Positions 1 through 64,000 of a stretch of 64,000 nt of DNA are shown in pieces. The position numbers and the translations under genes were made by a program. Positions within the stretch are counted from its first letter, which is position 1; every line of letters starts with the position of its first letter. The DNA is taken from the IMG/VR virus record IMGVR_UViG_3300031133_000383, positions 186,635 through 250,634 of that record, one strand, 5' to 3'. Under the pieces are notes generated by a model. The model was not told where the DNA came from, made no database searches, and worked only from the letters and a program-made list of their open reading frames with translations. This DNA is from a virus (Duplodnaviria > Heunggongvirae > Uroviricota > Caudoviricetes).

Positions 1-8118: not shown

Positions 8119-9309
8119 ATGTCTTATCCAATTATTATGCATGGCTCAGAAAACTCTTTGGATGTTGACGCTTATGTCATTATTCCTGAACCTTTGTCAT
8201 TACAAGATGCTAAACGCCTTTGTGACTCTTACAAAGATATTAACGCAAACCTTTTGTCGGTAAAAAATGGCGTCGTTGATTGGTGTTATAAAGGAACAGT
8301 TGATGAATGTAACAATTCAATTCTGGCTACCTATGGCCTTCATAAGCAGAAATTTGATATTCCCGTAGAACATGCATTGCCACGTTCTTACGCATTGAAA
8401 ATGATTAGAACTGTTCGAGGCTTGTTGTCTTATCATTCTCGAACAGAAAAAAGAGAGGATGTTAAAAAAGCACTGCAAACTAACGATATGCTTATGAAAC
8501 TGGATGTACTTTCATCGATTGATTTGAGAAGTGTTGATGACTATCAAAAAACTTCAATTACAGAAACCTATAAGTTTTTTGCATTTCAGTTGGGGCAAAC
8601 AATGGCTTTGCTCAAAGACGGTGTTGAACTTTTTACAAAAAACCAAGTGGGTGAATATTACCCGGAATTGCAAGTCTATCTGCAACGTCAAGAAGGTGTC
8701 GCACCTGATGCCTTACAAGATTTTTGGGCGGGCTTTGCGTCCTATTTGAAAGAAACTGTTCGTAAAGTTGAAAAACATGATTTGTTTGCAACTGACTATC
8801 AAGGTGTTAGAGAAGTATTTGATTGCAAGAAAGAATTTGTTTTGCCACCAGTGGTCGTATTTGATATTGATGGTACATTACTTGATGAAAAACACCGAGC
8901 AGAACATAGAGAGAAGAAAGATTGGGATACTTACTTTGATTTGTGTCATCTGGATACGCCTATTCAACACATTGTCGATTTGACTAAAGAATATCGTAAA
9001 AAGGGATATGAAATTTGGTTGATGAGTGGGCGAGTAGATCGTATTATGGATAAAACTATTCAGTCTATGGTAACATGTGGTGCATGTTACGATCATATCA
9101 AATTACGAAGTCCTGAAAATAGAGTTCCTGATTTTGTAATTAAGCCTTCATGGATCAGTAAGTATATCGGTCTTGAGCGTGTCGAAGCTGTATACGATGA
9201 TACAGATCGAGTAATTGAAGGTTTTCGTAAAAAAGGATTAAATGTCATTGATGTTAAAGAACTCACACCTATACCTGTTCCAGTCAAGAAATCAAAAATG
9301 AAGCCTTGA
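8119..9309 (+). CDS. Two-domain protein: uncharacterised N-terminal domain plus C-terminal HAD-superfamily phosphatase (polynucleotide-kinase-phosphatase-like)
   Basis: ATG 8119 follows AAAAGGAA. The track start at 8077 would include the TTTGCTATAAT promoter. HAD motif I is VVVFDIDGTLLDE, motif II is WLMSGR and motif IV is VYDDTDRV. Confidence 0.6.
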   Translation: MSYPIIMHGSENSLDVDAYVIIPEPLSLQDAKRLCDSYKDINANLLSVKNGVVDWCYKGTVDECNNSILATYGLHKQKFDIPVEHALPRSYALKMIRTVRGLLSYHSRTEKREDVKKALQTNDMLMKLDVLSSIDLRSVDDYQKTSITETYKFFAFQLGQTMALLKDGVELFTKNQVGEYYPELQVYLQRQEGVAPDALQDFWAGFASYLKETVRKVEKHDLFATDYQGVREVFDCKKEFVLPPVVVFDIDGTLLDEKHRAEHREKKDWDTYFDLCHLDTPIQHIVDLTKEYRKKGYEIWLMSGRVDRIMDKTIQSMVTCGACYDHIKLRSPENRVPDFVIKPSWISKYIGLERVEAVYDDTDRVIEGFRKKGLNVIDVKELTPIPVPVKKSKMKP

Positions 9310-9417
9310 TATTAACCTATTGCGAATTGTAATGATTAACTAACTAATTCAATGTAGTTGGTTTTTTATTACAATTATGCAAAAATACTGATGTTTATTA
9401 TTCTTGGAGAATTTAAA

Positions 9418-10446
9418 TTGATACACGCTTATGACTTAATCTTCTCCCACGTTAAATCATTCTATGACTTGGACAATCATACTCCAATTATCAAAACTGT
9501 GTCTAAACTTTACATTCTTGAAAGAACTGCAAGAGATTATACTTTTATCCAAGAACTTTTGGCACCTGCATGTAGTGAATCGAACATTTCGAAAATAAAA
9601 CAGATGTCTTCATTGTTTGATTTGCTTCACCATGTTGACTATGAATATTCAACAACGAAAAACTCAGAATTAAGAATTGAAGTTTATGAACATGGTATTG
9701 TACAAGTTTCATTTGGTAATATTCTTTATTTTTCAATTTCAAAAACCTCTAAAACCAATCCAGAGAATATGCTCTTTGCATCAAAAAAATCTTTCACAAT
9801 TGATAGCTTTATCAATGATGATATATTTGATAAAATTTACTCTGATAATTTAGATCATTTATCTAAATATGTTAATCCTGACATCACATTTAAATTATTT
9901 AATGAGATAGATAAAAAAACACTTGATGAAGTTAGAGTGGAGAACTTGGAAAATAAAGACATCATTTATTACAGTCTGGATAAAGAAAAATGCCTTTTTG
10001 ATGATTTTGAAGGCGATCATAATGAATTTTTTCATCCATTAAAAAAGATTTTTAGTAATAATCTTTTAAGCCAAGTTAAATCTATTGAAGCATTACTTCG
10101 TTTTGAATCTGACCTAAAATATGGAAAAATTGCTTACGAATTAGAATTCAATTATAGTCTATCTAAATATAAGTTTCGAACGCCCACTAATTTGTATGTA
10201 ATACTTTTTAATTATGATTACGAACTTGATTTAAGAACAACGCTTTATTTTAAATTTAAAAATAATGAAATAAGATATATTGAACTTGATCTTGGGTTTA
10301 ACGAAACAATCGATGTATCAGGATACGAAGCTATTTATGCTTATCTTCATAATCGCATAAAAGAGCTTATCGTTTCTAAATTAGGAATAACAGCGGAAGA
10401 TATTACAAATCAATCAATCTTACTTTATAAAATGTTATCAATTTAA
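9418..10446 (+). CDS. Hypothetical protein, C-terminal-tail paralog family
   Basis: TTG at 9418 lies 8 nt after GGAG (9406-9409). Putative promoter is TTGGTT, 17-nt spacer, TGcAAAAAT (9358-9386). ATG 9391 or TTG 9358 are alternative starts. C-terminus is ...ITAEDITNQSILLYKMLSI. Confidence 0.6.
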   Translation: MIHAYDLIFSHVKSFYDLDNHTPIIKTVSKLYILERTARDYTFIQELLAPACSESNISKIKQMSSLFDLLHHVDYEYSTTKNSELRIEVYEHGIVQVSFGNILYFSISKTSKTNPENMLFASKKSFTIDSFINDDIFDKIYSDNLDHLSKYVNPDITFKLFNEIDKKTLDEVRVENLENKDIIYYSLDKEKCLFDDFEGDHNEFFHPLKKIFSNNLLSQVKSIEALLRFESDLKYGKIAYELEFNYSLSKYKFRTPTNLYVILFNYDYELDLRTTLYFKFKNNEIRYIELDLGFNETIDVSGYEAIYAYLHNRIKELIVSKLGITAEDITNQSILLYKMLSI

Positions 10447-10652
10447 AATTATAGTTAACATAAAAAAATCCCTTTATAGGTATTTTTTCATAATTCATTT
10501 ATAAAAAAATTAAAATCTTTTCCTTGATAATCTATGTTATTCTTTCTATATAAATTCATTAAGAAAACTTAATTGGCTTTTTTTTCAATGTTATCTATTA
10601 TTAACAGACAGTATAGTGTATAATTGGTATATCATTCACAGGAAATCTCATT

Positions 10653-11090
10653 ATGTCTTCATCATTTATTGATAACGAAAAAAAACTAAGCAGCATGGCT
10701 GATGAATTGGGTTTAATCAAAGCCTTGTTCTTTACGCTTTCGGCTGTACTTTATTTTGTTTTGGACTATCATCTATTCAGATGCTTTTATTTGATTGCGA
10801 TGGTGTATCTTATAGGATCAAATATTTTTGTATATTTTTTAATGTTTAATTTCAAGTCTATTCCACAAAAGGCACAAGAAGCCATGTCTTCTGCTTGTGT
10901 CACATCTTCCAAATTAACGTTAAGTTTCTTTTCGTATTATATAATCATAGCGATTGGTATTTTTACACCTTTCTTCTTGGGAGGACAAGAGATTTCTAAA
11001 ACCGCTTCAATTGTATTATTTTTCTTGGAGCTTCTAGTTGTTGTAAAAATGTTTTCTATGTCTAAGAAAATAAAAAAAGAAGACTTTTAG
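10653..11090 (+). CDS. Small integral membrane protein (about 4 hydrophobic segments)
   Basis: AGGAA RBS; TGTATAAT promoter near 10617-10624. Hydrophobic stretches include LIKALFFTLSAVLYFVL, YLIAMVYLIGSNIFVYFLMF, FFSYYIIIAIGIFTPFF and IVLFFLELLVVV. Confidence 0.7.
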   Translation: MSSSFIDNEKKLSSMADELGLIKALFFTLSAVLYFVLDYHLFRCFYLIAMVYLIGSNIFVYFLMFNFKSIPQKAQEAMSSACVTSSKLTLSFFSYYIIIAIGIFTPFFLGGQEISKTASIVLFFLELLVVVKMFSMSKKIKKEDF

Positions 11091-12175
11091 TCTTCTTCTC
11101 TTTCAATTTCTAAACCATCATCCAAAAATTTTCCTCTGATTCTGCGATCTTTAATAAGATCTTCCTTTACCTCACCGATTCTGATTGGATAACGACTGTT
11201 TTTATCTACATTTGCTAGAATATGGTCCCATTCTTTTTTCTCATAATCGTAATGTTGAATAATAGAATCAAACGCACCCTCTGCTATTTTGATCTCTTTG
11301 ATATCTCCATTTTCTTCTTGTTCAACCTCATCTTCTTCGCCAACAACCGTCAATTTTGTTTTTTGATTGTTTTCTTGTTGGTCTATGTCATCATCACTGA
11401 TATCATCTAATTGTGCAATACTCTCCAATATTCTTTCTTTTGATATTGCAGCACACTGTGGTGAACTGTAAAAAAGTCCATGTACAAAAACAGATTCAAG
11501 TAATTCCAACACATCGAAACTGGTATCATTTTTTGTTTCGGCATAAATCATATAATCTTTTACATAAATACCGTCTACCGATTCATCTATAATGGGTTTG
11601 CATGTATCTATCTTAACTTTATGTACAATAAATGATGTTATTCTGTTAATAACAAGCGGTACATTTTTTATCTCATCAATAGAACAGTTTGACATTGAAT
11701 AGTTGCTGGCATCTCCATCTTTGTAACCACAAATATCCAACATGGAATCAATTTCGAAAGTGTTGAGCATTACGGGATCTTTGGGTGTATTCAACCAGTC
11801 AAAAAAATCAATATCATCAGGCTTTTCACCAAAATCTATGTCTCGTTGTACATACACAAGTTTTTTTATCTCAACTCTGTCAAAAACATTATCAACAACC
11901 TCAGCAGGCTTTCTGACAGCATCTACATAGGCTTTGACATTACGATCCACAATATCACCTGCAATTTCTGCCCATGGCTCAAGAGCCATAATAAATGAAC
12001 CCATTGTAGATCCCTTTTCTATCACGGCACTTTTACGAATGTTTTGAAGAAAACAACGTGAGGCTGATAACTCTTGTTGTTGTTGAATCAAAATTAAGGG
12101 AACACTGTTGTTCTCGTCTGAGCTAGATTTGAATCTTAGAATACCATCGTTACAAAAAATTAATTGACCATCCAT
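11087..12175 (-). CDS. Hypothetical acidic protein
   Basis: 362-aa ORF. Converges on and overlaps 10653-11090 by 4 nt. Acidic C-terminal third (DDISDDDIDQQEN.., GEEDEVEQEENG). No motif recognised. Confidence 0.65.
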   Translation of the reverse strand: MDGQLIFCNDGILRFKSSSDENNSVPLILIQQQQELSASRCFLQNIRKSAVIEKGSTMGSFIMALEPWAEIAGDIVDRNVKAYVDAVRKPAEVVDNVFDRVEIKKLVYVQRDIDFGEKPDDIDFFDWLNTPKDPVMLNTFEIDSMLDICGYKDGDASNYSMSNCSIDEIKNVPLVINRITSFIVHKVKIDTCKPIIDESVDGIYVKDYMIYAETKNDTSFDVLELLESVFVHGLFYSSPQCAAISKERILESIAQLDDISDDDIDQQENNQKTKLTVVGEEDEVEQEENGDIKEIKIAEGAFDSIIQHYDYEKKEWDHILANVDKNSRYPIRIGEVKEDLIKDRRIRGKFLDDGLEIEREED

Positions 12176-12306
12176 AATAGGTACACCTCATAAAGTTCGT
12201 CCATTGTATAGTATTTTTTTTATGTCGTCAACGTTAATTATTATTGCTGTTTTTTTTATATTATGCTATTATACACTTCAACCTGATGACACTAGAGGAC
12301 TCAATA

Positions 12307-12465
12307 ATGAAAAGTAGCCTGCAAGCAGATATGGAAGAATCGCAACTTTCTGATACCGATATTGACGATTTGGATTATGATGTCAAAGAAGCTCACTCTG
12401 CTTCAAAATGGGTAGAAGTTGAGGTTGTTTGTTCAGAATCGTTTAAATCAGCCAAGAATATTTAA
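12307..12465 (+). CDS. Small acidic hypothetical protein (52 aa)
   Basis: ATG 12307 after AGAGGA. The track start at 12244 would include the promoter TATGCTATTATAC. Stop lies 1 nt before the next ATG. Confidence 0.5.
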   Translation: MKSSLQADMEESQLSDTDIDDLDYDVKEAHSASKWVEVEVVCSESFKSAKNI

Positions 12466-12466
12466 C

Positions 12467-13174
12467 ATGATTGATTTAACACTTAATAAGATATTGAGAA
12501 TTGATAGTCTTAATATTCAAACCTACACGAATTCAAATAAATTTGAAGAGTTATTTGAATTTAATGAATTCTCGAATATTAAATGTTATGTTGATTATAC
12601 TCATTTTTTGGATTTATTGAAATCGAATAATTTTACAATATCAACACAAAAAAATGATTTTATTATTGCAGAAACAGCAGCATTCAAAATCAGATTTGTG
12701 TTGGGTGATTATTATTCATCTCATGATGAATCAAAAACTACGATTAAGCATGATGATAATGATACATTTTTTTTCATCAAAGATATCTGGTTCAAGGATA
12801 TCAATCATAAAATTTCACATATCCATTTCGATGAAAGAGTCCAAGTTGATGGTGTTTTTTTCAATAATGATAAAAGTCATAAAGCACTTCAGAGTATTCA
12901 GTATTACAAGGGGGCCAGTAATGCATTAAAACTAATTCAACATGAATACTACGATAATACTGCTCACGGATGCTATCTTTCTCATGTTCAGATGTGTGGT
13001 GTGATTGTCACAAATATTCATTATTCAATCGATGGTCGTCAACATAGCCTTTCACGTTTATTGGAAATTGTTGATAAAGAAGCAACAGTAGATCCCTTTA
13101 TGAAAAATTTTGAAGATCTTTTTGATATTTTTACTTTTGATGAAATTAAAATCCTAAAGATGTATAATTACTAA
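12467..13174 (+). CDS. Hypothetical protein, C-terminal-tail paralog family
   Basis: ATG 12467 immediately follows the upstream TAA (coupled). C-terminus is ...FTFDEIKILKMYNY. Confidence 0.7.
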   Translation: MIDLTLNKILRIDSLNIQTYTNSNKFEELFEFNEFSNIKCYVDYTHFLDLLKSNNFTISTQKNDFIIAETAAFKIRFVLGDYYSSHDESKTTIKHDDNDTFFFIKDIWFKDINHKISHIHFDERVQVDGVFFNNDKSHKALQSIQYYKGASNALKLIQHEYYDNTAHGCYLSHVQMCGVIVTNIHYSIDGRQHSLSRLLEIVDKEATVDPFMKNFEDLFDIFTFDEIKILKMYNY

Positions 13175-13941
13175 CGAAAGAAGTCACCCATCAGATGAAT
13201 CTGCCTGTTGACCAGTTCAGGTTCATTTTTATAGGTAACTTTGTATTCAATCAGTTTGCTAATAATAAAATCATGAGCAATCTCTTTGTTGTCAAAAATA
13301 TACACGTCTTCATTATTATATTGATATATACCATCTTTTATTTCAAAATTTATGAATTTTTGCTGTATATCTAAGTTATTGAAAATATGCGTATGAATAT
13401 CGATTCTGTTTTCATTTACATGAATATTTAATGACTCCACAAAAGATCGATAATATTTTATAACTGGTTTATTTCTTAAATCAAAAAACAATATTGTGTC
13501 GTATTCTTTTAGTTTGCTATCAAATATTTTCACTTCGTCTTCTATATACTGAATTGTGATATGGCCTTTCTGAATATCATGATTTTGTTGTTCTGATTTT
13601 TTTAATATATCTTCATGCCATTTTATTTTTTGATTTTTTCTTTTATTGAACAAGTTCAATTCTGCAACAAAATAGTCTATTTTGCTGTATTTACTTAATT
13701 CTTCTGTATGATAATGATACATCATATTAAAATCATCACGACTCTTTTTTTGACAGTATAAAATTGCTTGATCCAGTGATTTAAAAATATTTTCTGCTTG
13801 TAGTTTGACTTGCCCTAAATTCTCTGTAATAACTACTGCTTGAAAACCTTCATAATTGGCTTCATACTGAACATTATAATAAGTGCCGTATTGATCAATA
13901 GCTTTATCTCTGCTAATTACAATGTAATTTTCATTTGTCAT
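13171..13941 (-). CDS. Hypothetical protein
   Basis: 256-aa ORF convergent with 12467-13174 (4-nt overlap). No motif recognised. Confidence 0.65.
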   Translation of the reverse strand: MTNENYIVISRDKAIDQYGTYYNVQYEANYEGFQAVVITENLGQVKLQAENIFKSLDQAILYCQKKSRDDFNMMYHYHTEELSKYSKIDYFVAELNLFNKRKNQKIKWHEDILKKSEQQNHDIQKGHITIQYIEDEVKIFDSKLKEYDTILFFDLRNKPVIKYYRSFVESLNIHVNENRIDIHTHIFNNLDIQQKFINFEIKDGIYQYNNEDVYIFDNKEIAHDFIISKLIEYKVTYKNEPELVNRQIHLMGDFFR

Positions 13942-14004
13942 TATTATTTCCTCAAATCCGACTAATTATAACTTTTAAAATTATAAAATCAACCTCCAAA
14001 ACAA

Positions 14005-14433
14005 TTAATGAATCTCATTGTCCACTAAAGCAACTAGACAATATTTTTGGTATTTGACTGCCGCATCATACAGAGTGGCAATATCTAAATAATTGAAAAT
14101 ATCATTATCAAAATATATTGAATCGAACCTAGATTCAATGTCTTCATTATAAAATAATTCATATTGATTTAATTGATTTTCAATAACTGCAATAAAATAC
14201 TCAATCGATTCTATCTTAAAATGACAGAGCATTTTGTGTAAATGATTATAGAATTCATCAAACGCTTCATCTCCAAAAGCCATTTCATTAAAATCATCTT
14301 GACTCATTGTATCATAACTCCATGCACTCCATACCCGAGTGCAAGAATAACATCTTTTGAATGTTGATTGCATTTGAATATCAAATTCATTTTTGGCTAA
14401 TTCTTTTTTGACAATATATTCTCGATCTTTCAT
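14005..14433 (-). CDS. Hypothetical protein
   Basis: 142-aa ORF in the same orientation as 13171-13941. Divergent promoter region at 14434-14551. Confidence 0.6.
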   Translation of the reverse strand: MKDREYIVKKELAKNEFDIQMQSTFKRCYSCTRVWSAWSYDTMSQDDFNEMAFGDEAFDEFYNHLHKMLCHFKIESIEYFIAVIENQLNQYELFYNEDIESRFDSIYFDNDIFNYLDIATLYDAAVKYQKYCLVALVDNEIH

Positions 14434-14551
14434 AATTATAAACCTTAAAAAAAAGCATTATACCAGATTTTATACACAAATAAAAGATTGATTTTCAATG
14501 TCCTTTATGATATATTAATAGCCTTGCATTTAGATAAAAAGGAAATAATCG

Positions 14552-14986
14552 ATGAAAAATACAAACGCTGATTGGGTTTCATTGATAAAGTCGAGACAAC
14601 GCTTTGATTTGACTGGTGGTAATATTGAAACGTATCTTGTTGACACTTTAAACGCTATTAACGCTTCTACGCTCGTAGATGAAAGTGCCGAAATATTCAT
14701 GGAAAACATAGGGCATGTACTACCTTTTAGAATTTTACAAAGTTTCAGTACCACAGAAGTCAATCGCCTTTTCAATAAGCATGATTTTGAAAATGTAATA
14801 AAACTGTTTTTTAGTCAATACCATCAACTGGCATTGGATTATACAAAAACAAAGCGTATAAGTGCAATTCAATATGCTGTTTTTCAAAAGTTTCTGTTAT
14901 TTAAAAGTGTTGAAGAATCAGTAGATATTGATAAGAAACGATTTCTGTTGACGCTTAAAAGAAGTAAGAATCGTAAAGATGATTAA
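14552..14986 (+). CDS. Hypothetical protein
   Basis: ATG after AAAAGGAA; 144 aa. The overlapping minus ORF 14530-14775 has no RBS. Confidence 0.65.
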   Translation: MKNTNADWVSLIKSRQRFDLTGGNIETYLVDTLNAINASTLVDESAEIFMENIGHVLPFRILQSFSTTEVNRLFNKHDFENVIKLFFSQYHQLALDYTKTKRISAIQYAVFQKFLLFKSVEESVDIDKKRFLLTLKRSKNRKDD

Positions 14987-15030
14987 TGTACCTTAATTAA
15001 CTAATCATTTGAAATTGTGGAGAAACAGAT

Positions 15031-16266
15031 ATGATTGACGTTAGACAAAATGAATTTGGTAAAAAAGTGGCAAGAAATCTGGCTCCTATTCTGGTTTCAC
15101 TGGTGCAGAATTCTGAACTTTTTTACAGAATCCACCATGATACTGATTTGATTTTCGAATCCAAAATCAATTATAAAAATAGGTATTATATTGTCAAAAT
15201 TGATAATCGTATCACTGTTTCAAGGCAATCTAAATATGACAAAGATGTTTTGGATGACATTTTTGCAACACCCGCTTTGTTCAATAAGGCTTCACCAGTC
15301 ACTCAAAAAGATTATGAGATGGTTGTTGAATATGTATTTTTTATTAATGATACAGAGGCTTTTGCTGAATTCTTTTCTGATATGAACATTGATGATATTA
15401 AACCTTATTACTATTTAATGGACTCAGCAACCCAACTTTATAATGATTTAATGTTGATGGATCTTGAAAGCATCTTTAAATGTAGTCAGCGTTTTTCAAA
15501 AAGTATTAACTTATTTAGTGGAACTCAATATATTCATAAACATATTATAGATAATAAGGAGACGCTTACCTTTGTGGACACTTCAAGGGTAGTCGAAGAA
15601 TTTATTATCTATGAAAAAAATCCAGACAATGGTCATATCAATGTTTATCGTGAATTGGTAGCCAATATTGATCCGAACGTATTTAAAATGAACACTATTG
15701 TCGTAAGTAAGTATAAAAATCTCATTGAACATTGTATCAAGACCCTTGTGCCAAAGTTAATAGTAAAAGATAAAAAGATAATTAAAAACTCTGACTCCAC
15801 TATTATTAAAGTAACAGATGATTTGGCTATTGATTTAAACAATAAATATAAAATAGTAACACAGACAGTGTTTGACAAAAGTCATTTACCAACAATTATG
15901 GATTATCTGTCATATGACAATATTAACTTATTGTATGGTTACGCATTATGGTCTAGTGGGCGAGGAAAATGGGTCAAGGGAAAAAGGGGGTTTTACATCG
16001 TTTTTTCAGACTCTGACGTTCTTAGAGTCAAAAGAATGACTCCCATGCAAATAAACAGCAATAATCTTGGGTATATTGCAAGCACTTCGGAAAACTGTGT
16101 GATGTCCAATATTCCAGAAGGTGTTATTGATCCCGATTGGTGTGAACTGGTTCGAAAATCTTATTGGTTTATGTATCATAATTATGATAAAATCCCTGTT
16201 TGTGATGTTGATGAATTACTTTTGGATAAAGTAGGTCATCAACTTGAAAGGTTATCTATTATCTAA
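15031..16266 (+). CDS. Hypothetical protein
   Basis: ATG after GTGGAGA; 411 aa. No motif recognised. Confidence 0.7.
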   Translation: MIDVRQNEFGKKVARNLAPILVSLVQNSELFYRIHHDTDLIFESKINYKNRYYIVKIDNRITVSRQSKYDKDVLDDIFATPALFNKASPVTQKDYEMVVEYVFFINDTEAFAEFFSDMNIDDIKPYYYLMDSATQLYNDLMLMDLESIFKCSQRFSKSINLFSGTQYIHKHIIDNKETLTFVDTSRVVEEFIIYEKNPDNGHINVYRELVANIDPNVFKMNTIVVSKYKNLIEHCIKTLVPKLIVKDKKIIKNSDSTIIKVTDDLAIDLNNKYKIVTQTVFDKSHLPTIMDYLSYDNINLLYGYALWSSGRGKWVKGKRGFYIVFSDSDVLRVKRMTPMQINSNNLGYIASTSENCVMSNIPEGVIDPDWCELVRKSYWFMYHNYDKIPVCDVDELLLDKVGHQLERLSII

Positions 16267-16276
16267 GGAAACTATC

Positions 16277-16453
16277 ATGCAAGTTAAAAAAGAAAACAAT
16301 ATAGTAACTTTTATACCTGAAAATCAAGCTGAATTTGAGATCTTGCGAGAGATTAAAGAAAAAGGAATTCGTAGAACTTCTTTAAGTCAAAGTTGGGATA
16401 GTAAGCTACAAGAGCTAAATGTCTTTATTCCCGAAAATGATGGATGGGATTAG
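16277..16453 (+). CDS. Small hypothetical protein (58 aa)
   Basis: ATG 16277 lies 7 nt after AAGGA. The track start at 16244 overlaps the preceding gene. Confidence 0.5.
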   Translation: MQVKKENNIVTFIPENQAEFEILREIKEKGIRRTSLSQSWDSKLQELNVFIPENDGWD

Positions 16454-16512
16454 CTTGCTTTTAATGCTATAAATTGGTATAATATGATAAATCAAATGGA
16501 GCCAATAGATAC

Positions 16513-18384
16513 ATGAAACTTACCGAATTTCCATACCCAACTACTGAACCAGAATTTGTCGAATTGCTGACAGATCTCAATGACTGTTATCGAAAACAGC
16601 TTTCAATGTCACCAGTGTTTGGTCTTTTTCCCATTCTTGATGAAGAATATGATGCTTTGGTTGAAGACTTCCGTTCTAAGTTTCCAGAGTCAGCATGGTT
16701 GTCGGAAATTGAAATGGAAGAAGTTGGTGAAAACTATATCATCCATTCAGCACCAATGCTTTCAACTGAGAAAGCTTATTCTGTTGATGATTTGGCTCGT
16801 TGGGCTAAGAAAGTAGAAGACGCCGCAAAAAACCTTCATGTTGAATCAGTGTTCAAAGTAACATGCAAACTTGATGGTTTTGCGGGTGATCACGAATTTG
16901 GCAAATTATCTACTCGGGGTGATGGTGTTAAAGGTAATGATATTACTCATATTTTTGCATCCGGTGTCCTTCATATTGATGGAGTCGATGGACGTGGTGA
17001 AATTGTAGTATCCAAAAGTTATTTTGAAAGCAACTTGAAAGATATCTTTGCCCATCCTCGCAACATGATTGCCAGTGTTGTTTCATCTGATGATATTAAA
17101 GCAGAAACCAAGCAAGTACTTGCTGATGGGGCCGTTCATTTTGTACCTTATTCAACTCTGCCAACCTATGTGGGAACAGCCGATGATATTTTGAAAAATC
17201 TTGAAAAAATCACTACTGATTTGCGAAACAGTGTTGACTATTTGATTGATGGCTTTGTCATTGAATCAACCGTTGCTGAAATCAAAGATTATATGGGCTA
17301 CAATAACCATCACTACAAATGGCAAATCGCTTTCAAAGAACGTGGCGAAAAAGCTCAATCTCCCGTTATTGATATCAAACTTCAAGTCGGACGGACTGGC
17401 ACTGTGACGCCTGTACTGAGCATTCAACCTGTACTCCTTTCTGGTGCATCCATCAGCAGTGTTACGGCTCATCATATGAACAATATTCGCCAAAGTAAAA
17501 TTGGTATTGGTTCTGTTATTGAGATTATTCGCAGTGGTGAAGTGATTCCTAAAATTGAAAGGGTTATTACACAAGCTGAATATGAAATGCCTACTCAATG
17601 CCCTTGCTGTTCAACTGAGTTGCAGTGGGATAGTCATTTCTTGTATTGCCCAAACTCTGCAGGCTGTTCTGAACAAATCAAGCAAACTTTGCTTCATTTC
17701 TTTTCAACTCTCGATAATAATGATGGTTTTGGTGGTAAAACAATCAGTAAATTGGTTGATAGTCAATTCGATACATTGGAAAAAATCTATGCAATGAATG
17801 AGCAAGATTTCTTGATGGCCGGTTTTGGTCCGGGTGAAAGTGTCAATTTGGTAAAAGCCCTAGAAGCAAGTCGTACTACCAAGATTGAAGATTGGAGATT
17901 TCTTGCTGCTTTTGGCATTGCCGATTTGGGTAAAGGAGATTCCAAAAAATTGCTTCAAAACTTTACGTTGGATGCTCTGCATGAAGTAACCGCTGTTAAA
18001 TTGAGCAGTATCAAAGGGTATGGTAAAATCAAAAGTCTGACCATTACAGCAGGTATTGAGAAATACAAGTCTTTGATTGAAACCCTGCGGCCTTTCTTTA
18101 ATCTAGAATTATCTTCAAAAGTTATTATTGATAATGAAAGTCCTTTTTCAGGAAAAAATGTTGTTGTAACAGGAACAATGAAAAAGTTTTCTCGCAAAGA
18201 AATTGAAGCGTTCTTTACTTCAAAGGGAGCTAAAGTACAAAGCAAAGTTAGCAAAACAACCAATTACCTAGTGTATGGCGAAAGTGCTGGTTCGAAGTTT
18301 GATGACGCACAGGCATTAAGGGAAAAAGGAAATCCCATTGAAATTTTGACAGAAGATGAGTTTGTTAATCAGTTTGAAATTTAA
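16513..18384 (+). CDS. ligA: NAD-dependent DNA ligase
   Basis: Adenylation motif TCKLDGFA. Four-Cys zinc finger CPCCSTEL..YCPNSAGC. HhH region. C-terminal BRCT-like GKNVVVTGTMKKFSRKEIEAFFTSKGAKVQSKVSKTTNYLVYGESAGSKFDDA. GGAG RBS and TGGTATAAT promoter. Confidence 0.9.
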   Translation: MKLTEFPYPTTEPEFVELLTDLNDCYRKQLSMSPVFGLFPILDEEYDALVEDFRSKFPESAWLSEIEMEEVGENYIIHSAPMLSTEKAYSVDDLARWAKKVEDAAKNLHVESVFKVTCKLDGFAGDHEFGKLSTRGDGVKGNDITHIFASGVLHIDGVDGRGEIVVSKSYFESNLKDIFAHPRNMIASVVSSDDIKAETKQVLADGAVHFVPYSTLPTYVGTADDILKNLEKITTDLRNSVDYLIDGFVIESTVAEIKDYMGYNNHHYKWQIAFKERGEKAQSPVIDIKLQVGRTGTVTPVLSIQPVLLSGASISSVTAHHMNNIRQSKIGIGSVIEIIRSGEVIPKIERVITQAEYEMPTQCPCCSTELQWDSHFLYCPNSAGCSEQIKQTLLHFFSTLDNNDGFGGKTISKLVDSQFDTLEKIYAMNEQDFLMAGFGPGESVNLVKALEASRTTKIEDWRFLAAFGIADLGKGDSKKLLQNFTLDALHEVTAVKLSSIKGYGKIKSLTITAGIEKYKSLIETLRPFFNLELSSKVIIDNESPFSGKNVVVTGTMKKFSRKEIEAFFTSKGAKVQSKVSKTTNYLVYGESAGSKFDDAQALREKGNPIEILTEDEFVNQFEI

Positions 18385-18387
18385 ATA

Positions 18388-18410
18388 AAGCCACCTACGG
18401 GTGGTTTTCT
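18388..18410 (+). terminator. Intrinsic terminator after ligA
   Basis: AAGCCACC-TACG-GGTGGTTT followed by TCT. Confidence 0.7.
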
Positions 18411-18468
18411 CATTGCTTTAGAGAATAAATTTTGCTATAATTTCATAATATTTTGGAATTCCATAACT

Positions 18469-19332
18469 ATGGTAGATATAAAAGTAGAACATATTCAAGA
18501 GATCTTGCATAATTTAACTGAGTTATTATCAAGTGTTACCCCAATTACACATTTCAATATTGATACCAAAACACATTTCAATATCAATAACGAGAAAAAT
18601 TATAAAGGATCTTTATACAATGGCCAAGAACGTCTTTTCAATGTTACTATTGCAAATAAGATCGACATTTTTCCTTGCTTGAAAAAAGGCAATCGTTCAT
18701 TGTTTGCTAATAAAATTTCTCAACAGCTATGTACTTTATTTAATTTTGACGCTCCCGATGTTAACCATCTTATCTCTATTATCAAAAATAATATGGAGAT
18801 TTTTCAAAACAAGGGTTATTGGTGTTCAAAAAAAATGAGTCATTCTGATATAAACTATGTTGATGTATGGGAATCTATTAAATACTCTAATCCTCCCTAT
18901 GTCAAATTTAAAAGTCAGACAATATGTAGCAGCTTTTTATCTTCAACATTAAAAGTAAATAGACTACAATCTGTACAAGTTGATATAGCTTTATTAATTA
19001 TGCCAGATAAGCTTTTATCAATAAAACACTTTATAACGGCCAAGATACCTTTTGGTAATAATTGGTATAGCTGGTATTTATTCGAACCTCACCAGCCAGA
19101 TATTTTTTATTACCTCAGAGATATCAATGTGTCATTGAAGTATGAAGATATTTTAAAGGTTTCAACGAAAATATATAGACAAGACTTGGCAGAACACATG
19201 AAACAGGTTACGTACTCACGTATGGTGCCTATTATAAAAAAACTATCGGGAATGAAACAAGAAGATGCTAGAAATTTATCAAATGAAGATAAAGATAGAT
19301 TTTTAACGCTTCAGCATATGCAATCTATTTAA
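18469..19332 (+). CDS. Hypothetical protein, C-terminal-tail paralog family
   Basis: Promoter TTTTGCTATAAT at about 18431-18442. C-terminus is ...LSNEDKDRFLTLQHMQSI. Confidence 0.7.
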   Translation: MVDIKVEHIQEILHNLTELLSSVTPITHFNIDTKTHFNINNEKNYKGSLYNGQERLFNVTIANKIDIFPCLKKGNRSLFANKISQQLCTLFNFDAPDVNHLISIIKNNMEIFQNKGYWCSKKMSHSDINYVDVWESIKYSNPPYVKFKSQTICSSFLSSTLKVNRLQSVQVDIALLIMPDKLLSIKHFITAKIPFGNNWYSWYLFEPHQPDIFYYLRDINVSLKYEDILKVSTKIYRQDLAEHMKQVTYSRMVPIIKKLSGMKQEDARNLSNEDKDRFLTLQHMQSI

Positions 19333-19348
19333 AATTAGGAATATAATC

Positions 19349-19924
19349 ATGAAAGATAGAGAACCACAGTATTATCCTGTCACCACGCCTACACTAGAAT
19401 TGATAAAATCATGTTTTACAGATTGTGAATCTTTTAACAAATTGACTGATGAACAAATTCAACATCGTGATTGTTTACGAATTGACAAGATTGAATGTGA
19501 GCATACTGAAATTATATTTCAAAGTTTTTGGTTTTTTTGGTCAAGTAATCAGTATAACGAATATTTAAATAAGCTTTTGAATTTTCCTCATTTTCCAATT
19601 GAATCTTATGCCGAAAACATTGAACATATTTTAGGCATTGAAAAAGACAGTTTCAGTACATATGATGAATCATTCTATTTTGATAAAGATGGACAATTAA
19701 AGTTGTTAAAAAACTATCATTTTATTGATGCTTATGATGAATATTCCGACGAATCAAGTCTCTTATTTTATGAAGGAATGAATGACGATGATTGCAAAAA
19801 TATGATCAATGAATTCTATTTCGATAATTATATCTGTCATCTCAAACTACCTCCTGAGCTTTATAAACCTCTTAATCAATTAAGTTCCGATGAAATTGAA
19901 GTATTGAAAATGTATATTGCTTAG
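19349..19924 (+). CDS. Hypothetical protein, C-terminal-tail paralog family
   Basis: TAGGAA RBS. C-terminus LPPELYKPLNQLSSDEIEVLKMYIA aligns with the next gene. Confidence 0.75.
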   Translation: MKDREPQYYPVTTPTLELIKSCFTDCESFNKLTDEQIQHRDCLRIDKIECEHTEIIFQSFWFFWSSNQYNEYLNKLLNFPHFPIESYAENIEHILGIEKDSFSTYDESFYFDKDGQLKLLKNYHFIDAYDEYSDESSLLFYEGMNDDDCKNMINEFYFDNYICHLKLPPELYKPLNQLSSDEIEVLKMYIA

Positions 19925-19984
19925 TAGCTATTATATTTTTTTTATGCTATAATCTAGCTTTCTAATTAAAGGATTTTTTCTATT

Positions 19985-20551
19985 ATGCTTATTACTCAAG
20001 AAATGTCACATGATATTATTTATAATTCTTTCCAAGATTTTTTTGCTGCAAATGGTTTGACTCTGAAAAGTTTTCGCTTGCAGTCTAATAATTTGGTATA
20101 TGAACAGACTTATGTAGATGGTGTGACATTGGATGAAGTTAATGCATTTAAAGTTAATCCTGCTCACCCTATGTATAAAAAATTTTTAGACCATCTTAAT
20201 TCAAATTATAATTTTGAACAGGTTCTGAAAAAAGAAATTGATGATTATGATAGCTTTTTCAATCTTGAAAATAAAGAAAAAGACTATTACAGGGAATCTT
20301 CATCTTTTATTATTGATGAAAACAGTAAAATTCGTAAAATAATTACTTTTGAGTTTATAGAACTTACCTATGGCGATGACCATATGCTGCTGGTCGAATT
20401 TGAGGGGGCACCCATGACAAACAATTATTCTAGACTTTTCAACTATTACACAGAATATTTTGTTAATAGTGATATTCCAGTTGAAATTTTTAGACCTCTC
20501 AATGAACTTTCTGCAGATGAGCGACATATATTGCGTATGATTTGTATTTAA
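19985..20551 (+). CDS. Hypothetical protein, C-terminal-tail paralog family
   Basis: Promoter TATGCTATAAT at about 19943-19953. C-terminus is IPVEIFRPLNELSADERHILRMICI. Confidence 0.75.
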   Translation: MLITQEMSHDIIYNSFQDFFAANGLTLKSFRLQSNNLVYEQTYVDGVTLDEVNAFKVNPAHPMYKKFLDHLNSNYNFEQVLKKEIDDYDSFFNLENKEKDYYRESSSFIIDENSKIRKIITFEFIELTYGDDHMLLVEFEGAPMTNNYSRLFNYYTEYFVNSDIPVEIFRPLNELSADERHILRMICI

Positions 20552-20664
20552 CTAGATTCATACCATTATAAGTAACCTGAACGATTTTGACGGTTTTACT
20601 ATTAAATATTTTATTGAAAAATTTTTTACTGCTGATGAAATTTGGATATACTTAGGAATTATTT

Positions 20665-21279
20665 ATGAAGCAAGCATTATCTTTATTTTTACAAGAAACT
20701 TTAAACAATTATGATTATCAATATTTTATTGAAGATAATGAAATTTATAGAATGCCATCGAATCAACATGGCAAGCCTTTAGATAATAACTATCAAATTA
20801 TAGGTGAATGTTTTGTTGATGAAACACATATCTATGATGAAGATGACATTTTTTATAAAAATACATTCCATTTTTATTCAAGTGCCAATAAAGAACATAA
20901 CACTATTATGCGTAATTCTGATAGCTCGGCGACTCGAAATTTATTTTTAGCTTTTGTTGATAATATGAAATTAATTTGCCCCTATGTTTTAGAAGAGCAA
21001 AAATATTCATTAACTTCTCAATATTTCAAATACTATAATGCATTTATTTTAAATAAAGATGACTTATACACGATAGCACTGCCTGTATTTTCTATTCAGA
21101 CCAAAGAAAAAAAGCTTCATTACGAGTTTACTGCTGATAAATTGCAGGATATCGACCAACAAGTAGATTTCATTCATAATCTATTTAAAACTCATTTTTT
21201 CAAAGATATTGTTGATAAAACTGTACCAGAGATGTCACAAGAAGAAAAAAATATAATTAGAATGTATTATTCAAATTAA
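20665..21279 (+). CDS. Hypothetical protein, C-terminal-tail paralog family
   Basis: TAGGAA RBS. C-terminus is ...VPEMSQEEKNIIRMYYSN. Confidence 0.7.
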   Translation: MKQALSLFLQETLNNYDYQYFIEDNEIYRMPSNQHGKPLDNNYQIIGECFVDETHIYDEDDIFYKNTFHFYSSANKEHNTIMRNSDSSATRNLFLAFVDNMKLICPYVLEEQKYSLTSQYFKYYNAFILNKDDLYTIALPVFSIQTKEKKLHYEFTADKLQDIDQQVDFIHNLFKTHFFKDIVDKTVPEMSQEEKNIIRMYYSN

Positions 21280-21293
21280 TGTGAGGATCTTTA

Positions 21294-22163
21294 ATGTATT
21301 TTGTAAAAAAATTTAAACACATTTATTATCAAAAATTTAAAAAAATGGGATTTGATTTTAATAATCCCATCTGTCGGCAAGATAAAATAAATAATTATAT
21401 TGTTGATATATATGAATTTATCAATGAAGATGCAGAAGAGTATATTACAGTCAAAGATTTTTATACTTTTAATAATATAGATAATATGTTAATGCATAAT
21501 CATTATTTTGAAATCAATTTTGATAATGATAACACTATTGAATATAAACAAAAACGATTTTGCAGTATTCTCAAAAATTGCTTAGGTGTAGATACTGACG
21601 GTGTTGAACTCATTGTTAATTCATTTATTGATTCGCTTTGCACATTGGGCATTATCAAAAAGAATACAAACTACAAAGATTTCTCAATTACTCAAATTTT
21701 CGATGTGAATGATATAAATTTTAGTATTCATAATGAAAACACGATAGAAATTAAAAATATAGAATTCAATAAAGTTTTAGATGATATAGCCGTTTTATCA
21801 AAAGGAAATTTTAAAAATATAACACTTGAAAACTTTGCTATCAACTTCAATATTGTTTTTAAAATAAAATCAACAAACTCTCAGTGGAGTCTGGTTCCAT
21901 CTACGACATTTATTGTTCCATTATTGGATGACATCTGTTTTTTAACGCTTTTAGAAGATACTCATGGTAGCAAAAAACCTGTTATTAAAACAAATAACAA
22001 CTATTATTTAATTGAAGAAAATAAGGCCCCAATAGACCTTATTCAATCACTGGTTAACGTGAAATTTAACGAGTATTTCAAAAACCAAGAAATAGATTTA
22101 CATACACTTACCTATCGGCAACTATCTCAATTCATAGAAATAAATGAGATGTTGGACGACTGA
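21294..22163 (+). CDS. Hypothetical protein, C-terminal-tail paralog family
   Basis: GAGGA RBS. C-terminus is ...LTYRQLSQFIEINEMLDD. Confidence 0.7.
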   Translation: MYFVKKFKHIYYQKFKKMGFDFNNPICRQDKINNYIVDIYEFINEDAEEYITVKDFYTFNNIDNMLMHNHYFEINFDNDNTIEYKQKRFCSILKNCLGVDTDGVELIVNSFIDSLCTLGIIKKNTNYKDFSITQIFDVNDINFSIHNENTIEIKNIEFNKVLDDIAVLSKGNFKNITLENFAINFNIVFKIKSTNSQWSLVPSTTFIVPLLDDICFLTLLEDTHGSKKPVIKTNNNYYLIEENKAPIDLIQSLVNVKFNEYFKNQEIDLHTLTYRQLSQFIEINEMLDD

Positions 22164-22203
22164 TTTCTGATTTAAATACAGAAAATAGGCTATTCTTTTA
22201 TGG

Positions 22204-23364
22204 TTATATTTTCTTGATTATTTTTTGATTGTTTTTATTTAATACATATTCCATCATTCCAGATTCAGCATATTTTTTACTTTCATTTTCGCCTACAACA
22301 ATAATATCAGGAATTCCTTTATTTTTCCAATTTCTTATTTTTTTTCCTAAAGATTCAGAACTTTCATCTAGCTTACATGATTTTTTATCAAATTTTGAAT
22401 GAAGTAGCTTTGCGTAGTCGGATGATTTTTCAGAAACGGGTATGATTACTGATTTTATTGGATGCAAAAAATCTGGTATATCTTTCCCAAAAGATTCCAA
22501 CAAAATACCAATCATTCTTTCTAGAGATCCAAGAACAGCATGATGCAATATAATAGGACGTTGCATTTTATTATCAGAATCAACATATTCAAGTCCAAAT
22601 CTTTCTGGTAATACATAGTCCAACTGTATAACACCCAATTGCCAAGAACGACCTAGTTTATCTTCCACCTGAAGCTCTAGTTTTGGACCATAAAAAGCCC
22701 CCTCTCCCGGCAATTCTTGAAAATCAAGGTTGTTCATGGCACAAGCTTCACGCAAGGCGGCTTCAGCCTTATCCCAAAGACTATCTTCACCAAACCTTTT
22801 TTCTGGTCTGAGAGCAATCGCATATTTTATTTTTTTGAATCCTAGTTCTTCATAGGCTTTCTTGCTCATATTGATATATTGATTAACTGAATTAATGAGA
22901 TTTTCTGGATTAACAAACACATGACTGTCATCCTGACAAAATTGTCGCTGTCTGAACAATACCTGCAAAGCTCCTGATGCTTCATTACGATACACTTCAC
23001 CAAATTCAAAAATGGGTAAAGGTAATTCTTTATAACTACGTTTTTCGGATTGATAAATTAAAATGTGATTTGGACAACTCATAGGACGCAGTGCATAATT
23101 ACTAGCTTCTGATGAATTCAAGAAAAACATGTTTTCTTTATATTTTTCCATATGGCCTGATTGTTCAAATAAATTAGCTACCACAATTGAAGGACTTTTA
23201 ACTTCAAGATAACCATTATCTTCATGATGTTTTCTAATAAAAGATTTTAGATTTTCATAAAGCTTTAATCCTTCTGGTTTCCAATAAACAACACCTGCAC
23301 TTTCACTTAACATGAAAAGATTCATTTCATTTGCCACTTGCATATATCTTTTTTCTTCATTCAT
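22204..23364 (-). CDS. thrS: Threonyl-tRNA synthetase, catalytic plus anticodon-binding domains only (no TGS or editing N-terminus)
   Basis: Class II motifs RPMSCPNHILIYQSEKRSYKELPLPIFEFGEVYRNEASGALQVLFRQRQFCQDDSHVF resemble E. coli ThrRS LKPMNCPGHVQIF...RVRGFTQDDAHIF. ATG 23364 lies 8 nt after AGGAG. The track start at 23469 reads through the attenuator hairpin. Confidence 0.85.
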   Translation of the reverse strand: MNEEKRYMQVANEMNLFMLSESAGVVYWKPEGLKLYENLKSFIRKHHEDNGYLEVKSPSIVVANLFEQSGHMEKYKENMFFLNSSEASNYALRPMSCPNHILIYQSEKRSYKELPLPIFEFGEVYRNEASGALQVLFRQRQFCQDDSHVFVNPENLINSVNQYINMSKKAYEELGFKKIKYAIALRPEKRFGEDSLWDKAEAALREACAMNNLDFQELPGEGAFYGPKLELQVEDKLGRSWQLGVIQLDYVLPERFGLEYVDSDNKMQRPIILHHAVLGSLERMIGILLESFGKDIPDFLHPIKSVIIPVSEKSSDYAKLLHSKFDKKSCKLDESSESLGKKIRNWKNKGIPDIIVVGENESKKYAESGMMEYVLNKNNQKIIKKI

Positions 23365-23411
23365 TTTATTTCTCCTAGATAATTGATTATATTTTATTAA
23401 AATTAAGGCAT

Positions 23412-23437
23412 AAAAAAACCCAGCATTTAGCTGGGTT
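23412..23437 (-). terminator. Attenuator terminator of the thrS leader
   Basis: Minus-strand RNA AACCCAGC-UAAAU-GCUGGGUU followed by U-run (7 consecutive U in total), 47 nt upstream of the thrS ATG. Confidence 0.75.
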
Positions 23438-23459
23438 CTTGGTGTGCAGGTATCAATTA

Positions 23460-23534
23460 TTAACGACAATACCTCACCAGCCCAGCTTCGATCTGAGTTG
23501 TTGTGGTAGTTGTTGTATTCTTGACTATGTGCAT
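23460..23534 (-). CDS. thrS leader peptide MHIVKNTTTTTTTQIEAGLVRYCR (24 codons, 7 consecutive Thr codons)
   Basis: ATG 23534 lies 8 nt after AAGGA. Thr codons ACA ACA ACU ACC ACA ACA ACU map to 23516-23496. Tandem stops UAA UAA. The last codons form the left arm of the antiterminator. Confidence 0.75.
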   Translation of the reverse strand: MHIVKNTTTTTTTQIEAGLVRYCR

Positions 23535-23553
23535 TATATTTATCCTTTTTTAC

Positions 23554-23582
23554 ATTTTAATTTGAATTCTAAAATAAGTCAA
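23554..23582 (-). promoter_or_regulatory. Putative sigma70 promoter of the thrS leader
   Basis: Minus strand: TTGACT (rc 23577-23582), 17-nt spacer, TAAAAT (rc 23554-23559). This predicts a very short 5' UTR, so the TSS is uncertain. Confidence 0.5.
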
Positions 23583-23657
23583 GTGTTTTGAATGTATAGA
23601 GATCTCATTGATTTTAGTTTTTGATTTGTTAACCTATTAAAAGAACAGGAGATGTAT

Positions 23658-24179
23658 ATGCCAGACAAACCACTACTTTGTTTTACTGAGTTTAATCCAG
23701 ATTTTATTCAAAAAGCTGATACAATTGTTAAAAAATATTGGTCTGGTGATTTTGATCCTGATCCTTATCAAGAAGGATTTATTGCTGTTCCAAATTTATT
23801 TTCATTTTATTTCTGTGCTGATGAAGGTTATAATAATTTAAAACCCGAAGTTATCTATAAGACTAGGTTTCCTTACTTATCCGAAGACGAAAATGAAGAC
23901 AATTTAGATTTTGATAGTTCAAAAATACATTGTGCTATTTTTTTTCAATGCTCCAATAATGTAAATGTTTCATTGGCTAATTTATTTGAAACTTTACTTC
24001 CAAACTACATCTTTGAAGTGGATGATGGAGCTTTTGTAGTGTCTCCTGATGAGAACCAGCATATTACTTTATTGGAAATTATGTCTTTGCTGACGGCAAG
24101 AGGCTTTATTTATGACAAAGAAAATTGTGACTTTAAAAAGTTTTTTAAAGATTTAGTGGTAATCAAAAGACCTGTATAA
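23658..24179 (+). CDS. Hypothetical protein
   Basis: ATG 23658 lies 6 nt after AGGAG. ATG 23652 abuts the SD. Confidence 0.65.
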   Translation: MPDKPLLCFTEFNPDFIQKADTIVKKYWSGDFDPDPYQEGFIAVPNLFSFYFCADEGYNNLKPEVIYKTRFPYLSEDENEDNLDFDSSKIHCAIFFQCSNNVNVSLANLFETLLPNYIFEVDDGAFVVSPDENQHITLLEIMSLLTARGFIYDKENCDFKKFFKDLVVIKRPV

Positions 24180-24197
24180 TGATTCATCATGAGATGT

Positions 24198-24929
24198 CTA
24201 GTAAACTTCCATTTCTTTTGTAAGCGTATAACTATGTAGATGTTTGAACTCTGATTTCAAAATATCATCTAAAAAAGAGTCCATTGAAAAATCAACTTCT
24301 TCTGATGAGGCTGTTATGCTCAGTTGTATTAATGCACTTAATTGTTCTTTGTCCAAATTTTGTAATATTTCTTCATTATTATTATTGCTGCCTAATTTGG
24401 CGGCATATATCTGATTTTCGTTATTGTCCATGTCTAAGAGAATATAAGCATAGTTGGCTTCATGATTGTTGAATACAAAAGCAACTTCTACACCTCTTTC
24501 ACGAAAATCAATTGTTAGCATGATTGGACGGGTATACCATGTAATGCTGATATTTTTTAATTGTGGATTGCACATAACTGTGATTTCGCCAGTTTGATCC
24601 TGTTTTGGAATTAATTTACTTGGATCAATATCTTCATTTAATAAGTATCTATTAAAAAAATTACACAGAAAGGATTGATACACTTTATTATTTGGTTTTG
24701 AATTCTTTATTATTTTATATTCATCTCTATATTCAAAGAAATACCCATCAACTTCATTTGTATATTTTTCGTATACAGCAAAAATTACAGAATCTTTATT
24801 AGCATCTTGTTTGGAGAGTGTATTGACTGTTTCAAAAGAGATATTGAAAATTTCTCTAATTTTATTATTCAATCCACCAATATAATTAATTAAAAGTTCA
24901 TTTTTATTCTCTAAAATAACACGTTGCAT
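24198..24929 (-). CDS. Hypothetical protein
   Basis: ATG 24929 follows AGGAAG. The TTG at 24986 used in the ORF track is an alternative start. Confidence 0.55.
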   Translation of the reverse strand: MQRVILENKNELLINYIGGLNNKIREIFNISFETVNTLSKQDANKDSVIFAVYEKYTNEVDGYFFEYRDEYKIIKNSKPNNKVYQSFLCNFFNRYLLNEDIDPSKLIPKQDQTGEITVMCNPQLKNISITWYTRPIMLTIDFRERGVEVAFVFNNHEANYAYILLDMDNNENQIYAAKLGSNNNNEEILQNLDKEQLSALIQLSITASSEEVDFSMDSFLDDILKSEFKHLHSYTLTKEMEVY

Positions 24930-25010
24930 ATTGCTTCCTATTTGGGTGACATACGTATCGGCATGAATAACAAGAGAATTGATCAAAAGATCCTAAATAA
25001 AAGAAACCAA

Positions 25011-26108
25011 CTATTTGGCTTCTTTTAAATTGATCAACAATTCCATTGCTTGCTCTCGATGTTCAACAACAAAACTCTCATAGTCTTGAACAATGATTTT
25101 TAATTCATTGAGATAATCACGAATTGCTTCTTTTTCAAGCTCCGGCTTGAACTTTAACAATTGACTTCCACCAAAGAATTGTTTAACAACCTTACGCCTT
25201 TCAAGAACACTCCATGTTGCGGTTTCACTTTCTTTGAATAGAGGAAAGAGTTCATAGACCCTTTCTTTCCATTGAGCATTATTCAAAGGTGTCTTATTAT
25301 TGAAGTAGTGTTCAGCATTTTTGATTTCAATCCATTTCAGAAAACCATTATACGTAGGACGTTTACGATCTCGGGTTCTTTGTGTATGATTTCGATTTTC
25401 AAACGCATACAACTCTGGATTAAAGAATCTACTTGATGCCGCATACTCATAAACATCTTCCAGTGTATTAAAACCTTTGTGATAACGTTCAATATCATAA
25501 CCAAAGAAATCAAGAGCCAAATCCCAATCATTAGTGAGAACAATGCTTTCAAACAGATTGTCACCATCTCGAAACAAGAAACGCAGACCATCATGACCAT
25601 ATTTCAAGAAACCATTAGAGCTTGCAACAACACCCACTAGATTACCCAAATCATTCCAGTTCAAATAAGAAGAATGAAATTGATAATAATCACGCTCAGA
25701 TGCAATGAGATCAAGCTGAAAGTACACATCAGGCTCATCAGAAGGCAGTCCAATACTGATTACCATATCTTTCTTGTCTTTTGGTTTGTAAGGTAGATGG
25801 CCTTTATGCTCAAATTCAATACGAAGTAATTCCATCAGTTCTTGATAACTGACAAAATCGAAGAGTTCACCATCAACCAGCAAGTCAAGATCACCAAAGG
25901 TTTCCTTTTGACGATAAGCCTTTACTTCATGGGGAGCATCAATAATTTGAGCACCCATAGCATTGGCTTTTGAAATAGCAGCATTTAATACATTGACCAC
26001 TTTTGCAGTCAAACTATCAAAATCTTTTTTGTGAAGACGTTTAGATTGAACGCCAACTCGTTCAGGATTACTGTTCACAATTGCAAGAGCCAATGCATTA
26101 CCACCCAT
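25011..26108 (-). CDS. Hypothetical protein; possible Pol-beta-type nucleotidyltransferase fold
   Basis: AAGGAG RBS; 365 aa. The only hint is KETFGDLDLLVDG (GDxD-like) about 70 aa from the N-terminus. Weak. Confidence 0.3.
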   Translation of the reverse strand: MGGNALALAIVNSNPERVGVQSKRLHKKDFDSLTAKVVNVLNAAISKANAMGAQIIDAPHEVKAYRQKETFGDLDLLVDGELFDFVSYQELMELLRIEFEHKGHLPYKPKDKKDMVISIGLPSDEPDVYFQLDLIASERDYYQFHSSYLNWNDLGNLVGVVASSNGFLKYGHDGLRFLFRDGDNLFESIVLTNDWDLALDFFGYDIERYHKGFNTLEDVYEYAASSRFFNPELYAFENRNHTQRTRDRKRPTYNGFLKWIEIKNAEHYFNNKTPLNNAQWKERVYELFPLFKESETATWSVLERRKVVKQFFGGSQLLKFKPELEKEAIRDYLNELKIIVQDYESFVVEHREQAMELLINLKEAK

Positions 26109-26206
26109 GATGAAACTCCTTTAAAAAATAGTGACTTATTATACCATAATATAATTAAAAGAGCAAAGATTTATAAAGGCATTTAATAGTCATTTTTAAT
26201 ATTATC

Positions 26207-26983
26207 TCAATAATTTTTGATGAAATTTTCAATAAAATATTGATTCTTTGTCAACTCTTTATTGATGGTAATATTTTTATTTTTGGCAATGTAAAATTCA
26301 AAAGCCATTTTGTAAGCTGTTTCATTCATTTCAATAGCTTCATAGATATCTACAAAATGTTTTTTAGGTTCAATGTCATATTTCTTATGATAATGACGGC
26401 AAACATCCATCATGTATTCAAAAAATCCACTGTACAACATCCTAAACAATTCAGAAATCTCACCATCATCTTTATTTTCATACAAATCATTTGATTCAGC
26501 GACTTCATTTGCCCATAACCATTTATGTTCACCTGAAAAAGCTTCGTGGTTTCTGGTTTGTTCTTGAGTGAACTCAGTTAATGCTTCTTTATAATGAGTG
26601 TAACAAAAATAGGTAGACGAAATATTATGGGCCACACCGGCAGCTTCACAAACAGAACATTTGGTTAATCTGACAAACTCTTTCTCTTTCTTCATACCAC
26701 AGTGCTTACACTTGCCCATCGTTGAGTAGTCACCAAAACGTTTAAATGAGTGATTACAATTTTGATAATGTTGATAAATGCCCCATGCTTTATTTTCAGC
26801 AGATTTAATATCCGTGCCTTCACCTCGGATGTAAGAAATACCTTCGATAAAGACTTCAAAGAACGTCAGTTCACCCATACCATCAATGGAACCACCACCC
26901 GCTTGTGATCTAGCAGTATCAGGCCATTGATTAATAGTTTCATACACGAACTCATTGTTGATTAAACCTGTTCTAATTTTCAT
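26207..26983 (-). CDS. Hypothetical Cys/His-rich (zinc-ribbon-like) protein
   Basis: 258 aa with CNHSFKRFGDYSTMGKCKHCGMKK...KCSVCEAAGVAHN..FCYTHY. Promoter is TTGATA, 17-nt spacer, TAAAAT, formed by the 18-bp direct repeat at 27000-27036. Confidence 0.6.
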   Translation of the reverse strand: MKIRTGLINNEFVYETINQWPDTARSQAGGGSIDGMGELTFFEVFIEGISYIRGEGTDIKSAENKAWGIYQHYQNCNHSFKRFGDYSTMGKCKHCGMKKEKEFVRLTKCSVCEAAGVAHNISSTYFCYTHYKEALTEFTQEQTRNHEAFSGEHKWLWANEVAESNDLYENKDDGEISELFRMLYSGFFEYMMDVCRHYHKKYDIEPKKHFVDIYEAIEMNETAYKMAFEFYIAKNKNITINKELTKNQYFIENFIKNY

Positions 26984-27100
26984 TTAATATTCTCTTCAAA
27001 TTTTCAATATTTTATCATATTTTCAATATTTTATCAAACTTCTTTAAGATTGACAAATTCACGTTTTTTGCTATAGTTGGACAACTACATTGGAGGCAAG

Positions 27101-27436
27101 ATGGCTGACACATTGGCGGTTGAACAAGCAGAGAGTGATTTGGTAGATATCTTTGAAAAAGAAGTTGATATCATTTTAGACGCACTAGGTCATCCCGAAG
27201 CACTGGTTACAGATGAATCAGAAGTAGGTGATTTTCTTATCATGATCTTTATCGAGCCAAAAACTGCCGATGATTTTAAAGAGATGAATAAAATATCAGA
27301 ATACAATAAATTGTCACTTGATCATCTTCAATCTACTTTCAACTCGGTGTGTGAAGTGAAAGCAACATCGTTGATTGGAGAACTCGCTCAACAGCTTTAT
27401 TTTCATAACGCCTCAAAGATAAGAACACTTCATTAG
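27101..27436 (+). CDS. Small acidic hypothetical protein
   Basis: ATG 27101 follows GGAGG. The track start at 27077 lies inside the promoter (TTGACA, 17-nt spacer, TGcTATAGT). Confidence 0.6.
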   Translation: MADTLAVEQAESDLVDIFEKEVDIILDALGHPEALVTDESEVGDFLIMIFIEPKTADDFKEMNKISEYNKLSLDHLQSTFNSVCEVKATSLIGELAQQLYFHNASKIRTLH

Positions 27437-27488
27437 TGGTTGATTGCTTTTAAATATTATGATATGATAGCTCATATTTTTAGAGATC

Positions 27489-28100
27489 ATGTTGATGAAA
27501 AAATTTGATAGAACATTAGCGAGTCGATATCCTGTAGAGGAAACAATCAATCTGAAAAATACACGCTCATGCCGTGGATCTTCTATTCGTTTCAAGTGGA
27601 ATAATATCTATATTGTTAAAAATAGTGGCTATACCGGATGGAATTTAACATTGGATGACATTATTGGTCAATATACTAAAAAAACATTCAATGATTACAT
27701 TTTTGATTTTATTGAGCAGTATAATAAATTTTCAAATTTTTTGAATCTTCCATATCAGTCTATTATCAATAAAATTATTAAGATAGAAGTTGTTTACAGT
27801 GGCAAGAGATTTACTGATTTTAAACGTCCATCCATGATTAAAGTGGAATGGGGCTATAGTTTTTTTCATATTATTCATTTTGATAATGATTATTCTTTTT
27901 ATGAACAATATCGAGGCGAAGATAGAAATAGAAAGGGTGAAGTCTATATTCATCACCCCATTGAAAGCACTTCACAAGCTTTTGTATTAATGTTGAAAAA
28001 CAGCCACGAATTAATTCCTGCCCAATATTGTGTTGATGCTGACAAATCTGAAATAGACTATGCTTCATTAGCAACTTTAGTTGAGATGATGAGTTATTAA
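27489..28100 (+). CDS. Hypothetical protein, C-terminal-tail paralog family
   Basis: 203 aa. C-terminus is ...IDYASLATLVEMMSY. Followed by a long inverted repeat at 28107-28158. Confidence 0.65.
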   Translation: MLMKKFDRTLASRYPVEETINLKNTRSCRGSSIRFKWNNIYIVKNSGYTGWNLTLDDIIGQYTKKTFNDYIFDFIEQYNKFSNFLNLPYQSIINKIIKIEVVYSGKRFTDFKRPSMIKVEWGYSFFHIIHFDNDYSFYEQYRGEDRNRKGEVYIHHPIESTSQAFVLMLKNSHELIPAQYCVDADKSEIDYASLATLVEMMSY

Positions 28101-28188
28101 TAGAACAATAGACTTTCAACATTTTTTGATGCGAAAAATCAAAATCAAAAAGTCTATTAAAATAATTTATATAAAATTTAAAAAAAAC

Positions 28189-28217
28189 TTGATTGTTTGA
28201 AAAATATCTGATACTAT
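28189..28217 (+). promoter_or_regulatory. Putative promoter of the tRNA cluster
   Basis: TTGATT (28189-28194), 17-nt spacer, TACTAT (28212-28217), about 30 nt upstream of the first tRNA. Confidence 0.5.
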
Positions 28218-28247
28218 AGCTTTATGAAATAAATGATGTCAAAATAT

Positions 28248-28326
28248 CGGAGTGTAGGTTAGCCCGGCTTATACCGCCTGCTTTGGGAGCAGGATGTCGC
28301 AGGTTCGAATCCTGCCACTCCGACCA
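28248..28326 (+). tRNA. tRNA-Pro (anticodon UGG), CCA encoded
   Basis: Acceptor CGGAGTG/CACTCCG. Anticodon arm CCTGC-TTTGGGA-GCAGG. T-arm GCAGG-TTCGAAT-CCTGC. Ends in ACCA. The D-arm is atypical (3 bp, long loop). Confidence 0.8.
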
Positions 28327-28339
28327 ATTTAATAATAAT

Positions 28340-28417
28340 TGACAGGTAGCTCAGTGGGGAGAGCGGCTCCAAATTTTCGGGAGACGGTCGGGGGTTCAAA
28401 TCCTTCCTTGTCAACCA
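28340..28417 (+). tRNA. tRNA with atypical 9-nt anticodon loop (AAAUUUUCG); isotype undetermined (Lys-UUU or Glu-UUC reading possible)
   Basis: Acceptor TGACAGG/CTTGTCA. D-arm GCTC-AGTGGGGA-GAGC. T-arm GGGGG-TTCAAAT-CCTTC. ACCA encoded. The anticodon stem pairs only as CTCC/GGAG, which leaves 9 loop nucleotides. Confidence 0.6.
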
Positions 28418-28426
28418 TCTTTATAT

Positions 28427-28514
28427 GGAAAAGTGGCAGAGCGGTTGAATGCAACGGTCTTGAAAACCGTCGGGTGTAAAAGCCTCGTGAGTTCGAATCT
28501 CACCTTTTCCGCCA
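28427..28514 (+). tRNA. tRNA-Ser (anticodon UGA), long variable arm, CCA encoded
   Basis: Acceptor GGAAAAG/CTTTTCC. Anticodon arm ACGGT-CTTGAAA-ACCGT. Variable arm present. T-arm GTGAG-TTCGAAT-CTCAC. Ends in GCCA. Confidence 0.88.
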
Positions 28515-28516
28515 GC

Positions 28517-28630
28517 TTCGAAACAACATGGTGAATGGTAGTAGCCAATTAGGTGCAGCGGGGATCGTGCCCCCAAACTAGCTTGGTTCGAATCCAGCAG
28601 TGCATGGTGCAAAACCCAATATGTTTCGAA
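28517..28630 (+). other. tRNA-like element: canonical T-arm but no cloverleaf, enclosed by a 9-bp inverted repeat
   Basis: GCT(T)GG-TTCGAAT-CCAGC T-arm at 28581-28598. GGGG-ATCGTG-CCCC hairpin at 28560-28573. GTGCA/TGCAT pairing. Outer stem TTCGAAACA (28517-28525) / TGTTTCGAA (28622-28630). No acceptor stem or anticodon could be assigned. Confidence 0.35.
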
Positions 28631-28649
28631 CTTGGACAAGGTTCTTCAA

Positions 28650-29369
28650 ATGCTAAAAAATCTTATTATTCTCACTGCATCTTTCTTTATTATTCCTTTC
28701 TCCTTTTCCGCCGAAGCTATTTCTGATACTGCAAATGCCGATTTTCGGTTTTCTCAGATTATCAATCATGTTGGTAAACAATCAAAGCTTTCTTTTATTT
28801 TTTCAAAAAATGGTGAAAATGCCGCACGATTATCGAATACAAACTTCTATAAGCAAATAAAGCAAAAAGACTACAACAATTATGAAAATATAGTCATCAA
28901 AGATTTGATTGAGGATAAAGACAATTATTACATTTCATTGGATACCAATGTTGATTGGGCTAACTATTATCTGTATGTGCCGCAACCTTTAAAAAATGTT
29001 AAATTTAGTTATGGAATGGGGTATGTTTATAGTATTTCCATGATTTATAATGTACCCGGAAAATATGTCATTAGTCGTCATGAAAAAGAATTGGTGATTG
29101 ATCAGATTGTACAACAACTTCAAAAATTAAATTTTATTACATCGAATGATGATGATAATTTTGATGCACTGGGCATTTCCAAAAACTCAACTATTATGAA
29201 GAAAGATAATATATTAGTCGTATTAGATGGCTTGAATGATTTTAATAATGACATAATTATCAAAGTTATGGAAAATAATGTAAAACAAAAAATTGAAAAA
29301 CTAAAATATGAATTTTATAAAAAGAAGTCGATGGCAAACACTAAATATATTGAAAATTTCTTTAAATAA
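28650..29369 (+). CDS. Secreted hypothetical protein (Sec signal peptide)
   Basis: ATG 28650. N-terminus MLKNLIILTASFFIIPFSFSAEA|IS has an AxA-like cleavage site. Confidence 0.65.
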   Translation: MLKNLIILTASFFIIPFSFSAEAISDTANADFRFSQIINHVGKQSKLSFIFSKNGENAARLSNTNFYKQIKQKDYNNYENIVIKDLIEDKDNYYISLDTNVDWANYYLYVPQPLKNVKFSYGMGYVYSISMIYNVPGKYVISRHEKELVIDQIVQQLQKLNFITSNDDDNFDALGISKNSTIMKKDNILVVLDGLNDFNNDIIIKVMENNVKQKIEKLKYEFYKKKSMANTKYIENFFK

Positions 29370-29394
29370 AAAAACCGTCTCTAGACGGTTTTTC
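29368..29394. terminator. Bidirectional intrinsic terminator between convergent genes
   Basis: AAAAAACCGTC-TCTA-GACGGTTTTTC, with an A-run and a T-run on either side. Confidence 0.75.
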
Positions 29395-29395
29395 T

Positions 29396-29839
29396 TTATG
29401 GATAAGATTGATAGATTCTTTGAGTTTGATAAACCCTAACAGCAGGGACTTGATAAACTGGCTGATACACAGGCTGGGCGTATACAGGTTGTGTATAAAC
29501 AGGTTGAGTGTATACGGGTTGTGTGTATACTGGCACTTGTTGATAAACAACAGGTGGTGCTGAATAATAGTATGCATTTCTACGTGCCATTTCAGCATCA
29601 TAGGCGGCTTGTTCTCTACGAGCGTCCTCATATCTCATTCTATCGTTATAGCCTCTATTGTAATAGTTATTGGATTGTGAACAACAGAAATATCCTACGG
29701 CACCAACTGTTAATGCAGCGGCAGCAGTATAGCCTAATACGCGGCCTACATCATGACCATGATGCCTGCCTCCGGCATTTGCCATACTCACTGTTGTAAG
29801 TGTTGTGATAAGTAGCATACTTGTTATTAGTTTTTTCAT
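29396..29839 (-). CDS. Exported or membrane protein with a Q-P-V-Y-T pentapeptide repeat tail
   Basis: Signal peptide MKKLITSMLLITTLTTVSMANA. Hydrophobic segment LGYTAAAALTVGAVGYF. C-terminal VPVYTQPVYTQPVYTQPVYAQPVYQPVYQ is encoded by 15-bp tandem repeats (about 29450-29530). Locally higher GC. Confidence 0.7.
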   Translation of the reverse strand: MKKLITSMLLITTLTTVSMANAGGRHHGHDVGRVLGYTAAAALTVGAVGYFCCSQSNNYYNRGYNDRMRYEDARREQAAYDAEMARRNAYYYSAPPVVYQQVPVYTQPVYTQPVYTQPVYAQPVYQPVYQVPAVRVYQTQRIYQSYP

Positions 29840-30081
29840 ATATTATTCTCATAGGTGTTATCTTTAATCATATAATATCAAAATAATAATGATTTACAAT
29901 AAGGTTTACAAAAGAATTACACTTCTTTTTTTTAAACATAAAAAATATACTTTTATTGATTATACAATCTTTATAATGGCTTAATCAAAGAGACTTTCAG
30001 ATTCATTATTTTCTAGCTTTCAGGTCTTTCTAAAACTGCATTTTTATGATATTATTGCCCAAATACTTAGGAGTTATTTTG

Positions 30082-30372
30082 ATGAAATTGGTACTTGAAC
30101 ATTCAATTGGTGATGGGTATACTTGGAACGTAACTGCTCATGTTCCTTTTGAATACGAATCCAAAGAAAAATTTCTTTATGATTTAATGTCTAAGTGCAT
30201 TGAATGTGTGGATGCACAAGCCTATTCTTTCAAATTTTTGGGTATAGATTTCAAACCTACTGACTTCGGTTATTTTGAATATCCAGAAAAGAGAAAAGGC
30301 TATGATTTTTATCATGCCTTTATTTATACATTGGACGAATGGTTTGAAAAGAATAAAGCACAAGGTGATTAG
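30082..30372 (+). CDS. Small hypothetical protein
   Basis: ATG 30082 lies 9 nt after AGGAG. The track start at 30046 lacks an RBS. Confidence 0.6.
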   Translation: MKLVLEHSIGDGYTWNVTAHVPFEYESKEKFLYDLMSKCIECVDAQAYSFKFLGIDFKPTDFGYFEYPEKRKGYDFYHAFIYTLDEWFEKNKAQGD

Positions 30373-30380
30373 ATTCTTAT

Positions 30381-30845
30381 TTATATTTTAGGTTTATATA
30401 GATTAGATGCTGTTTTCTTGATGACATTTTCTTCTATTGCTAATTCTTTTTCTAGATTCTTCTTTATTTTTCTTGCTGCAAGGTCATGGTCAGCGGCTCT
30501 GATCCCTGTCCACGCAAAAGTACCAGCAGTCGATATCATTCCGAGTCCTGTTAAAGGCAGTGATTCAGCCGACATGCCGCCTACTAGGGCAACTATACCA
30601 CCCAACATGGAAGCAACTGCGAAGCCTGTTTTTAACGCTTCCCTTTGAGTATTATAGAATGTTTCTGGTATCAATCTTTCAAGATCGACTTCTATTTGTG
30701 GTGATGGTTTTTCTTTAAACAATTTTGGTTCATCAAATTCAAGTAAGTTTAATTCTTTCAACACCTCTCTCAGAGGTATTTTATTGACAGCTATTGAAGT
30801 CTTTTTGCCATCATTATCAAGTGTCGTATTGTTTAATAATTCCAT
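30381..30845 (-). CDS. Hypothetical membrane protein (glycine-zipper-like hydrophobic core)
   Basis: 154 aa. Contains GFAVASMLGGIVALVGGMSAESLPLTGLGMISTAGTFAWTGI. Confidence 0.6.
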   Translation of the reverse strand: MELLNNTTLDNDGKKTSIAVNKIPLREVLKELNLLEFDEPKLFKEKPSPQIEVDLERLIPETFYNTQREALKTGFAVASMLGGIVALVGGMSAESLPLTGLGMISTAGTFAWTGIRAADHDLAARKIKKNLEKELAIEENVIKKTASNLYKPKI

Positions 30846-30971
30846 AGGCTTACAGATGTTCTTTCATGTATAATATCATAGAATAAAAAAAAGGGAACAA
30901 TTTATCAAAAATATTTTTACTTTTCATCAATTTAATGATATTATTAGGCCATGAATGACAGAGGATTATTG

Positions 30972-31508
30972 ATGAATATTTCTACTCGAAAACTGTTTGC
31001 TGCTCAAAAAATTACAAATATCAAATTTGCAAATGCTCAATTACTCGATATTCCAAAACATAAAACTTTTTCTGACATCTTGCCTATCTTCCAGAATACT
31101 TACATCAAAGATAATCCATTAGAACATATTGATTCTATCGATGATTTTATTCTGGGTTATAATTTATTATTGAACTTAAAGTTGAAAGAATTGGAACGCC
31201 TTCAACTTAAAATACTAACACATGGCATGTGTAAGGAATTATTCAATAATTTTTCAACGATATGTAATACAAAGGAAGATGATACCGGGATCATTAGAAG
31301 TCTTGAAGATAAATGTTTAAAATATAGTAATCTTAAAGCATGTATAGCAGGATTTAAGGCAGCACAAAATCGTCTTATGGAAGTATGTCAATATATTTTA
31401 AAAGAACAATCAATTCGAGATCTTCAAAATGAATGTATATATACCAATTTTTGGGATTTTACGCATGCTGAAATAGTTCGATTTGCTAGCCTGAATCAAG
31501 TTCATTGA
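30972..31508 (+). CDS. Hypothetical protein
   Basis: ATG 30972 lies 6 nt after AGAGGA. ATG 30951 is an alternative start. Confidence 0.6.
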   Translation: MNISTRKLFAAQKITNIKFANAQLLDIPKHKTFSDILPIFQNTYIKDNPLEHIDSIDDFILGYNLLLNLKLKELERLQLKILTHGMCKELFNNFSTICNTKEDDTGIIRSLEDKCLKYSNLKACIAGFKAAQNRLMEVCQYILKEQSIRDLQNECIYTNFWDFTHAEIVRFASLNQVH

Positions 31509-31573
31509 TATGTTTTGACAATTATTCTTGAATAAGGTATAGTGCAAATTCAATAATTAAAAGGAGATGTACA

Positions 31574-32473
31574 GTGGGTAATTTTATTTTAACGGTTGCT
31601 TTTTTCGTCATAATTGGTTTGTTAGCTTGGTCCTGTATTGTCATCACTCGAAATAAACATGTTTCCATTATTGAAACATTTGGTAAGTATTCCAACACCA
31701 AAGAAGCAGGTCTTTCTTTTAAACTTCCATGGCCTATTCAGCATGTAGTGAAATTGGTTCCATTGAATATTCAACAAATAAGCACTACCCTAGAACTTAA
31801 AACCAATGACGATCTTTTTATTCGTTATCCAATCAATGTGCAGTTCAAAGTAGTCGATGCAGAAAAGGCCACCTATGAGCTTGATTCGCCTGAGCAACAG
31901 ATTCTAAGTTATATCAGTAACCTTGTTCGTTCAGAAGTAGGTAAAAAAACATTTCTGGAATTATATAATGTCCGTGATGAAATTCAAGATGTTATTGAAG
32001 AAGTACTGTCAGAAAAAATGTCCAGTTTTGGTTTCAAGATTGTTGCTGTTCTGGTAGATGAACCTATTCCAACAGAAGAAGTTCAAAATTCTTATAATGC
32101 TGTAACCGCATCGGTTCGTGAAAAGGAAGCGGCTAAAAACCGTGCAGAAGCTACTCGAATCACCATTGTAGCAGAAGCACAAGCACAAAAAGAGTCTAAA
32201 AAGCTTCAAGGTGAAGGTATTGCTGATCAACGTTTGGCTATCAGTCAAGGTTTCAAACAGTCCATTGAAGATGTTTCGACTTCTCTAGGCATTTCAAATG
32301 AACTTGCACTTGGCATGATTCTTCAATTGAATAAGTTTGATACACTGCGTGATGTTGCCAATGGTAAAGGCACACTTGTTGTCGCAGATGGTAGTGCTGG
32401 TTCTTCTTTATCTGAAATGACCAGTTTGATTTCAAGTATTAAAGCAGTTGAACTGCAAGCAAAACATATTTGA
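31574..32473 (+). CDS. SPFH/band-7 (stomatin/prohibitin-like) membrane protein
   Basis: GTG lies 7 nt after AAGGAG. N-terminal TM segment FILTVAFFVIIGLLAWSCIVI, then a SPFH-like core (VSIIETFGKY...GLSFKLPWPIQHV...) and an Ala/Glu-rich coiled coil (REKEAAKNRAEATRITIVAEAQAQKESKKLQGEG). Confidence 0.75.
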   Translation: MGNFILTVAFFVIIGLLAWSCIVITRNKHVSIIETFGKYSNTKEAGLSFKLPWPIQHVVKLVPLNIQQISTTLELKTNDDLFIRYPINVQFKVVDAEKATYELDSPEQQILSYISNLVRSEVGKKTFLELYNVRDEIQDVIEEVLSEKMSSFGFKIVAVLVDEPIPTEEVQNSYNAVTASVREKEAAKNRAEATRITIVAEAQAQKESKKLQGEGIADQRLAISQGFKQSIEDVSTSLGISNELALGMILQLNKFDTLRDVANGKGTLVVADGSAGSSLSEMTSLISSIKAVELQAKHI

Positions 32474-32486
32474 TTAATCTTGTATG

Positions 32487-32515
32487 ACAAAGAGCCTTCG
32501 GGTTCTTTGTTTTTA
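32487..32515 (+). terminator. Intrinsic terminator
   Basis: ACAAAGAGCC-TTCG-GGTTCTTTGT followed by TTTT. Confidence 0.8.
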
Positions 32516-32562
32516 TAAGTCTATATCAAATATAAGAGTAATTTATTAGAAAAGGATATTGT

Positions 32563-33303
32563 ATGCAGGACCTAATTTATAATATGTTAACCGCCATCAA
32601 TAAGAATCAACACTCTGAGAACCCTGTATCGATCCAACCTTTTTTCTTGAACATTCATAATTTAAGCCTTTTTAAAGTCGATCCTAGATGGTCTTTTAAT
32701 GATATATATAATAAAAATCATGACATCTATATAAACCATTTTAAAAGTCATTTTCATTATGCTTTTAATGGTTCTTCTAGTGAGATTCAGAAAGATCTTT
32801 TGAATTATTTATCATTTGATAATTCAATGATTAATCAAGTTGTAGATTATTTTGTCCAGACTTTTAAAAACAGTAATAAATGTCAAGATATAGAACTGGA
32901 TAATGATTTTCACTTTAAGGAATTTCAGATACTTCAAAATCATATTTCCGAAAAAATATATGGCTTTCATGATAATGCTGATTATTATGCTCGCAGAATA
33001 AAATTTGGAACTTACCTGAATAGTCATATTATTTTTCTTCAATATCTTTTTTTTGTCGAAAATGAAAATTTGAAAGTAAAAGCAAAAATTTGCTTTCCTA
33101 TTAGTGAAAACAATTGTTTTTCTGTGTTTATTTGTGAACCAAACGATATTAAATTAGCCTGTGAAATTATATTTGGTCATTTTTTAAATGATATGAGAAA
33201 ATTTTTATATGAAAAATATCCTCTGGAATGTGCTGACATTTTTGATGTTGACGATAATACTATAAAACTTTTTCTTGATCTCGTTAAAATGGATAATATT
33301 TAA
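32563..33303 (+). CDS. Hypothetical protein, C-terminal-tail paralog family
   Basis: AAAAGGA RBS. C-terminus is ...DDNTIKLFLDLVKMDNI. Confidence 0.7.
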   Translation: MQDLIYNMLTAINKNQHSENPVSIQPFFLNIHNLSLFKVDPRWSFNDIYNKNHDIYINHFKSHFHYAFNGSSSEIQKDLLNYLSFDNSMINQVVDYFVQTFKNSNKCQDIELDNDFHFKEFQILQNHISEKIYGFHDNADYYARRIKFGTYLNSHIIFLQYLFFVENENLKVKAKICFPISENNCFSVFICEPNDIKLACEIIFGHFLNDMRKFLYEKYPLECADIFDVDDNTIKLFLDLVKMDNI

Positions 33304-33312
33304 GGTGACCCT

Positions 33313-34008
33313 ATGTTGAATTTAGAAAGCTTTGAGCCTATAGTTAATAGGATAAGACAATCTAAAAACACTCATGGAATAGAATCACTGGTATTTGGTA
33401 ACATTTCTGTTAATTTATCGTATTTAAAATTGGAAGATAATCGTATCAACGTTAGAATTGAAAAATTCAAACTGGATTTTGTTCAGCAATTATATAAACA
33501 GTTTGGTATTGATTTAAAAGATATAAATAAAATTGTTGATCTTTATTATCAAAGATGTATGGAAGCCAATATCATTCATCAGTTAGCCTTTAAACCAATT
33601 TTTGATATTGCTTCATTTTTCACTGCCTACAATGGATTGAAAAGTCACTTTCCATTGAAAGATAGAAATGTTATCAGTTACGAAAGTCATCTTTTCAAAA
33701 AGGAATTGCTTACTAAAAAAATCCCAATGGTGTTGGTGGATTTTTATTTAGATTTTTTTTCAAATAGTCCTGTACCTTACATTTTGATTACTTTACCATT
33801 GGCAAGAGAAGAAAAATTTCAAGTTAGGCTAACTGCTTTTGGTAATATTGATGAAATTGATAGTGTTATCAAACATCATCTAAGGATTCGTATGAAATCC
33901 TTACTTAATGGAGCAACACGCAATTATATAAGTAAGCAAGAATTCAAAATAAGTGATTTTGATTCGATGTGTCGGCATATGCAATTACGTGATATGATTA
34001 ACTATTGA
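33313..34008 (+). CDS. Hypothetical protein, C-terminal-tail paralog family
   Basis: AAGGTGA RBS. C-terminus is ...DFDSMCRHMQLRDMINY. Confidence 0.7.
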   Translation: MLNLESFEPIVNRIRQSKNTHGIESLVFGNISVNLSYLKLEDNRINVRIEKFKLDFVQQLYKQFGIDLKDINKIVDLYYQRCMEANIIHQLAFKPIFDIASFFTAYNGLKSHFPLKDRNVISYESHLFKKELLTKKIPMVLVDFYLDFFSNSPVPYILITLPLAREEKFQVRLTAFGNIDEIDSVIKHHLRIRMKSLLNGATRNYISKQEFKISDFDSMCRHMQLRDMINY

Positions 34009-34032
34009 GATTATTAAGGAGACATAGATTAG

Positions 34033-34785
34033 ATGTATAATGTTATCAAACCAGATTTTTATGAATTTATGTCTTTTATGAATCAACATCTACCTTTGGC
34101 AAAACAAAAAGATACTCATATCTTTGGGTATACTAAATATTTTTTTGAAATTACAGATGGTTTTGAAGTAAAAGTAGATGCTTCCATTTTGAATCTCAAA
34201 TTGGATAATAATTTCGCTAAACTTGTCTACAATTATTTTAATTTTGATTTCAAAGAAGTTGTCTCCATCATAGAATCTTATCATAAACATTTTACTGATT
34301 ATGGTTTGATAGATAACAAAAATCTAAATGAAATCCTCAATAATTGTTTTTTGACAGAGGATGAACGTATATTTTTTAGTGATATTAATCTTTATTCATA
34401 CAATACACGATGTGTAACCTTTAATAATTTAATAGTTGAAGTTCAAGTAACACACGATGCTTGCAAAGAAATGAAAATAAGAACTGTTATTTATTTTCCT
34501 GTTATGGATATTTCCTATATCAGTGTGACTGTTGACAAGACTATTAGCCAACCACCTATTGTTAAAGTAAGCAAAGTATTAAAAAGTCAGTCAATCAAAA
34601 GAACTCGAAATGCTCATTCTATTATTTCTAATTATTCATCTATAGATACTTATATGGAAAATATAGCGTTTTCAAGAGCAAAAAATATTATCAATCTGCG
34701 ATTGGGAATAAATAAACGAATAATAAAAAAAGATCCATTGGTTGTTCAAGATTATTTCAAATTATGTGAAATGATCAATATTTAA
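34033..34785 (+). CDS. Hypothetical protein, C-terminal-tail paralog family
   Basis: AAGGAG RBS. C-terminus is ...DPLVVQDYFKLCEMINI. Confidence 0.7.
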   Translation: MYNVIKPDFYEFMSFMNQHLPLAKQKDTHIFGYTKYFFEITDGFEVKVDASILNLKLDNNFAKLVYNYFNFDFKEVVSIIESYHKHFTDYGLIDNKNLNEILNNCFLTEDERIFFSDINLYSYNTRCVTFNNLIVEVQVTHDACKEMKIRTVIYFPVMDISYISVTVDKTISQPPIVKVSKVLKSQSIKRTRNAHSIISNYSSIDTYMENIAFSRAKNIINLRLGINKRIIKKDPLVVQDYFKLCEMINI

Positions 34786-34843
34786 AATATTTGACTGTAT
34801 GTTTTAAACAAGGTATAATTTTTCAATTTTAGGAGTCTACATA

Positions 34844-35257
34844 ATGACATTTGATAATAGGTTATTCAACGTGAACGGAAAATCAAAAAAGCTTTTGAAG
34901 TCAGCTATCAAGCTTGCTTTCAAATTGGAAAGCCATAACGAAAACGGAGCTACGGCACAAGGCTATGTGGTTGACTCGAAAAAGGGAATTCTATTGCTTT
35001 GGCACGCTGATGGCATAAAGGGTGCCGTCAATTTTGAAAAACCAAAAGGGTATAGGGAATCTTGCGATTTTATTATAGATTGGCTAAAAACTCCAGAAGC
35101 ACACTCTATTGAGCTTAATGATTGGGAAGCGGATATTGATCACGATGGATCGAGTGATTTAGGCTGGCGAGTCTACCTTGAAGATTGGGGTCATGTAGGA
35201 AACAATCACTATGCTATTTGTGCTGTAAAACCTTGCTATATCTGGTATGGTAAATAA
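34844..35257 (+). CDS. Hypothetical protein
   Basis: TAGGAG RBS; promoter AGGTATAAT at about 34811-34819; 137 aa. Confidence 0.65.
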   Translation: MTFDNRLFNVNGKSKKLLKSAIKLAFKLESHNENGATAQGYVVDSKKGILLLWHADGIKGAVNFEKPKGYRESCDFIIDWLKTPEAHSIELNDWEADIDHDGSSDLGWRVYLEDWGHVGNNHYAICAVKPCYIWYGK

Positions 35258-35258
35258 C

Positions 35259-35918
35259 ATGCCTAAAATCTATCCTGTTATACATTACAAAGATGATATT
35301 ACTACACTGGACGAAGCTTTACTGGCCAGCGAGGTAGGTGCTGACGGTATTTTTTTGATTTCACATATTGGTCATAATGAATGTTTAATTCCTTTGGCTG
35401 TTAAAATTAAGCAACTTCATGGTTTCAGAGTAGGCTTAAATTTTTTAGGCGATGATGTACTATCAACAGCTAATATTGTTAAAGAGCATGGTTTGGATAT
35501 GGTATGGGGTGATTACTGTGGTGTTTCTTCGAGTGGTTTGAATGACAAGGGAAGAAAACTTAAAGTATGGGCAGACAATAACCCAAATATTGATGTTTTT
35601 GCATCAGTTGCTTTTAAATATCAAGATATAGAAACAGATCCACCATTAGCTGCAAGGCATGCATTGATGGCAGGTTTTATTCCTACTACAAGTGGTTCTG
35701 GTACTGGTTATGCCCCCTCTATTGAAAAAATAAGTACAATGTCTGCTTGTACAGATGGTATTTTGGCGGTGGCAAGTGGTATGAATTGTGAAAATGTTCA
35801 AAAATTTAGTCCGTATCTTTCATCTATTTTGGTAGCAACCGGCGTCTCAATTGATGAGTATCATTTTGATTATGAAAAACTGTATCGTTTTATTCGATTG
35901 TCTAGGTTAAAACAATAG
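35259..35918 (+). CDS. Hypothetical protein, possibly a TIM-barrel phosphate-binding enzyme
   Basis: ATG 35259 lies 1 nt after the upstream stop. IYPVIHY..., GADGIFLISH and a Gly-rich ...TTSGSGTGYAP... segment are suggestive only. Confidence 0.3.
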   Translation: MPKIYPVIHYKDDITTLDEALLASEVGADGIFLISHIGHNECLIPLAVKIKQLHGFRVGLNFLGDDVLSTANIVKEHGLDMVWGDYCGVSSSGLNDKGRKLKVWADNNPNIDVFASVAFKYQDIETDPPLAARHALMAGFIPTTSGSGTGYAPSIEKISTMSACTDGILAVASGMNCENVQKFSPYLSSILVATGVSIDEYHFDYEKLYRFIRLSRLKQ

Positions 35919-36047
35919 CTGTAACAACGTTTACTTTTCTTTATAATTTTATTATTTAAATAATTATTTCGAAATTAATGGTAAACGTTTTGACATTTTG
36001 TTTGTTGTTGGTATTATAATATTAATATAATAACAATAATGATATAT

Positions 36048-37322
36048 ATGAAAAAGTTTAAATTTTTACCATTGATATTGATTATACATACAGTAAGTTA
36101 TGCTGACTACACTGTTATCTATCCACTTACAAATGCCTCTATAACTATATCACAAAAACCGCCTAGTTATACTGATTGGGTTTCTGTCGGCAGCCCCTAT
36201 AATTGTGCATCCGCAAGTCCTATGGAAAATACAATTAATGAAGGTATTTCATATACCAAAAATTTTACTAATTGTGACCAAAACCAAGAAAGAAAAAAGA
36301 CGATAGGGTCAGTTGTCACTAATGAACAGCGTACCGTTTCTGGTATCAATTATCAAACTCAAAGTGTAGGTACAAAAAAATATATCCCAACCTATACTGA
36401 TTGGGTAAATGTGGATAATGCTTATAACTGTGCTTCTGCGACTCCTATGGAAAACACTGTCAATGAAGGCGTTGCTTATACAAAAACATTTAGTGATTGC
36501 AGTCAAAATCAAGAAAGAACAAAGACACTAAACTCCGTGGTTACCATAGAACAACGTACTGTTTCTGGCATCACTTATCAATCTCAAAGTGTAGGTACAA
36601 AAAAATCTGTTCCTACCTATACTGATTGGACCAACGTTGGTGGAGCTTATAATTGTAATCAAAATCCTAAAGAAGACACTATTGATGAAGGAGTGAGTTA
36701 CACAAAAACTTTTAGTGAATGTAGTCAAGATCAGGAAAGAACAAAAACATTAGATTCCACAGTTTCTGTAGAAAAACGCACTATTCCAGCACCTAGTTAT
36801 CAAACCCAAAGTGTTGGAACAAAAGTAGCTGTTGCAACTTATACAGAATGGGCAAAATCAGGAACTCCATACAATTGCAAAAATATTGGACCTATGGAAG
36901 ATACATTTAATGAAGGAACAGTGTTTACAAAAAATTACAATGATTGCAGTCAGGATTACACTCGAACTAAGACATATAAAGGTGTCAACACAACTGAGAG
37001 TCAAACGTTACAGGGATTTAATTATTCTGTTCAAAGCGTAGGTACACGATCAGTAACAGAATGTGCTCCTTATGCGACTAACAATAATTATCGTTGGATT
37101 GACGTTGCCAAACAACAGCTTGGTACACCTAATTATAAATATGAATTATGGTGGAATGGCAAAGCATTGGCTTTCTTAACAGATAAACCTGTTACCACTG
37201 CAGCGGATAAAACTTTTACCACAGGTGGTTATGTGTATAGTCGTGGAGAATATAAAGAAAGTACAGTAAGAAATAGCGATTATAAATACTTCTATTATCA
37301 AGTGTGTAGAAAACCTGTCTAA
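36048..37322 (+). CDS. Secreted Cys-repeat protein, 4 repeats plus conserved C-terminal domain (tandem paralog 1 of 4)
   Basis: Signal peptide MKKFKFLPLILIIHTVSYA|DY. Four ~74-aa repeats of YT[DE]W..G..YNC....P.E.T..EG..YTK.F..CSQ.QERTKT. Start chosen by promoter-to-ATG spacing homology with the paralogs; ATG 36039 is an alternative. Confidence 0.75.
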   Translation: MKKFKFLPLILIIHTVSYADYTVIYPLTNASITISQKPPSYTDWVSVGSPYNCASASPMENTINEGISYTKNFTNCDQNQERKKTIGSVVTNEQRTVSGINYQTQSVGTKKYIPTYTDWVNVDNAYNCASATPMENTVNEGVAYTKTFSDCSQNQERTKTLNSVVTIEQRTVSGITYQSQSVGTKKSVPTYTDWTNVGGAYNCNQNPKEDTIDEGVSYTKTFSECSQDQERTKTLDSTVSVEKRTIPAPSYQTQSVGTKVAVATYTEWAKSGTPYNCKNIGPMEDTFNEGTVFTKNYNDCSQDYTRTKTYKGVNTTESQTLQGFNYSVQSVGTRSVTECAPYATNNNYRWIDVAKQQLGTPNYKYELWWNGKALAFLTDKPVTTAADKTFTTGGYVYSRGEYKESTVRNSDYKYFYYQVCRKPV

Positions 37323-37325
37323 CTT

Positions 37326-37358
37326 AAAAAACACTCTTTTTCGAAAGGGTGTTTTTTT
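37326..37358 (+). terminator. Intrinsic terminator after paralog 1
   Basis: ACACTCTTT-TTCG-AAAGGGTGT followed by a T-run. Confidence 0.75.
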
Positions 37359-37439
37359 ATAAACGTCTATTATTCAATAAAAATTTTGACATTATAATTA
37401 TTTTTGATATTATAATGTTAATACAACAATAAATATATT

Positions 37440-38273
37440 ATGACACATTTCAAGCTTTTACCTCTTTTGCTTTTTGTACAAACCATTAGTTATGCTGACT
37501 ACACTGTTATTTATCCATTAGCCGATTCTTCAATTTCAATAAAGCATAAAATTGAACCATCATTGCCGACCTATACAGAATGGGCATCCGTAGGCGAACC
37601 CTATAATTGTACGTATTCAACACCAAAAGAGGATACAATTGAAGAAGATACCGTATATACGAAAACTTTTAGTAATTGTACTCAAAAACAATCAAGAACA
37701 AAAACACTAGATTCGAATGTTACTACAGAGGAACGTACTATTTCTGGCGTACAATACCAAGCTCAAAGTATAGGTACAAAATTGGCTGTCGCTACTTACA
37801 CAGAATGGGCTATATCTGGTAAACCTTATGATTGTAAATCAGCTAGCCCTATGGAAGATGCCTTTACGGAAGGAACTGTCTTCACAAAACACTATACTGA
37901 TTGTAGCCAGAATTTAACTAGGATTAAAACCTACAAAGGTGTACAAACAACTGAAAGTAAAGTGGCGACCGGTTATGGATATGATGCTGAAAGCGTTGGA
38001 ACACGATCTGTGACTGAATGTATGACTCGATCTACTGATTATTATTGGATCGATGCAGCTAAACAACCGCTTGGATCACCCAACTATAAATATAATATAA
38101 AATGGAACAAGTCAACTTTGGCCAGTTATACATCAAAAGTCAATAACAACCCAGCAGATACAAGTTTTACCTCAGACGGTTATATTTATAGTCGTGGAAC
38201 CTACAGATCAACAACTTTACGATTTGAGGATTATAAATACTTTTATTATGACATATGCAGAAAACCTATTTAA
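37440..38273 (+). CDS. Secreted Cys-repeat protein, 2 repeats plus C-terminal domain (tandem paralog 2)
   Basis: Own TTGACA / TATAAT promoter at about 37386-37420. Signal peptide MTHFKLLPLLLFVQTISYA|DY. C-terminus is ...YKYFYYDICRKPI. Confidence 0.75.
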   Translation: MTHFKLLPLLLFVQTISYADYTVIYPLADSSISIKHKIEPSLPTYTEWASVGEPYNCTYSTPKEDTIEEDTVYTKTFSNCTQKQSRTKTLDSNVTTEERTISGVQYQAQSIGTKLAVATYTEWAISGKPYDCKSASPMEDAFTEGTVFTKHYTDCSQNLTRIKTYKGVQTTESKVATGYGYDAESVGTRSVTECMTRSTDYYWIDAAKQPLGSPNYKYNIKWNKSTLASYTSKVNNNPADTSFTSDGYIYSRGTYRSTTLRFEDYKYFYYDICRKPI

Positions 38274-38398
38274 CTTATAATAAAAAGCACATTGTGGGAT
38301 ATGCTTTTTTATTAATTATTATTTCTATTATTCAATAATTTATTTTGACATCATATTAATTTTTGATATTATAATATTAATACAATAATAAATATATT

Positions 38399-39232
38399 AT
38401 GACACATTTCAAGCTTTTACCTCTTTTGCTTTTTGTACAAACCATTAGTTATGCTGACTACACTGTTATTTATCCATTAACCGATTCTTCAATTTTAATA
38501 AAGAATAAAATTGTACCATCAGTGCCTACCTACACAGAATGGGCATCCGTAGGCGAACCTTATAATTGTGCATCATCAAATCCACAAGAATATAATGTGG
38601 ATGAAGGTGTAACCTATACTAAGACTTTTAATGATTGCATACAAAAACAAGAAAGAACGAAAACATTAGACAAAGAGATTACCACTGAATCTCGTACTAT
38701 TTCTATTTCGCAATATAAAGTTCAAAGTATTGGAACAAAGGTAGCTATACCTAGTTATACCGAATGGACTAATTCTGGTAGTGCTTATAACTGTCAATCC
38801 GTTAGCCCTATGGAAGATACTATTTCAAAAGGAAAAGAATATACAAAAAATTATACCAACTGCAGTATTAATCAAACTAGAACAAAAACACTTAATAATG
38901 TTAAAAATACTGAGACACGAGTTGCTGATGGGTATTCATACTCTATTCAAAGTGTTGGAACAAGAAATGATGAAGAATGTTTAAAATTTTCAAATTCTAG
39001 TCGTTGGGTAGATTATGCAAAAACACCACTTACTGCACCTAATTACAAATATCAAGTAGTATGGAATGGTAATGTATATGCTTCTTTTTCAAATTTACCA
39101 GAAAAAACCAATGTAGACATGAGTTTTACTTCAGGAATCTATGTATACACTCGTGGAACCTATCAATATTCGCAAAAAGTTGATAAGGATTATCAATATT
39201 TTTATTATGAATTATGTAGAAAGCCTATTTAA
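38399..39232 (+). CDS. Secreted Cys-repeat protein (tandem paralog 3)
   Basis: The first 60 nt of the CDS and the promoter are nearly identical to paralog 2; the remainder is diverged. C-terminus is ...YQYFYYELCRKPI. Confidence 0.75.
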   Translation: MTHFKLLPLLLFVQTISYADYTVIYPLTDSSILIKNKIVPSVPTYTEWASVGEPYNCASSNPQEYNVDEGVTYTKTFNDCIQKQERTKTLDKEITTESRTISISQYKVQSIGTKVAIPSYTEWTNSGSAYNCQSVSPMEDTISKGKEYTKNYTNCSINQTRTKTLNNVKNTETRVADGYSYSIQSVGTRNDEECLKFSNSSRWVDYAKTPLTAPNYKYQVVWNGNVYASFSNLPEKTNVDMSFTSGIYVYTRGTYQYSQKVDKDYQYFYYELCRKPI

Positions 39233-39340
39233 TTTTTATCAATAAATAATAATAAATGTTAAGTATTATATTAAATATTTTGATATTGTAGAACTTGGTG
39301 GTATTATAATAATAGAACAATAATTATATATTTAACCTCT

Positions 39341-40198
39341 ATGAATTTTTTTAAATTACTACCTTTGATTTTTGCAATACAATCAATCAGCTATGCTGAT
39401 TATACAGTCATTTATCCTTTGGATAGTTATCTTCTTAGTATAAAAAATAAAGTTGTAACCAATCCTGATGACGGCTCTGAACAATCTGTCTATACAGAAT
39501 GGTCATCCAATACAGATCCATACGATTGTGCAAAAATTTCGCCACTTTCAGAAACTATTGACGAAGGGGTATCCTTTACTAAAACATTTTCCAACTGTCT
39601 GCAAGACCAAACACGAACAAAAACTTTAAATTCTAAAATATCTATTGAGCATCGGACTGTTCAGGGTGTAGGTTATACAACTCAAAGTATAGGAACAAAG
39701 AAAGCCGTGGCTACTTATACAGAGTGGGTCAGATCAGGTGTACCTTATAAATGTGAGTTTATTGGGCCGATGGAAGATACTGTTGTGGAAGGATCTGCAT
39801 ATACCAAGACTTATAAAAATTGTAGTGCGGATTTTATCAGAACTAAAACACTCAGTGGTGTTGAAACAACTGAAAGTAAGGTCGTCACTGGTTATGAATA
39901 TTCTGTTCAAAGTATTGGAACTCTATCAGGAACAGAATGCTTGGTTTATAACGATACCACTAGTCAGAGTCGTTGGATTGATGCTGCTAAAACAGAGATG
40001 TCGGCTCCCAATTATAAATATGAGCTAACATGGAAAGGAAAATATATAGCAAACTTTACATCATCTACTGTCAATGTGGTTGATAACAGTTTTACAAAGG
40101 ATGGTTATATTTATAGTCGTGGAAAGTTTTTTTCTCGCTATGACCGTAATTTTGGCTATTATTATTTTGCCTATCAAGTGTGTAGAAAACCTGTTTGA
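39341..40198 (+). CDS. Secreted Cys-repeat protein (tandem paralog 4)
   Basis: Signal peptide MNFFKLLPLIFAIQSISYA|DY. Two repeats. C-terminus is ...YYYFAYQVCRKPV. Confidence 0.75.
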   Translation: MNFFKLLPLIFAIQSISYADYTVIYPLDSYLLSIKNKVVTNPDDGSEQSVYTEWSSNTDPYDCAKISPLSETIDEGVSFTKTFSNCLQDQTRTKTLNSKISIEHRTVQGVGYTTQSIGTKKAVATYTEWVRSGVPYKCEFIGPMEDTVVEGSAYTKTYKNCSADFIRTKTLSGVETTESKVVTGYEYSVQSIGTLSGTECLVYNDTTSQSRWIDAAKTEMSAPNYKYELTWKGKYIANFTSSTVNVVDNSFTKDGYIYSRGKFFSRYDRNFGYYYFAYQVCRKPV

Positions 40199-40280
40199 GT
40201 CAACTATAAAATTGTTGACATTTAAAAAAAGCTTTGTTATATTCAATTCTTAAAATTAATAAACAAAAGAGGAATACACC

Positions 40281-40436
40281 ATGGCTAAGATAACAGTTTA
40301 TACCAAGAGCGAACGTAAAGAACGTGATGTTGAGTTAGCATGGAGACAGAGAGAAGCTGCTTTCAATCCAAAAATCTCGAAAGAAAAAGCTTGGGAACGA
40401 TTTGAACAATTACGTGAAAAAGCTCTTGGCTATTAA
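40281..40436 (+). CDS. Small basic hypothetical protein (51 aa), below the ORF-track size cut-off
   Basis: TTGACA, 17-nt spacer, TATATT promoter (about 40214-40242). AGAGGA RBS. ORF MAKITVYTKSERKERDVELAWRQREAAFNPKISKEKAWERFEQLREKALGY. Terminator AAGCAAC-TTTCAT-GTTGCTT at 40451-40470. Confidence 0.55.
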   Translation: MAKITVYTKSERKERDVELAWRQREAAFNPKISKEKAWERFEQLREKALGY

Positions 40437-40495
40437 CCTTACTATAATTAAAAAGCAACTTTCATGTTGCTTTTCTTCATTTGGGGCACTGATAT

Positions 40496-41062
40496 ATGCA
40501 TGATATTTCAACACTCAAAAATCCTTCATTACTCTTTGCTGGTTTACTCAATGTGTATCGAGACATTGGTTTGGCTGATTTGGATGTTGCTGATGAAGAA
40601 ATTATTCAGCAAAATATATTGGTTATACAAGAATTGGTAAAATCTCCACACAATAGTTCTATTCCTTTTATCTTGACAAACTCTACTGTTTCTTTGTTGT
40701 CAAAACAAAACAGTGTTCGTCTAACAGGAAATAATTCATCGTTATTATTTAAAATCAAAACCATCCTTTCCACTCAATCTTTCTATATGTCATTGGACAA
40801 AGATAATGAACAAAAAATAAAGTTAATAAAATTTCATAAAAATAATATTCATGATATTGCTTCATATGAATATGTGTATATTACCTTAGACGAATTTCTG
40901 GTTCTTCTGAAAGACCTATTGCTGAATGAGCTTTTCACTATTATCAACAACTCATTTAAGCAAACCAATACTATGGACTTTTTTAGTTTTGAAGATTTTA
41001 TAGCATTACCAGCCTCTACTCGACGCCAGTATATTAACTTGTATCATATGAATACTATTTGA
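40496..41062 (+). CDS. Hypothetical protein, C-terminal-tail paralog family
   Basis: 188 aa. C-terminus is ...LPASTRRQYINLYHMNTI. Confidence 0.7.
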   Translation: MHDISTLKNPSLLFAGLLNVYRDIGLADLDVADEEIIQQNILVIQELVKSPHNSSIPFILTNSTVSLLSKQNSVRLTGNNSSLLFKIKTILSTQSFYMSLDKDNEQKIKLIKFHKNNIHDIASYEYVYITLDEFLVLLKDLLLNELFTIINNSFKQTNTMDFFSFEDFIALPASTRRQYINLYHMNTI

Positions 41063-41110
41063 ATTTATCCTCAATTTATGAGATAATCGGTACAATTCAG
41101 AGGATTTATC

Positions 41111-41701
41111 ATGCAGGATTTAAAATTATTAGATTATACAATCGTAACAGATTTTCTAACAAAAGCATTTGATTTGGGTGTTGAGTTATGTGCTTTTGAA
41201 GACCATAAATTTTCAGTCAATGCAGTTATTGAACAAATTATCTTGAATGGGTTTACACAATACACAGCAAGCAATCAAAGTCGTTTTCAACGGTTAACTT
41301 ACCGTAAAGCGTATCGTAAAAAATCAAGTAGCGGTTTGCTGGCTAATACATCCGTGGTTAATCATAAATTCTTTACTCCTGAGTTTTTTGAAGGTCAGCC
41401 TCTTTTTCTACATTTATCTTGGCCAGTGCATTTACATTTTCGTAAAGATATTTATTTTGATTTAAAAAATCAGGAAATTTATGAAGATGTTAAGAACATA
41501 AGAAAAGAAGTTGTCAGTTATTTTAAAAGTGATATTGATACAATTTTAAATGAATGTTCAGAGCGTCATTATAGTGGTTTGCATATATCGTTTACTAATG
41601 CAATTGAAGATTTTTCGCTTAAACGTAAAGATATGATGAGTATGCCAATCGATGATATTAATCGCTACATGACACTGGCTGATATGATAACAACTGTTTG
41701 A
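41111..41701 (+). CDS. Hypothetical protein, C-terminal-tail paralog family
   Basis: AGAGGA RBS. C-terminus is ...MPIDDINRYMTLADMITTV. Confidence 0.7.
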   Translation: MQDLKLLDYTIVTDFLTKAFDLGVELCAFEDHKFSVNAVIEQIILNGFTQYTASNQSRFQRLTYRKAYRKKSSSGLLANTSVVNHKFFTPEFFEGQPLFLHLSWPVHLHFRKDIYFDLKNQEIYEDVKNIRKEVVSYFKSDIDTILNECSERHYSGLHISFTNAIEDFSLKRKDMMSMPIDDINRYMTLADMITTV

Positions 41702-41713
41702 GGTTGGGCATTT

Positions 41714-42538
41714 ATGAATAATAAATTTTTATCCGTATTCAAGTCTTATTACTCTGCCAAACTTGAGCAATATGGTTTTTACACAAACAACATTGTTGAA
41801 AAAAATTATACATCTAATCTTGGCGAAGTCCTACTTCTTCAAATTGAAAATGTTAACTCTGACCTATTGTGTGTTGAATTTATTTCAAATCAGTATTCTA
41901 AATATAAAAATTCGTATCGTATTTTTTTTATTTTTCAAGATAGCACGCTTAGTCCTGATGATAAGAATATAAGGGTCAACCATTATTCAACCGCCATTTT
42001 TGGTTTTGACTTTGATAACATACATCAATTGCTGCTGTCTTATTTTCGGGCAGGTCTGGAAAAGAAAATTTTCGTTTGCACAGATCCTTTAATATTAAAC
42101 AATATACCCAGTTCTTTTATTGTTGATCATAGCGATTCTACATCATATTTAGCATCAAAACATAATATAATTTTAAAAGGATTAGAGTATAATCCTTTAT
42201 TAAGAGGTATTATTAAAAATAACAAACCTACTGTTAGCTTAAAGATTGTTTTCAATTTCGATAATGGCTTTGGTCAAGCAACAGTAGCAACCTTCAAATA
42301 CATTAAAAAACATAATTATAATATTATTTCAGCCAATGATATCGACAAAAAAGAAACTGCAAAAATTATTCATTTTAATAATGAATTTACACGGTTGAGT
42401 TTTTTGCAAGCAGAATGTGAAATGGTGATACAACAACAACTTGATGATTTATTAAACAATAATGTAGTTGATTTAACCATGATTTCACAAATAGATTTTG
42501 ATAATATTGTCTTAACAAAAAGAATGGCGGATTATTGA
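41714..42538 (+). CDS. Hypothetical protein, C-terminal-tail paralog family
   Basis: GAGG RBS. C-terminus is ...IDFDNIVLTKRMADY. Confidence 0.7.
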   Translation: MNNKFLSVFKSYYSAKLEQYGFYTNNIVEKNYTSNLGEVLLLQIENVNSDLLCVEFISNQYSKYKNSYRIFFIFQDSTLSPDDKNIRVNHYSTAIFGFDFDNIHQLLLSYFRAGLEKKIFVCTDPLILNNIPSSFIVDHSDSTSYLASKHNIILKGLEYNPLLRGIIKNNKPTVSLKIVFNFDNGFGQATVATFKYIKKHNYNIISANDIDKKETAKIIHFNNEFTRLSFLQAECEMVIQQQLDDLLNNNVVDLTMISQIDFDNIVLTKRMADY

Positions 42539-42540
42539 TC

Positions 42541-43287
42541 ATGACTATTATAGAATCATATCCTTTTATTAATCAGCAAATTATTTCTTTTTTTAAAGAG
42601 CAGTTTAATTTGAAAGTACACACTGAGCTAAAGGTTTCTCTCAGTACGCAGATTTTTGTATTTGACTCGTTTAATAAAAAAACAATATTTAATATCTACT
42701 GTTCTCAAACGAAATTAGGAAAATTGCTTTATACGTTTTACATATTGGATAGAGAATCAAGTATTTATTTAACGACATTCACACAATTTTATATGCTAAG
42801 TACATCAAAAGAAATGAATGCTTATTTTGACATAATAAAGCAAGTAGGTAACTCATTAGGTTTTCCTCTTGATTTATCAGTGAGATCCTTTGAAGAATTG
42901 AATTCAACAATTAAACCTAAGATTTATAATAATTCTTTAATGGTATTATGCGATCAACAAGTTGGTTATGACAAAAAAATGAAATACAATTACAATATAT
43001 ATTCCAGTTTTTCTTTTGAATTCAACACTGATCATATTGATGTTATTAGAATTCTTTACTATGATGCACCACATGGTAAGAATTTTGCACTTTGTTTACA
43101 TTCTGATGGTACACTTTTCGACAATGACTTGATTGTATTCGAAGAAAATATTCGAGGTTTTTTCCGTGAAGAAATAATTCGACGTTTAGTGAATGTATTG
43201 TATTATGATATTAAAGATTTACGTGATTTCTCGGACGCTGAGTTGGCAATTCACCTGCCTTTGATTGAAATAATTGATTTTTCATGA
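42541..43287 (+). CDS. Hypothetical protein, C-terminal-tail paralog family (Ile variant of the tail)
   Basis: ATG 42541 lies just after the upstream stop. C-terminus is ...FSDAELAIHLPLIEIIDFS. Confidence 0.65.
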   Translation: MTIIESYPFINQQIISFFKEQFNLKVHTELKVSLSTQIFVFDSFNKKTIFNIYCSQTKLGKLLYTFYILDRESSIYLTTFTQFYMLSTSKEMNAYFDIIKQVGNSLGFPLDLSVRSFEELNSTIKPKIYNNSLMVLCDQQVGYDKKMKYNYNIYSSFSFEFNTDHIDVIRILYYDAPHGKNFALCLHSDGTLFDNDLIVFEENIRGFFREEIIRRLVNVLYYDIKDLRDFSDAELAIHLPLIEIIDFS

Positions 43288-43331
43288 TTTTTTCTATATA
43301 CTTATAAAGTTTTGTACAGGGAAAAAATAAA

Positions 43332-44057
43332 ATGAGTGAACTCACCGATATTCCAAAATTTATAGGGATTTTCTTTGACAAGTATAACAATGGCAAAATT
43401 GGTATACAATTAAAAAAAGAACACTATAATAACGTTGTTTGTGTTGAAACTAATAAAGGAAAACCTATCTTAAAACTATCCGAATATGTTACTCGTTCTC
43501 CATATCCTTGTTTTTATGTTTCTTGTCACTATGTAAAAGATCAGCATTTTATTACAAGATTAATAAGAGAATACAGTATTGAAGATAAAGAAATGTTTCT
43601 TTTTATGATTGATACCATCAAAACAGCATTAGTTAAGCTAGGTCTAGCCACTGATGTAAAGATAAATCCAAAGATATTTACAGCTAGATTAGATTTTAAC
43701 AGATACAGTAATGGATATGTCGTCAAGGATATTGAATGTTTTTCAATTATTGATAATAATTCAACAACTATTATTTATCAAAATTTTAATTTTTCTATTT
43801 TTGAAGACAAGGTTTATTTAATTCGAACATTTCATTTCAACTATTTAATGCAAGAGTATGTTTTTGATGTGTTTAGTCACTTTGTTGACCGTGAGCAATC
43901 ATTCAATACCATCAAGCAAAATATTTATAGCAACTTTCGACAAAAGATGATTGAACATATTTCTCAAATAATGAAAATACCAAAAGAAGAATTTGCAGAT
44001 TTTTCAGACGAACATTTAGCTGATTCGTATAAGCTTTGTAACATGTATAGTTATTGA
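43332..44057 (+). CDS. Hypothetical protein, C-terminal-tail paralog family
   Basis: 241 aa. C-terminus is ...FSDEHLADSYKLCNMYSY. Confidence 0.7.
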   Translation: MSELTDIPKFIGIFFDKYNNGKIGIQLKKEHYNNVVCVETNKGKPILKLSEYVTRSPYPCFYVSCHYVKDQHFITRLIREYSIEDKEMFLFMIDTIKTALVKLGLATDVKINPKIFTARLDFNRYSNGYVVKDIECFSIIDNNSTTIIYQNFNFSIFEDKVYLIRTFHFNYLMQEYVFDVFSHFVDREQSFNTIKQNIYSNFRQKMIEHISQIMKIPKEEFADFSDEHLADSYKLCNMYSY

Positions 44058-44096
44058 TTTATTGTCTTTAATGCTGTATGATTAGCAAATATTTGA

Positions 44097-46200
<2,104 letters not shown>

Positions 46201-46262
46201 TATTTACAATGTTATGTGTTATCATTATTTCTTTTTATTGAAATATAAAAGGTCAATGAATT

Positions 46263-47039
46263 ATGGCAAATACACAAGAGAAAGATTTCTTAATGCTTAT
46301 CAAAGCTTTGTCTGCCCATACTGGTGAACGGTATCAGCATCACAATCAAGGATCTTCTTTGTTGATCAAAAGTAATAAAGAAGATATTTCATTTGTTAAA
46401 TTTGGTTATGACAGAGTGTTGAGAGCGTTCAATTCAATTCAATTTACCGATGCAACGCCAAACAATATAAAAGAAATATTTATTGTTCCCACCGAACTTA
46501 AAATTATTCAATCCATCGTTGACGGTTTTTTCAATCACCCACTTGTAAAAAGTGTTTTTATTAATCCTCTTATCGCATCTATCAATACTCCTATGGTTTC
46601 TTTTAATAACATAGGGATACCTGCACATAGTCGGCTAGCTCTGAAAAAGCAATTTTCATACCGTAACGCATTGAATGAGTTTACATTAGAAAAACACATT
46701 ACAGCAACTGCTGCACTAGATATTGTTTTGGAAGTGAAATTGAAATTCAATATTTCAAAAATTGGCTGTTTCGAGTTTTTATATAACCCTATTGATAAAC
46801 AAATTAAATTGATTTCAAATATTGTCTACATTGACAGTAGACCTCAATATATATATTGTGATAGACTTCCAATGAGTGAAGAATGCTTAAAATCAAAAAT
46901 GATCGATTGGTTAAATAAAATTTCCGAACCTGTATTTATACATTTATTGTATGCACATCGTTTGAATATAACAGATGTTAGTTTTAACAAACAAAACATA
47001 CAAGAAAGTTTTTTAATGTTGGAGATAGTAATTGACTGA
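46263..47039 (+). CDS. Hypothetical protein, C-terminal-tail paralog family (Ile variant)
   Basis: AAAAGG RBS. C-terminus is ...NIQESFLMLEIVID. Confidence 0.6.
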   Translation: MANTQEKDFLMLIKALSAHTGERYQHHNQGSSLLIKSNKEDISFVKFGYDRVLRAFNSIQFTDATPNNIKEIFIVPTELKIIQSIVDGFFNHPLVKSVFINPLIASINTPMVSFNNIGIPAHSRLALKKQFSYRNALNEFTLEKHITATAALDIVLEVKLKFNISKIGCFEFLYNPIDKQIKLISNIVYIDSRPQYIYCDRLPMSEECLKSKMIDWLNKISEPVFIHLLYAHRLNITDVSFNKQNIQESFLMLEIVID

Positions 47040-47868
47040 TAATACTGTGTTGAACAACTTAAAGGAATTTTTTATAGCTTATTTAAAAACTAATCATCAC
47101 CTTGATGTTGTTAAAACAGCTATTAAACATAAGGTGAATAATGGTCGTTCTGATGTGATTAAATTTATCATTAAGGATTTGACTATCAGTCCGCACAATA
47201 GATATGTATTGGTTTATGTAGATCGCTATAATAAAGGTTTTATTGATATATCGACGAACATAGATAAAATTTTTTTGATCACAATGTATAATGATTTCTT
47301 GTCACCTTATCTCTATAAGGAGATAGATGTCTTCAAAAAAACATTACAATTTATTTCAGATAAATTTATATTGTTTGATTCTATGGACTATGATATTGGC
47401 GAAGAGTATGGACATATTAAACATGCGACTTCAAAAGAATTTAGTGAGCAATATTTTAATATGTCTAGTTTATTGATTACCAAACTTCCTATCAATACAG
47501 ATGTATATCCCAAATGGAAAAATTGTTATATCACCAGTCAACTACAATTTATTTATAACAATGATAAATTAGTGGCCTTTCCTGTTATTTCACTCCACTT
47601 AGGCAATATCTATCATGCTCAGAAATTAAAAAACAATTCAATTGTCGCTGTGTCTTCTAATGAAGAAATCATATCGATTGAATTAAGCTTACGCAAGAAT
47701 TTTTCTAGTCATGTCTCAAAATTCGTTAGTATTTTTGAAAATTTGTTATACAATGATTTCTATAAAGCTCTAGGCCAATTTTTCAACATCAGTCTTGAAG
47801 ATATTAAACAAAGCACTGCCCAAGATCTAGAAGCCTATGCAACTGTATTACGTATAAAATATACATGA
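47032..47868 (+). CDS. Hypothetical protein, C-terminal-tail paralog family (Ile variant)
   Basis: TTG start 7 nt after GGAG; overlaps the upstream gene by 8 nt. C-terminus is ...STAQDLEAYATVLRIKYT. Confidence 0.6.
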   Translation: MTDNTVLNNLKEFFIAYLKTNHHLDVVKTAIKHKVNNGRSDVIKFIIKDLTISPHNRYVLVYVDRYNKGFIDISTNIDKIFLITMYNDFLSPYLYKEIDVFKKTLQFISDKFILFDSMDYDIGEEYGHIKHATSKEFSEQYFNMSSLLITKLPINTDVYPKWKNCYITSQLQFIYNNDKLVAFPVISLHLGNIYHAQKLKNNSIVAVSSNEEIISIELSLRKNFSSHVSKFVSIFENLLYNDFYKALGQFFNISLEDIKQSTAQDLEAYATVLRIKYT

Positions 47869-47878
47869 GGATTTATTG

Positions 47879-48757
47879 ATGTCAGACTCTATCAAACGTT
47901 ATTTTCCATTAATAAAAATGGTTAACTCCAAAATAAATATGTATTATCCTAATAATCTTACAACTGTATTACGCAATAGTTCGTTAAATGATTTCGAAAT
48001 TATTATAAAAACTGATAGTTTTCATTCTTCAAAGACGGATTCTATCATTTTTGAGAAAAATGATAAATCTTCTCGTATCAATAGTATTTTATTAGAAAAA
48101 ATAAGATTTTACTTTAGAGAATACGATGGTTTTAATCTGCTGACAATGACAGCTTCGACCAATAGAAAATCACCTATTATAAAAGATATTTACGATGAAT
48201 TATTTTCTGGCGTTGAATTTCCATCTTCTCGTTTTATTGATATATTAGATAGGTATGAAGAAACAACTGCAAAATTTGATTATTTTTCAGGCTTTAAAAA
48301 GCGATTTATTCCACAATCAATTGATGATATGTTCGTAAAAAAGACGGATGGCAAACAAACAAAAGATTTAAAGGTTGGACAAGCTCATTATTCTCAAATG
48401 GGTAAATCAGAAAACATGCGTAAATCTAGCATGAATTCTAGTTCTTCCTACTCTCCAATTAAGGCAGATTTAAAAATTGGATTTACTGATAAAGATAATT
48501 TTATTCCAATTGTTTTATTTACATTGCCTATTCTGTCATCCAATAAATATAAGATGCCTGTTCCCATTCTTTCAAACAACTTTGAGAATTTTTTGGAGCA
48601 ATCTTTTGAAAAGTTCGAAGCAGCCTTCAAGAAGTGTATTATTAATATTATTGCCAATAAAGAAAATCTCAAACTTAAAGAAAAAAAATTACTGTTTAAT
48701 CTTTCTGATGAAGAGCTTTATATGAGATATAAAATTGTTGAAATGATCAATATATGA
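47879..48757 (+). CDS. Hypothetical protein, C-terminal-tail paralog family
   Basis: ATG lies 8 nt after GAGGA. C-terminus is ...LSDEELYMRYKIVEMINI. Confidence 0.7.
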   Translation: MSDSIKRYFPLIKMVNSKINMYYPNNLTTVLRNSSLNDFEIIIKTDSFHSSKTDSIIFEKNDKSSRINSILLEKIRFYFREYDGFNLLTMTASTNRKSPIIKDIYDELFSGVEFPSSRFIDILDRYEETTAKFDYFSGFKKRFIPQSIDDMFVKKTDGKQTKDLKVGQAHYSQMGKSENMRKSSMNSSSSYSPIKADLKIGFTDKDNFIPIVLFTLPILSSNKYKMPVPILSNNFENFLEQSFEKFEAAFKKCIINIIANKENLKLKEKKLLFNLSDEELYMRYKIVEMINI

Positions 48758-49533
48758 AGATTAAAGATTATTTTTTAAACACCTTTAATCACTATACTGT
48801 GCATTTTGATAGTTTGAATAATTTTTTATTTGTTCGTTTGTATGATGGTGTGAAATTTATAGCTAAATTTAAAATAAAAGGCAATTCTATCATAGGGATT
48901 TATTTACATCCAGAATATGAAAAAGACATTGATAGAGTTTTTCGTTTTACTTATGATTTAACTATCGAAAAAAAGCTTTGTATAGCTGTTAATCTTTTTC
49001 TCAACAATAAAGTTATGGCTGCTTTTTTTAAGTCTGTTGACAGACGTTTCCGGCAAATTCAAGATGCCAATATTTATGATAATTTAAGACAATATGATAT
49101 GGATACTTCAATGTACCTTGAAACGTATCCTCGATTTGAACTTCAATACAGAACATGTGGAAAAATTTATTACGCTCAATTCTTTATATTTGATTCAAAC
49201 AATTATCCACATTCTATTTTTGCTATTAGTTTTTTGTTGCCAAAATATACAGTGCATATTTTGTATTCAGTAGAATTAAATACGTTTATAAGTGTTCAAG
49301 GCTTATTTAAAGATTTACCAATTCAGTTTCATGAAAAAACCTTTGAACATATTTTCGAAAGTGCTAAACCAATTAAAGATCTCAGCACTTATATAAATGA
49401 TTATCATAGTTATGACATTATGTTTACTTTTGTCAATATGATAACAAATGATAGATCTTTAACTGAACACATGTTGCCTTCCATCGATTCATTGGATAAT
49501 GCCATTGATCTATTAAATATGATGTATATTTGA
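48754..49533 (+). CDS. Hypothetical protein, C-terminal-tail paralog family
   Basis: ATGA start/stop overlap with the upstream gene. C-terminus is ...IDSLDNAIDLLNMMYI. Confidence 0.7.
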   Translation: MKIKDYFLNTFNHYTVHFDSLNNFLFVRLYDGVKFIAKFKIKGNSIIGIYLHPEYEKDIDRVFRFTYDLTIEKKLCIAVNLFLNNKVMAAFFKSVDRRFRQIQDANIYDNLRQYDMDTSMYLETYPRFELQYRTCGKIYYAQFFIFDSNNYPHSIFAISFLLPKYTVHILYSVELNTFISVQGLFKDLPIQFHEKTFEHIFESAKPIKDLSTYINDYHSYDIMFTFVNMITNDRSLTEHMLPSIDSLDNAIDLLNMMYI

Positions 49534-49696
49534 GGCAGTTACTACTATTCATATTACATATTTGATTAAAACTATAATTTATTCAATGACAGTTAATACC
49601 AAATGAATAAAACATTGACAAAATTTAATATTATCGCTATATTTATTAATCGAAATCATGCTCTATACCTATGTAACACAAGAAAAGGAGAAACCT

Positions 49697-50215
49697 ATGT
49701 TATTTGTTGAAGGCTATTATGAAAAAGATAGATTTATCAAAGACTTTAAAAAATTTTCACCCCATTTCAAAAGTTATAGAAAAGCTCAGAATCGTAAAAG
49801 TCTGATCGACTTTTTTATCACTGTCATGATGTCTATACTGTTACTTTCACTGACCAATATTTATGAAGACTATTCGTTATTAATTTTCATAGTAGGTTTT
49901 ATTGTCATTTCAATCAGTATGTTTTTAATAATCAATATTAAAAATGAAGATTTGAAAAGCTTTGACTTGTTTCAAGTCTCTGCACTGGATGGAACATTTA
50001 AAGATCTAGATGAAGAAGATTGTTTTGGGCCTTTTTTGAAAGATTATCTCAGAGATAATAAACAAGAAATAAAAGAACGATTATCTGAATCTAAATTAAT
50101 TAGTGGACGGCTTGCCCTAGAAATCTACAATAAAATAAATTCAGATACTTATAAAAATGGAAAACGTATAATCGAAAATGAAAAAAGAATTCTTAGAGAA
50201 ATCGAAGATATTTAA
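49697..50215 (+). CDS. Hypothetical membrane protein (2 TM segments)
   Basis: ATG 49697 lies 6 nt after AAGGAG. Promoter is TTGACA, 17-nt spacer, TATATT (about 49615-49643). TM segments are LIDFFITVMMSILLLSLTNI and LLIFIVGFIVISISMFLII. Confidence 0.65.
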   Translation: MLFVEGYYEKDRFIKDFKKFSPHFKSYRKAQNRKSLIDFFITVMMSILLLSLTNIYEDYSLLIFIVGFIVISISMFLIINIKNEDLKSFDLFQVSALDGTFKDLDEEDCFGPFLKDYLRDNKQEIKERLSESKLISGRLALEIYNKINSDTYKNGKRIIENEKRILREIEDI

Positions 50216-50298
50216 TATGAGGATGTCATCTGGAAAAAAATCTTGCAGTTTTTTTGATAATTTAGTATACTTACTGCTAAATCAAAAAGAGATATTTT

Positions 50299-50523
50299 AT
50301 GAAGATTAAACATACCTTGGTAGCTAATAAAGAATACTCTATAAATAAACATAGTTATACAGTTTCCATGATTACATCCTATGACAGAGGATTGCTGATG
50401 GGAACTCGTATTTATGTCCTAGAACCTGTCGATCCTTTGCTCAGGACTCTTACAGCAGTTCATTGGCCGGATGGTGTAATTGATCGTATCAAGCCCTACA
50501 CAAAACCAAAATCTCTACTTTGA
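50299..50523 (+). CDS. Small hypothetical protein
   Basis: 74-aa ORF with a weak AAGAG RBS. Confidence 0.5.
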   Translation: MKIKHTLVANKEYSINKHSYTVSMITSYDRGLLMGTRIYVLEPVDPLLRTLTAVHWPDGVIDRIKPYTKPKSLL

Positions 50524-50607
50524 CATATTTGGTAGTAGTTTTTTCTTTACAGATTGTTTGTTTTTTGTTACAATCGCATTATTAAATCAATATCACTAGG
50601 AGTTGTT

Positions 50608-51498
50608 ATGTCAAAAGAAATTCGCTTTAAAACTGAAATTGCCTCACTCGATAAATCTCTTATGAAGCAAGTTTCTGAGAAGCGTTCTCGCAAAGAATTT
50701 AAAGATCTGAAGTCTAAGTCAAATGAAATTGTTTATGTTATCCGGTTCAAATCAAGTGAAAAAGATCTTGCGTTTGAAAAATTGGAGCGTGACGTTGATA
50801 TGACTATTCTTAATAGTTCTCGTGGTGAGACAGTTTATATGGTTATTCATAGTCCCGGTGGTAGTGTAACTGCTTACGCAAACGCAGCACAACAAATTCA
50901 GCGTTTGAAGGCTCACGGACTCAAAGTGATTGCCTATGTTGATGAAGTTGCTGCTTCGGGTGGCTATATGATGGCGTCTGTTTGCGATGAAATTGTAGCA
51001 CAACCTTTTGCTTTTGTAGGGTCCATTGGTGTTGTTTCTCAAGTGCCAATTGTTGAAGAAGCCCTTAATAAAATTGGTGTTGATTACAAAGTATATACAG
51101 CAGGAAAGCTAAAGCGTACAGTTGTGCCAACTAAAACGCCTACTGTAGAAGAAGAAATCAATTATAAAGAAAAATTGAATGATATTCATACTGCCTTTAA
51201 AAACCATGTTCTGAAATATCGTCCTTATGTCAATGCAGATAAATTGATGGAAGGTGACTTCTATATGGCTCAAGATGTAGTGGATGCCCGATTGGTAGAC
51301 TCCATTGGCGATAGTCGTAGTGCCATTCTTGCAGCTTTCAAAAAAGGGACCCATTTGTATGAAGTCAAAACAGAAGCAAAAAAAACAGGTGGCGGTCTTG
51401 TCAGTTTTTTTGGTGTAGACTCAGTTCTGGAAATGGCGATTGGTAAGTTTTTCGACCGTATTGTTTCAATGACACATCCTAACGAAAACATCCGTTAA
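50608..51498 (+). CDS. S49-family serine peptidase (SppA/SohB-like)
   Basis: ATG lies 6 nt after AGGAG. ClpP/crotonase-like core with IHSPGGSV and VAASGGYMMASVCDEIVAQP, typical of peptidase S49. Confidence 0.65.
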   Translation: MSKEIRFKTEIASLDKSLMKQVSEKRSRKEFKDLKSKSNEIVYVIRFKSSEKDLAFEKLERDVDMTILNSSRGETVYMVIHSPGGSVTAYANAAQQIQRLKAHGLKVIAYVDEVAASGGYMMASVCDEIVAQPFAFVGSIGVVSQVPIVEEALNKIGVDYKVYTAGKLKRTVVPTKTPTVEEEINYKEKLNDIHTAFKNHVLKYRPYVNADKLMEGDFYMAQDVVDARLVDSIGDSRSAILAAFKKGTHLYEVKTEAKKTGGGLVSFFGVDSVLEMAIGKFFDRIVSMTHPNENIR

Positions 51499-51518
51499 TA
51501 TTTCTAGTCATTTTGTAT

Positions 51519-51546
51519 AAAAAGATCTCGGTAGAGATCTTTTTTC
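51519..51546 (+). terminator. Intrinsic terminator
   Basis: AAAGATCTC-GGTA-GAGATCTTT followed by a T-run. Confidence 0.8.
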
Positions 51547-51614
51547 ATTTTTAATATTTTTGTATTTTTTTAGATAAGTTTATATGTTATAATAATAAAA
51601 AATAGAAAATTTCA

Positions 51615-53480
51615 ATGTTAACAATAAAAGATATAAATATTTTAAAAAATTGCTATGCCACTGAATTAAACAGTTACGAAGATTTTTCACTCAGTCATTA
51701 TTTTGAAAATAAATCCAGTAAAATACGCAAATATGATGCAAGGTTTGACAAATATTTCTCAGGTTTGGACAATCAGTATAATAATAATACAGCATCCTCT
51801 TATATCGTAGATCAATATATGATGAACTTGGAAAAGATCAATAATTACGATTTTAATGATATGAATTCTATTAATGATTTTGTTTCTCAAACTTATTGGC
51901 TGCAGCAATTGATGCAAAATTTTAATAATTTGTGTGCTGGTTCTATTTGTGACGATTTATCAGCTAACTTTGAAGGTTGGCAAAAAATTGCAAAATTAAA
52001 TGAAAAAGATATTTCTATTCAGCTTACTCAATTTCAGCAACTGATTGCAAATATTATTTCAGATGATGTTTTTACGCCTATCATAAGCAAGATTGAAAAA
52101 CTTCTTGATAACATGAGAGACATTAAAAATGATATAAAATATTTTGATGGAAAAGATAATTCATCTTATATGGAAAGTTGTTTTAATTTAAAGAGAAACT
52201 TATCTTTTTTTAAAAAATACTCCAAACAAGATAATATTCTTGATAACTTAATTGCTGAAAGCAAAATCTTTGACCATATAGAATCTTATAAAAAGATAAG
52301 ATTGAGTATAGTAGAAACTTTGCAACAAGACAATTATCAATTTAGCTATTCAGATTCTGATTCTTTTGTTAGATCAATAAATAATTCTAATAATGTAAAA
52401 ACCATACTTCTAGAGCAAACAGAAAGTAGAGTGATTGACGAAATAAAATTTAATCAGGAATATTACGGTATTAATAATCTATATTTATTTAAGGATAGCA
52501 GTATTGCTTTTAAAAATAAACGCAATGAATGGAAGTCTGTTGAATCCATGGAAGAAAGACATTTCCTCATAGAAAGTTTGTTGTGCAGAGAGATGGCTTA
52601 TAAATTGAAAAAAAATCCTACCATTGCTAAGTTATTTATGAAAAAGTTAAAGGAAAATCCACTTGATTGTCAAAAAGCTTTTACCACTGCAGATACTTAT
52701 ATTGCTAATGAAGCTATATTAAAATCTAAAGATTATAATTTATTAGAAGAAATCAGGGATCATATGTTTGAAGATTTAGATGATTCAATGAATTCATTTA
52801 TTCGCAAACATAATATTGAGCACTATGGATTCAGTATAGCCAGCAAGAAATATAAAGAACTTTACAATGAAAAATCATTTCAAATAATAGGGATGCTTTA
52901 TGATTTAAAAGTGCCATCCACTGAGCTACAAGAGAGCTTGGGTAGAAAACTTGCTTCATTCAAAAATACTAATGATTTTAATAAAGCATTAAGATCGCTT
53001 TACATGATTCACAGCAGCTTCAATAATGAATCAGTTGCGGCTAAGGCTCGTATCAATAATGCCGAAATTATAAAAAATAAAGATAATATTTTAATTATTA
53101 AAATAGACAATTTTTTACAAAGTGCAGCAATTGGAAGTAGTGCTTGGTGTATATCAAGGAATGAAGTCTATTTTAAAAGTTATACAAAAGAAGCTCAGCA
53201 GTATTTTGTATACGATTTTAACAAAGATCCTACTGATAATGATTCTATCGTTGGTGTGACATTGAGATCTGATGGTAGTCACAGTGCTGCTCATTTCAAA
53301 AATGACGATGTATTGAACAATAATGACGTGTTTAAAAGTTATCAATTAGATATTTTGAGACATGATTTAAAAAGTTATAAAAATCTAGATAAAGAGTTAA
53401 AGATACAAATTGATAATTCCACAAAAATTATAAAAAAAAGTTTATTTCAAGAGTTGAAATCAAAATTCTTGAATCTTTGA
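51615..53480 (+). CDS. Large hypothetical protein
   Basis: 621 aa, Asn/Lys-rich. No motif recognised with confidence. Confidence 0.65.
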   Translation: MLTIKDINILKNCYATELNSYEDFSLSHYFENKSSKIRKYDARFDKYFSGLDNQYNNNTASSYIVDQYMMNLEKINNYDFNDMNSINDFVSQTYWLQQLMQNFNNLCAGSICDDLSANFEGWQKIAKLNEKDISIQLTQFQQLIANIISDDVFTPIISKIEKLLDNMRDIKNDIKYFDGKDNSSYMESCFNLKRNLSFFKKYSKQDNILDNLIAESKIFDHIESYKKIRLSIVETLQQDNYQFSYSDSDSFVRSINNSNNVKTILLEQTESRVIDEIKFNQEYYGINNLYLFKDSSIAFKNKRNEWKSVESMEERHFLIESLLCREMAYKLKKNPTIAKLFMKKLKENPLDCQKAFTTADTYIANEAILKSKDYNLLEEIRDHMFEDLDDSMNSFIRKHNIEHYGFSIASKKYKELYNEKSFQIIGMLYDLKVPSTELQESLGRKLASFKNTNDFNKALRSLYMIHSSFNNESVAAKARINNAEIIKNKDNILIIKIDNFLQSAAIGSSAWCISRNEVYFKSYTKEAQQYFVYDFNKDPTDNDSIVGVTLRSDGSHSAAHFKNDDVLNNNDVFKSYQLDILRHDLKSYKNLDKELKIQIDNSTKIIKKSLFQELKSKFLNL

Positions 53481-53532
53481 TATTCTTTTAAAAAATCTAA
53501 TTGATATTAATTCAATCTTAAAAAAACACTCT

Positions 53533-54597
53533 TTACGGAGTATTTTTATTTCTTTTTTTAATGCTTGCTTTATTTTTAATTGTATTACTTTTTAATATAT
53601 AATAATTTTGACCATCAATAACAACTTCTTGTATTTGTGAGGGATGATCTTTTTTAATTTTCTGCCACAATCCTTTTGCACTAGGTGATTGCAACGATGA
53701 ACTTCTAAATACCATATTTTTGTTCGCATAATGTTCGGCCATTCTTAAATACATTTGAGAGCCTATTCCTCTACCTTTAAATTCATCACTTATGTTTGAA
53801 TAATCAATTGTTGCTATTTCGTTAAATAATTTCAAATCTGTCTTTATTTCTTTGTATTTTTGTTTTAGTTCATTTATTTTAAGATTGAATATAATATCGC
53901 AGTTATGCTGGTCAAATTTAATATCATTGTCTTCTAGATAAGAAGCTTTTTCATCTTGTTTAATATTATTTTTTATTTGTATTTGGTAATCTCTTCCTAA
54001 CAATTCTTGTATAATTTTATCACTGGTGTATTTAGTTTTTAAGTAACCAATTTGCATACCATTTTTATACAGTCTCAATTCGTCTAATAACAGTAATGAA
54101 CCCAGCGTCATATCACTATTTTCAATAATCTTGTAAGTGAATTCTTCACCTTCCTTTGAATAGATAAAACCTTGTTCTTTGAGATTGCAAAAACCTGCCA
54201 TTAGCGTACTGGCTTCTTCTAGCTTTTCTTTATTTAATTTTCCAAAAACACTTTCGAACTCAACTTCATTTAGTGTTTGAATTTTTATATTTGTTATTTG
54301 ATCATTCTTATAATTAAAATTTGGGTTGAGCACATATGAACTTGTCAATGATGTTTTATTACCGCTAATATCAATAAAACTGTCATGAATTCTGTGGTCA
54401 TTTATATTTGAAACTTTTCGTTGTTTAATAATTGCTTTTTTATGTTCCTGCCCATCACGATTAAAGGTTACAACACACATCTCAGCATTTTCAACTTCCT
54501 TCACTTTTTGGTAATAGGCCCATGTGAATTCAGCATGATATTCTTCAATAAATTCATTTTTTACCTTATCGCTTATATACTCTTTTTTTAAATACAT
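53533..54597 (-). CDS. Hypothetical protein with a C-terminal GNAT-like acetyltransferase motif
   Basis: 354 aa. EFKGRGIGSQMYLRMAEHYA matches the acetyl-CoA-binding motif A (R/Q-x-x-G-x-G/A). Confidence 0.45.
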   Translation of the reverse strand: MYLKKEYISDKVKNEFIEEYHAEFTWAYYQKVKEVENAEMCVVTFNRDGQEHKKAIIKQRKVSNINDHRIHDSFIDISGNKTSLTSSYVLNPNFNYKNDQITNIKIQTLNEVEFESVFGKLNKEKLEEASTLMAGFCNLKEQGFIYSKEGEEFTYKIIENSDMTLGSLLLLDELRLYKNGMQIGYLKTKYTSDKIIQELLGRDYQIQIKNNIKQDEKASYLEDNDIKFDQHNCDIIFNLKINELKQKYKEIKTDLKLFNEIATIDYSNISDEFKGRGIGSQMYLRMAEHYANKNMVFRSSSLQSPSAKGLWQKIKKDHPSQIQEVVIDGQNYYILKSNTIKNKASIKKRNKNTP

Positions 54598-54743
54598 GTA
54601 TGTTTCAATAGTTGTTTCTTTTATTATATCATATTACTCTTTATTTTAAATGATTATCAATTATTTTATCTTGCTAATCTTTTAATTTGGTATTTTTGAT
54701 ATAAAATAAAGGATAGGTTAAATCATTGATAAGGATAAATCAT

Positions 54744-55133
54744 ATGAAGCAGCATTATGTATTAGGTATTTCTATAAATAAAGAAAGAACACAAGTCTTA
54801 TTGATTAAAAAAACTAAGCCTGCGTGGCAACTGGGGTTAGTGAATGCAATTGGTGGTAAAATAGAAGCTGGTGAGACACCTCTCCAAGCCATGGTTAGAG
54901 AGTATAAAGAAGAAACTGATTTGGATACTGTTGAGCAACAATGGACTGAGTTGGTGGTACAGGAAAATGAATATTTTAAAATGTTTGTTTTCTATATGAT
55001 AGACGATTGTATCCACAATGCAGTGACTACAACAGAAGAAGAAGTTTTTGTACACGATATAGATATTGATTATCTAAAGTATAACGGCGTAGACAACCTT
55101 TACTTATTGGTAAGCGAAGTATTGTATACTTAA
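54744..55133 (+). CDS. Nudix hydrolase
   Basis: ATG lies 7 nt after AAGGA. Nudix box GGKIEAGETPLQAMVREYKEETDL (G-x5-E-x7-REUxEE). Confidence 0.85.
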   Translation: MKQHYVLGISINKERTQVLLIKKTKPAWQLGLVNAIGGKIEAGETPLQAMVREYKEETDLDTVEQQWTELVVQENEYFKMFVFYMIDDCIHNAVTTTEEEVFVHDIDIDYLKYNGVDNLYLLVSEVLYT

Positions 55134-55191
55134 ATCTTTGTTTTAATTATTTCATTTTATGTTACAATACTAAAAAACATTGGATTTCATC

Positions 55192-55770
55192 ATGCTAAAA
55201 AAAATAGAAGATTCCCAGCTTGATCAACTCAATCAAAAAGGATTGTCTGATTTGAATGTTTTGCATCAGGTATTCAAGATAAACCAAACTATGCAACAAT
55301 CTGATAGCGAAAGAATCAGAAATTATGCTCAAAACTATTACAATGACTTGAAGGTGTTTGTGTTGAGAAGAGATTTTATTGATTTATATCCTAAGTTTTC
55401 AATGATAGAAAAAGGTTGGCTGGATGATTTTAAATCTGCATCTTCAACGGCACTGCATCTAAAGGATAGTCAAATAGAATCTTCACTATCAACCAAACAT
55501 AATAAAACAGTTGAAGATTTTCAAAAAGCTATGCAACAGTTGGGTATTATTTCAGGTATTGCCGATTTGTCATCTATTGAAAAAAATAAAGTGAGTCAGA
55601 ATGAATTTGTCAATCAGAAGACAGTTTATAATTTGATGTTTGCTACTGCATTAAAGGAAAATGCTCATTTAGTTAGTTTTTCGATAATTGAAGACCAACC
55701 TATTGCTTCCAATGACATATTAAATACTAAAAATTTAAAAGCTGAAAAAATTTGGAGACCAACTATTTAA
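55192..55770 (+). CDS. Hypothetical protein
   Basis: ATG 55192 lies downstream of TGTTACAAT (about 55160-55168). TTG 55180 is an alternative start. Confidence 0.55.
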   Translation: MLKKIEDSQLDQLNQKGLSDLNVLHQVFKINQTMQQSDSERIRNYAQNYYNDLKVFVLRRDFIDLYPKFSMIEKGWLDDFKSASSTALHLKDSQIESSLSTKHNKTVEDFQKAMQQLGIISGIADLSSIEKNKVSQNEFVNQKTVYNLMFATALKENAHLVSFSIIEDQPIASNDILNTKNLKAEKIWRPTI

Positions 55771-55829
55771 ATTAAATCTTGACTATTTTTGTCGATTTGA
55801 TATTATCTGCTTAAATTGGAGATAATCAT

Positions 55830-56219
55830 ATGTCTGTACTTATCAATAAAACGCATGCGTCTTTTTTAAAAGCAGTATTAAAAAACCATATTAAGCGTAT
55901 ACTTGTTCCTTCTATCAATGAACTTGAACATCTAGACAATAATTTATTATCATCTAGTTTGCTGGTTCATACTAAAAATTCTATCAAATCTATAGAACAA
56001 TTGTGTCATAAGTTGGCTGGTTATAAGTTAACTCCTGAACCACTGTTACTACATCCTAATCAAAAAAAATTGTTGGCCGCTGCTTATCAAGGGTATGTCG
56101 ATAGATGTAGTACTCGTTCTAAATACCTTGCATCTGTTATTTCTGAAATCAATATTGACTCAAACGTTGTATATGCAAAACCTCATTATCAGGAGATGAT
56201 GGAAGAGATTTTAAAATAA
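55830..56219 (+). CDS. Hypothetical protein
   Basis: ATG lies 7 nt after GGAGA; 129 aa. Confidence 0.6.
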   Translation: MSVLINKTHASFLKAVLKNHIKRILVPSINELEHLDNNLLSSSLLVHTKNSIKSIEQLCHKLAGYKLTPEPLLLHPNQKKLLAAAYQGYVDRCSTRSKYLASVISEINIDSNVVYAKPHYQEMMEEILK

Positions 56220-56222
56220 TTG

Positions 56223-56251
56223 TTGACCGAAAGTGCATGATTTGCTATACT
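56223..56251 (+). promoter_or_regulatory. Putative tyrS leader promoter
   Basis: TTGACC (56223-56228), 17-nt spacer containing TGc, TATACT (56246-56251). Confidence 0.6.
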
Positions 56252-56284
56252 TTCATAAAATCAGACGCATTAAGGAATACCTAC

Positions 56285-56332
56285 ATGAAAGCTACATTTC
56301 ACTTCCAGAAGTCATTTACTGTTCGATATTGA
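56285..56332 (+). CDS. tyrS upstream ORF MKATFHFQKSFTVRY (15 codons; last sense codon is Tyr UAU)
   Basis: ATG lies 8 nt after AAGGA. The stop UGA (56330-56332) is 2 nt upstream of the anti-SD segment. Confidence 0.45.
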   Translation: MKATFHFQKSFTVRY

Positions 56333-56334
56333 AC

Positions 56335-56410
56335 TTTCTCCATACTATTGCTTTTTATAGGCAATACATCTTTTTCTGAAAAATCCAACTTCAAAACTTC
56401 TATGGAGAAA
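56335..56410 (+). promoter_or_regulatory. SD-sequestering long-range helix in the tyrS leader
   Basis: TTTCTCCATA (56335-56344) is the perfect reverse complement of TATGGAGAAA (56401-56410), which contains the tyrS GGAG. The helix encloses hairpin TATTGC-N9-GCAATA (56346-56366), followed by CATCTTTTTCT. Confidence 0.55.
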
Positions 56411-56415
56411 TCGTA

Positions 56416-57675
56416 ATGCATATTTTTATTAAAGAACTAAAAGACCGTAATCTTATTTCACAAATGACTGATGAAAATAAAATTTCAATTTTGTTAGACA
56501 AGGGTGTTTCGTTATACTGTGGTTTTGATCCAACGGCTGATTCATTACATGTGGGTAGTTTATTACCACTAATCACCATGCTTCGTTTTAAGCGGGCTGG
56601 TCATCGTGTATTCCCCTTGATTGGTGGAGCAACAGGTATGATTGGTGATCCTAGCTTCAAAGCTCAGGAACGTAGTCTTAATGATGTTGATACTGTAAAT
56701 CGGTTTAAATCAGGTATTGCTGCCCAAATTAAAGCAATTCTTGGGGATGTAGAACTGGTTGACAATCATGATTGGACAGCAAACCTTTCAGTTATTGATT
56801 TTTTGCGAGAAGTAGGGAAACATTTCTCAGTGAACAGTATGTTGAATAAAGAATCTGTACGCAGTCGCTTGGATCGTGATGATCAGGGTATTTCTTTTAC
56901 TGAATTCTCATACCAGTTACTGCAGTCCATGGATTTTCATCATTTGTTTAAATCAAAAGGGTGCCAACTGCAGTTGGGCGGTAGCGATCAGTGGGGAAAC
57001 ATTACGGCAGGCATTGATTTGATCCATCGTAAGGAAGGCAATGATGCTGTGGCAACTGGTTTGACTATGCCATTGTTGGTAAAATCGGACGGTACTAAAT
57101 TTGGTAAAAGTGAAAGTGGTGCAGTATGGCTAGCTCCTGATAAAACTTCGGCTTTTGACTTCTTCCAGTTTTGGTTAAAAGTGGCCGATGCTGATATTCC
57201 AAAGTTTTTCAAGATGCTTTCCTTTAGAAGTATTGAAGATATTGATTGTATCCTCGAAGCTGATAAGAATCGTGTAAAACCAGTAGCTCAACAATTGCTT
57301 GCCGAAGAATTAACTGCTTTGATTCATGGTCAAGACGCATTGGATGCAGTTCTTCGAAATAATCAGGCTTTGTTTGACAACAACTTTGACAGCTTACATG
57401 AAAACGATTTTCACATGTTGGTAAAAAACGGTATGAAGTTGATGAAAACACAGGAAAATAACTTATTAGAACTCCTAGTCGCTTCTGGTTTGTCTAAATC
57501 AAAACGTCAAGGTAGAGAGTTTATTCAAAATGGAGCAGTACAGATTAATGGACGAAAAGTCAAAATTGATGAAAATGACATGAACTCTGCCATTATTGAA
57601 GACTTTAAATTTGGTCAGTTTGCTGTACTGCAACGAGGAAAACGAGAATTTATTCTCATTGAAAAGCCCGCTTGA
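56416..57675 (+). CDS. tyrS: Tyrosyl-tRNA synthetase (bacterial type, with C-terminal S4-like domain)
   Basis: HIGH motif (DSLHVGSLLPL). KMSKS motif (KFGKS). GGSDQWGNI. C-terminal RQGREFIQNGAVQINGRKV. Confidence 0.92.
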   Translation: MHIFIKELKDRNLISQMTDENKISILLDKGVSLYCGFDPTADSLHVGSLLPLITMLRFKRAGHRVFPLIGGATGMIGDPSFKAQERSLNDVDTVNRFKSGIAAQIKAILGDVELVDNHDWTANLSVIDFLREVGKHFSVNSMLNKESVRSRLDRDDQGISFTEFSYQLLQSMDFHHLFKSKGCQLQLGGSDQWGNITAGIDLIHRKEGNDAVATGLTMPLLVKSDGTKFGKSESGAVWLAPDKTSAFDFFQFWLKVADADIPKFFKMLSFRSIEDIDCILEADKNRVKPVAQQLLAEELTALIHGQDALDAVLRNNQALFDNNFDSLHENDFHMLVKNGMKLMKTQENNLLELLVASGLSKSKRQGREFIQNGAVQINGRKVKIDENDMNSAIIEDFKFGQFAVLQRGKREFILIEKPA

Positions 57676-57689
57676 TGCGGGTTTTTTTA
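57662..57689. terminator. Bidirectional terminator between tyrS and the convergent gene
   Basis: AAAAGCCCGC-TTGAT-GCGGGTTTTTTT, overlapping the tyrS stop. Confidence 0.8.
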
Positions 57690-58106
57690 TTGTTTTTGAG
57701 TGCCTGTTTCAAAACGACTATCAAATTGATTGGTAGACAATCTCTTTTCAATAACAACATCTCCTACGTCTCGATAAATACCTTGAGTATTGACCTCTTG
57801 ATTCTGTACCATTCGATATTGTTCAACACTGCAATCATAAGCAAATTGACGAAATATCTTTCCTTCCGGTATAGTACTTGCTTCTGGTTTCCAGACGTTG
57901 CATTTAAAATCAGATGAATCATACCATTCTGAAACTAAGGGTGTTTCCTGTTTCCAATCACTACTTTCTATTATAGTGGGTAACGAGGAATTTAAAGAAG
58001 CCTTTTGTGTATTGAATTTTGATATGTCGTCCAAGGAATAAAAGACTATAATCGAAAAACTACAAGCTACAATAAAGATAATAAATAACATTGTTTTATT
58101 TCCCAT
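57687..58106 (-). CDS. Exported or membrane-anchored protein with one copy of the Cys-repeat module found in 36048-40198
   Basis: ATG 58106 lies 7 nt after AAGGA. N-terminal hydrophobic MLFIIFIVACSFSIIVF. Module EWYDSSDFKCNVWKPEASTIPEGKIFRQFAYDCSVEQYR. Confidence 0.65.
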   Translation of the reverse strand: MGNKTMLFIIFIVACSFSIIVFYSLDDISKFNTQKASLNSSLPTIIESSDWKQETPLVSEWYDSSDFKCNVWKPEASTIPEGKIFRQFAYDCSVEQYRMVQNQEVNTQGIYRDVGDVVIEKRLSTNQFDSRFETGTQKQ

Positions 58107-58254
58107 CACTTTATCCTTCAAGATTGATTTATTTGCTATATTAATACAAATTTAGAAAAAATCAATTTTATAAGTTAACTTTTTGCTTTTGACAAAATGA
58201 ATTAACTTTGGTAGACTTATGATGTATTTTAGGAAAATTAATGAGGATCAAGAA

Positions 58255-58425
58255 ATGGTTAAAGTTAGTGAAGTAAAAAAAGGTGATACCTTGATTTATG
58301 ACAAATCGTTTAAGGTCACTTTTCTGCGAGTTGAAGGCGATAAGGTTATTATTAAAGATCCTGTGTTGGGTGAACTAAAAGTACTTGTGGACATTTTTGA
58401 GAAGCATTATTCTTTTATTGATTAA
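58255..58425 (+). CDS. Small hypothetical protein (56 aa)
   Basis: ATG 58255 lies 7 nt after GAGGA. The promoter (TTGACA, 17-nt spacer, TAGACT; about 58189-58217) would exclude the track start at 58219. Confidence 0.5.
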   Translation: MVKVSEVKKGDTLIYDKSFKVTFLRVEGDKVIIKDPVLGELKVLVDIFEKHYSFID

Positions 58426-58437
58426 TTGAGGTTTCAG

Positions 58438-58812
58438 ATGATTCTTTTGAACAAATTCAATAAACTTTTCAGATGGGAAGCGGGTAGACAAATAAGTGGC
58501 TACAGTAAATTGAAGCTATTAACAGGTGGTTTTCCTGTTCCTTTTGATCTCTATTTATTAAAGTTTCCAGAAGGTTCCAAGATTGCTGAGCATGTGGATA
58601 TCGTTGATAAAGAATTTAATCATTATCGAATTAATATTATTCTAAAGAAATCAAAAATGGGCGGTGAATTTTTAGCTGAACATTCTATTATTGATTGGGA
58701 TCGCTTAAAATTTTTTAGACCGGATATTGTTAAGCATTCTGTGACTAAAGTGGTTGGTGGTTCAAGATATGTGCTTAGTATTGGATTTTTGTTAAAAAAG
58801 AGAGGACTCTAA
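58438..58812 (+). CDS. 2OG-Fe(II) oxygenase-like protein
   Basis: ATG lies 6 nt after GAGG. H-x-D (AEHVDI), distal His (VKHSV) and RYVLSIGF follow the facial-triad plus 2OG-binding pattern. Confidence 0.5.
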   Translation: MILLNKFNKLFRWEAGRQISGYSKLKLLTGGFPVPFDLYLLKFPEGSKIAEHVDIVDKEFNHYRINIILKKSKMGGEFLAEHSIIDWDRLKFFRPDIVKHSVTKVVGGSRYVLSIGFLLKKRGL

Positions 58813-58813
58813 T

Positions 58814-59077
58814 ATGGCTGTTGCTTGCTGCCGATTTTGTTATCAGAAATATATAGAAGAAGACAACTCATTAGATCGTGAGTTTATCAAAAATAATATT
58901 TTTTCTAATTATTCCATATTAAGACAGCCAACATCCATTAATATAAAGATTAAATTAGATGAAGATATTAAAGTACCTTTGCCTATTGGCGAAAATATCA
59001 CATTATCTGTGGATGGACAATTGCATGAAATATGTACATGTCTCTGTCACATTAAAGGCTGTAATGTAAGACACTGA
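58814..59077 (+). CDS. Small Cys/His-rich protein (twin 1)
   Basis: AGAGGA RBS. N-terminal ACCRFCY and C-terminal CTCLCHIKGCNVRH. Paralog of the next gene. Confidence 0.65.
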   Translation: MAVACCRFCYQKYIEEDNSLDREFIKNNIFSNYSILRQPTSINIKIKLDEDIKVPLPIGENITLSVDGQLHEICTCLCHIKGCNVRH

Positions 59078-59091
59078 TTAGGAGAAATAGT

Positions 59092-59349
59092 ATGGTGATG
59101 GCTTGTTGTGAACGTTGTTATGAACATTATATTGAGCAAGATAACTCTGTTAATACTGAGTTTCTAGAAAAGAATTTTGGAGTGGAATATACAATTATCA
59201 CTCAGGAAATTGAAGATAAGTCGTTTGTACAAATGGCTAAAAAATTAAAACAGCCTATTCCTATGGATACATTTGTTGTAGTCAATGGCACAAAATATAG
59301 TTTGTGTATGTGTAGTTGTCACGTTAAAGGTAGTCACGTTTTTCACTGA
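59092..59349 (+). CDS. Small Cys/His-rich protein (twin 2)
   Basis: AGGAG RBS. N-terminal ACCERCY and C-terminal CMCSCHVKGSHVFH. Confidence 0.65.
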   Translation: MVMACCERCYEHYIEQDNSVNTEFLEKNFGVEYTIITQEIEDKSFVQMAKKLKQPIPMDTFVVVNGTKYSLCMCSCHVKGSHVFH

Positions 59350-59471
59350 CGTAATATACTTACGTTAATAAATTACCGGGTCTTACCACAAGATCTCTTA
59401 AACGCGATAATTTAAATAGATTTTATTTTTCAGCAGTTGTACTTTCATAATTATAAGTAAGAGGACACTCC

Positions 59472-60263
59472 ATGATTGATTTACAGAAAGAACTTGTTAA
59501 ACATGCTATGATATTTGATAAAAAAACTCTGGCAGAACGGATTACGAAATTGTCAGAAGAACAAGGTGAATTGGCAGAAGCTATTGTCAATAATAATTTT
59601 CCAGAAATTCTAGAAGAATCGGTAGATAACTTGCTGGTTTCACTTTCTGTTTACCTTGATTTGGATGGAGAGATTGATGTTGCCCAAAAAGCAGTGAGTG
59701 ATGGTTTTAAGAAAGGGTTTAAGCCTGTTAATAATTTTCTTTATAATTTTGCGTTACTTTCAATAGCTATAGGACAAATGGCTGAGAGTTGCCAAAAGTA
59801 TTCAATAATATCTACAAGTACTTATAAAGGTAAATCCACAAAAGAAGAGGTTCTTTCAAGTGTCATGAAGGTTGTTGTTCAATCAGCTTTTATTATTGGC
59901 ATGTGTACCACTGATTATGATACTGTCAATGAAACTATATGTATAAAAAATAGTAAATGGAAAAAACACGCAATTGCAGGTTATCTTTCTGCTGCTGGCA
60001 ATAAAATAATTCCTTTTGCCAATGACAAACAATTTGTGCAGTCATTTAGGCGTTATGTTAGAGACAATAAAAACTTATCTGCTCATTTTATTGATTTTAC
60101 GGTTATTGAAGATCGATTATATGATCCAGCTATTATTGAAGAAATTCTTTTATTGGAAGACTCTGATAAAAACACTATTGTCATCTTGGAAAATGTTCCG
60201 TCCTTTATGGCCGATAGTTTAGTGAAAGTTCAAACTTCCTTTAAATTAATTTGTATTACTTAA
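59472..60263 (+). CDS. Protein with an N-terminal MazG-like nucleotide pyrophosphohydrolase domain
   Basis: AGAGGA RBS. ERITKLSEEQGELAEAI...ILEESVDNLLVSLSV matches the MazG E-x2-E ... E-x2-D helix pattern. The C-terminal half is uncharacterised. Confidence 0.5.
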   Translation: MIDLQKELVKHAMIFDKKTLAERITKLSEEQGELAEAIVNNNFPEILEESVDNLLVSLSVYLDLDGEIDVAQKAVSDGFKKGFKPVNNFLYNFALLSIAIGQMAESCQKYSIISTSTYKGKSTKEEVLSSVMKVVVQSAFIIGMCTTDYDTVNETICIKNSKWKKHAIAGYLSAAGNKIIPFANDKQFVQSFRRYVRDNKNLSAHFIDFTVIEDRLYDPAIIEEILLLEDSDKNTIVILENVPSFMADSLVKVQTSFKLICIT

Positions 60264-60276
60264 AAGAGACTATTAA

Positions 60277-60558
60277 ATGAATAGTTTCTTTGTGGCTATA
60301 TTCATGAGTATTATGGTATGTAATCTAATTGTTTTTTTCAAGGTTTTTGAAGAGTATATATCACGAACATCTTGCTATATTTTGGTAATATATTATTTTT
60401 TAAATGTGGTGCTAGCTATCTTGCCAGCCGTTCTAGCGATGAAAGGCAGCTTATCATTTTGGTCATTTTCTTTATGTTCTTTGAACAGTGCTTTATGTAT
60501 TATTCTTACTGCTTACATTATAGGGAAATACTGTGCTGATAATCCTCAAAAAACTTGA
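60277..60558 (+). CDS. Small membrane protein (3 hydrophobic segments)
   Basis: 93 aa. Segments include FFVAIFMSIMVCNLIVFF, YILVIYYFLNVVLAILPAVLA and LCIILTAYIIG. Confidence 0.6.
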   Translation: MNSFFVAIFMSIMVCNLIVFFKVFEEYISRTSCYILVIYYFLNVVLAILPAVLAMKGSLSFWSFSLCSLNSALCIILTAYIIGKYCADNPQKT

Positions 60559-60618
60559 TTGAACAGTATAAATATGATACAATGTTGTTGATATTTATAC
60601 TTGAATATGGAATCCAAC

Positions 60619-60771
60619 ATGTCAAAAAAACCACTGAAAATTGATGTTTCGCTCATTCGAGATGTTAATCGCAAACTGCAAAATGGTGAATTACCTTTAC
60701 ATTCTTATTCTGCATCATTGTCCAAAGATGATATAAATAGTCTATTGAAAAAAGCTTTTTATCGCAATTAA
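60619..60771 (+). CDS. Small hypothetical protein (50 aa), below the ORF-track cut-off
   Basis: TGATACAAT extended -10 (about 60575-60583). ORF MSKKPLKIDVSLIRDVNRKLQNGELPLHSYSASLSKDDINSLLKKAFYRN. Weak RBS. Confidence 0.4.
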   Translation: MSKKPLKIDVSLIRDVNRKLQNGELPLHSYSASLSKDDINSLLKKAFYRN

Positions 60772-60846
60772 ATAGGTGATTTTTTGTTATTTTAATGCTA
60801 TAATCTCCATCTAAACTAAATAGTACCCAACCCAAGAGGAAATGTT

Positions 60847-61356
60847 ATGTTTGAATCATTCAAAAAATTTTTTGGAAAGAAAAAAGAAAATAAGGCACAA
60901 TCTACCCGACAATCATCAGTCATCAGCCATAGTCGAAGAAATTCTCAAACTCGTCAGGATGAACTGAGTATTATTAATCCTCTGCATCCACTGAACCCGC
61001 TAAATCCAATTTATGATGATGTGACTCCATCTGAAAAGATTGTGCCGTCGCGTCATGTATCAGATGATGTGATTAATCGAGAATCGATTTCAGCCAAGCC
61101 TTCTGATTCGGCCTATAAATCACGTTTTGATAGTAATGTTGATGATGATGTTCGTCGCAATATAGGTCGAGTACATTCTCAGCCGCCTGTGTATGTAGAT
61201 ACGTATAAAGATACATCCAGTCATCATCGTTCTGAATCCAGTCATTCTAGTTCACGACATGACAGCCATCACTATGGCGGTTCTGATAGTGGTTCTAGCA
61301 GCAGTTATGATAGCGGATCTAGTAGTAGCGGAGACAGTGGTGGTGGTGGTGACTGA
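60847..61356 (+). CDS. Low-complexity Ser/His/Asp/Gly-rich protein (probably disordered)
   Basis: AGAGGAA RBS and TGCTATAAT promoter. C-terminus is SSHHRSESSHSSSRHDSHHYGGSDSGSSSSYDSGSSSSGDSGGGGD. Confidence 0.6.
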   Translation: MFESFKKFFGKKKENKAQSTRQSSVISHSRRNSQTRQDELSIINPLHPLNPLNPIYDDVTPSEKIVPSRHVSDDVINRESISAKPSDSAYKSRFDSNVDDDVRRNIGRVHSQPPVYVDTYKDTSSHHRSESSHSSSRHDSHHYGGSDSGSSSSYDSGSSSSGDSGGGGD

Positions 61357-61408
61357 TAGTCTCTTGTTTTAAGTGTGCTATTGTTAATTGCATATGGGAG
61401 CCTATTTA

Positions 61409-61861
61409 ATGGAAAATTCATATTACAGACAACGTTGTTTCAATTTTTCTACCATCGGAAAGATTGTTTATGATCCTGATAGAAAAAAAATGAAGTCCAA
61501 TACTGATAATTGGGCTGTTATAGAAATCGACAATGAAATTGCTACTTACTATCGTTTCTTATTTTTCAAGCGATATGGTATTCAATTAGACAAGCCTGCA
61601 TGGGATGCCCATATTTCGGTTTTGAAAAACTATACCAGTATGGACAAGGATATTGCATGGAAGTATCAAGATGGTTTGGAAGTTGAGGTTAATTATACCC
61701 ATGATCTTTACTGGAATGATAAGCATGTTTGGGTAAATGCTCATTGTGATGCTTTTTATGAAATACGAGATCACTATAAGATTCTGGTGTCAAAAGATCG
61801 CGGCCATATCACAATAGGAAAATTCAACGAAAGAGATAAATACAAGATCCCTTATCAGTAA
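61409..61861 (+). CDS. 2H-phosphoesterase superfamily protein (LigT/CPDase-like)
   Basis: ATG 61409 lies 8 nt after GGGAG. Two H-x-[ST]-x motifs, AHISVL and GHITIG, about 75 aa apart. Confidence 0.5.
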   Translation: MENSYYRQRCFNFSTIGKIVYDPDRKKMKSNTDNWAVIEIDNEIATYYRFLFFKRYGIQLDKPAWDAHISVLKNYTSMDKDIAWKYQDGLEVEVNYTHDLYWNDKHVWVNAHCDAFYEIRDHYKILVSKDRGHITIGKFNERDKYKIPYQ

Positions 61862-61996
61862 AACATTTCGCCATGAAGGGCGATGCTTTACTGTTTATAA
61901 TTGATTTAAAATGGTGAGGAAGCAATATTAAAGTGTTGCCATCTCGGGTTTTTTTTGCTATAATAGCGTCATTCAAAACACATTAGGAATTAAATC

Positions 61997-62902
61997 ATGT
62001 TTAAAGTCGTTACCCACTCACAACAATTTCATGTTGACGAATTGATGGCAATTGCACTGTTGGATATTTATGTCTTTGGTGAGCAAAAATTCGAATTGAC
62101 TCGGACTCGTGACATGAAAATCATCAAAGAGCATCAAGATGATGAAAAAGCTTTCGTGGTTGACGTGGGTTTGAAATATGATCCAGCCATGCAAAACTTT
62201 GATCATCACCAGAATGATACCAATTTGTGTTGGGATGATGGTTTGCCAATGTCTTCTTGTGGTATGGTATGGCGTTGGTTGCGTACTACTAAAGTGCTGA
62301 ATCAAAAAATGAATGCTGAAACTATGGATATTATCGAGAATGATCTGATTCGTCGAATTGATATGCATGACAACGGTTTGGCTAAATTCAGTGAAGGTAT
62401 TTTTCTGATGATGTATAACCGTAAACCTGATGATCCAAAAGCTCAGGATGCTCAATTTAAACGTGCTTTGAGGGCTGCAAAAGATTACTTCATCAACTTT
62501 TTTACCTATGTTCGTGGCAACATGAAAGCAGAGAAAGAAATTGTTAAAGCCATTAAAAGCAGTGAAGGCATTCCTGATATTGTTGTGTGTGAAAGTAATG
62601 TCAAGGATGCAGCCAAGCGGGTGGCTCAATTGACTGACAAGAAATTGGTTGTTTATCCACACAGCAGCGGTTGCTGGGCTATTAAAACAGTGCCTTCAAA
62701 CGTGAATGACGATTTTTCAAAAAAATGTCCAGCACCTAAAGAGTGGTTGGGCTTGCAAGATGAAGCTTTGGAAAACGCTTCTGGCATCAAAGGAATGTTC
62801 TTTTGCCACAAATCAGCATTCTTGACGATGTTTAGAGGCTCCAAGGAAGATGCTATCAAAGTGGCCCGAGTTATCATTTTGAAGCATGAAGGTCATTTGT
62901 AA
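61997..62902 (+). CDS. MYG1/UPF0160-family metal-dependent hydrolase
   Basis: N-terminal THSQQFHVDELMAIALL (compare MYG1 THxGxFHxDE). FDHHQ motif. 301 aa. TGCTATAAT promoter. Confidence 0.8.
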   Translation: MFKVVTHSQQFHVDELMAIALLDIYVFGEQKFELTRTRDMKIIKEHQDDEKAFVVDVGLKYDPAMQNFDHHQNDTNLCWDDGLPMSSCGMVWRWLRTTKVLNQKMNAETMDIIENDLIRRIDMHDNGLAKFSEGIFLMMYNRKPDDPKAQDAQFKRALRAAKDYFINFFTYVRGNMKAEKEIVKAIKSSEGIPDIVVCESNVKDAAKRVAQLTDKKLVVYPHSSGCWAIKTVPSNVNDDFSKKCPAPKEWLGLQDEALENASGIKGMFFCHKSAFLTMFRGSKEDAIKVARVIILKHEGHL

Positions 62903-62924
62903 TACAAATATGTTGTAGTGTATT

Positions 62925-62951
62925 AAAGGCAGATTTTAATCTGCCTTTTTT
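62925..62951 (+). terminator. Intrinsic terminator
   Basis: AAAGGCAGAT-TTTA-ATCTGCCTTT followed by TTT. Confidence 0.8.
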
Positions 62952-63047
62952 ATTATCTAATGTTAGTTGGTCTGATTTTATTGGGCATTCATTGAAAATT
63001 ATCAAATTTGTGTTATTGTTTAAAATTAATTAATATTGGAGACAATA

Positions 63048-63263
63048 ATGGTTAAATTGATTTTTTCAAAATTGGTCAGTGATATGGTACAGGAACAATA
63101 TGTAGGTCGTGTTATTATGGAACCAGTAGAGCATAGAGGCTGTGTCATCAAACAATGTGACATTAAAGTTGGATTGAATTCAGACGTAAAACTCACATTT
63201 CATTTTTCAAATAATTCAAATTCTTTATGTATTTCTGATGTAGGTCATGTTGTTGTAGCTTGA
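63048..63263 (+). CDS. Small hypothetical protein
   Basis: ATG lies 5 nt after GGAGA; 71 aa. Confidence 0.5.
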   Translation: MVKLIFSKLVSDMVQEQYVGRVIMEPVEHRGCVIKQCDIKVGLNSDVKLTFHFSNNSNSLCISDVGHVVVA

Positions 63264-63316
63264 TATCATACTCAATTTCATGTATAATCAGTACATTGTT
63301 TATAGAGGATTGACAA

Positions 63317-63532
63317 ATGGCTTACAAAAAACATATTACAAAAAACAATGCTGCCGAATCATGGGCCTTTGGCGTTATTGGTGGAATCTGTAAAAGTTAC
63401 AATATCAATCCTGTGATTCCTCGAATTATTTTTCTCATTTCTATTTTTGCATGGGGGCTACCACTCTGTGCTTATGTTATACTGGCTTTTTTTATGAAAA
63501 GCGAATCAGAAGTAGATGATCAAAACCATTAA
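63317..63532 (+). CDS. PspC-domain small membrane protein
   Basis: AGAGGA RBS and TGTATAAT promoter. AFGVIGGICKSYNINPVIPRIIFLISIFAWGLPLCAYVILAFF resembles the PspC domain. Confidence 0.55.
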   Translation: MAYKKHITKNNAAESWAFGVIGGICKSYNINPVIPRIIFLISIFAWGLPLCAYVILAFFMKSESEVDDQNH

Positions 63533-63555
63533 TCTTATTGCATGTCGGAGTTATT

Positions 63556-64000
63556 ATGCCACTTAAAATTTATATCGCTGGTCCTGATGTTTTTTACCCT
63601 GATGCAGTCGAAGTGGGTATCGCTAAACGTAAAATTTGTGAAAAACATGGATTTAAAGGTATCTTTCCACTGGACCTCTTACCAAATGATCTATTTACTT
63701 CAAAGTATGACCACAATCAACAAGCTAAAATTATTCAGAAAGCATGTATTGATGGAATTCGTGATTGTGATATTCTTGTTGCTAACATGACTCCTTTCCG
63801 GGGAACTGGTATGGATAATGGAACGGCTGTTGAAATGGGGGCCGCTCACATGATTAACAAACCTGTTTTTGGTTATTCTGCTGATGGGCGGTCTTATCTT
63901 GACAAGGTAGTAAGTGCTCAGGGTGATTGTACTGTTTCTGAAGGTAACTCATATGACTCCAAGGGTCAATTGATTGAGGATTTCAATAAAATCGATAACT
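63556..64000 (+). CDS. Nucleoside 2-deoxyribosyltransferase family protein (3' end beyond the window)
   Basis: ATG 63556 lies 5 nt after GGAG. MPLKIYIAGPDVF... and ...GTGMDNGTAVEMGAAH match the NDT motifs. Open to the window edge, so missing from the ORF track. Confidence 0.7.
   Translation, partial: MPLKIYIAGPDVFYPDAVEVGIAKRKICEKHGFKGIFPLDLLPNDLFTSKYDHNQQAKIIQKACIDGIRDCDILVANMTPFRGTGMDNGTAVEMGAAHMINKPVFGYSADGRSYLDKVVSAQGDCTVSEGNSYDSKGQLIEDFNKIDN

Follow-up and report, generated by a model that had tools for sequence, protein, structure and literature searches.

Accessory proteins that are expressed early or constitutively, exported or membrane-anchored, and active at the host envelope include Sp and Imm of phage T4, Llp of T5, Ltp of TP-J34, and the plasmid protein TraT. 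In Ltp, a signal peptide is followed by tandemly repeated domains. A Sec signal is also found in invasin/intimin and in the G5-E rods of SasG and Aap, together with a rigid rod of flat beta repeats and a disulfide-stabilised C-terminal binding domain. The locus considered here lies in a 64,000-nucleotide stretch of viral DNA (the window) and consists of four tandem genes, p1–p4, and a fifth copy, p5. While a layout of the latter kind is predicted for p1–p4, their module is a different domain, with no sequence or significant structural homology to invasin/intimin-type rods, and Foldseek matches, which include the G5 and Aap B-repeat rods, are weak. Big_1/Invasin_D3 domains are present only in a relative on the Pseudomonas megaplasmid pBT2436, and not in p1–p5. 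Assignment of p1–p5 to the invasin/intimin (inverse autotransporter) class was rejected, as Pfam identified no outer-membrane beta-barrel, Big_1 repeats or C-type-lectin-like head, and the cell-wall anchor of SasG/Aap-like rods is missing from the window proteins. Similarly, p1–p5 have no homology to known exclusion or anti-phage defence proteins in Pfam, PHROGs or PADLOC, and none of the exclusion proteins, nor TraT, contains the p1–p4 module or head.

The module also invites comparison with the thrombospondin type-1 repeat (TSR; Pfam TSP1_2, PF23260), since both carry a W...C...W-S-P...G...Q-x-R-like motif and the module, like the TSR, is predicted to be elongated, roughly three-stranded and disulfide-pinned. 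Summed TSP1_2 scores in two multi-module relatives (61 and 38 bits) exceed the Pfam cut-off, although no single repeat passes. However, the window module has two cysteines rather than six and one conserved W in place of WxxWxxW, and the window proteins have no Pfam match at E<=1. An hhalign comparison of the module profile with approximate TSR sequences gave a probability of 0.8%, and the TSR assignment was not retained.

Homologues are found in Pseudomonas. Examples are WP_019437248.1 of pBT2436 ("Ig-like domain-containing protein"), WP_054068201.1 of the megaplasmid pMPPla107 (981 aa, hypothetical), and hypothetical proteins of P. shirazensis, P. luteola and P. aeruginosa. These have the same two-Cys module of 75–85 aa, and many share the signal peptide, N-terminal motif and ...GYxYxxG...CRxP domain. 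They differ in their low identity to the window proteins (25–35%), their 1–41 modules, their location on replicons of ~50–56% GC, and, in some cases, the addition of Big_1/Invasin_D3 or other heads.

Organization, expression signals and history of the tandem genes

Four consecutive paralogous genes, all genuine ORFs on the + strand, occupy positions 36048–40198, as the first-pass annotation had proposed. The first, p1 (36048–37322), encodes 424 aa from MKKFKF, in agreement with the database gene call; the ORF opening at 36039 would give 427 aa. A signal peptide (36048–36104) and the mature N-terminus DYTVIYPL are followed by four 75-aa modules (36159–37055) and a C-terminal head (37056–37319). 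TRF detects a 225-nt period within p1, and the family module HMM scores the protein at 246 bits, with four module matches. The remaining genes each have two modules: p2 (37440–38273, 277 aa; signal peptide 37440–37496, modules 37563–38012, head 38013–38270), p3 (38399–39232, 277 aa; 38399–38455, 38522–38971 and 38972–39229, respectively), and p4 (39341–40198, 285 aa; 39341–39397, 39482–39931 and 39932–40195).

A single motif, TTGAYA-N13-KKGR-TATTATAAT, lies 22–31 nt 5′ of each p1–p4 ATG, and it occurs exactly four times in the window, where 0.00 occurrences are expected. Read as sigma-70 elements, it comprises TTGACA-16-TATTAT plus a TGn extended -10. All copies are on the + strand. The p1 promoter (35990–36020, TTGACATTTTGTTTGTTGTTGGTATTATAAT) has this arrangement and ends 27 nt 5′ of the ATG at 36048; those of p2 (37386–37416, TTGACATTATAATTATTTTTGATATTATAAT) and p3 (38345–38375, TTGACATCATATTAATTTTTGATATTATAAT) follow the shared motif, as does that of p4 (39280–39310), in which the -35 is weaker (TTGATA...TGGTATTATAAT). 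For the window as a whole, 14 near-consensus sigma-70 promoters were seen 15–40 nt before ATGs, versus ~5.5 expected. The individual TTGACA/TATAAT promoters described initially are strong sigma-70-type promoters at all four genes, but the 16-nt spacing yields TATTAT, and a perfect TATAAT reading requires a 19-nt spacer.

Terminators are less regular. The p1 gene is followed by a convincing intrinsic terminator (37326–37357, + strand), a 14-bp hairpin and U-run with a folding energy of -13.1 kcal/mol (z -4.78) that none of 200 shuffles equalled. An imperfect hairpin with a U-run at 38278–38314 (+ strand; -8.3 kcal/mol, z -2.72) is a probable terminator for p2. Folding revealed none 3′ of p3 or p4, so that two of the four genes, rather than most of them, have their own. 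The term "moron-like" fits with respect to the promoters, in part with respect to the terminators, and not with respect to base composition (paralog GC of 0.31–0.34 vs. 0.31 for the window). No Shine-Dalgarno core was detected upstream of any of the four genes, which makes their level of translation uncertain.

The first-pass annotation had also regarded the genes as rapidly diversifying after recent duplication. This view is not supported by the dN/dS values: dS is saturated (0.95–2.3) and dN/dS is 0.14–0.48 in every pair (for p2/p3, outside the first ~54 codons), values that show maintained function and mark the genes as old paralogs under purifying selection. The near-identity of the 5′ ends of p2 and p3 is nonetheless real. 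By sliding identity, the two agree at 95–100% of nucleotides over ~37404–37553, then drop to 52–77% downstream, while dS is 0.00 over codons 1–41 and 1.0–1.4 in the remainder. The shared patch of roughly 200 bp (37386–37600, matching 38345–38559, + strand; 87–100% identity vs. 52–77% elsewhere) spans the promoter, leader, signal peptide, N-terminal motif and start of module 1. It bears the signature of a recent gene-conversion or recombination event.

Domain architecture and the protein family

On inspection of their translations, p1–p4 have the features of Sec-dependent signal peptides cleaved by SPase I, namely a basic n-region, a hydrophobic core of ~12 residues, and S-Y-A at positions -3 to -1. 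For example, one N-terminus reads MTHFK-LLPLLLFVQTI-SYA|D, with S at -3 and A at -1, and relatives show the same pattern. The mature N-terminus is conserved as well (SYA|DYTVIYPL). Ten modules of 74–75 aa are distributed 4/2/2/2 over p1–p4, in keeping with the two or four copies per gene originally reported. They share 36–72% pairwise identity, fall into two subtypes (internal and last), and each contain two Cys, 22–23 residues apart. Cys number is even in every paralog protein, and both Sec export and disulfide bonding are predicted for p1–p4 with near-certainty.

The conserved C-terminal domain was likewise found in all four proteins, ending in CRKP[VI], at a length of 86–88 aa rather than the ~100 aa first estimated. 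One Cys lies at its start and another 4–5 residues before its end, in ...CRKP[VI], and the domain is rich in aromatic residues (Y/W/F). Modelled alone by AF2, the p2 head is confidently all-beta (pLDDT 92.6, pTM 0.81). Its best structural match is the all-beta Alt a 1/PevD1 beta-barrel fold, with 73–74 of 93 residues aligned. In the p2 model, a short strand and a long beta hairpin make up the module (pLDDT 81–92).

The fifth copy, p5, is on the - strand at 57687–58106 (139 aa from the ATG; the ORF start is a TTG at 58121). A single module behind a membrane anchor had been proposed here, and the module is genuine: p5 scores 44 bits against the family-wide module HMM (E 3e-13 in a search of the window's 466 six-frame ORFs), covers model positions 2–81 of 82 up to its C-terminus, and is the only match in the window besides p1–p4. 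An N-terminal hydrophobic anchor with a possible lipobox (IVAC) is joined by a linker to this one module, and the C-terminal head and DYTVIYPL motif are both absent.

Homology to a well-described family would have lessened the novelty of these proteins. None was found, and no Pfam (E<=1), NCBIfam, PHROGs or PADLOC model matches the paralogs. Instead, an exhaustive profile search recovered a large, undescribed family, with 335 cluster representatives at E<=1e-3, 162 at <=1e-10, and E-values down to 1e-111 for non-self proteins. Nearly all members have an N-terminal signal peptide and 1–41 modules, the first beginning at residue ~40–55. Within the family module (75–85 aa), W, C and C are invariant and P, F/Y, Q/K and R nearly so; p5 and all ten p1–p4 modules can be aligned to those of distant members. 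The motif x[YF]x[VIL]x[IV][PN][LI] follows the signal peptide in p1–p4 and relatives, though not in p5.

About a third of the members have a recognisable copy of the p1–p4 C-terminal domain. Its pattern (70–100 aa, a Cys at the start, GYxYxxG, and a terminal YxxCRxP) is present in p1–p4 and not p5, and in an alignment of 30 sequences C10 and C89 are invariant, with G63, Y66 and R90 conserved in >=90%. Other members instead end in a Fibrinogen_C-like, F5/8-type-C (discoidin), FG-GAP, RCC1, Calx-beta or LRR domain, while still others join the modules to Big_1/Invasin_D3 or an N-terminal subtilase. Extracellular binding proteins whose head can be exchanged are built in this way. Neither experiment nor homology assigns a function to any member, and the named ones are labelled "hypothetical", "Ig-like domain-containing" or "invasin domain 3-containing".

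The source element, a 604-kb contig, has tRNAs and genes for aaRS and NAD ligase as well as one resembling a prohead protease, and it encodes a homologue, at 45% identity, of a protein from the Xanthomonas jumbo phage XacN1. It is huge and phage-like, and probably a phage; most genes within the window are ORFans. The sole other copy of the p1–p4 locus is identical over 20.8 kb. Elsewhere, phage-like contigs of 80–370 kb contain pairs of one-module paralogs in tandem, with promoter-like sites, and tandem pairs from contigs of 190–370 kb are among the 335 representatives. A relative with three modules, encoded on a Pseudomonas shirazensis contig, was used as a tblastn query and matched 91 Pseudomonas megaplasmids, including pBT2436 and pMPPla107, the latter in 19 places. 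The proteins p1–p5 belong to an undescribed, putatively exported family carried mainly by giant mobile elements, i.e., huge phages and Pseudomonas megaplasmids.

Candidate functions of the predicted exported proteins

In the explanation preferred here, each tandem gene would be its own transcription unit, read by the sigma-70 RNA polymerase of the host; such reading would make expression probably early or constitutive. The product would pass through Sec, be cleaved after S-Y-A, and fold in the oxidising periplasm, beginning with a short conserved N-terminal strand. Two or four flat beta modules, with a single disulfide holding each, would then form a rigid rod, capped by an all-beta domain of ~87 aa whose first and last strands are joined by a disulfide. 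The rod would be a spacer and its cap a head that binds a ligand; the phage would possess four related yet distinct heads from the four paralogs and, in p5, a membrane-anchored, headless single module. As p1–p4 have neither an anchor nor a way through the outer membrane, their location may be periplasmic or at the surface. The heads would most likely bind a host envelope component, whether glycan or protein (surface or periplasmic), thereby altering what reaches or leaves the infected cell. The leading guess is that they mask a receptor or cause superinfection exclusion; exclusion, envelope modification and surface interaction, as first suggested, are all plausible candidates. This stalk-and-head explanation as a whole is offered tentatively, with slightly more doubt than belief.

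Extracellular adhesins or lectins would be an unlikely alternative, though the most probable of those considered. Here the proteins would exit through the host type II system or on lysis, and stick infected cells, debris or virions to surfaces, other cells or polysaccharide, with aggregation or biofilm retention as the outcome instead of exclusion. Relatives have as many as 41 modules and heads of the lectin or propeller type, features typical of fibrous adhesins; modules are found alongside Big_1/Invasin_D3, and heads rich in Y/W/F recall many carbohydrate-binding sites. On the other hand, p1–p4 and their neighbourhood showed no sign of an outer-membrane anchor, a beta-barrel, a T1SS/T5SS signal or a dedicated secretion gene, stalks of 2–4 modules are short, and the gain for a lytic huge phage is hard to see.

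It is improbable that p1–p4 are effectors or toxins against eukaryotic grazers or hosts, i.e., cargo resembling lysogenic conversion that helps the bacterium rather than phage replication. "Eukaryote-like" heads in relatives (Fibrinogen_C, discoidin, RCC1, LRR), host-type promoters, the low GC (21–36%) of family-bearing metagenome contigs, and the weak summed TSP1_2 scores would suit this role. Nevertheless, the phage proteins have no toxin or enzymatic domain, the TSR relationship fails the profile-profile test, and no integrase, repressor or other sign of lysogeny was found in the window ORFs scanned.

Still less credible is a self-assembling fibre, in which the N-terminal strand, with its alternating hydrophobic residues, would slot into the following subunit's C-terminal beta domain (donor-strand complementation), so that filaments arise in the periplasm or at the surface with no need of a chaperone-usher system. 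Family members conserve the motif A|x[YF]x[VIL]x[IV]P[LI], but it has no fixed place in the AF2 monomer (pLDDT <40); by a crude regular expression, 53 of the 59 proteins that have the C-terminal domain contain it, compared with 66 of the 124 that lack the domain. Yet relatedness confounds this association, members with a discoidin or fibrinogen-like head have the motif too, and pilus-like assembly genes are not adjacent in the phage. Chaperone-usher or donor-strand pilins were rejected as a class for p1–p4, there being no pilin, chaperone or usher Pfam match in the paralogs or scanned neighbours; the remaining neighbour genes have no Pfam match on record.

Virion-associated fibre or decoration proteins, whose N-terminal hydrophobic segments would not be functional signal peptides, are very improbable, given a canonical signal-peptide pattern kept in plasmid and bacterial relatives, paired cysteines implying an oxidising compartment, early-type sigma-70 promoters and monocistronic units unlike late structural operons, and no structural PHROG match.

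Beyond the stalk-and-head explanation lies a broader and speculative proposal, namely that the family may be a toolkit characteristic of giant mobile elements: huge phages, megaplasmids of ~0.4–1 Mb, and unexplained ORFan-rich contigs of 1.8–1.9 Mb. Through its conserved N-terminal strand the protein would be tethered to the envelope or polymerise there, and a stalk of 1–41 modules would set how far away incoming phages, pili or other ligands are intercepted by the interchangeable head. If this long shot proved true, the family would represent a new, structurally novel device for surface or entry exclusion, or a self-assembling fibre, common to phages and plasmids.

Tandem paralogs and their expression signals

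Four consecutive plus-strand genes (36048–40198) encode the proteins p1 (36039/36048–37322, 427 or 424 aa), p2 (37440–38273, 277 aa), p3 (38399–39232, 277 aa), and p4 (39341–40198, 285 aa). The ORFs are as described in the first-pass annotation, and the observation is confirmed far beyond chance. All four N-termini have a basic n-region, a hydrophobic core of ~12 residues, and the sequence S-Y-A, after which the mature proteins open with an identical DYTVIYPL. Cutting the proteins at their YT[DE]W motif yields ten modules of 74–75 aa, split 4/2/2/2, in keeping with the two or four copies per protein initially proposed. Pairwise identity between modules is 36–72%, each module has two Cys residues spaced 22–23 residues apart, and two subtypes (internal and last-module) can be told apart. 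Within p1, the repeat was also recovered by TRF as a 225-nt period. The last module is followed by a C-terminal domain, referred to as the head or CRxP domain, in which one Cys lies close to the start and a second within the terminal CRKP[VI]. This domain is conserved, as claimed, but is 86–88 aa long rather than ~100 aa.

Each of the four genes was also thought to possess its own promoter, and this proved correct: each of p1–p4 is preceded by one copy of the motif TTGAYA-N13-KKGR-TATTATAAT, and these four copies, versus 0.00 expected, are the only ones in the window. Read as a sigma-70 promoter, the motif fits best as TTGACA and TATTAT separated by a 16-nt spacer, with a TGn extended −10 (11/12). 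Over the whole window, 14 near-consensus sigma-70 promoters (at least 11/12) were found versus ~5.5 expected, and ten of the 11 on the plus strand sit 15–40 nt upstream of an ATG ORF. This excess before ATG ORFs argues that some of the element's genes rely on host-type promoters and are apparently read by the host RNA polymerase. Terminators, said to accompany most of the paralogs, consist of a convincing hairpin plus U-run after p1 (−13.1 kcal/mol, z −4.8) and a plausible one after p2 (−8.3 kcal/mol, z −2.7); the same scan detected none after p3 or p4. A Shine-Dalgarno core is present for about half of the window's genes and precedes none of p1–p4, the leaders of which consist solely of A and T (36020–36047, 37417–37439, 38376–38398, and 39311–39340). 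Such leaders point to Shine-Dalgarno-independent initiation or deliberately low translation.

Two adjoining features were observed. Directly 3′ of p4 is a compact plus-strand unit (40215–40474) with a TTGACA-17-TATATT promoter, a strong Shine-Dalgarno sequence, a 51-aa basic ORF (40282–40435), and a terminator-like hairpin (40451–40474). An SPFH/Band 7 family gene (31574–32473, plus strand) lies 3.5 kb upstream of the array.

The protein family, its architecture, and its hosts

The novelty initially attributed to the module survived comparison with curated libraries, as p1–p4 and a fifth copy, p5, had no significant match in Pfam, PHROGs, NCBIfam, or PADLOC. A weak match to DUF5356 (E 0.014–0.024) was below the cut-off and was dismissed. 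Literature searches turned up no account of the family. Among 50,697 phage records, neither megablast with 18 kb of sequence nor tblastn with p2 and P0179, a family relative, produced a match; at this sensitivity, no isolate phage carries the family. With p2 as query, no relative was located in viral contigs, and a word-seeded search with p1 recovered only the four paralogs. Finding relatives required an exhaustive profile search. An alignment of mature p2, p3, and p4 plus the two halves of p1 was searched against 1.84 billion representatives, and it retrieved 335 proteins at E ≤ 1e-3, 162 at ≤ 1e-10, and 39 at ≤ 1e-30. The proteins p1–p5 define or join a sizeable family that is absent from curated libraries.

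The fifth copy (57687–58121, minus strand, ATG at 58106) was checked with module HMMs. It scores 17–18 bits against an HMM built from the window's modules alone, versus 44 bits, with the whole model covered, against one built from 335 non-redundant modules of relatives. With the latter it is the sole further match among the window's 466 six-frame ORFs. Its N-terminus is a hydrophobic anchor with a possible lipobox (IVAC), and it lacks both the DYTVIYPL motif and the C-terminal domain. The earlier description of a single-repeat copy with a membrane anchor is therefore upheld.

Architecture was analyzed in 224 fetched family proteins. Nearly all begin with a signal peptide, followed in most by x[YF]x[VIL]x[IV][PN][LI]; the first module starts at residue ~40–55, and the number of modules ranges from 1 to 41. 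A recognizable CRxP head ends 73 of the 224, and more have divergent CRxP tails. In relatives without this head, the slot after the array is occupied by a Fibrinogen_C-like, F5/8-type-C (discoidin), Calx-beta, LRR, or ChitinaseA_N-type Ig domain, or by an FG-GAP or RCC1 propeller. Some members have an N-terminal subtilase with He_PIG domains, or Big_1/Invasin_D3. The N-terminal strand motif is seen, too, in members whose head is discoidin or fibrinogen-like; it is found in 53 of 59 proteins with a CRxP head versus 66 of 124 without, an association confounded by relatedness. The strand could anchor the protein, direct its sorting, cap the first module, or act as a donor strand. In a 13-sequence full-length alignment, the W, C, P, and C of both modules and the two head Cys are invariant or nearly so, while in a 43-module alignment W, C, and C are invariant and P, F, Q, and R are at least 90% conserved.

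An AF2 model of mature p2 has a mean pLDDT of 77, with the modules at 81–92 and the first 20 residues unplaced (pLDDT <40). In this model, a module consists of one short strand and a long two-stranded hairpin. The head alone, predicted from a 30-sequence alignment, is all-beta (pLDDT 92.6, pTM 0.81). Foldseek against the PDB gave nothing at E ≤ 0.001 for either model, and a profile search of the PDB with the module alignment gave 0 matches. The head is thus a confident model with no apparent fold relative among solved structures.

Named members are hypothetical proteins of Pseudomonas aeruginosa, P. luteola, P. shirazensis, and Hafnia. P0179, which adjoins plasmid-type replication genes, matched 101 plasmids by tblastn, 91 of them Pseudomonas megaplasmids of 0.38–0.97 Mb and nine from Vibrio; pBT2436 and pMPPla107 are both among the plasmids matched, and pMPPla107 was matched in 19 places. 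When species genomes were scanned for the pattern of bacterial-type modules, only two Pseudomonas loci emerged, one of them on a second, ~971-kb megaplasmid. In metagenomes, another relative, P0224, heads a pair of tandem one-module paralogs (204 and 205 aa), each with a promoter-like site, on contigs of 80–373 kb with 31–32% GC and an adjoining class I aaRS, and a lipoprotein gene follows the pair; a further relative, P0194, is on a 190-kb contig of similar character. Tandem arrays occur in both the window and the P0224 contigs and are therefore recurrent in giant mobile elements. On a huge-phage-like contig (L002, 8001–10148), the lipoprotein gene after the tandem one-module pair has an LTGC lipobox. 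Also present at this locus, ~5 kb downstream of the paralogs, is a T4 Imm-like superinfection immunity gene (PF14373; 15368–15691).

Other settings were noted as well. One member is on an ORFan-rich 1.84-Mb contig (ERZ27281805 k141_522346, 36% GC), where 0 of the 27 genes examined in 17 kb had a Pfam match; this contig may represent a bacterium, a megaplasmid, or a giant virus. Another, P0183, is listed on a 1.9-Mb contig. A member with a discoidin (F5/8 type C) head is found among ordinary bacterial genes on a 1.04-Mb contig (JGI 3300034072, 21% GC). The homologue on pBT2436 of P. aeruginosa (locus L014, 5638–7558) combines a signal peptide with Big_1/Invasin_D3, a single module, and a divergent head; the gene directly upstream encodes a prepilin with a Shufflon_N (PilV-like) region, and a tyrosine recombinase trio is nearby. 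The idea that the homologue is a shufflon cassette of that prepilin was rejected, since its own signal peptide lies in a longer ORF and a search for sfx-like repeats found none.

Evolution of the paralogs

Nei-Gojobori estimates from a codon alignment of p1–p4 gave a saturated dS (0.95–2.3) in every pair and region except the p2/p3 5′ end, and dN/dS of 0.14–0.48, highest in the C-terminal domain. These values argue for an old duplication with purifying selection on p1–p4, and both positive selection and recent duplication are rejected. The first-pass annotation had proposed recent duplication followed by diversification of the exposed part, based on the near-identical 5′ ends of p2 and p3. The identity itself is real: dS is 0.00 over the first 41 codons, and nucleotide identity is 95–100% over ~37404–37553, rising from within the promoter, versus 52–77% downstream. 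Its source, though, is a recent ~200-bp gene-conversion or recombination patch, outside of which p2/p3 dN/dS is in the purifying range. The original reading stands in that the paralogs are secreted accessory proteins of a phage-like element, each with its own promoter; it fails on the tempo of evolution.

The element and a proposed role

The paralogs were found on a 604,313-bp contig and an independent 323-kb assembly, the latter identical over 20.8 kb. GC content of the window is 31%. Its genes include those for TyrRS (56416–57675, plus), SerRS (44106–45389, plus), and a class II aaRS with an HGTP anticodon domain (22204–23469, minus), plus a tRNA-Pro/Lys/Ser cluster (28248–28514, plus); the TyrRS is ~50% identical to that of Rak2/GAP32-like jumbo phages. 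An NAD-dependent DNA ligase (16513–18384, plus) and a PNKP-type HAD phosphatase (8077–9309, plus) suggest a nucleic-acid repair set. Also present are a ClpP/S49-type "head maturation protease" (phrog_53, E 9e-34) and a DNA-polymerase-like fragment; the remaining genes are mostly ORFans. The best link to cultured phage is a 777-aa protein with no Pfam domain (4883–7219, minus; phrog_33734, E 3e-153). Along ~90–92% of its length it shares 45% identity with ORF396 of XacN1 and with a protein of Xoo-sp13, both of them Xanthomonas jumbo phages. The aaRS genes, the protease-like gene, and the XacN1 homologue bear out the phage-like character first ascribed to the element, and a huge phage is its best reading, although on the window alone it may be a megaplasmid.

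Given the varied domains in the slot after the array, the array can be regarded as a spacer and the terminal domain as an interchangeable ligand-binding head. This architecture fits that of extracellular binding proteins, and by position the phage CRxP domain is a putative ligand-binding head; its richness in Tyr, Trp, and Phe would, as a conjecture, be compatible with glycan binding. The proteins belong to known kinds: secreted binding proteins with a repeat stalk, and the accessory genes of phages. Export, paired Cys, host-type promoters, and four maintained, diverged heads together lead to the proposal that the phage would equip the infected cell's envelope with a small set of binding proteins, most likely resulting in masking or exclusion. 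Adhesion in place of masking or exclusion is the main alternative. A T9SS-type C-terminal sorting domain was dismissed, since promoter type and hosts both point to proteobacteria, and other heads occur in two thirds of the family.

Huge phages and megaplasmids are filled with genes lacking a known function, and the family described here is a tractable one: two new domains are clearly defined, one of them modelled at high confidence without a solved relative. It is maintained by purifying selection, has undergone tandem amplification in at least two huge-phage lineages, and is shared with clinically relevant multidrug-resistance megaplasmids of Pseudomonas (the pBT2436 family). While the phage is uncultured, the plasmid homologues in culturable Pseudomonas provide an experimental handle. 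Should the proteins be ordinary adhesin-like cargo, the domain definition would still be useful for annotation; if the heads bind envelope components, they would illustrate the way in which very large mobile elements remodel the surface of the host.

Follow-up and report, generated by a model that had tools for sequence, protein, structure and literature searches.

A seryl-tRNA synthetase gene lodged in an array of fast-evolving, lineage-specific genes of a probable huge phage

A complete bacterial-type seryl-tRNA synthetase gene, serS, lies between two sets of five genes belonging to a fast-evolving multigene family within a 64,000-nucleotide stretch of viral DNA (positions 186,635 to 250,634 of IMG/VR record IMGVR_UViG_3300031133_000383; termed here the window). 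Taken as a whole, the explanation judged reasonably probable is that serS is an accessory cassette of a huge phage, which came to sit among these genes through the ordinary packing of phage genes and whose position was then inherited within one sub-lineage.

The synthetase and its tRNA

The window's serS gene encodes what is, by its domain content, a full-length, bacterial-type class II seryl-tRNA synthetase (SerRS), which is predicted to serylate tRNA-Ser. Residues 11-414 align with positions 7-418 of the 418-position model TIGR00414 at 505 bits (cut-off 301.65), and Pfam recognizes both the coiled-coil tRNA-binding arm (PF02403, Seryl_tRNA_N; residues 10-107, E = 1e-8) and the class II catalytic core (PF00587, tRNA-synt_2b; residues 220-397, E = 1.6e-41). 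A tRNA-Ser(UGA) gene is encoded in the window, as the initial annotation had it, and its product is the likely substrate of the encoded SerRS.

44106-45389, + strand: serS, complete bacterial-type seryl-tRNA synthetase, 427 aa
28427-28514, + strand: tRNA-Ser(UGA), long-arm, last of a cluster of three tRNA genes (Pro/Lys/Ser)

The view of serS as a housekeeping-type gene had to be given up: it is better described as a virus-encoded accessory synthetase gene, one of three in the window--the others encoding TyrRS and a truncated ThrRS without the N-terminal part--which are clustered within 35 kb. The SerRS clade extends across seven related genomes at 60-87% identity, having been retained through rearrangements (relatives are referred to below by the labels L033, L035, L037, L038, L039 and L040). 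No SerRS more than 54% identical was found among 185,579 GTDB species representatives (best match 54%), and the clade is absent from IMG/VR (best match 57% identical) and from the phage collection searched (best match 51%). An identical SerRS is present on metagenome contigs of 322,998 and 604,313 bp.

Nature of the genome

Gene content suggests that the window most probably belongs to a huge phage with a proteobacterial host. One 778-aa protein shares 45% identity with proteins encoded by the jumbo phages XacN1 and Xoo-sp13 and has a match to phrog_33734 at 2e-153; a PNKP-like gene and an NAD ligase accompany the truncated ThrRS; and L040 encodes a T4 Rnl1-like RNA ligase. Pfam matches are confined to about 15 of the window's 66 ORFs, roughly 80% being orphans. 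Capsid, terminase and portal genes were not found in about 84 kb of this genome (the window plus 10-kb flanks), where one weak match to a portal-family PHROG (8e-7) and an S49 peptidase occur; the assignment to a phage is accordingly indirect. Close relatives' SerRS genes lie on contigs of 1.54 and 1.86 Mb--lengths that, to our knowledge, exceed those of any described phage.

Contigs of this size, together with expression signals of bacterial type and the presence in relatives of genes for SmpB, an MscS-like channel and a chemoreceptor-like protein, are what would be expected if the replicon were instead the chromosome, or a chromosomal island, of an uncultured low-GC intracellular bacterium. 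If so, serS would be a housekeeping gene and the conserved C-termini ('tails') of the flanking gene products would be the secretion signals of an effector repertoire; among substrates of type I and type IV secretion systems, signals are known that lie at the C-terminus, are not cleaved off and have hydrophobic residues close to the end. This is unlikely, given that the SerRS clade occurs in no GTDB species genome, that no ribosomal, RNA polymerase, envelope or central-metabolism gene occurs in the stretches read around serS in seven genomes, that no secretion-system gene occurs in the loci read, that three synthetases are clustered so closely, and that genes of phage type are present (the phrog_33734/XacN1 homologue, PNKP, Rnl1, a member of the R2K family and the truncated ThrRS).

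Huge phages reportedly carry aminoacyl-tRNA synthetase and tRNA genes (Al-Shayeb et al. 2020). The genome considered here, which we infer to be a phage genome, resembles huge and jumbo phages in having a bacterial-type synthetase as an auxiliary gene in a genome of more than 200 kb, alongside tRNAs and RNA-repair enzymes; likewise, homologues of its SerRS and ThrRS exist in deposited phage records and huge IMG/VR contigs. Its complement of such genes is patchy and lacks conservation, which is also what Iyer et al. (2021, PMC7824862) state for jumbo phages. The genome differs from those cases in that related contigs exceed 1 Mb and in that this SerRS clade has been retained in at least seven related genomes.

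Gene order and junctions

Five family genes, serS and five more family genes are present as first described, all eleven ORFs having the coordinates originally assigned to them; an independent gene caller applied to the source contig returned the same genes. All eleven lie on the same strand and are closely packed, and a short conserved ORF precedes them.

40281-40436, + strand: conserved basic ORF, 51 aa; heads the array in the window, L033, L035 and L040
40496-41062, + strand: family gene 1, 188 aa, ending ...LYHMNTI; no orthologue found in relatives
41111-41701, + strand: family gene 2, 196 aa; its orthologue is the first array gene of L033, L035 and L040 (28-35% identity)
41714-42538, + strand: family gene 3, 274 aa; tail visible by eye, fails the leave-one-out test (see below); L033 and L035 orthologues 28-30% identical
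42535-43287, + strand: family gene 4, 250 aa from TTG 42535 or 248 aa from ATG 42541; body homologous to that of gene 5
43332-44057, + strand: family gene 5, 241 aa
45379-46200, + strand: family gene 6, 273 aa; orthologues directly after serS in L033 and L035, one gene further in L040
46263-47039, + strand: family gene 7, 258 aa; weak tail (...LMLEIVID), fails the leave-one-out test
47032-47868, + strand: family gene 8, 278 aa; TTG start overlapping gene 7 by 8 nt
47876-48757, + strand: family gene 9, 293 aa from TTG 47876 or 292 aa from ATG 47879; body homologous to that of gene 6
48754-49533, + strand: family gene 10, 259 aa; ATGA start/stop overlap with gene 9
384-34785, + strand: fifteen further family genes in smaller arrays, at 384-3000 (three), 7370, 9358, 12419, 18469-22163 (five), 27489 and 32563-34785 (three)

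The gene after serS starts at an ATG at 45379, 11 nt inside serS, and an SD-like GAAG/GGAG lies within the 3' end of serS. The other short junctions that had been pointed out are there too: an ATGA overlap at 48754/48757, an 8-nt overlap at 47032/47039 and, at 42535/42541, either a TTGA overlap or the ATG start at 42541 that the gene caller prefers. The remaining spacers in the block measure 12 and 7 nt (two) and 44-62 nt (four), the whole range being -11 to +62 nt. With overlaps at four of its ten junctions, the block resembles the coupled, overlapping genes (of the ATGA type and longer) of phage and bacterial operons; there is nothing unusual in this, as such overlaps recur elsewhere in the window, where five of 49 same-strand junctions overlap in all.

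On its upstream side serS is separated from the nearest family gene by a 48-nt spacer that contains a conserved Shine-Dalgarno sequence of its own and a promoter-like site, which means that serS is uncoupled from the array genes ahead of it. Since the next gene abuts or overlaps serS in four lineages (see below), read-through transcription and termination-reinitiation are plausible on the downstream side. The proposals of a translationally coupled array and of co-expression are plausible for serS and the genes that follow it; coupling does not extend to those that precede it.

Nor is the position of serS among family genes unusual, as had been supposed: family members make up about half of the genes in a 49-kb stretch, so that family neighbours are unremarkable. 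Interspersed among the fifteen further family genes are those for the PNKP-like protein, the NAD ligase, ThrRS and the tRNAs. The PNKP-like gene, too, has a family member on either side, and a member lies next to the ligase, to ThrRS and to the tRNA cluster.

Promoter-like sites, terminators and ribosome-binding sites

The following signals were located in and around the block.

40215-40243, + strand: sigma70-type promoter-like site, TTGACA-17-TATATT (11/12, with TG), upstream of the 51-aa ORF
40451-40474, + strand: terminator-like hairpin of nine pairs with a weak T tract, between the 51-aa ORF and family gene 1
44054-44082, + strand: promoter-like site of serS, TTGATT-17-TATGAT (9/12), followed by the conserved ATATTTGAGGA Shine-Dalgarno region
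46197-46225, + strand: promoter-like site, TTGATA-17-TATCAT (10/12, with TG), in the 62-nt gap before gene 7
49615-49643, + strand: promoter-like site, TTGACA-17-TATATT (11/12), 15 nt before the next, non-family gene, at the downstream end of the block

Promoter-like sites occur in the gaps before 41111, 43332, serS (where the first hexamer contains the TGA stop of gene 5) and 46263, and these argue for several putative transcription start points in the block; no credible internal terminator was found in the eleven-gene block, the only weak terminator-like matches lying inside coding sequence. Promoter calls are consensus matches in AT-rich DNA, 84 having been found in an 11-kb region as against the 70 +/- 8 expected; sigma70-like sites are enriched between genes, with 19 of 48 falling within the intergenic 15.6% of the sequence. 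Shine-Dalgarno motifs precede 47% of starts versus 5-7% of control positions.

The signals of serS itself are widely retained. The ATATTTGAGGA region is kept in the window, L033, L035, L040, L037 and L038, and is partly recognisable in L039. A promoter-like element lies just upstream of serS in all genomes examined except the two most distant relatives; in L040 it reads, by eye, TTGAAA-17-TATTAT (10/12).

The arrangement in relatives

The location of serS inside the array holds for some relatives and not for others. It holds for L033, L035 and L040, whose SerRS is 72-76% identical and where the order of orthologues is collinear. In these lineages and the window, serS is surrounded by 10 to 16 family copies, and its spacing to the next gene is -11, 0, 0 and +1 nt, although in L040 the gene abutting serS is a different family member from the window's. 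That serS has kept its position and its tight junction despite flanking identities of 18-39% could reflect selection for co-expression rather than inertia. In the other three relatives serS lies elsewhere and has no family neighbour: in L037 it stands alone, preceded by a promoter-like site and ending in a terminator right at its stop codon, and in L038 and L039 it occurs among unrelated genes on mixed strands. These three are true relatives nonetheless, with a ligase 73%, a PNKP 60% and a MYG1-like protein 51% identical.

The conserved junction, an array position maintained down to 72% SerRS identity, and the fact that four of the five genes for translation or RNA-repair proteins in the window, as well as the tRNA cluster, adjoin a family gene, might be taken to mean that one or more family proteins--especially the product of the gene abutting serS--act with SerRS or in translation, the coupled junction serving joint production. 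Such a link, which the initial annotation had raised, is very improbable and finds no support in composition: serine makes up 8.6% of residues in the ten genes versus 7.4% in the remaining ORFs and the UCA share is 0.29 versus 0.26, both of which are ordinary. Moreover, the placement of serS varies in distant relatives (with a terminator directly behind it in L037), the identity of the abutting gene changes in L040, and tight junctions are frequent throughout the arrays. Adjacency is expected for a family of such abundance, 15 of the 41 non-family ORFs adjoining a member (counted from gene order), and no member matches a known translation factor in Pfam, PHROGs or the PDB.

The multigene family

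The ten genes have in common a helical module at the C-terminus, about 40-50 aa long and ending in h-x-x-M-x-x-h-COOH, with a conserved helix periodicity and an LS-x-EE-like cap. As a description of a ten-gene family the original proposal was right about the module and too narrow in membership: a leave-one-out profile test over 874 C-termini puts eight of the ten in first place (41714 and 46263 fail), and the tail occurs on at least 25 of the 66 ORFs between 384 and 49533. Among those 25, which were picked by eye, 15 rank first of 874 and 19 are in the top five. When gene 5 was modelled by AlphaFold with the family alignment, only residues ~190-241 were confidently predicted (pLDDT 80-96), as a helix-turn-helix hairpin.

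Homology between the bodies is only partly demonstrable. Pairwise BLAST among the ten array genes gives nothing significant (best E = 0.033). Tail-trimmed hhalign comparisons link 45379 with 47876 (E = 4e-11), 42535 with 43332 (2e-5) and, at the borderline, 41111 with 45379 (6e-4), and yield no body link for 40496, 41714, 46263, 47032 or 48754. These genes are indeed fast-evolving, as first noted: orthologues are 18-39% identical versus 76% for SerRS and 65% for the S49 peptidase, and the tail is no better conserved than the body (26% versus 27.5%).

The absence of BLAST similarity, the mere three body-to-body links, the two leave-one-out failures and the equal divergence of tail and body would all suit ten unrelated orphans that came independently by a similar short hydrophobic C-terminus, the family being an artefact of pattern-spotting; this is most unlikely given that Met stands at position -4 in 21 of the window's 66 ORFs, compared with six of 584 from unrelated viral loci (p = 1e-17, Fisher test), and in 11 of 12, 12 of 14 and 18 of 19 array genes of relatives, that most tail-bearing ORFs rank first in the leave-one-out test, that the shared element is a ~40-aa module with helix periodicity and a cap which AlphaFold predicts confidently from the family alignment, that members are similar in length and composition and stand in tandem on one strand, and that weak tail-trimmed links were found between family members only.

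Sequence searches place the family in one lineage only. It matches no described family in Pfam, PHROGs or the PDB, and a profile search of 1.84 billion proteins returned 13 matches, six of which are the window's own genes; the other seven, which include orthologues of 45379 and 47876, run to their own C-termini, and one that was traced (P0133) is located in the serS array of L040. A comparable abundance is seen in Bacillus phage G, where roughly 35 zinc-ribbon copies form a lineage-specific expansion (PMC7824862). The present family is similar in that dozens of paralogues occupy one phage genome in arrays; unlike the zinc ribbons, its common element is a C-terminal helical hairpin at a fixed distance from the carboxyl end, its bodies have diverged almost past recognition, and it has no match in Pfam, PHROGs or the PDB, nor outside the lineage among the proteins searched.

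In its architecture--many proteins of a single virus, each combining a diversified body with a short, conserved module at one end--the family may be likened to systems whose proteins carry short terminal modules. Examples of such modules are the C-terminal PRANC/F-box-like module of poxvirus ankyrin proteins, the cargo-loading peptides of encapsulins and the capsid-targeting sequences of T4. None of these matches the tail in sequence or fold, and no secretion-system or encapsulin gene was found in the loci read. The tail module also differs from the T4 capsid-targeting signal, which lies at the N-terminus and is cleaved, and from encapsulin peptides, which lack structure and are rich in Gly and Ser.

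Conclusions

The placement of serS looks like the result of ordinary gene packing in phages, passed on within one sub-lineage; we infer no special function for the neighbourhood. On this explanation the window would come from the accessory region of a bacteriophage whose genome is very large (323- and 604-kb contigs), a region probably transcribed by the RNA polymerase of a Gram-negative host, most likely a proteobacterium. The job of serS would be to keep tRNA-Ser charged during infection, in the company of the truncated ThrRS, TyrRS, tRNA-Pro/Lys/Ser and RNA-repair enzymes. It would be a self-contained cassette with its own Shine-Dalgarno sequence and, except in the two most distant relatives, a promoter-like element, which in one sub-lineage came between two members of the lineage-specific family--a C-terminal helical hairpin on very variable bodies--and then stayed, while tandem duplication and loss would have made the flanking arrays grow, shrink and diverge. 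Given the head-to-tail packing of phage genes, transcripts that begin at serS probably continue into the downstream family genes, the first of which is probably translated by termination-reinitiation.

A more speculative and rather unlikely idea is that the C-terminal hairpin is a common address tag, which docks dozens of rapidly diversifying phage proteins onto one hub. The hub may be the interior of the capsid or portal, serving co-injection; a chaperone or protease, for example the S49 peptidase nearby or the phage Hsp70; or a host machine. If so, giant phages would have a new system of protein sorting or docking that can be recognised from sequence, and the coupling of serS to a tagged gene would tie production of tagged proteins to the phage's own translation module.

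A seryl-tRNA synthetase gene within the tail-family array

The seryl-tRNA synthetase gene serS is flanked on each side by five tail-family genes, which are named here by their start coordinates. This layout, as described in the initial annotation, is confirmed: a mechanical list of open reading frames (ORFs) reproduces every coordinate, and gene calling done independently on the public contig finds no others, so that the eleven ORFs, the 11-nt overlap at the end of serS and the short junctions all stand. The features concerned are as follows.

40496-44057, + strand: five ORFs, the upstream half of the array (40496, 41111, 41714, 42535, 43332)
44106-45389, + strand: serS, a 427-aa ORF encoding a full-length bacterial-type seryl-tRNA synthetase (SerRS)
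45379-49533, + strand: five ORFs, the downstream half of the array (45379, 46263, 47032, 47876, 48754)
28427-28514: tRNA-Ser(UGA)

Against TIGR00414 (cut-off 302) the SerRS protein reaches 505 bits, and it also has matches to PF02403 and PF00587. The ATG of the next gene, at 45379, lies 11 nt ahead of the serS stop codon. The junction at 42535/42541 measures -4 nt if the TTG at 42535 is the start, or +2 nt if the ATG at 42541 is; other junctions measure -8 nt (47032), +7 nt, -4 nt (an ATGA at 48754) and +12 nt, and the four remaining gaps are of 44-62 nt each. Judged from the junction sequences, TGA is the stop codon of nine of the ten array genes; across the window it ends 12 of 25 family genes versus 9 of 41 other ORFs.

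A shared C-terminal module

No significant BLAST similarity was found among the ten array genes; what they have in common is a C-terminal module of about 40 residues, in which a first helix and an ...EDh..LS.EE...-like loop lead into a final helix whose carboxyl end reads h-x-x-M-x-x-h. Among the 66 ORFs of at least 120 aa, no fewer than 25 bear the module, all of them on the + strand between 384 and 49533 and in arrays of one to five genes. In a leave-one-out profile test 15 of the 25 members rank first among 874 C-termini, including eight of the ten array genes (41714 and 46263 fail). Methionine occupies position -4 in 21 of 66 window ORFs versus 6 of the 584 taken from unrelated viral loci (p = 1e-17), and in 11/12, 12/14 and 18/19 of the array genes of three relatives. 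A signal in the DNA or RNA was rejected as the basis of the tail: synonymous positions vary (GAA ATG ATT AAT TAT, GAA ATG ATC AAT ATT, and others), so that conservation is at the protein level. An Rfam search of the window returned three tRNAs and nothing else.

When orthologue alignments were trimmed of the tail, homology between protein bodies was found for 45379 and 47876 (E 4e-11), for 42535 and 43332 (2e-5) and, weakly, for 41111 and 45379 (6e-4); the other five array genes showed nothing beyond the tail. Family proteins are rich in Phe (8%), Ile (10%) and Asn (8%), and tryptophan is nearly absent from them (0.1-0.3% versus 1.0% in other ORFs, over all 25 genes). No signal peptide or membrane segment is visible by eye. 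A charge bias of the kind expected of a DNA mimic or a nucleic-acid binder was looked for and not found (pI 4.4-9.2).

Given the family alignment, AlphaFold is confident only for the last ~50 residues, which it models as a helix (191-214), a turn and a second helix (226-240) at pLDDT 80-96; the single-sequence model has a pLDDT of 32. Because confidence is confined to the tail, the Foldseek comparison of the model with the PDB (best E 0.25) is meaningless. Word-indexed searches, whether with one member or with a 24-member profile, recovered no proteins but those of the window itself; neither a tblastn search of 50,697 phage records nor profile searches of the PDB gave a match, and in Pfam and PHROGs nothing rose above sub-threshold noise. 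When 1.84 billion proteins were searched exhaustively with a profile, 13 matches emerged, namely six window genes and seven new proteins that align all the way to their own C-termini, among them orthologues of 45379 and 47876; one of the seven was traced to the serS array of a related locus, L040.

Presence and absence of the arrangement in relatives

The context of serS was compared in six relatives (loci L033, L035, L040, L037, L038 and L039). The window's SerRS belongs to a clade of metagenomic homologues at 59-77% identity, below which identity drops to ~55% for cellular Gammaproteobacteria. Whether serS keeps its place inside the array, a question raised by the initial annotation, has a divided answer: it does so in L033, L035 and L040, but lies elsewhere in L037, L038 and L039.

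Among the window and the three array-bearing relatives SerRS proteins are 72-76% identical (87% for L033 versus L035), and the loci of these relatives share one layout: a 51-aa ORF, 5-7 tail-family genes, serS, and 5-11 further tail-family genes, followed by an S49 peptidase and a NUDIX gene and then, in L033, by a tyrosyl-tRNA synthetase (TyrRS). Collinear orthologues were found for 41111, 41714, 43332, serS, 45379, 46263, 47032, 47876 and 48754, and none for 40496; copy number in the array varies between genomes. Family orthologues are only 18-39% identical; SerRS, by comparison, reaches 76%, the S49 peptidase 65% and other neighbours 45-56%. The gene 3' of serS abuts it in four genomes (-11, 0, 0 and +1 nt); in L040 another member of the family takes this place, with the 45379 orthologue behind it.

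In L037 (SerRS 64-68% identical) serS lies between a 14552-like gene and a ligase gene, with non-family ORFs between it and the nearest family genes; there it has a promoter-like site with TG (TTGAAT-17-TATAAT) and an intrinsic terminator at its stop codon. In L038 and L039 (60-65%) serS is found among unrelated genes on mixed strands (SmpB, M23 peptidase, MscS-like channel), in loci that are clearly related to the window (PNKP 60%, a MYG1-like protein 51%, ADP-ribosylglycohydrolase 50%). In IMG/VR no synteny was found: of 21 viral contigs that encode a SerRS (45-57% identity), from huge phages, none has flanking genes in common with the window or carries a tail-family gene.

Expression signals around serS

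Sites reading TTGACA-17-TATATT mark the two ends of the block (40215-40243 and 49615-49643), and a hairpin at 40451-40474 also delimits it. The block is headed by a small gene that has counterparts in the array-bearing relatives:

40281-40436 (L033 4382-4537; L035 4349-4504; L040 3862-4017): conserved 51-aa basic ORF

In all four lineages this ORF directly precedes the first tail-family gene; no promoter-like site in the region is stronger than its own, and the hairpin follows it. Every gap of at least 44 nt within the block contains a weaker promoter-like site, and in three of five such gaps the -35 hexamer of the site (TTGAnn-17-TAnnnT) opens with a T followed by the TGA stop, a coincidence that, with a shuffle probability of ~0.1-0.15 each, is only suggestive.

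A Shine-Dalgarno sequence 5' of serS, ATATTTGAGGA, is kept in six of seven genomes regardless of the neighbouring gene and is partly recognisable in L039; a promoter-like site lies 23-30 nt ahead of the serS ATG in the window, L040 and L037. Judged by these features, serS resembles a cassette equipped with 5' signals of its own. In the array-bearing lineages its 3' end directly meets the next gene, which fits read-through and reinitiation. The best-supported reading is that serS is a virus-encoded auxiliary synthetase cassette; in huge phages, virus-encoded synthetases are already known among the accessory genes.

Is the tail family linked to translation?

From this arrangement the initial annotation had proposed co-expression and, possibly, a functional link between the family and translation. 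Co-expression of serS with the family genes downstream of it is plausible; the link to translation is unsupported. The best argument for a specific functional tie is the conserved zero-gap junction. Such a tie, which would be unlikely, gains no support from the different downstream partner in L040, from the other contexts of serS in L037-L039 or from a negative codon test: family values lie near those of other ORFs both for serine content (ten array genes 8.6%, all 25 family genes 7.7%, other ORFs 7.4%) and for the UCA share of serine codons (0.29, 0.30 and 0.26, respectively), so that a serine or UCA enrichment was rejected. A PNKP-like gene is likewise sandwiched between two family members, and 15 of 41 non-family ORFs adjoin a family gene (counted from gene order); where the family accounts for about half of all genes, adjacency of translation or RNA-repair genes to it is to be expected.

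On the reading of serS as an auxiliary cassette, it would have become fixed, in one sub-lineage, between members of a lineage-specific and rapidly diversifying family, and would have stayed put as duplication and loss kept reshaping the arrays; phage gene packing would then account for its co-expression with the genes downstream.

Nature of the genome

Several lines of evidence suggest that the window is part of a very large phage whose host is Gram-negative and probably proteobacterial. The window (GC content ~30%) lies within a 322,998-bp metagenome contig, and an identical SerRS is also found on a contig of 604,313 bp. Besides serS it encodes TyrRS, a threonyl-tRNA synthetase (ThrRS) cut down to its catalytic and anticodon-binding parts, an NAD-dependent DNA ligase, a PNKP-like HAD phosphatase, a NUDIX hydrolase, an S49 peptidase and three tRNAs; about 80% of its ORFs have no Pfam match.

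22204-23469, - strand: ThrRS, 421 aa, covering TIGR00418 positions 160-536, without the N-terminal TGS and editing part
8077-9309, 16513-18384 and 28248-28514: RNA-repair set among the family arrays (PNKP-like phosphatase, NAD-dependent ligase with BRCT, tRNA Pro/Lys/Ser cluster)
4883-7219, - strand: 778-aa protein with 45% identity to hypothetical proteins from two Xanthomonas jumbo phages, XacN1 and Xoo-sp13

The closest matches of ThrRS come from records of huge phages, namely LR756504 (636 kb) and that of Sinorhizobium phage Phosso (469 kb), where the ThrRS genes are comparably short. The 778-aa protein matches phrog_33734 (2e-153) and, in part, the NCBIfam MXAN_6230/SCO0854 RING-domain family. 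A T4 Rnl1-like RNA ligase is encoded in L040, from 20487.

Shine-Dalgarno motifs precede 47% of starts versus 5-7% of control positions, and strong sigma70-type sites are enriched in intergenic DNA 15-35 nt ahead of starts; these signals point to a bacterial rather than a eukaryotic host and, with the start/stop overlaps, rule out a eukaryotic giant virus. Among 185,579 GTDB species representatives no SerRS is more than 54% identical, and the best matches are from Gamma- and Betaproteobacteria. No capsid, portal or terminase gene was seen in the ~84 kb of genome examined.

In relatives, SerRS genes whose products share ~75% identity with that of the window are carried by contigs of 1.86 and 1.54 Mb, which, to our knowledge, exceed any described phage genome; these could be concatemers, chimeras, integrated copies or true Mb-size genomes. 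A more distant member of the clade, P0144 (of the 62%-identity P0043 cluster), is on a 662-kb contig. A literature search found no description of the phage-like lineage or of the tail family.

Further features of the window and its flanks are as follows.

36039-40198: four tandem paralogues (427, 277, 277 and 285 aa; 48-62% identical)
29396-29839, - strand, and 60847-61356, + strand: two low-complexity proteins
L026 5790-7691, L026 4086-4934 and L029 11560-12117: flank loci

The paralogues have a signal-peptide-like N-terminus, internal ~75-aa repeats (YT[DE]W..PYNC...C.Q.Q.R.KT) and the C-terminus CRKP[VI]; each has a sigma70-like site 22-34 nt upstream (three score 11/12, one 10/12), and the entire block is absent from the syntenic place in L040. 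One low-complexity protein ends in PVYQ/PVYTQ repeats and the other is Ser/Gly/Asp/His-rich. The flanks encode an Hsp70/DnaK-like protein (633 aa), an ADP-ribosylglycohydrolase and a nucleoside deoxyribosyltransferase, and relatives encode SmpB, PTH2, an MscS-like channel and an MCP-signal protein.

Implications

For serS itself the arrangement has little significance, the tests run arguing against a special link; the gene is a clear example of a synthetase gene moving as a cassette with its own expression signals. A by-product is a lineage of very large phage-like genomes that had not been sampled before and has no representative in IMG/VR or GTDB; it carries SerRS, ThrRS, TyrRS, tRNAs and RNA-repair genes, and related contigs exceed 1 Mb. 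The tail family is large, lineage-restricted and very fast-evolving, and supplies roughly half of all genes across a 49-kb region. A precedent for lineage-specific expansion in a jumbo phage is Bacillus phage G, with its ~35 zinc-ribbon copies (PMC7824862). Recognisable by nothing but a C-terminal helical module whose distance to the carboxyl end is constant, the tail family is a candidate arms-race or docking family; this fixed position, the occurrence of the module on many divergent proteins and its confident helical model suggest, as the most interesting possibility, that the module may be a common docking or targeting tag.

Follow-up and report, generated by a model that had tools for sequence, protein, structure and literature searches.

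The tyrosyl-tRNA synthetase gene (tyrS) of an uncultured jumbo phage is preceded by a leader in which a short upstream open reading frame (uORF) ending in a tyrosine codon lies next to a strand that pairs with the tyrS Shine-Dalgarno (SD) sequence. The best explanation of this arrangement is a ribosome-mediated translational attenuator of the phage tyrS, to which we assign a probability of slightly more than one half. That the leader acts as a uORF-dependent gate on SD accessibility is very likely, and the chances that the signal read by this gate is the availability of Tyr-tRNA are about even. A ribosome waiting for tyrosine-charged tRNA probably switches tyrS on, a control design that is without earlier description for tyrosyl-tRNA synthetase in the literature searched.

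Organization of the leader and the tyrS transcription unit

The window analyzed here is the whole stretch of 64,000 nucleotides (positions 186,635 to 250,634 of IMG/VR record IMGVR_UViG_3300031133_000383), and the tyrS unit lies on its plus strand. The tyrS gene (56416 to 57675) encodes a tyrosine-tRNA ligase of 419 amino acids with the Pfam domains tRNA-synt_1b, SYY_C-terminal, and S4; it matches TIGR00234 with 381 bits against a cutoff of 114 (E = 5.6e-114) and is closest to the enzymes of Bacillales, with 45 to 47% identity. The unit starts at a sigma-70-type promoter (56223 to 56251) consisting of TTGACC (56223 to 56228), a 17-nt spacer, and the extended -10 element TGc-TATACT (56246 to 56251), which together amount to a 10/12 match plus the extended -10 TG. 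An SD sequence, AAGGA (56272 to 56276), is located 8 nt before the ATG of the uORF (56285 to 56332), which comprises 15 codons plus UGA and encodes MKATFHFQKSFTVRY, and the last sense codon is the Tyr codon UAU (56327 to 56329). Promoter, uORF ribosome-binding site (RBS), uORF, and Tyr codon are all found, base for base, where a preliminary description of this DNA had placed them. Two other reading frames were dismissed: a longer in-frame ORF from the ATG at 56237, whose start falls within the promoter spacer, and a mini-ORF over the SD (ATGGAGAAATCGTAA; 56402 to 56416), which is not kept by the relatives.

The Tyr codon lies in the loop of a mini-hairpin, P0 (GUUCG-AUAU-UGAAC; 56321 to 56334), the 3' strand of which contains the stop codon. 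P0 adjoins helix P1, whose anti-SD strand, TTTCTCCATA (RNA UUUCUCCAUA; 56335 to 56344), begins 2 nt past the uORF stop, and whose SD strand, TATGGAGAAA (RNA UAUGGAGAAA; 56401 to 56410), includes the tyrS SD, GGAG (56404 to 56407). The 10-nt reverse complementarity of the two strands is exact, as claimed in the preliminary description, which was also right in placing GGAG within the second segment; the gap from GGAG to the ATG at 56416 is 8 nt, not the 9 nt given there. The loop closed by P1 contains hairpin P2, UAUUGCUU-UUUAU-AGGCAAUA (56346 to 56366), which had been described as TATTGC-N9-GCAATA and is indeed present, with its start corrected to 56346. Between P2 and the SD strand runs a variable, A/U-rich, G-poor linker (56367 to 56400), which differs in length and sequence among relatives and carries all five substitutions separating the window from the near-identical contig L020. 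An intrinsic terminator with an 11-bp stem containing five GC pairs, followed by a T-run (57661 to 57697), ends the unit, which is monocistronic. Several relatives (e.g., L023 and L029) carry a terminator-like hairpin of the preceding gene just 5' of the leader.

Conservation of the leader peptide and its codons

Related leaders were sampled from 12 TyrS clusters or lineages with identities of 60 to 100%. All 12 lineages have a leader of 190 to 280 nt with its own promoter and a homologous, RBS-bearing uORF of 15 to 22 codons, and in all 12 clusters the uORF contains the codons CGA-UAU. Nearly all related leaders have an RBS of the AAGGA/GGA type in front of the uORF ATG, and TGnTAnAAT-like -10 elements, read by eye from the sequences, lie 25 to 40 nt 5' of the uORF. 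A search of metagenome contigs with the uORF motif gave nine matches, eight of which are located directly upstream of tyrS. Neither words from the TyrS peptide nor the DNA motif of the uORF matched anything in IMG/VR (0 matches), and megablast of 24 kb of the window against INPHARED gave none. The cultured jumbo phages with TyrS (GAP32, CBB, fHe-Yen9-03, XbC2, and Kaldavass) are uninformative on the leader because their tyrS follows groES after 1 to 9 nt, leaving no leader.

The C-terminal motif FHFQK[S/A/N]Fx[V/I]RY-stop is invariant or conservatively changed in 15 unique sequences, while the N-terminal 4 to 11 residues vary in both sequence and length, a pattern that is characteristic of arrest peptides. 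The corresponding core in the window, FHFQKSFTVRY (56297 to 56329), is the part that would fill the upper exit tunnel. Among the 15 unique sequences, changes in the codons for F, H, F, Q, K, and F are limited to synonymous third positions, and the motif Ser is encoded by TCA, TCT, TCC, and AGC, i.e., by both TCN and AGC codons. The variable sites of the peptide core are distributed over the three codon positions as 3/2/9, and the 6 variable sites among the 18 positions of the six invariant residues are all third positions, an outcome with a probability of 1 in 18,564 had these sites been scattered over the 18 positions. This substitution pattern indicates that the C terminus of the peptide is under selection at the amino acid level, and the purifying selection on the peptide bears out the earlier claim that the uORF is translated. 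A second peptide subfamily (L044 and L061) has the sequence NHI[L/F]N[A/S]LNTSRY, and T-x-R-Y is common to both subfamilies. Four uORF peptides searched against Pfam at E ≤ 10 gave no match; the peptide belongs to no described arrest-peptide or leader-peptide Pfam family, no Rfam or Pfam family and no paper in the literature searched matches the leader or the motif FHFQK, and the literature on tyrS leader peptides and on attenuation of phage synthetase genes yielded nothing relevant.

Conservation extends to the exact codons at the C terminus. The pair CGA-UAU (Arg-Tyr; 56324 to 56329), where a ribosome with CGA as its P-site codon and UAU as its A-site codon would stall and act as the sensor, is invariant in 16 of 16 unique core sequences and is also present in L061. 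CGA makes up only 15% of the Arg codons in this genome, and neighboring Phe codons alternate between TTT and TTC about equally, whereas CGA and UAU never vary. The pair is kept even where the uORF runs two codons further (RYLF in L047 and RYPY in L044, both ending in UAA). Tyr is the last sense codon in 20 of the 21 leaders found before a Tyr-tRNA ligase gene, the stop codon is UGA in 19 of 21, and the window uORF and its relatives have one Tyr codon, except L044, which has two. The preliminary description had seen just a Tyr codon, where the conserved element is an 11-residue C-terminal peptide together with the exact codons CGA-UAU.

The SD-sequestering helix P1

P1 exceeds what would be expected by chance. 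Only 11 of 5,000 dinucleotide shuffles of the leader produced a perfect complement to the SD region that was 10 nt or longer (P = 0.002), and the leader folds with an energy of -29.8 kcal/mol (z = -2.5), which was equaled by 3 of 200 shuffles. The structure prediction that the preliminary description had proposed places the anti-SD/SD helix in both the minimum free energy (MFE) and the centroid folds, with pairing probabilities of 0.99 to 1.0 for the SD bases. Opening the tyrS SD costs 7.8 kcal/mol, compared with a median of 2.9 kcal/mol, which ranks it first among the 39 SD-bearing genes in the window. The strength of the lock alone is only moderately unusual, because U/C-rich leaders pair readily with a purine-rich SD, and shuffled leaders average a lock of 2 to 5 kcal/mol. 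A lock of at least 5 kcal/mol with a partner located within -26 to +21 of CGA is found in 10 of 12 leaders, compared with 0 to 12% of the shuffles per leader, and the strongly locked leaders place the SD partner in at least four different ways.

Covariation was analyzed on anchored, gap-free composites because a plain MAFFT alignment of the whole leader misregistered the short helices. The covariation score of P1 is 0.293 versus 0.097, with none of 500 shuffles as high, and 82.5% of its cells are paired, compared with 44 to 54% in slid registers. Four pairs are altered on both sides among related leaders, with compensatory changes such as UUUCUCC/GGAGAAA to AAUCUCC/GGAGAUU and CCAU/AUGG to CCAC/GUGG to CCUU/AAGG. 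These compensatory changes indicate that the anti-SD/SD helix is under selection. The comparison of tyrS leaders in related genomes that had been suggested earlier thus recovers both the uORF, in 12 of 12 TyrS lineages, and the helix.

Hairpins P0 and P2

P0 also covaries, with a score of 0.194 versus 0.084 (0 of 500 shuffles) and 62.6% of its cells paired, compared with 14 to 46% in slid registers. Its stem grows to 5 to 7 bp via compensatory changes in L032, L034, L040, L043, and L048 and is weak or missing in L047, L050, and L044, and its loop, AUAU, shows no nucleotide variation among relatives. P2 forms a 6- to 8-bp hairpin that starts 1 to 4 nt past the anti-SD in all group A leaders with a local P2, with stem sequences that differ (UGCUU/AGGCA, UGUCU/AGACA, and UGCUU/AAGCA); L036 and L037 have, in its place, a long-range pairing that lengthens P1 by 5 bp. 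P2 probably stabilizes P1.

The intervening hairpin and linker could be thought to control transcription, with P2 terminating intrinsically, or Rho loading on the G-poor linker, and the ribosome on the uORF deciding read-through. The thrS leader of this genome is a true terminator-type attenuator, P2 in the window is followed after 4 nt by CUUUUUCU, the hairpin of L040 has a U-run immediately after it, and the linker is unstructured with more C than G. However, the terminator scan detected no terminator-like site in 56223 to 56415, P2 has only two G-C pairs, its U-run is offset and is missing in most relatives (L023, L032, L048, and L049), and no antiterminator alternative is apparent. In addition, the linker is short (35 to 60 nt) and lies beyond the reach of a ribosome positioned on the stop codon of the uORF. 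The scan, the few G-C pairs, and the offset, nonconserved U-run led us to reject termination at P2, and transcription attenuation as a whole is highly improbable; judged by comparison of the leaders, P2 is conserved as a hairpin, not as a terminator.

Structured, covarying hairpins adjoining an SD, one of them with a loop that is invariant at the nucleotide level, are also what would be expected if TyrS bound a tRNA-like P0 or P2 and stabilized the closed SD, with the uORF being incidental. The Escherichia coli ThrRS acts in this way on the thrS operator. However, mimicry of the tRNA anticodon by P0 or P2 was rejected since neither hairpin has a conserved GUA anticodon-like loop: the P2 loops differ in every lineage (UUUAU, AGU, GCAU, AAAU, and UUGU), and the P0 loop shows the codon, not the anticodon. 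Autoregulation by the protein also leaves the selection at the peptide level unexplained and is without an Rfam match, and we consider it a very remote alternative to a gate operated by the ribosome on the uORF.

Predicted opening of P1 by the ribosome

Opening profiles were obtained by thermodynamic modeling with a constrained partition function, in which the ribosome footprint was placed codon by codon. In eight distinct group A leaders, the cost of opening the SD is 6 to 10 kcal/mol with P-site codons -12 to -2 and goes down to about 3 to 5.5 kcal/mol only when the P site holds CGA or UAU. The helix of the window subgroup is therefore predicted to open only at the very end of the uORF. Depending on the lineage, the anti-SD is found 3' of the uORF stop or overlaps one or another part of the uORF itself, but its distance from CGA-UAU never exceeds about 26 nt; two lineages have it on the codons for Phe-Gln-Lys, where it would meet the rear edge of a stalled ribosome. 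When the exclusion zone is set to -17 to +18 or a disome is modeled, placing UAU in the A site opens every one of the 15 leaders. Under the conventional -12/-14 footprint, opening costs 5.2 to 5.8 kcal/mol in L034, L043, and L053 when CGA is the P-site codon and 7.3 kcal/mol when UAU is; the anti-SD of these three leaders, at -17 to -26, then escapes a ribosome positioned at R-Y, and opening is predicted at P-site codons -11 to -1, during ordinary elongation. The SD lock is weak in subfamily 2 (1.3 kcal/mol in L061 and 3.0 kcal/mol in L044, the latter no different from its shuffles). The architecture is thus not uniform across the clade, and the earlier proposal that a ribosome at the end of the uORF frees the tyrS RBS is supported by the modeling for the window subgroup, whereas L034, L043, and L053 (under the conventional footprint) and L044 and L061 (with their weak lock) deviate.

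These placements bear on the possibility of plain translational coupling without sensing, in which the passage of a ribosome at the uORF end melts P1 and tyrS output tracks uORF translation, as an expression setter or a timing device, with the peptide kept for an unrelated reason, such as a role in trans as a small protein or a need to translate or terminate efficiently. In every lineage, the SD partner is situated within or beside the uORF, at differing places, and its positions in L034, L043, and L053 open as ribosomes pass in ordinary elongation; the serS SD, the second most locked in the window, appears to be paired with the 3' end of its upstream ORF. However, coupling alone leaves the invariant 11-residue peptide, the rare CGA, and the UAU unexplained across TyrS proteins differing by up to 40%, as it does the cognate last sense codon in 20 of 21 leaders, and a peptide of 15 to 22 amino acids with a variable N terminus and without a Pfam match is unlikely to be a stand-alone protein. 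Coupling without sensing therefore seems improbable.

A further explanation, unlikely but a stronger contender than plain coupling, is a termination-arrest peptide of the TnaC/SpeFL/PepNL kind, in which the nascent FHFQKSFxΦRY on the P-site tRNA-Tyr blocks RF2 at UGA and holds P1 open, with tuning by a small molecule (e.g., free tyrosine) or another factor and not by delivery of Tyr-tRNA. The conserved 11-residue C terminus behind a variable N terminus is the signature of arrest peptides, and the predominance of UGA among the leaders recalls RF2-dependent PepNL, a peptide of 14 amino acids that also stalls at UGA (PMC11890864). A ribosome that has reached the stop, with UAU as its P-site and UGA as its A-site codon, is modeled to cover the anti-SD of the window subgroup fully, at 2.7 to 5.5 kcal/mol. 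On the other hand, L047 (RYLF-UAA) and L044 (RYPY-UAA) keep the motif and CGA-UAU with the stop moved by two codons and changed, UGA is part of the P0 3' strand, so that P0 alone could explain its conservation, and a standard footprint with UAU as the P-site codon lets the SD of L034, L043, and L053 close again completely (7.3 kcal/mol). Induction of TyrS by free tyrosine would also have a less obvious logic. Because L047 and L044 keep CGA-UAU with the stop two codons on, the stall point of the translational attenuator is placed at R-Y and not at the stop. The strict UGA and the conservation of the 11-residue peptide fit a termination-arrest peptide at least as naturally.

Proposed mechanism

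In the translational attenuator, the dedicated promoter would give rise to a leader RNA with the tyrS SD locked in P1, which P2 would prop up and P0 would adjoin. P1 would stay closed as long as ribosomes translate the body of the uORF. A ribosome whose P and A sites hold CGA and UAU, respectively (or, at the next codon, UAU and UGA), would engulf the anti-SD in its mRNA channel, which would make the tyrS SD accessible to a 30S subunit. The output of TyrS would thus be set by the dwell time in the SD-open state, and the dwell time would be governed by the supply of Tyr-tRNA(Tyr): when it is scarce, the A site would be empty for longer and more TyrS would be made, resulting in a homeostatic feedback on the product of the TyrS enzyme. 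The architecture is well supported; the stall, the Tyr-tRNA signal, the direction of regulation, and the sensitizing role of peptide and codons are what we infer.

A single Tyr codon is a weak sensor compared with the two to eight cognate codons of classical attenuators, and the model therefore needs an extra assumption of sensitization. The conserved peptide and CGA-UAU exceed what a plain hungry-codon model requires, which points to help from the nascent peptide or codon context or to termination arrest. The nascent FHFQKSFx[V/I]R in the tunnel and the putatively wobble-decoded CGA-UAU may make this single codon unusually slow and hence sensitive. In yeast, the A site was shown to stand empty at codon pairs whose first codon, CGA, occupies the P site, and additional tRNA partly relieves the slowing (bioRxiv 10.1101/755652); this precedent concerns eukaryotic ribosomes. 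A 14-amino-acid uORF peptide (PepNL) is able to arrest bacterial ribosomes (PMC11890864). Tentatively, and with somewhat less than even chances, FHFQKSFx[V/I]RY may be a sensory arrest peptide not recognized previously, a single-codon sensor of Tyr-tRNA(Tyr) or free tyrosine by which the phage would monitor the charging of one host tRNA species and correct it with its own synthetase. As such a sensor, the growing peptide would act jointly with CGA(P)-UAU(A) to make filling of the A site rate limiting.

Comparison with known regulatory leaders

Like the leaders of ermC/ermB, cat, and cmlA, in which a stall late in the uORF frees the SD and the C-terminal residues matter, the tyrS leader has a short, translatable uORF with its own RBS (AAGGA, with a coding-type substitution pattern), an SD sequestered in a conserved helix (a weak lock in L044 and L061), and, by thermodynamic modeling, disruption of this helix by a ribosome at a defined uORF codon. 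Their signal is a tunnel-bound antibiotic, whereas that of the tyrS leader is presumably the supply of cognate aminoacyl-tRNA. The erm stall switches alternative hairpins, whereas the ribosome at tyrS would mask the anti-SD directly, and, in contrast to erm and cat, the tyrS leader would regulate an aminoacyl-tRNA synthetase on a phage genome. SecM-secA, MifM-yidC2, and VemP-secDF2 would be similar: a nascent peptide acting in cis detains the ribosome where an upstream ORF ends, an SD helix is thereby opened, and the regulated product, through its activity, lifts the arrest, giving feedback. However, these are long secreted or membrane-inserted peptides released by a pulling force, whereas the tyrS uORF has 15 to 22 codons and relief would come via Tyr-tRNA.

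The use of a ribosome on cognate leader codons to read the supply of charged tRNA would be shared with thrL, pheL, hisL, trpL, pheM (pheST), and the thrS of the window. The attenuation of pheST applies the leader-peptide principle to a synthetase gene, as does the thrS of this phage, whose leader attenuator (23460 to 23534, minus strand), mentioned in the preliminary description, has a leader peptide with seven Thr codons and a strong terminator, AACCCAGC…GCUGGGUUUUUUU. Classical attenuators have cognate codons in a run, a terminator/antiterminator, and an otherwise unconstrained peptide, whereas the tyrS leader has one Tyr codon, no intrinsic terminator between leader and gene, an SD-sequestering helix, and a strongly conserved peptide. 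T-boxes, of which the Bacillus tyrS is the archetype, share the gene and presumably the signal, tRNA-Tyr charging, and actinobacterial ileS T-boxes act on the SD. However, the tyrS leader is without a Stem I, a specifier loop, and a T-box sequence, and sensing would occur via the translating ribosome and not via tRNA-RNA binding. In agreement with the earlier view that no T-box is involved, a cmscan of the whole window against Rfam at gathering thresholds returned only three tRNAs, and a permissive scan of 56200 to 56450 (E ≤ 10) returned only a chance snoRNA match at E = 7.

TnaC, SpeFL, and PepNL resemble the tyrS leader in their very short uORF, conserved C-terminal segment, and UGA end (TnaC and PepNL) and presumably in the modulation of arrest by an amino acid or aminoacyl-tRNA; that of PepNL is relieved by Trp-tRNA (PMC11890864). 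They have no sequence similarity to the tyrS uORF peptide, their arrest is confined to the stop codon, and Rho mediates the action of TnaC and SpeFL, whereas the tyrS leader has two natural variants with R-Y two codons before the stop and its output would be SD accessibility.

Implications for phage biology

Huge phages encode aminoacyl-tRNA synthetases and tRNAs, and the literature searched held nothing on how they control them. In the present genome, two synthetase genes would be under ribosome-based sensors of different design, with a run of Thr codons attenuating thrS and the proposed device acting on tyrS, and therefore the phage would tune its synthetases to the charging state of the infected cell instead of expressing them blindly. 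The uORF also provides a compact candidate regulatory nascent peptide (15 to 22 amino acids), tested by evolution and containing an invariant codon pair, and the variants ending in RYLF and RYPY, the second peptide subfamily, and the moved anti-SDs constitute a ready mutational series for relating peptide, codon context, and tRNA supply to dwell time. Beside T-boxes and protein operators, the leader would be a third solution for tRNA-Tyr-responsive control of tyrS. The sensory arrest peptide, if real, would be a monitoring substrate that serves an aminoacyl-tRNA synthetase, and its circuit would be the first of any regulatory kind to be described for a translation enzyme encoded by a virus.

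Genomic context of tyrS

The gene downstream of the leader is a bona fide tyrS (TIGR00234, 381 bits), whose product shares only 45 to 47% identity with the nearest cellular enzymes (Bacillales) and at most 50% with the TyrS of cultured jumbo phages. ThrS, SerS, an NAD-ligase, a PNKP-like phosphatase, and three tRNAs are also encoded in the window. Most of the proteins encoded nearby belong to no NCBIfam or Pfam family; one of 778 amino acids matches phrog_33734 (2e-153) and shares 45% identity with proteins from the Xanthomonas jumbo phages XacN1 and Xoo-sp13. An identical TyrS is encoded on metagenomic contigs of 323 kb (longest on record, 604 kb), whereas searches of INPHARED with 24 kb of the window and of IMG/VR with the TyrS and the uORF motif gave no match. 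We conclude that the window derives from an uncultured jumbo phage. In the cultured jumbo phages with TyrS (GAP32, XbC2, Kaldavass, fHe-Yen9-03, and CBB; loci L018 and L057 to L060), groES lies directly upstream in a conserved block, with a gap of 1 to 9 nt, and the leader is absent. The uncultured clade differs in having a NUDIX or T4 RNA ligase gene upstream of tyrS and a stand-alone promoter and leader. Related leaders also occur on JGI contigs of 1.0 to 1.86 Mb with phage-like neighbors (T4 RNA ligase and orphan genes), namely, Ga0310131_000001 and Ga0247725_1000001 (L031/L055; both 1,539,155 bp), Ga0310127_000002 (L043; 1,042,066 bp), and Ga0308158_10000001 (L051; 1,859,102 bp). We know of no phage genome of this size; the contigs, compared only around tyrS, may represent cellular genomes, very large elements, or concatemers produced in assembly.

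Organization of the tyrS leader

The leader begins with a promoter (TTGACC at 56223 to 56228, a 17-nt spacer, and TGc-TATACT at 56246 to 56251) that scored 10/12 and has an extended -10 element. It is followed by a ribosome-binding site (RBS; AAGGA, 56272 to 56276) and an upstream ORF (uORF) running from ATG at 56285 to TGA at 56332, which encodes the peptide MKATFHFQKSFTVRY and has a Tyr codon, UAU, at 56327 to 56329. The anti-Shine-Dalgarno segment (anti-SD) TTTCTCCATA (56335 to 56344) is the exact reverse complement of TATGGAGAAA (56401 to 56410), which contains the tyrS SD core GGAG (56404 to 56407) ahead of the tyrS ATG (56416). An 8-bp hairpin, P2, lies between the two segments (56346 to 56366), and a strong terminator follows tyrS (57661 to 57697). 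The coordinates of the uORF, its Tyr codon, and the two complementary segments had been given in a preliminary description, and reading of 55800 to 56700 bore out every element. A mini-ORF (ATG GAG AAA TCG TAA, 56402 to 56416) also spans the tyrS SD and runs with its stop into the start codon of tyrS (TAATG). Relatives do not conserve this mini-ORF, and a GTG in frame with tyrS occupies the equivalent place in L023, L049, and L051.

The 10-nt complementarity, also noted in that description, is unlikely to have arisen by chance, because only 0.2% of dinucleotide shuffles of the leader produced a segment of 10 nt or more that perfectly matched the SD region, the anti-SD/SD helix (P1) is present in both the minimum free energy and centroid folds, the SD is paired with a probability of about 1 in the partition function, and the cost of opening it (7.8 kcal/mol) is the highest among 39 SD-bearing genes of the window (median, 2.9).

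Conservation of the uORF

DNA around 11 further TyrS clusters, 60 to 79% identical to the window TyrS, was compared with the window. In each of the 12 lineages, tyrS is preceded by an untranslated gap of 190 to 280 nt that carries a -10 element and a uORF with an RBS; this uORF is the most conserved part of the leader. The uORF peptides include MNASKTFHFQKSFTVRY (L023), MKPQKATFHFQKAFTVRY (L032), MQIFTNFHFQKSFKIRY (L034), MNVFSNTSQFHFQKSFVIRY (L036), MIKHKSNFHFQKSFVVRY (L040), MHSHKTVFHFQKNFTVRY (L050), and MLTHFKSFHFQKNFTIRYLF (L047), and those of a second subfamily, MKLSKNHIFNSLNTSRYPY (L044) and MNIQSNHILNALNTSRY (L061). When the uORF motif was searched as a degenerate DNA pattern, nine metagenome contigs matched, and in eight of them it lay directly upstream of a tyrS; the ninth was a chance match inside another ORF. 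Among 15 unique cores, variation in the codons of the F-H-F-Q-K stretch and of the F that follows Ser is confined to synonymous third positions, four codons (TCA, TCT, TCC, and AGC) are used for Ser, and the variable sites number 3, 2, and 9 at the three codon positions. Such a pattern marks a translated sequence whose peptide, rather than its RNA, is under purifying selection.

The Arg-Tyr pair ending the core (the R-Y site) is always CGA-UAU (16 of 16 unique cores, and L061), and CGA makes up only 15% of the Arg codons in this genome. Tyr is the last sense codon in 20 of 21 leaders, and the stop is UGA in 19 of 21; L047 and L044 retain CGA-UAU and terminate two codons later with UAA. The second subfamily (…NHI[L/F]N[A/S]LNTSRY), whose TyrS are 60 to 65% identical to that of the window, has only T-x-R-Y and the CGA-TAT codons in common with the FHFQK subfamily.

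The 5' codons of the uORF resemble those of tyrS in L036 (ATGAACGTTTTTAGTAAC, MNVFSN, in the uORF and ATGAACGTATTTCTTAAC, MNVFLN, in tyrS), L037, L023 (both starting with ATGAACGC), and L049, though not in the window. The uORF may have been born from duplication of the tyrS 5' end, or both may have been selected for the same initiation context.

RNA helices of the leader

Anchored on CUCC/GGAG, P1 shows 6 to 10 contiguous pairs in each of the 11 leaders that belong to the window's subgroup. Compensatory changes flank its core, as seen in the window (UUUCUCCAUA/UAUGGAGAAA), L029 (UUCUCCAC/GUGGAGAA), L048 (AAUCUCC/GGAGAUU), L036 (GCUCUCC/GGAGAGU), and L037 (GUUCUCCUU/AAGGAGAGU), with both sides altered in four pairs. 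In total, 82.5% of P1 cells are paired, versus 44 to 54% in slid registers, and the covariation score is 0.293 versus 0.097 in shuffles (reached by 0 of 500). In a mini-hairpin at the uORF end, P0 (GUUCG-AUAU-UGAAC), the loop contains the Tyr codon and the stem includes the stop codon. P0 has a covariation score of 0.194 versus 0.084 (0 of 500 shuffles) and 62.6% of cells paired versus 14 to 46% in slid registers; some lineages have a weak P0 or none. These comparisons point to selection on both helices. Comparison of the window with the near-identical L020 (100% identical TyrS) showed five substitutions in 231 aligned nt; these are confined to the linker separating P2 from the SD (56377 to 56399), and the uORF, P0, P1, and P2 have none.

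P2 recurs as a 6- to 8-bp hairpin of changing sequence, 1 to 4 nt after the anti-SD; it was not called in a terminator scan, and its U-run is not conserved. Transcription or Rho attenuation of tyrS has little support. No Rfam model matches the leader, even weakly, and autoregulation by TyrS through a tRNA mimic likewise has little support.

Anti-SD position and ribosome occupancy

The SD partner was mapped by partition function in every distinct leader, relative to the C of CGA. It lies at +12 to +19, just after the stop codon, in the window and 11 others, at -3 to +3 (V/I-Arg codons) in L047, L050, L056, and L044, and at -8 to -13 (Lys-Ser-Phe codons, AAAUCCUUU) in L040. In L034, L043, and L053, the Phe-Gln-Lys codons (CUUCCAGAAAU, about -26 to -17) take part in a helix of about 10 bp, in which the SD-core contacts lie at -17 to -21. 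Of the 12 leaders tested, 10 have an SD lock of 5 kcal/mol or more whose partner lies within -26 to +21; this combination arose in only 0 to 12% of shuffles per leader.

SD opening costs were also computed with a ribosome footprint at successive P-site codons. In eight leaders of the window's subgroup, the modeled SD is locked (6 to 10 kcal/mol) throughout the uORF body and opens (3 to 5.5 kcal/mol) only once the P site holds CGA or UAU, positions at which it is also open in L040, L047, and L050. In L034, L043, and L053, it is open at codons -11 to -1 and, with a footprint ending at -14, partially recloses when the ribosome is at the R-Y site. All 15 leaders open with UAU in the A site, given either an exclusion zone of -17 to +18 (the mRNA path known from structures, widened by 2 nt for steric exclusion) or a queued second ribosome. 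As modeled, the anti-SD moves between lineages yet stays within reach of the R-Y site. Plain translational coupling without sensing would accommodate such a movable anti-SD, but it leaves the invariant peptide and codons unexplained and is rather improbable. The second subfamily may work differently, since its predicted lock is weak (1.3 kcal/mol in L061 and 3.0 in L044).

thrS and serS in the same window

On the minus strand, thrS (22204 to 23364) is preceded by a transcription attenuator (23411 to 23534), confirming an earlier suggestion. This is a textbook attenuator of the thrL-like kind, with a leader peptide (23534 to 23460; MHIVKNTTTTTTTQIEAGLVRYCR, with seven consecutive Thr codons) followed by a strong intrinsic terminator (about 23438 to 23411; AACCCAGC…GCUGGGUUUUUUU, also given as AACCCAGC-N-GCTGGGTTTTTTT). 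Since an AGGAGA SD and the real ATG (23364) come after these elements, the mechanically called start (TTG, 23469) is wrong. The N-terminal TGS and editing domains are missing from this ThrS, of which residues 26 to 399 match thrS profile positions 160 to 536. Like the tyrS leader peptide, that of thrS has V-R-Y, but with AGG for Arg.

The SD of serS (start, 44106) is the second most sequestered in the window (7.25 kcal/mol versus a median of 2.9), and 43990 to 44108 holds no separate leader. The pairing partner of its flank GGAAAAAUC appears to be GAUUUUUC, located at about 44001 to 44008 in the 3' end of the upstream ORF (43332 to 44057), which suggests that serS is translationally coupled to that ORF. 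The ORF ends with Ser-Tyr-TGA.

A candidate translational attenuator of tyrS

Ribosome-mediated translational attenuation of tyrS is the best-supported reading, in which the SD would be closed by default and opened by a ribosome dwelling at the uORF end. This architecture is solidly supported. We infer that the signal may be Tyr-tRNA supply, because the uORF of a Tyr-tRNA ligase gene so consistently ends in Tyr, L047 and L044 show that it is the CGA-UAU pair, and not the stop codon, that is invariant, both invariant codons are decoded by wobble, and thrS carries a textbook attenuator. CGA is read by inosine-34 tRNA-Arg and UAU by G/Q34 tRNA-Tyr. The main competitor, a TnaC/PepNL-like termination arrest at UGA, would fit the conserved UGA and the RAP-like peptide; however, some peptides end in RYLF or RYPY, and UGA is needed for P0 as well, leaving such an arrest unlikely.

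A simple hungry-codon model has no need of a conserved peptide. The peptide and codon pair may act together as a sensitizer, through which filling of the A site at UAU would become rate-limiting. There are two precedents: in yeast, the A site stays empty at inhibitory pairs containing CGA, a slowing that extra tRNA partly rescues (10.1101/755652), and a 14-amino-acid uORF peptide is able to arrest Escherichia coli ribosomes (PMC11890864).

No matching Rfam or Pfam family was found for the leader or uORF, nor any paper matching the device. The same principle is already known from erm/cat attenuation, the SecM/MifM monitoring substrates, and classical attenuators. What is new is that it is applied to tyrS, that only one cognate codon is combined with a conserved peptide and codon pair, and that it occurs in jumbo phages.
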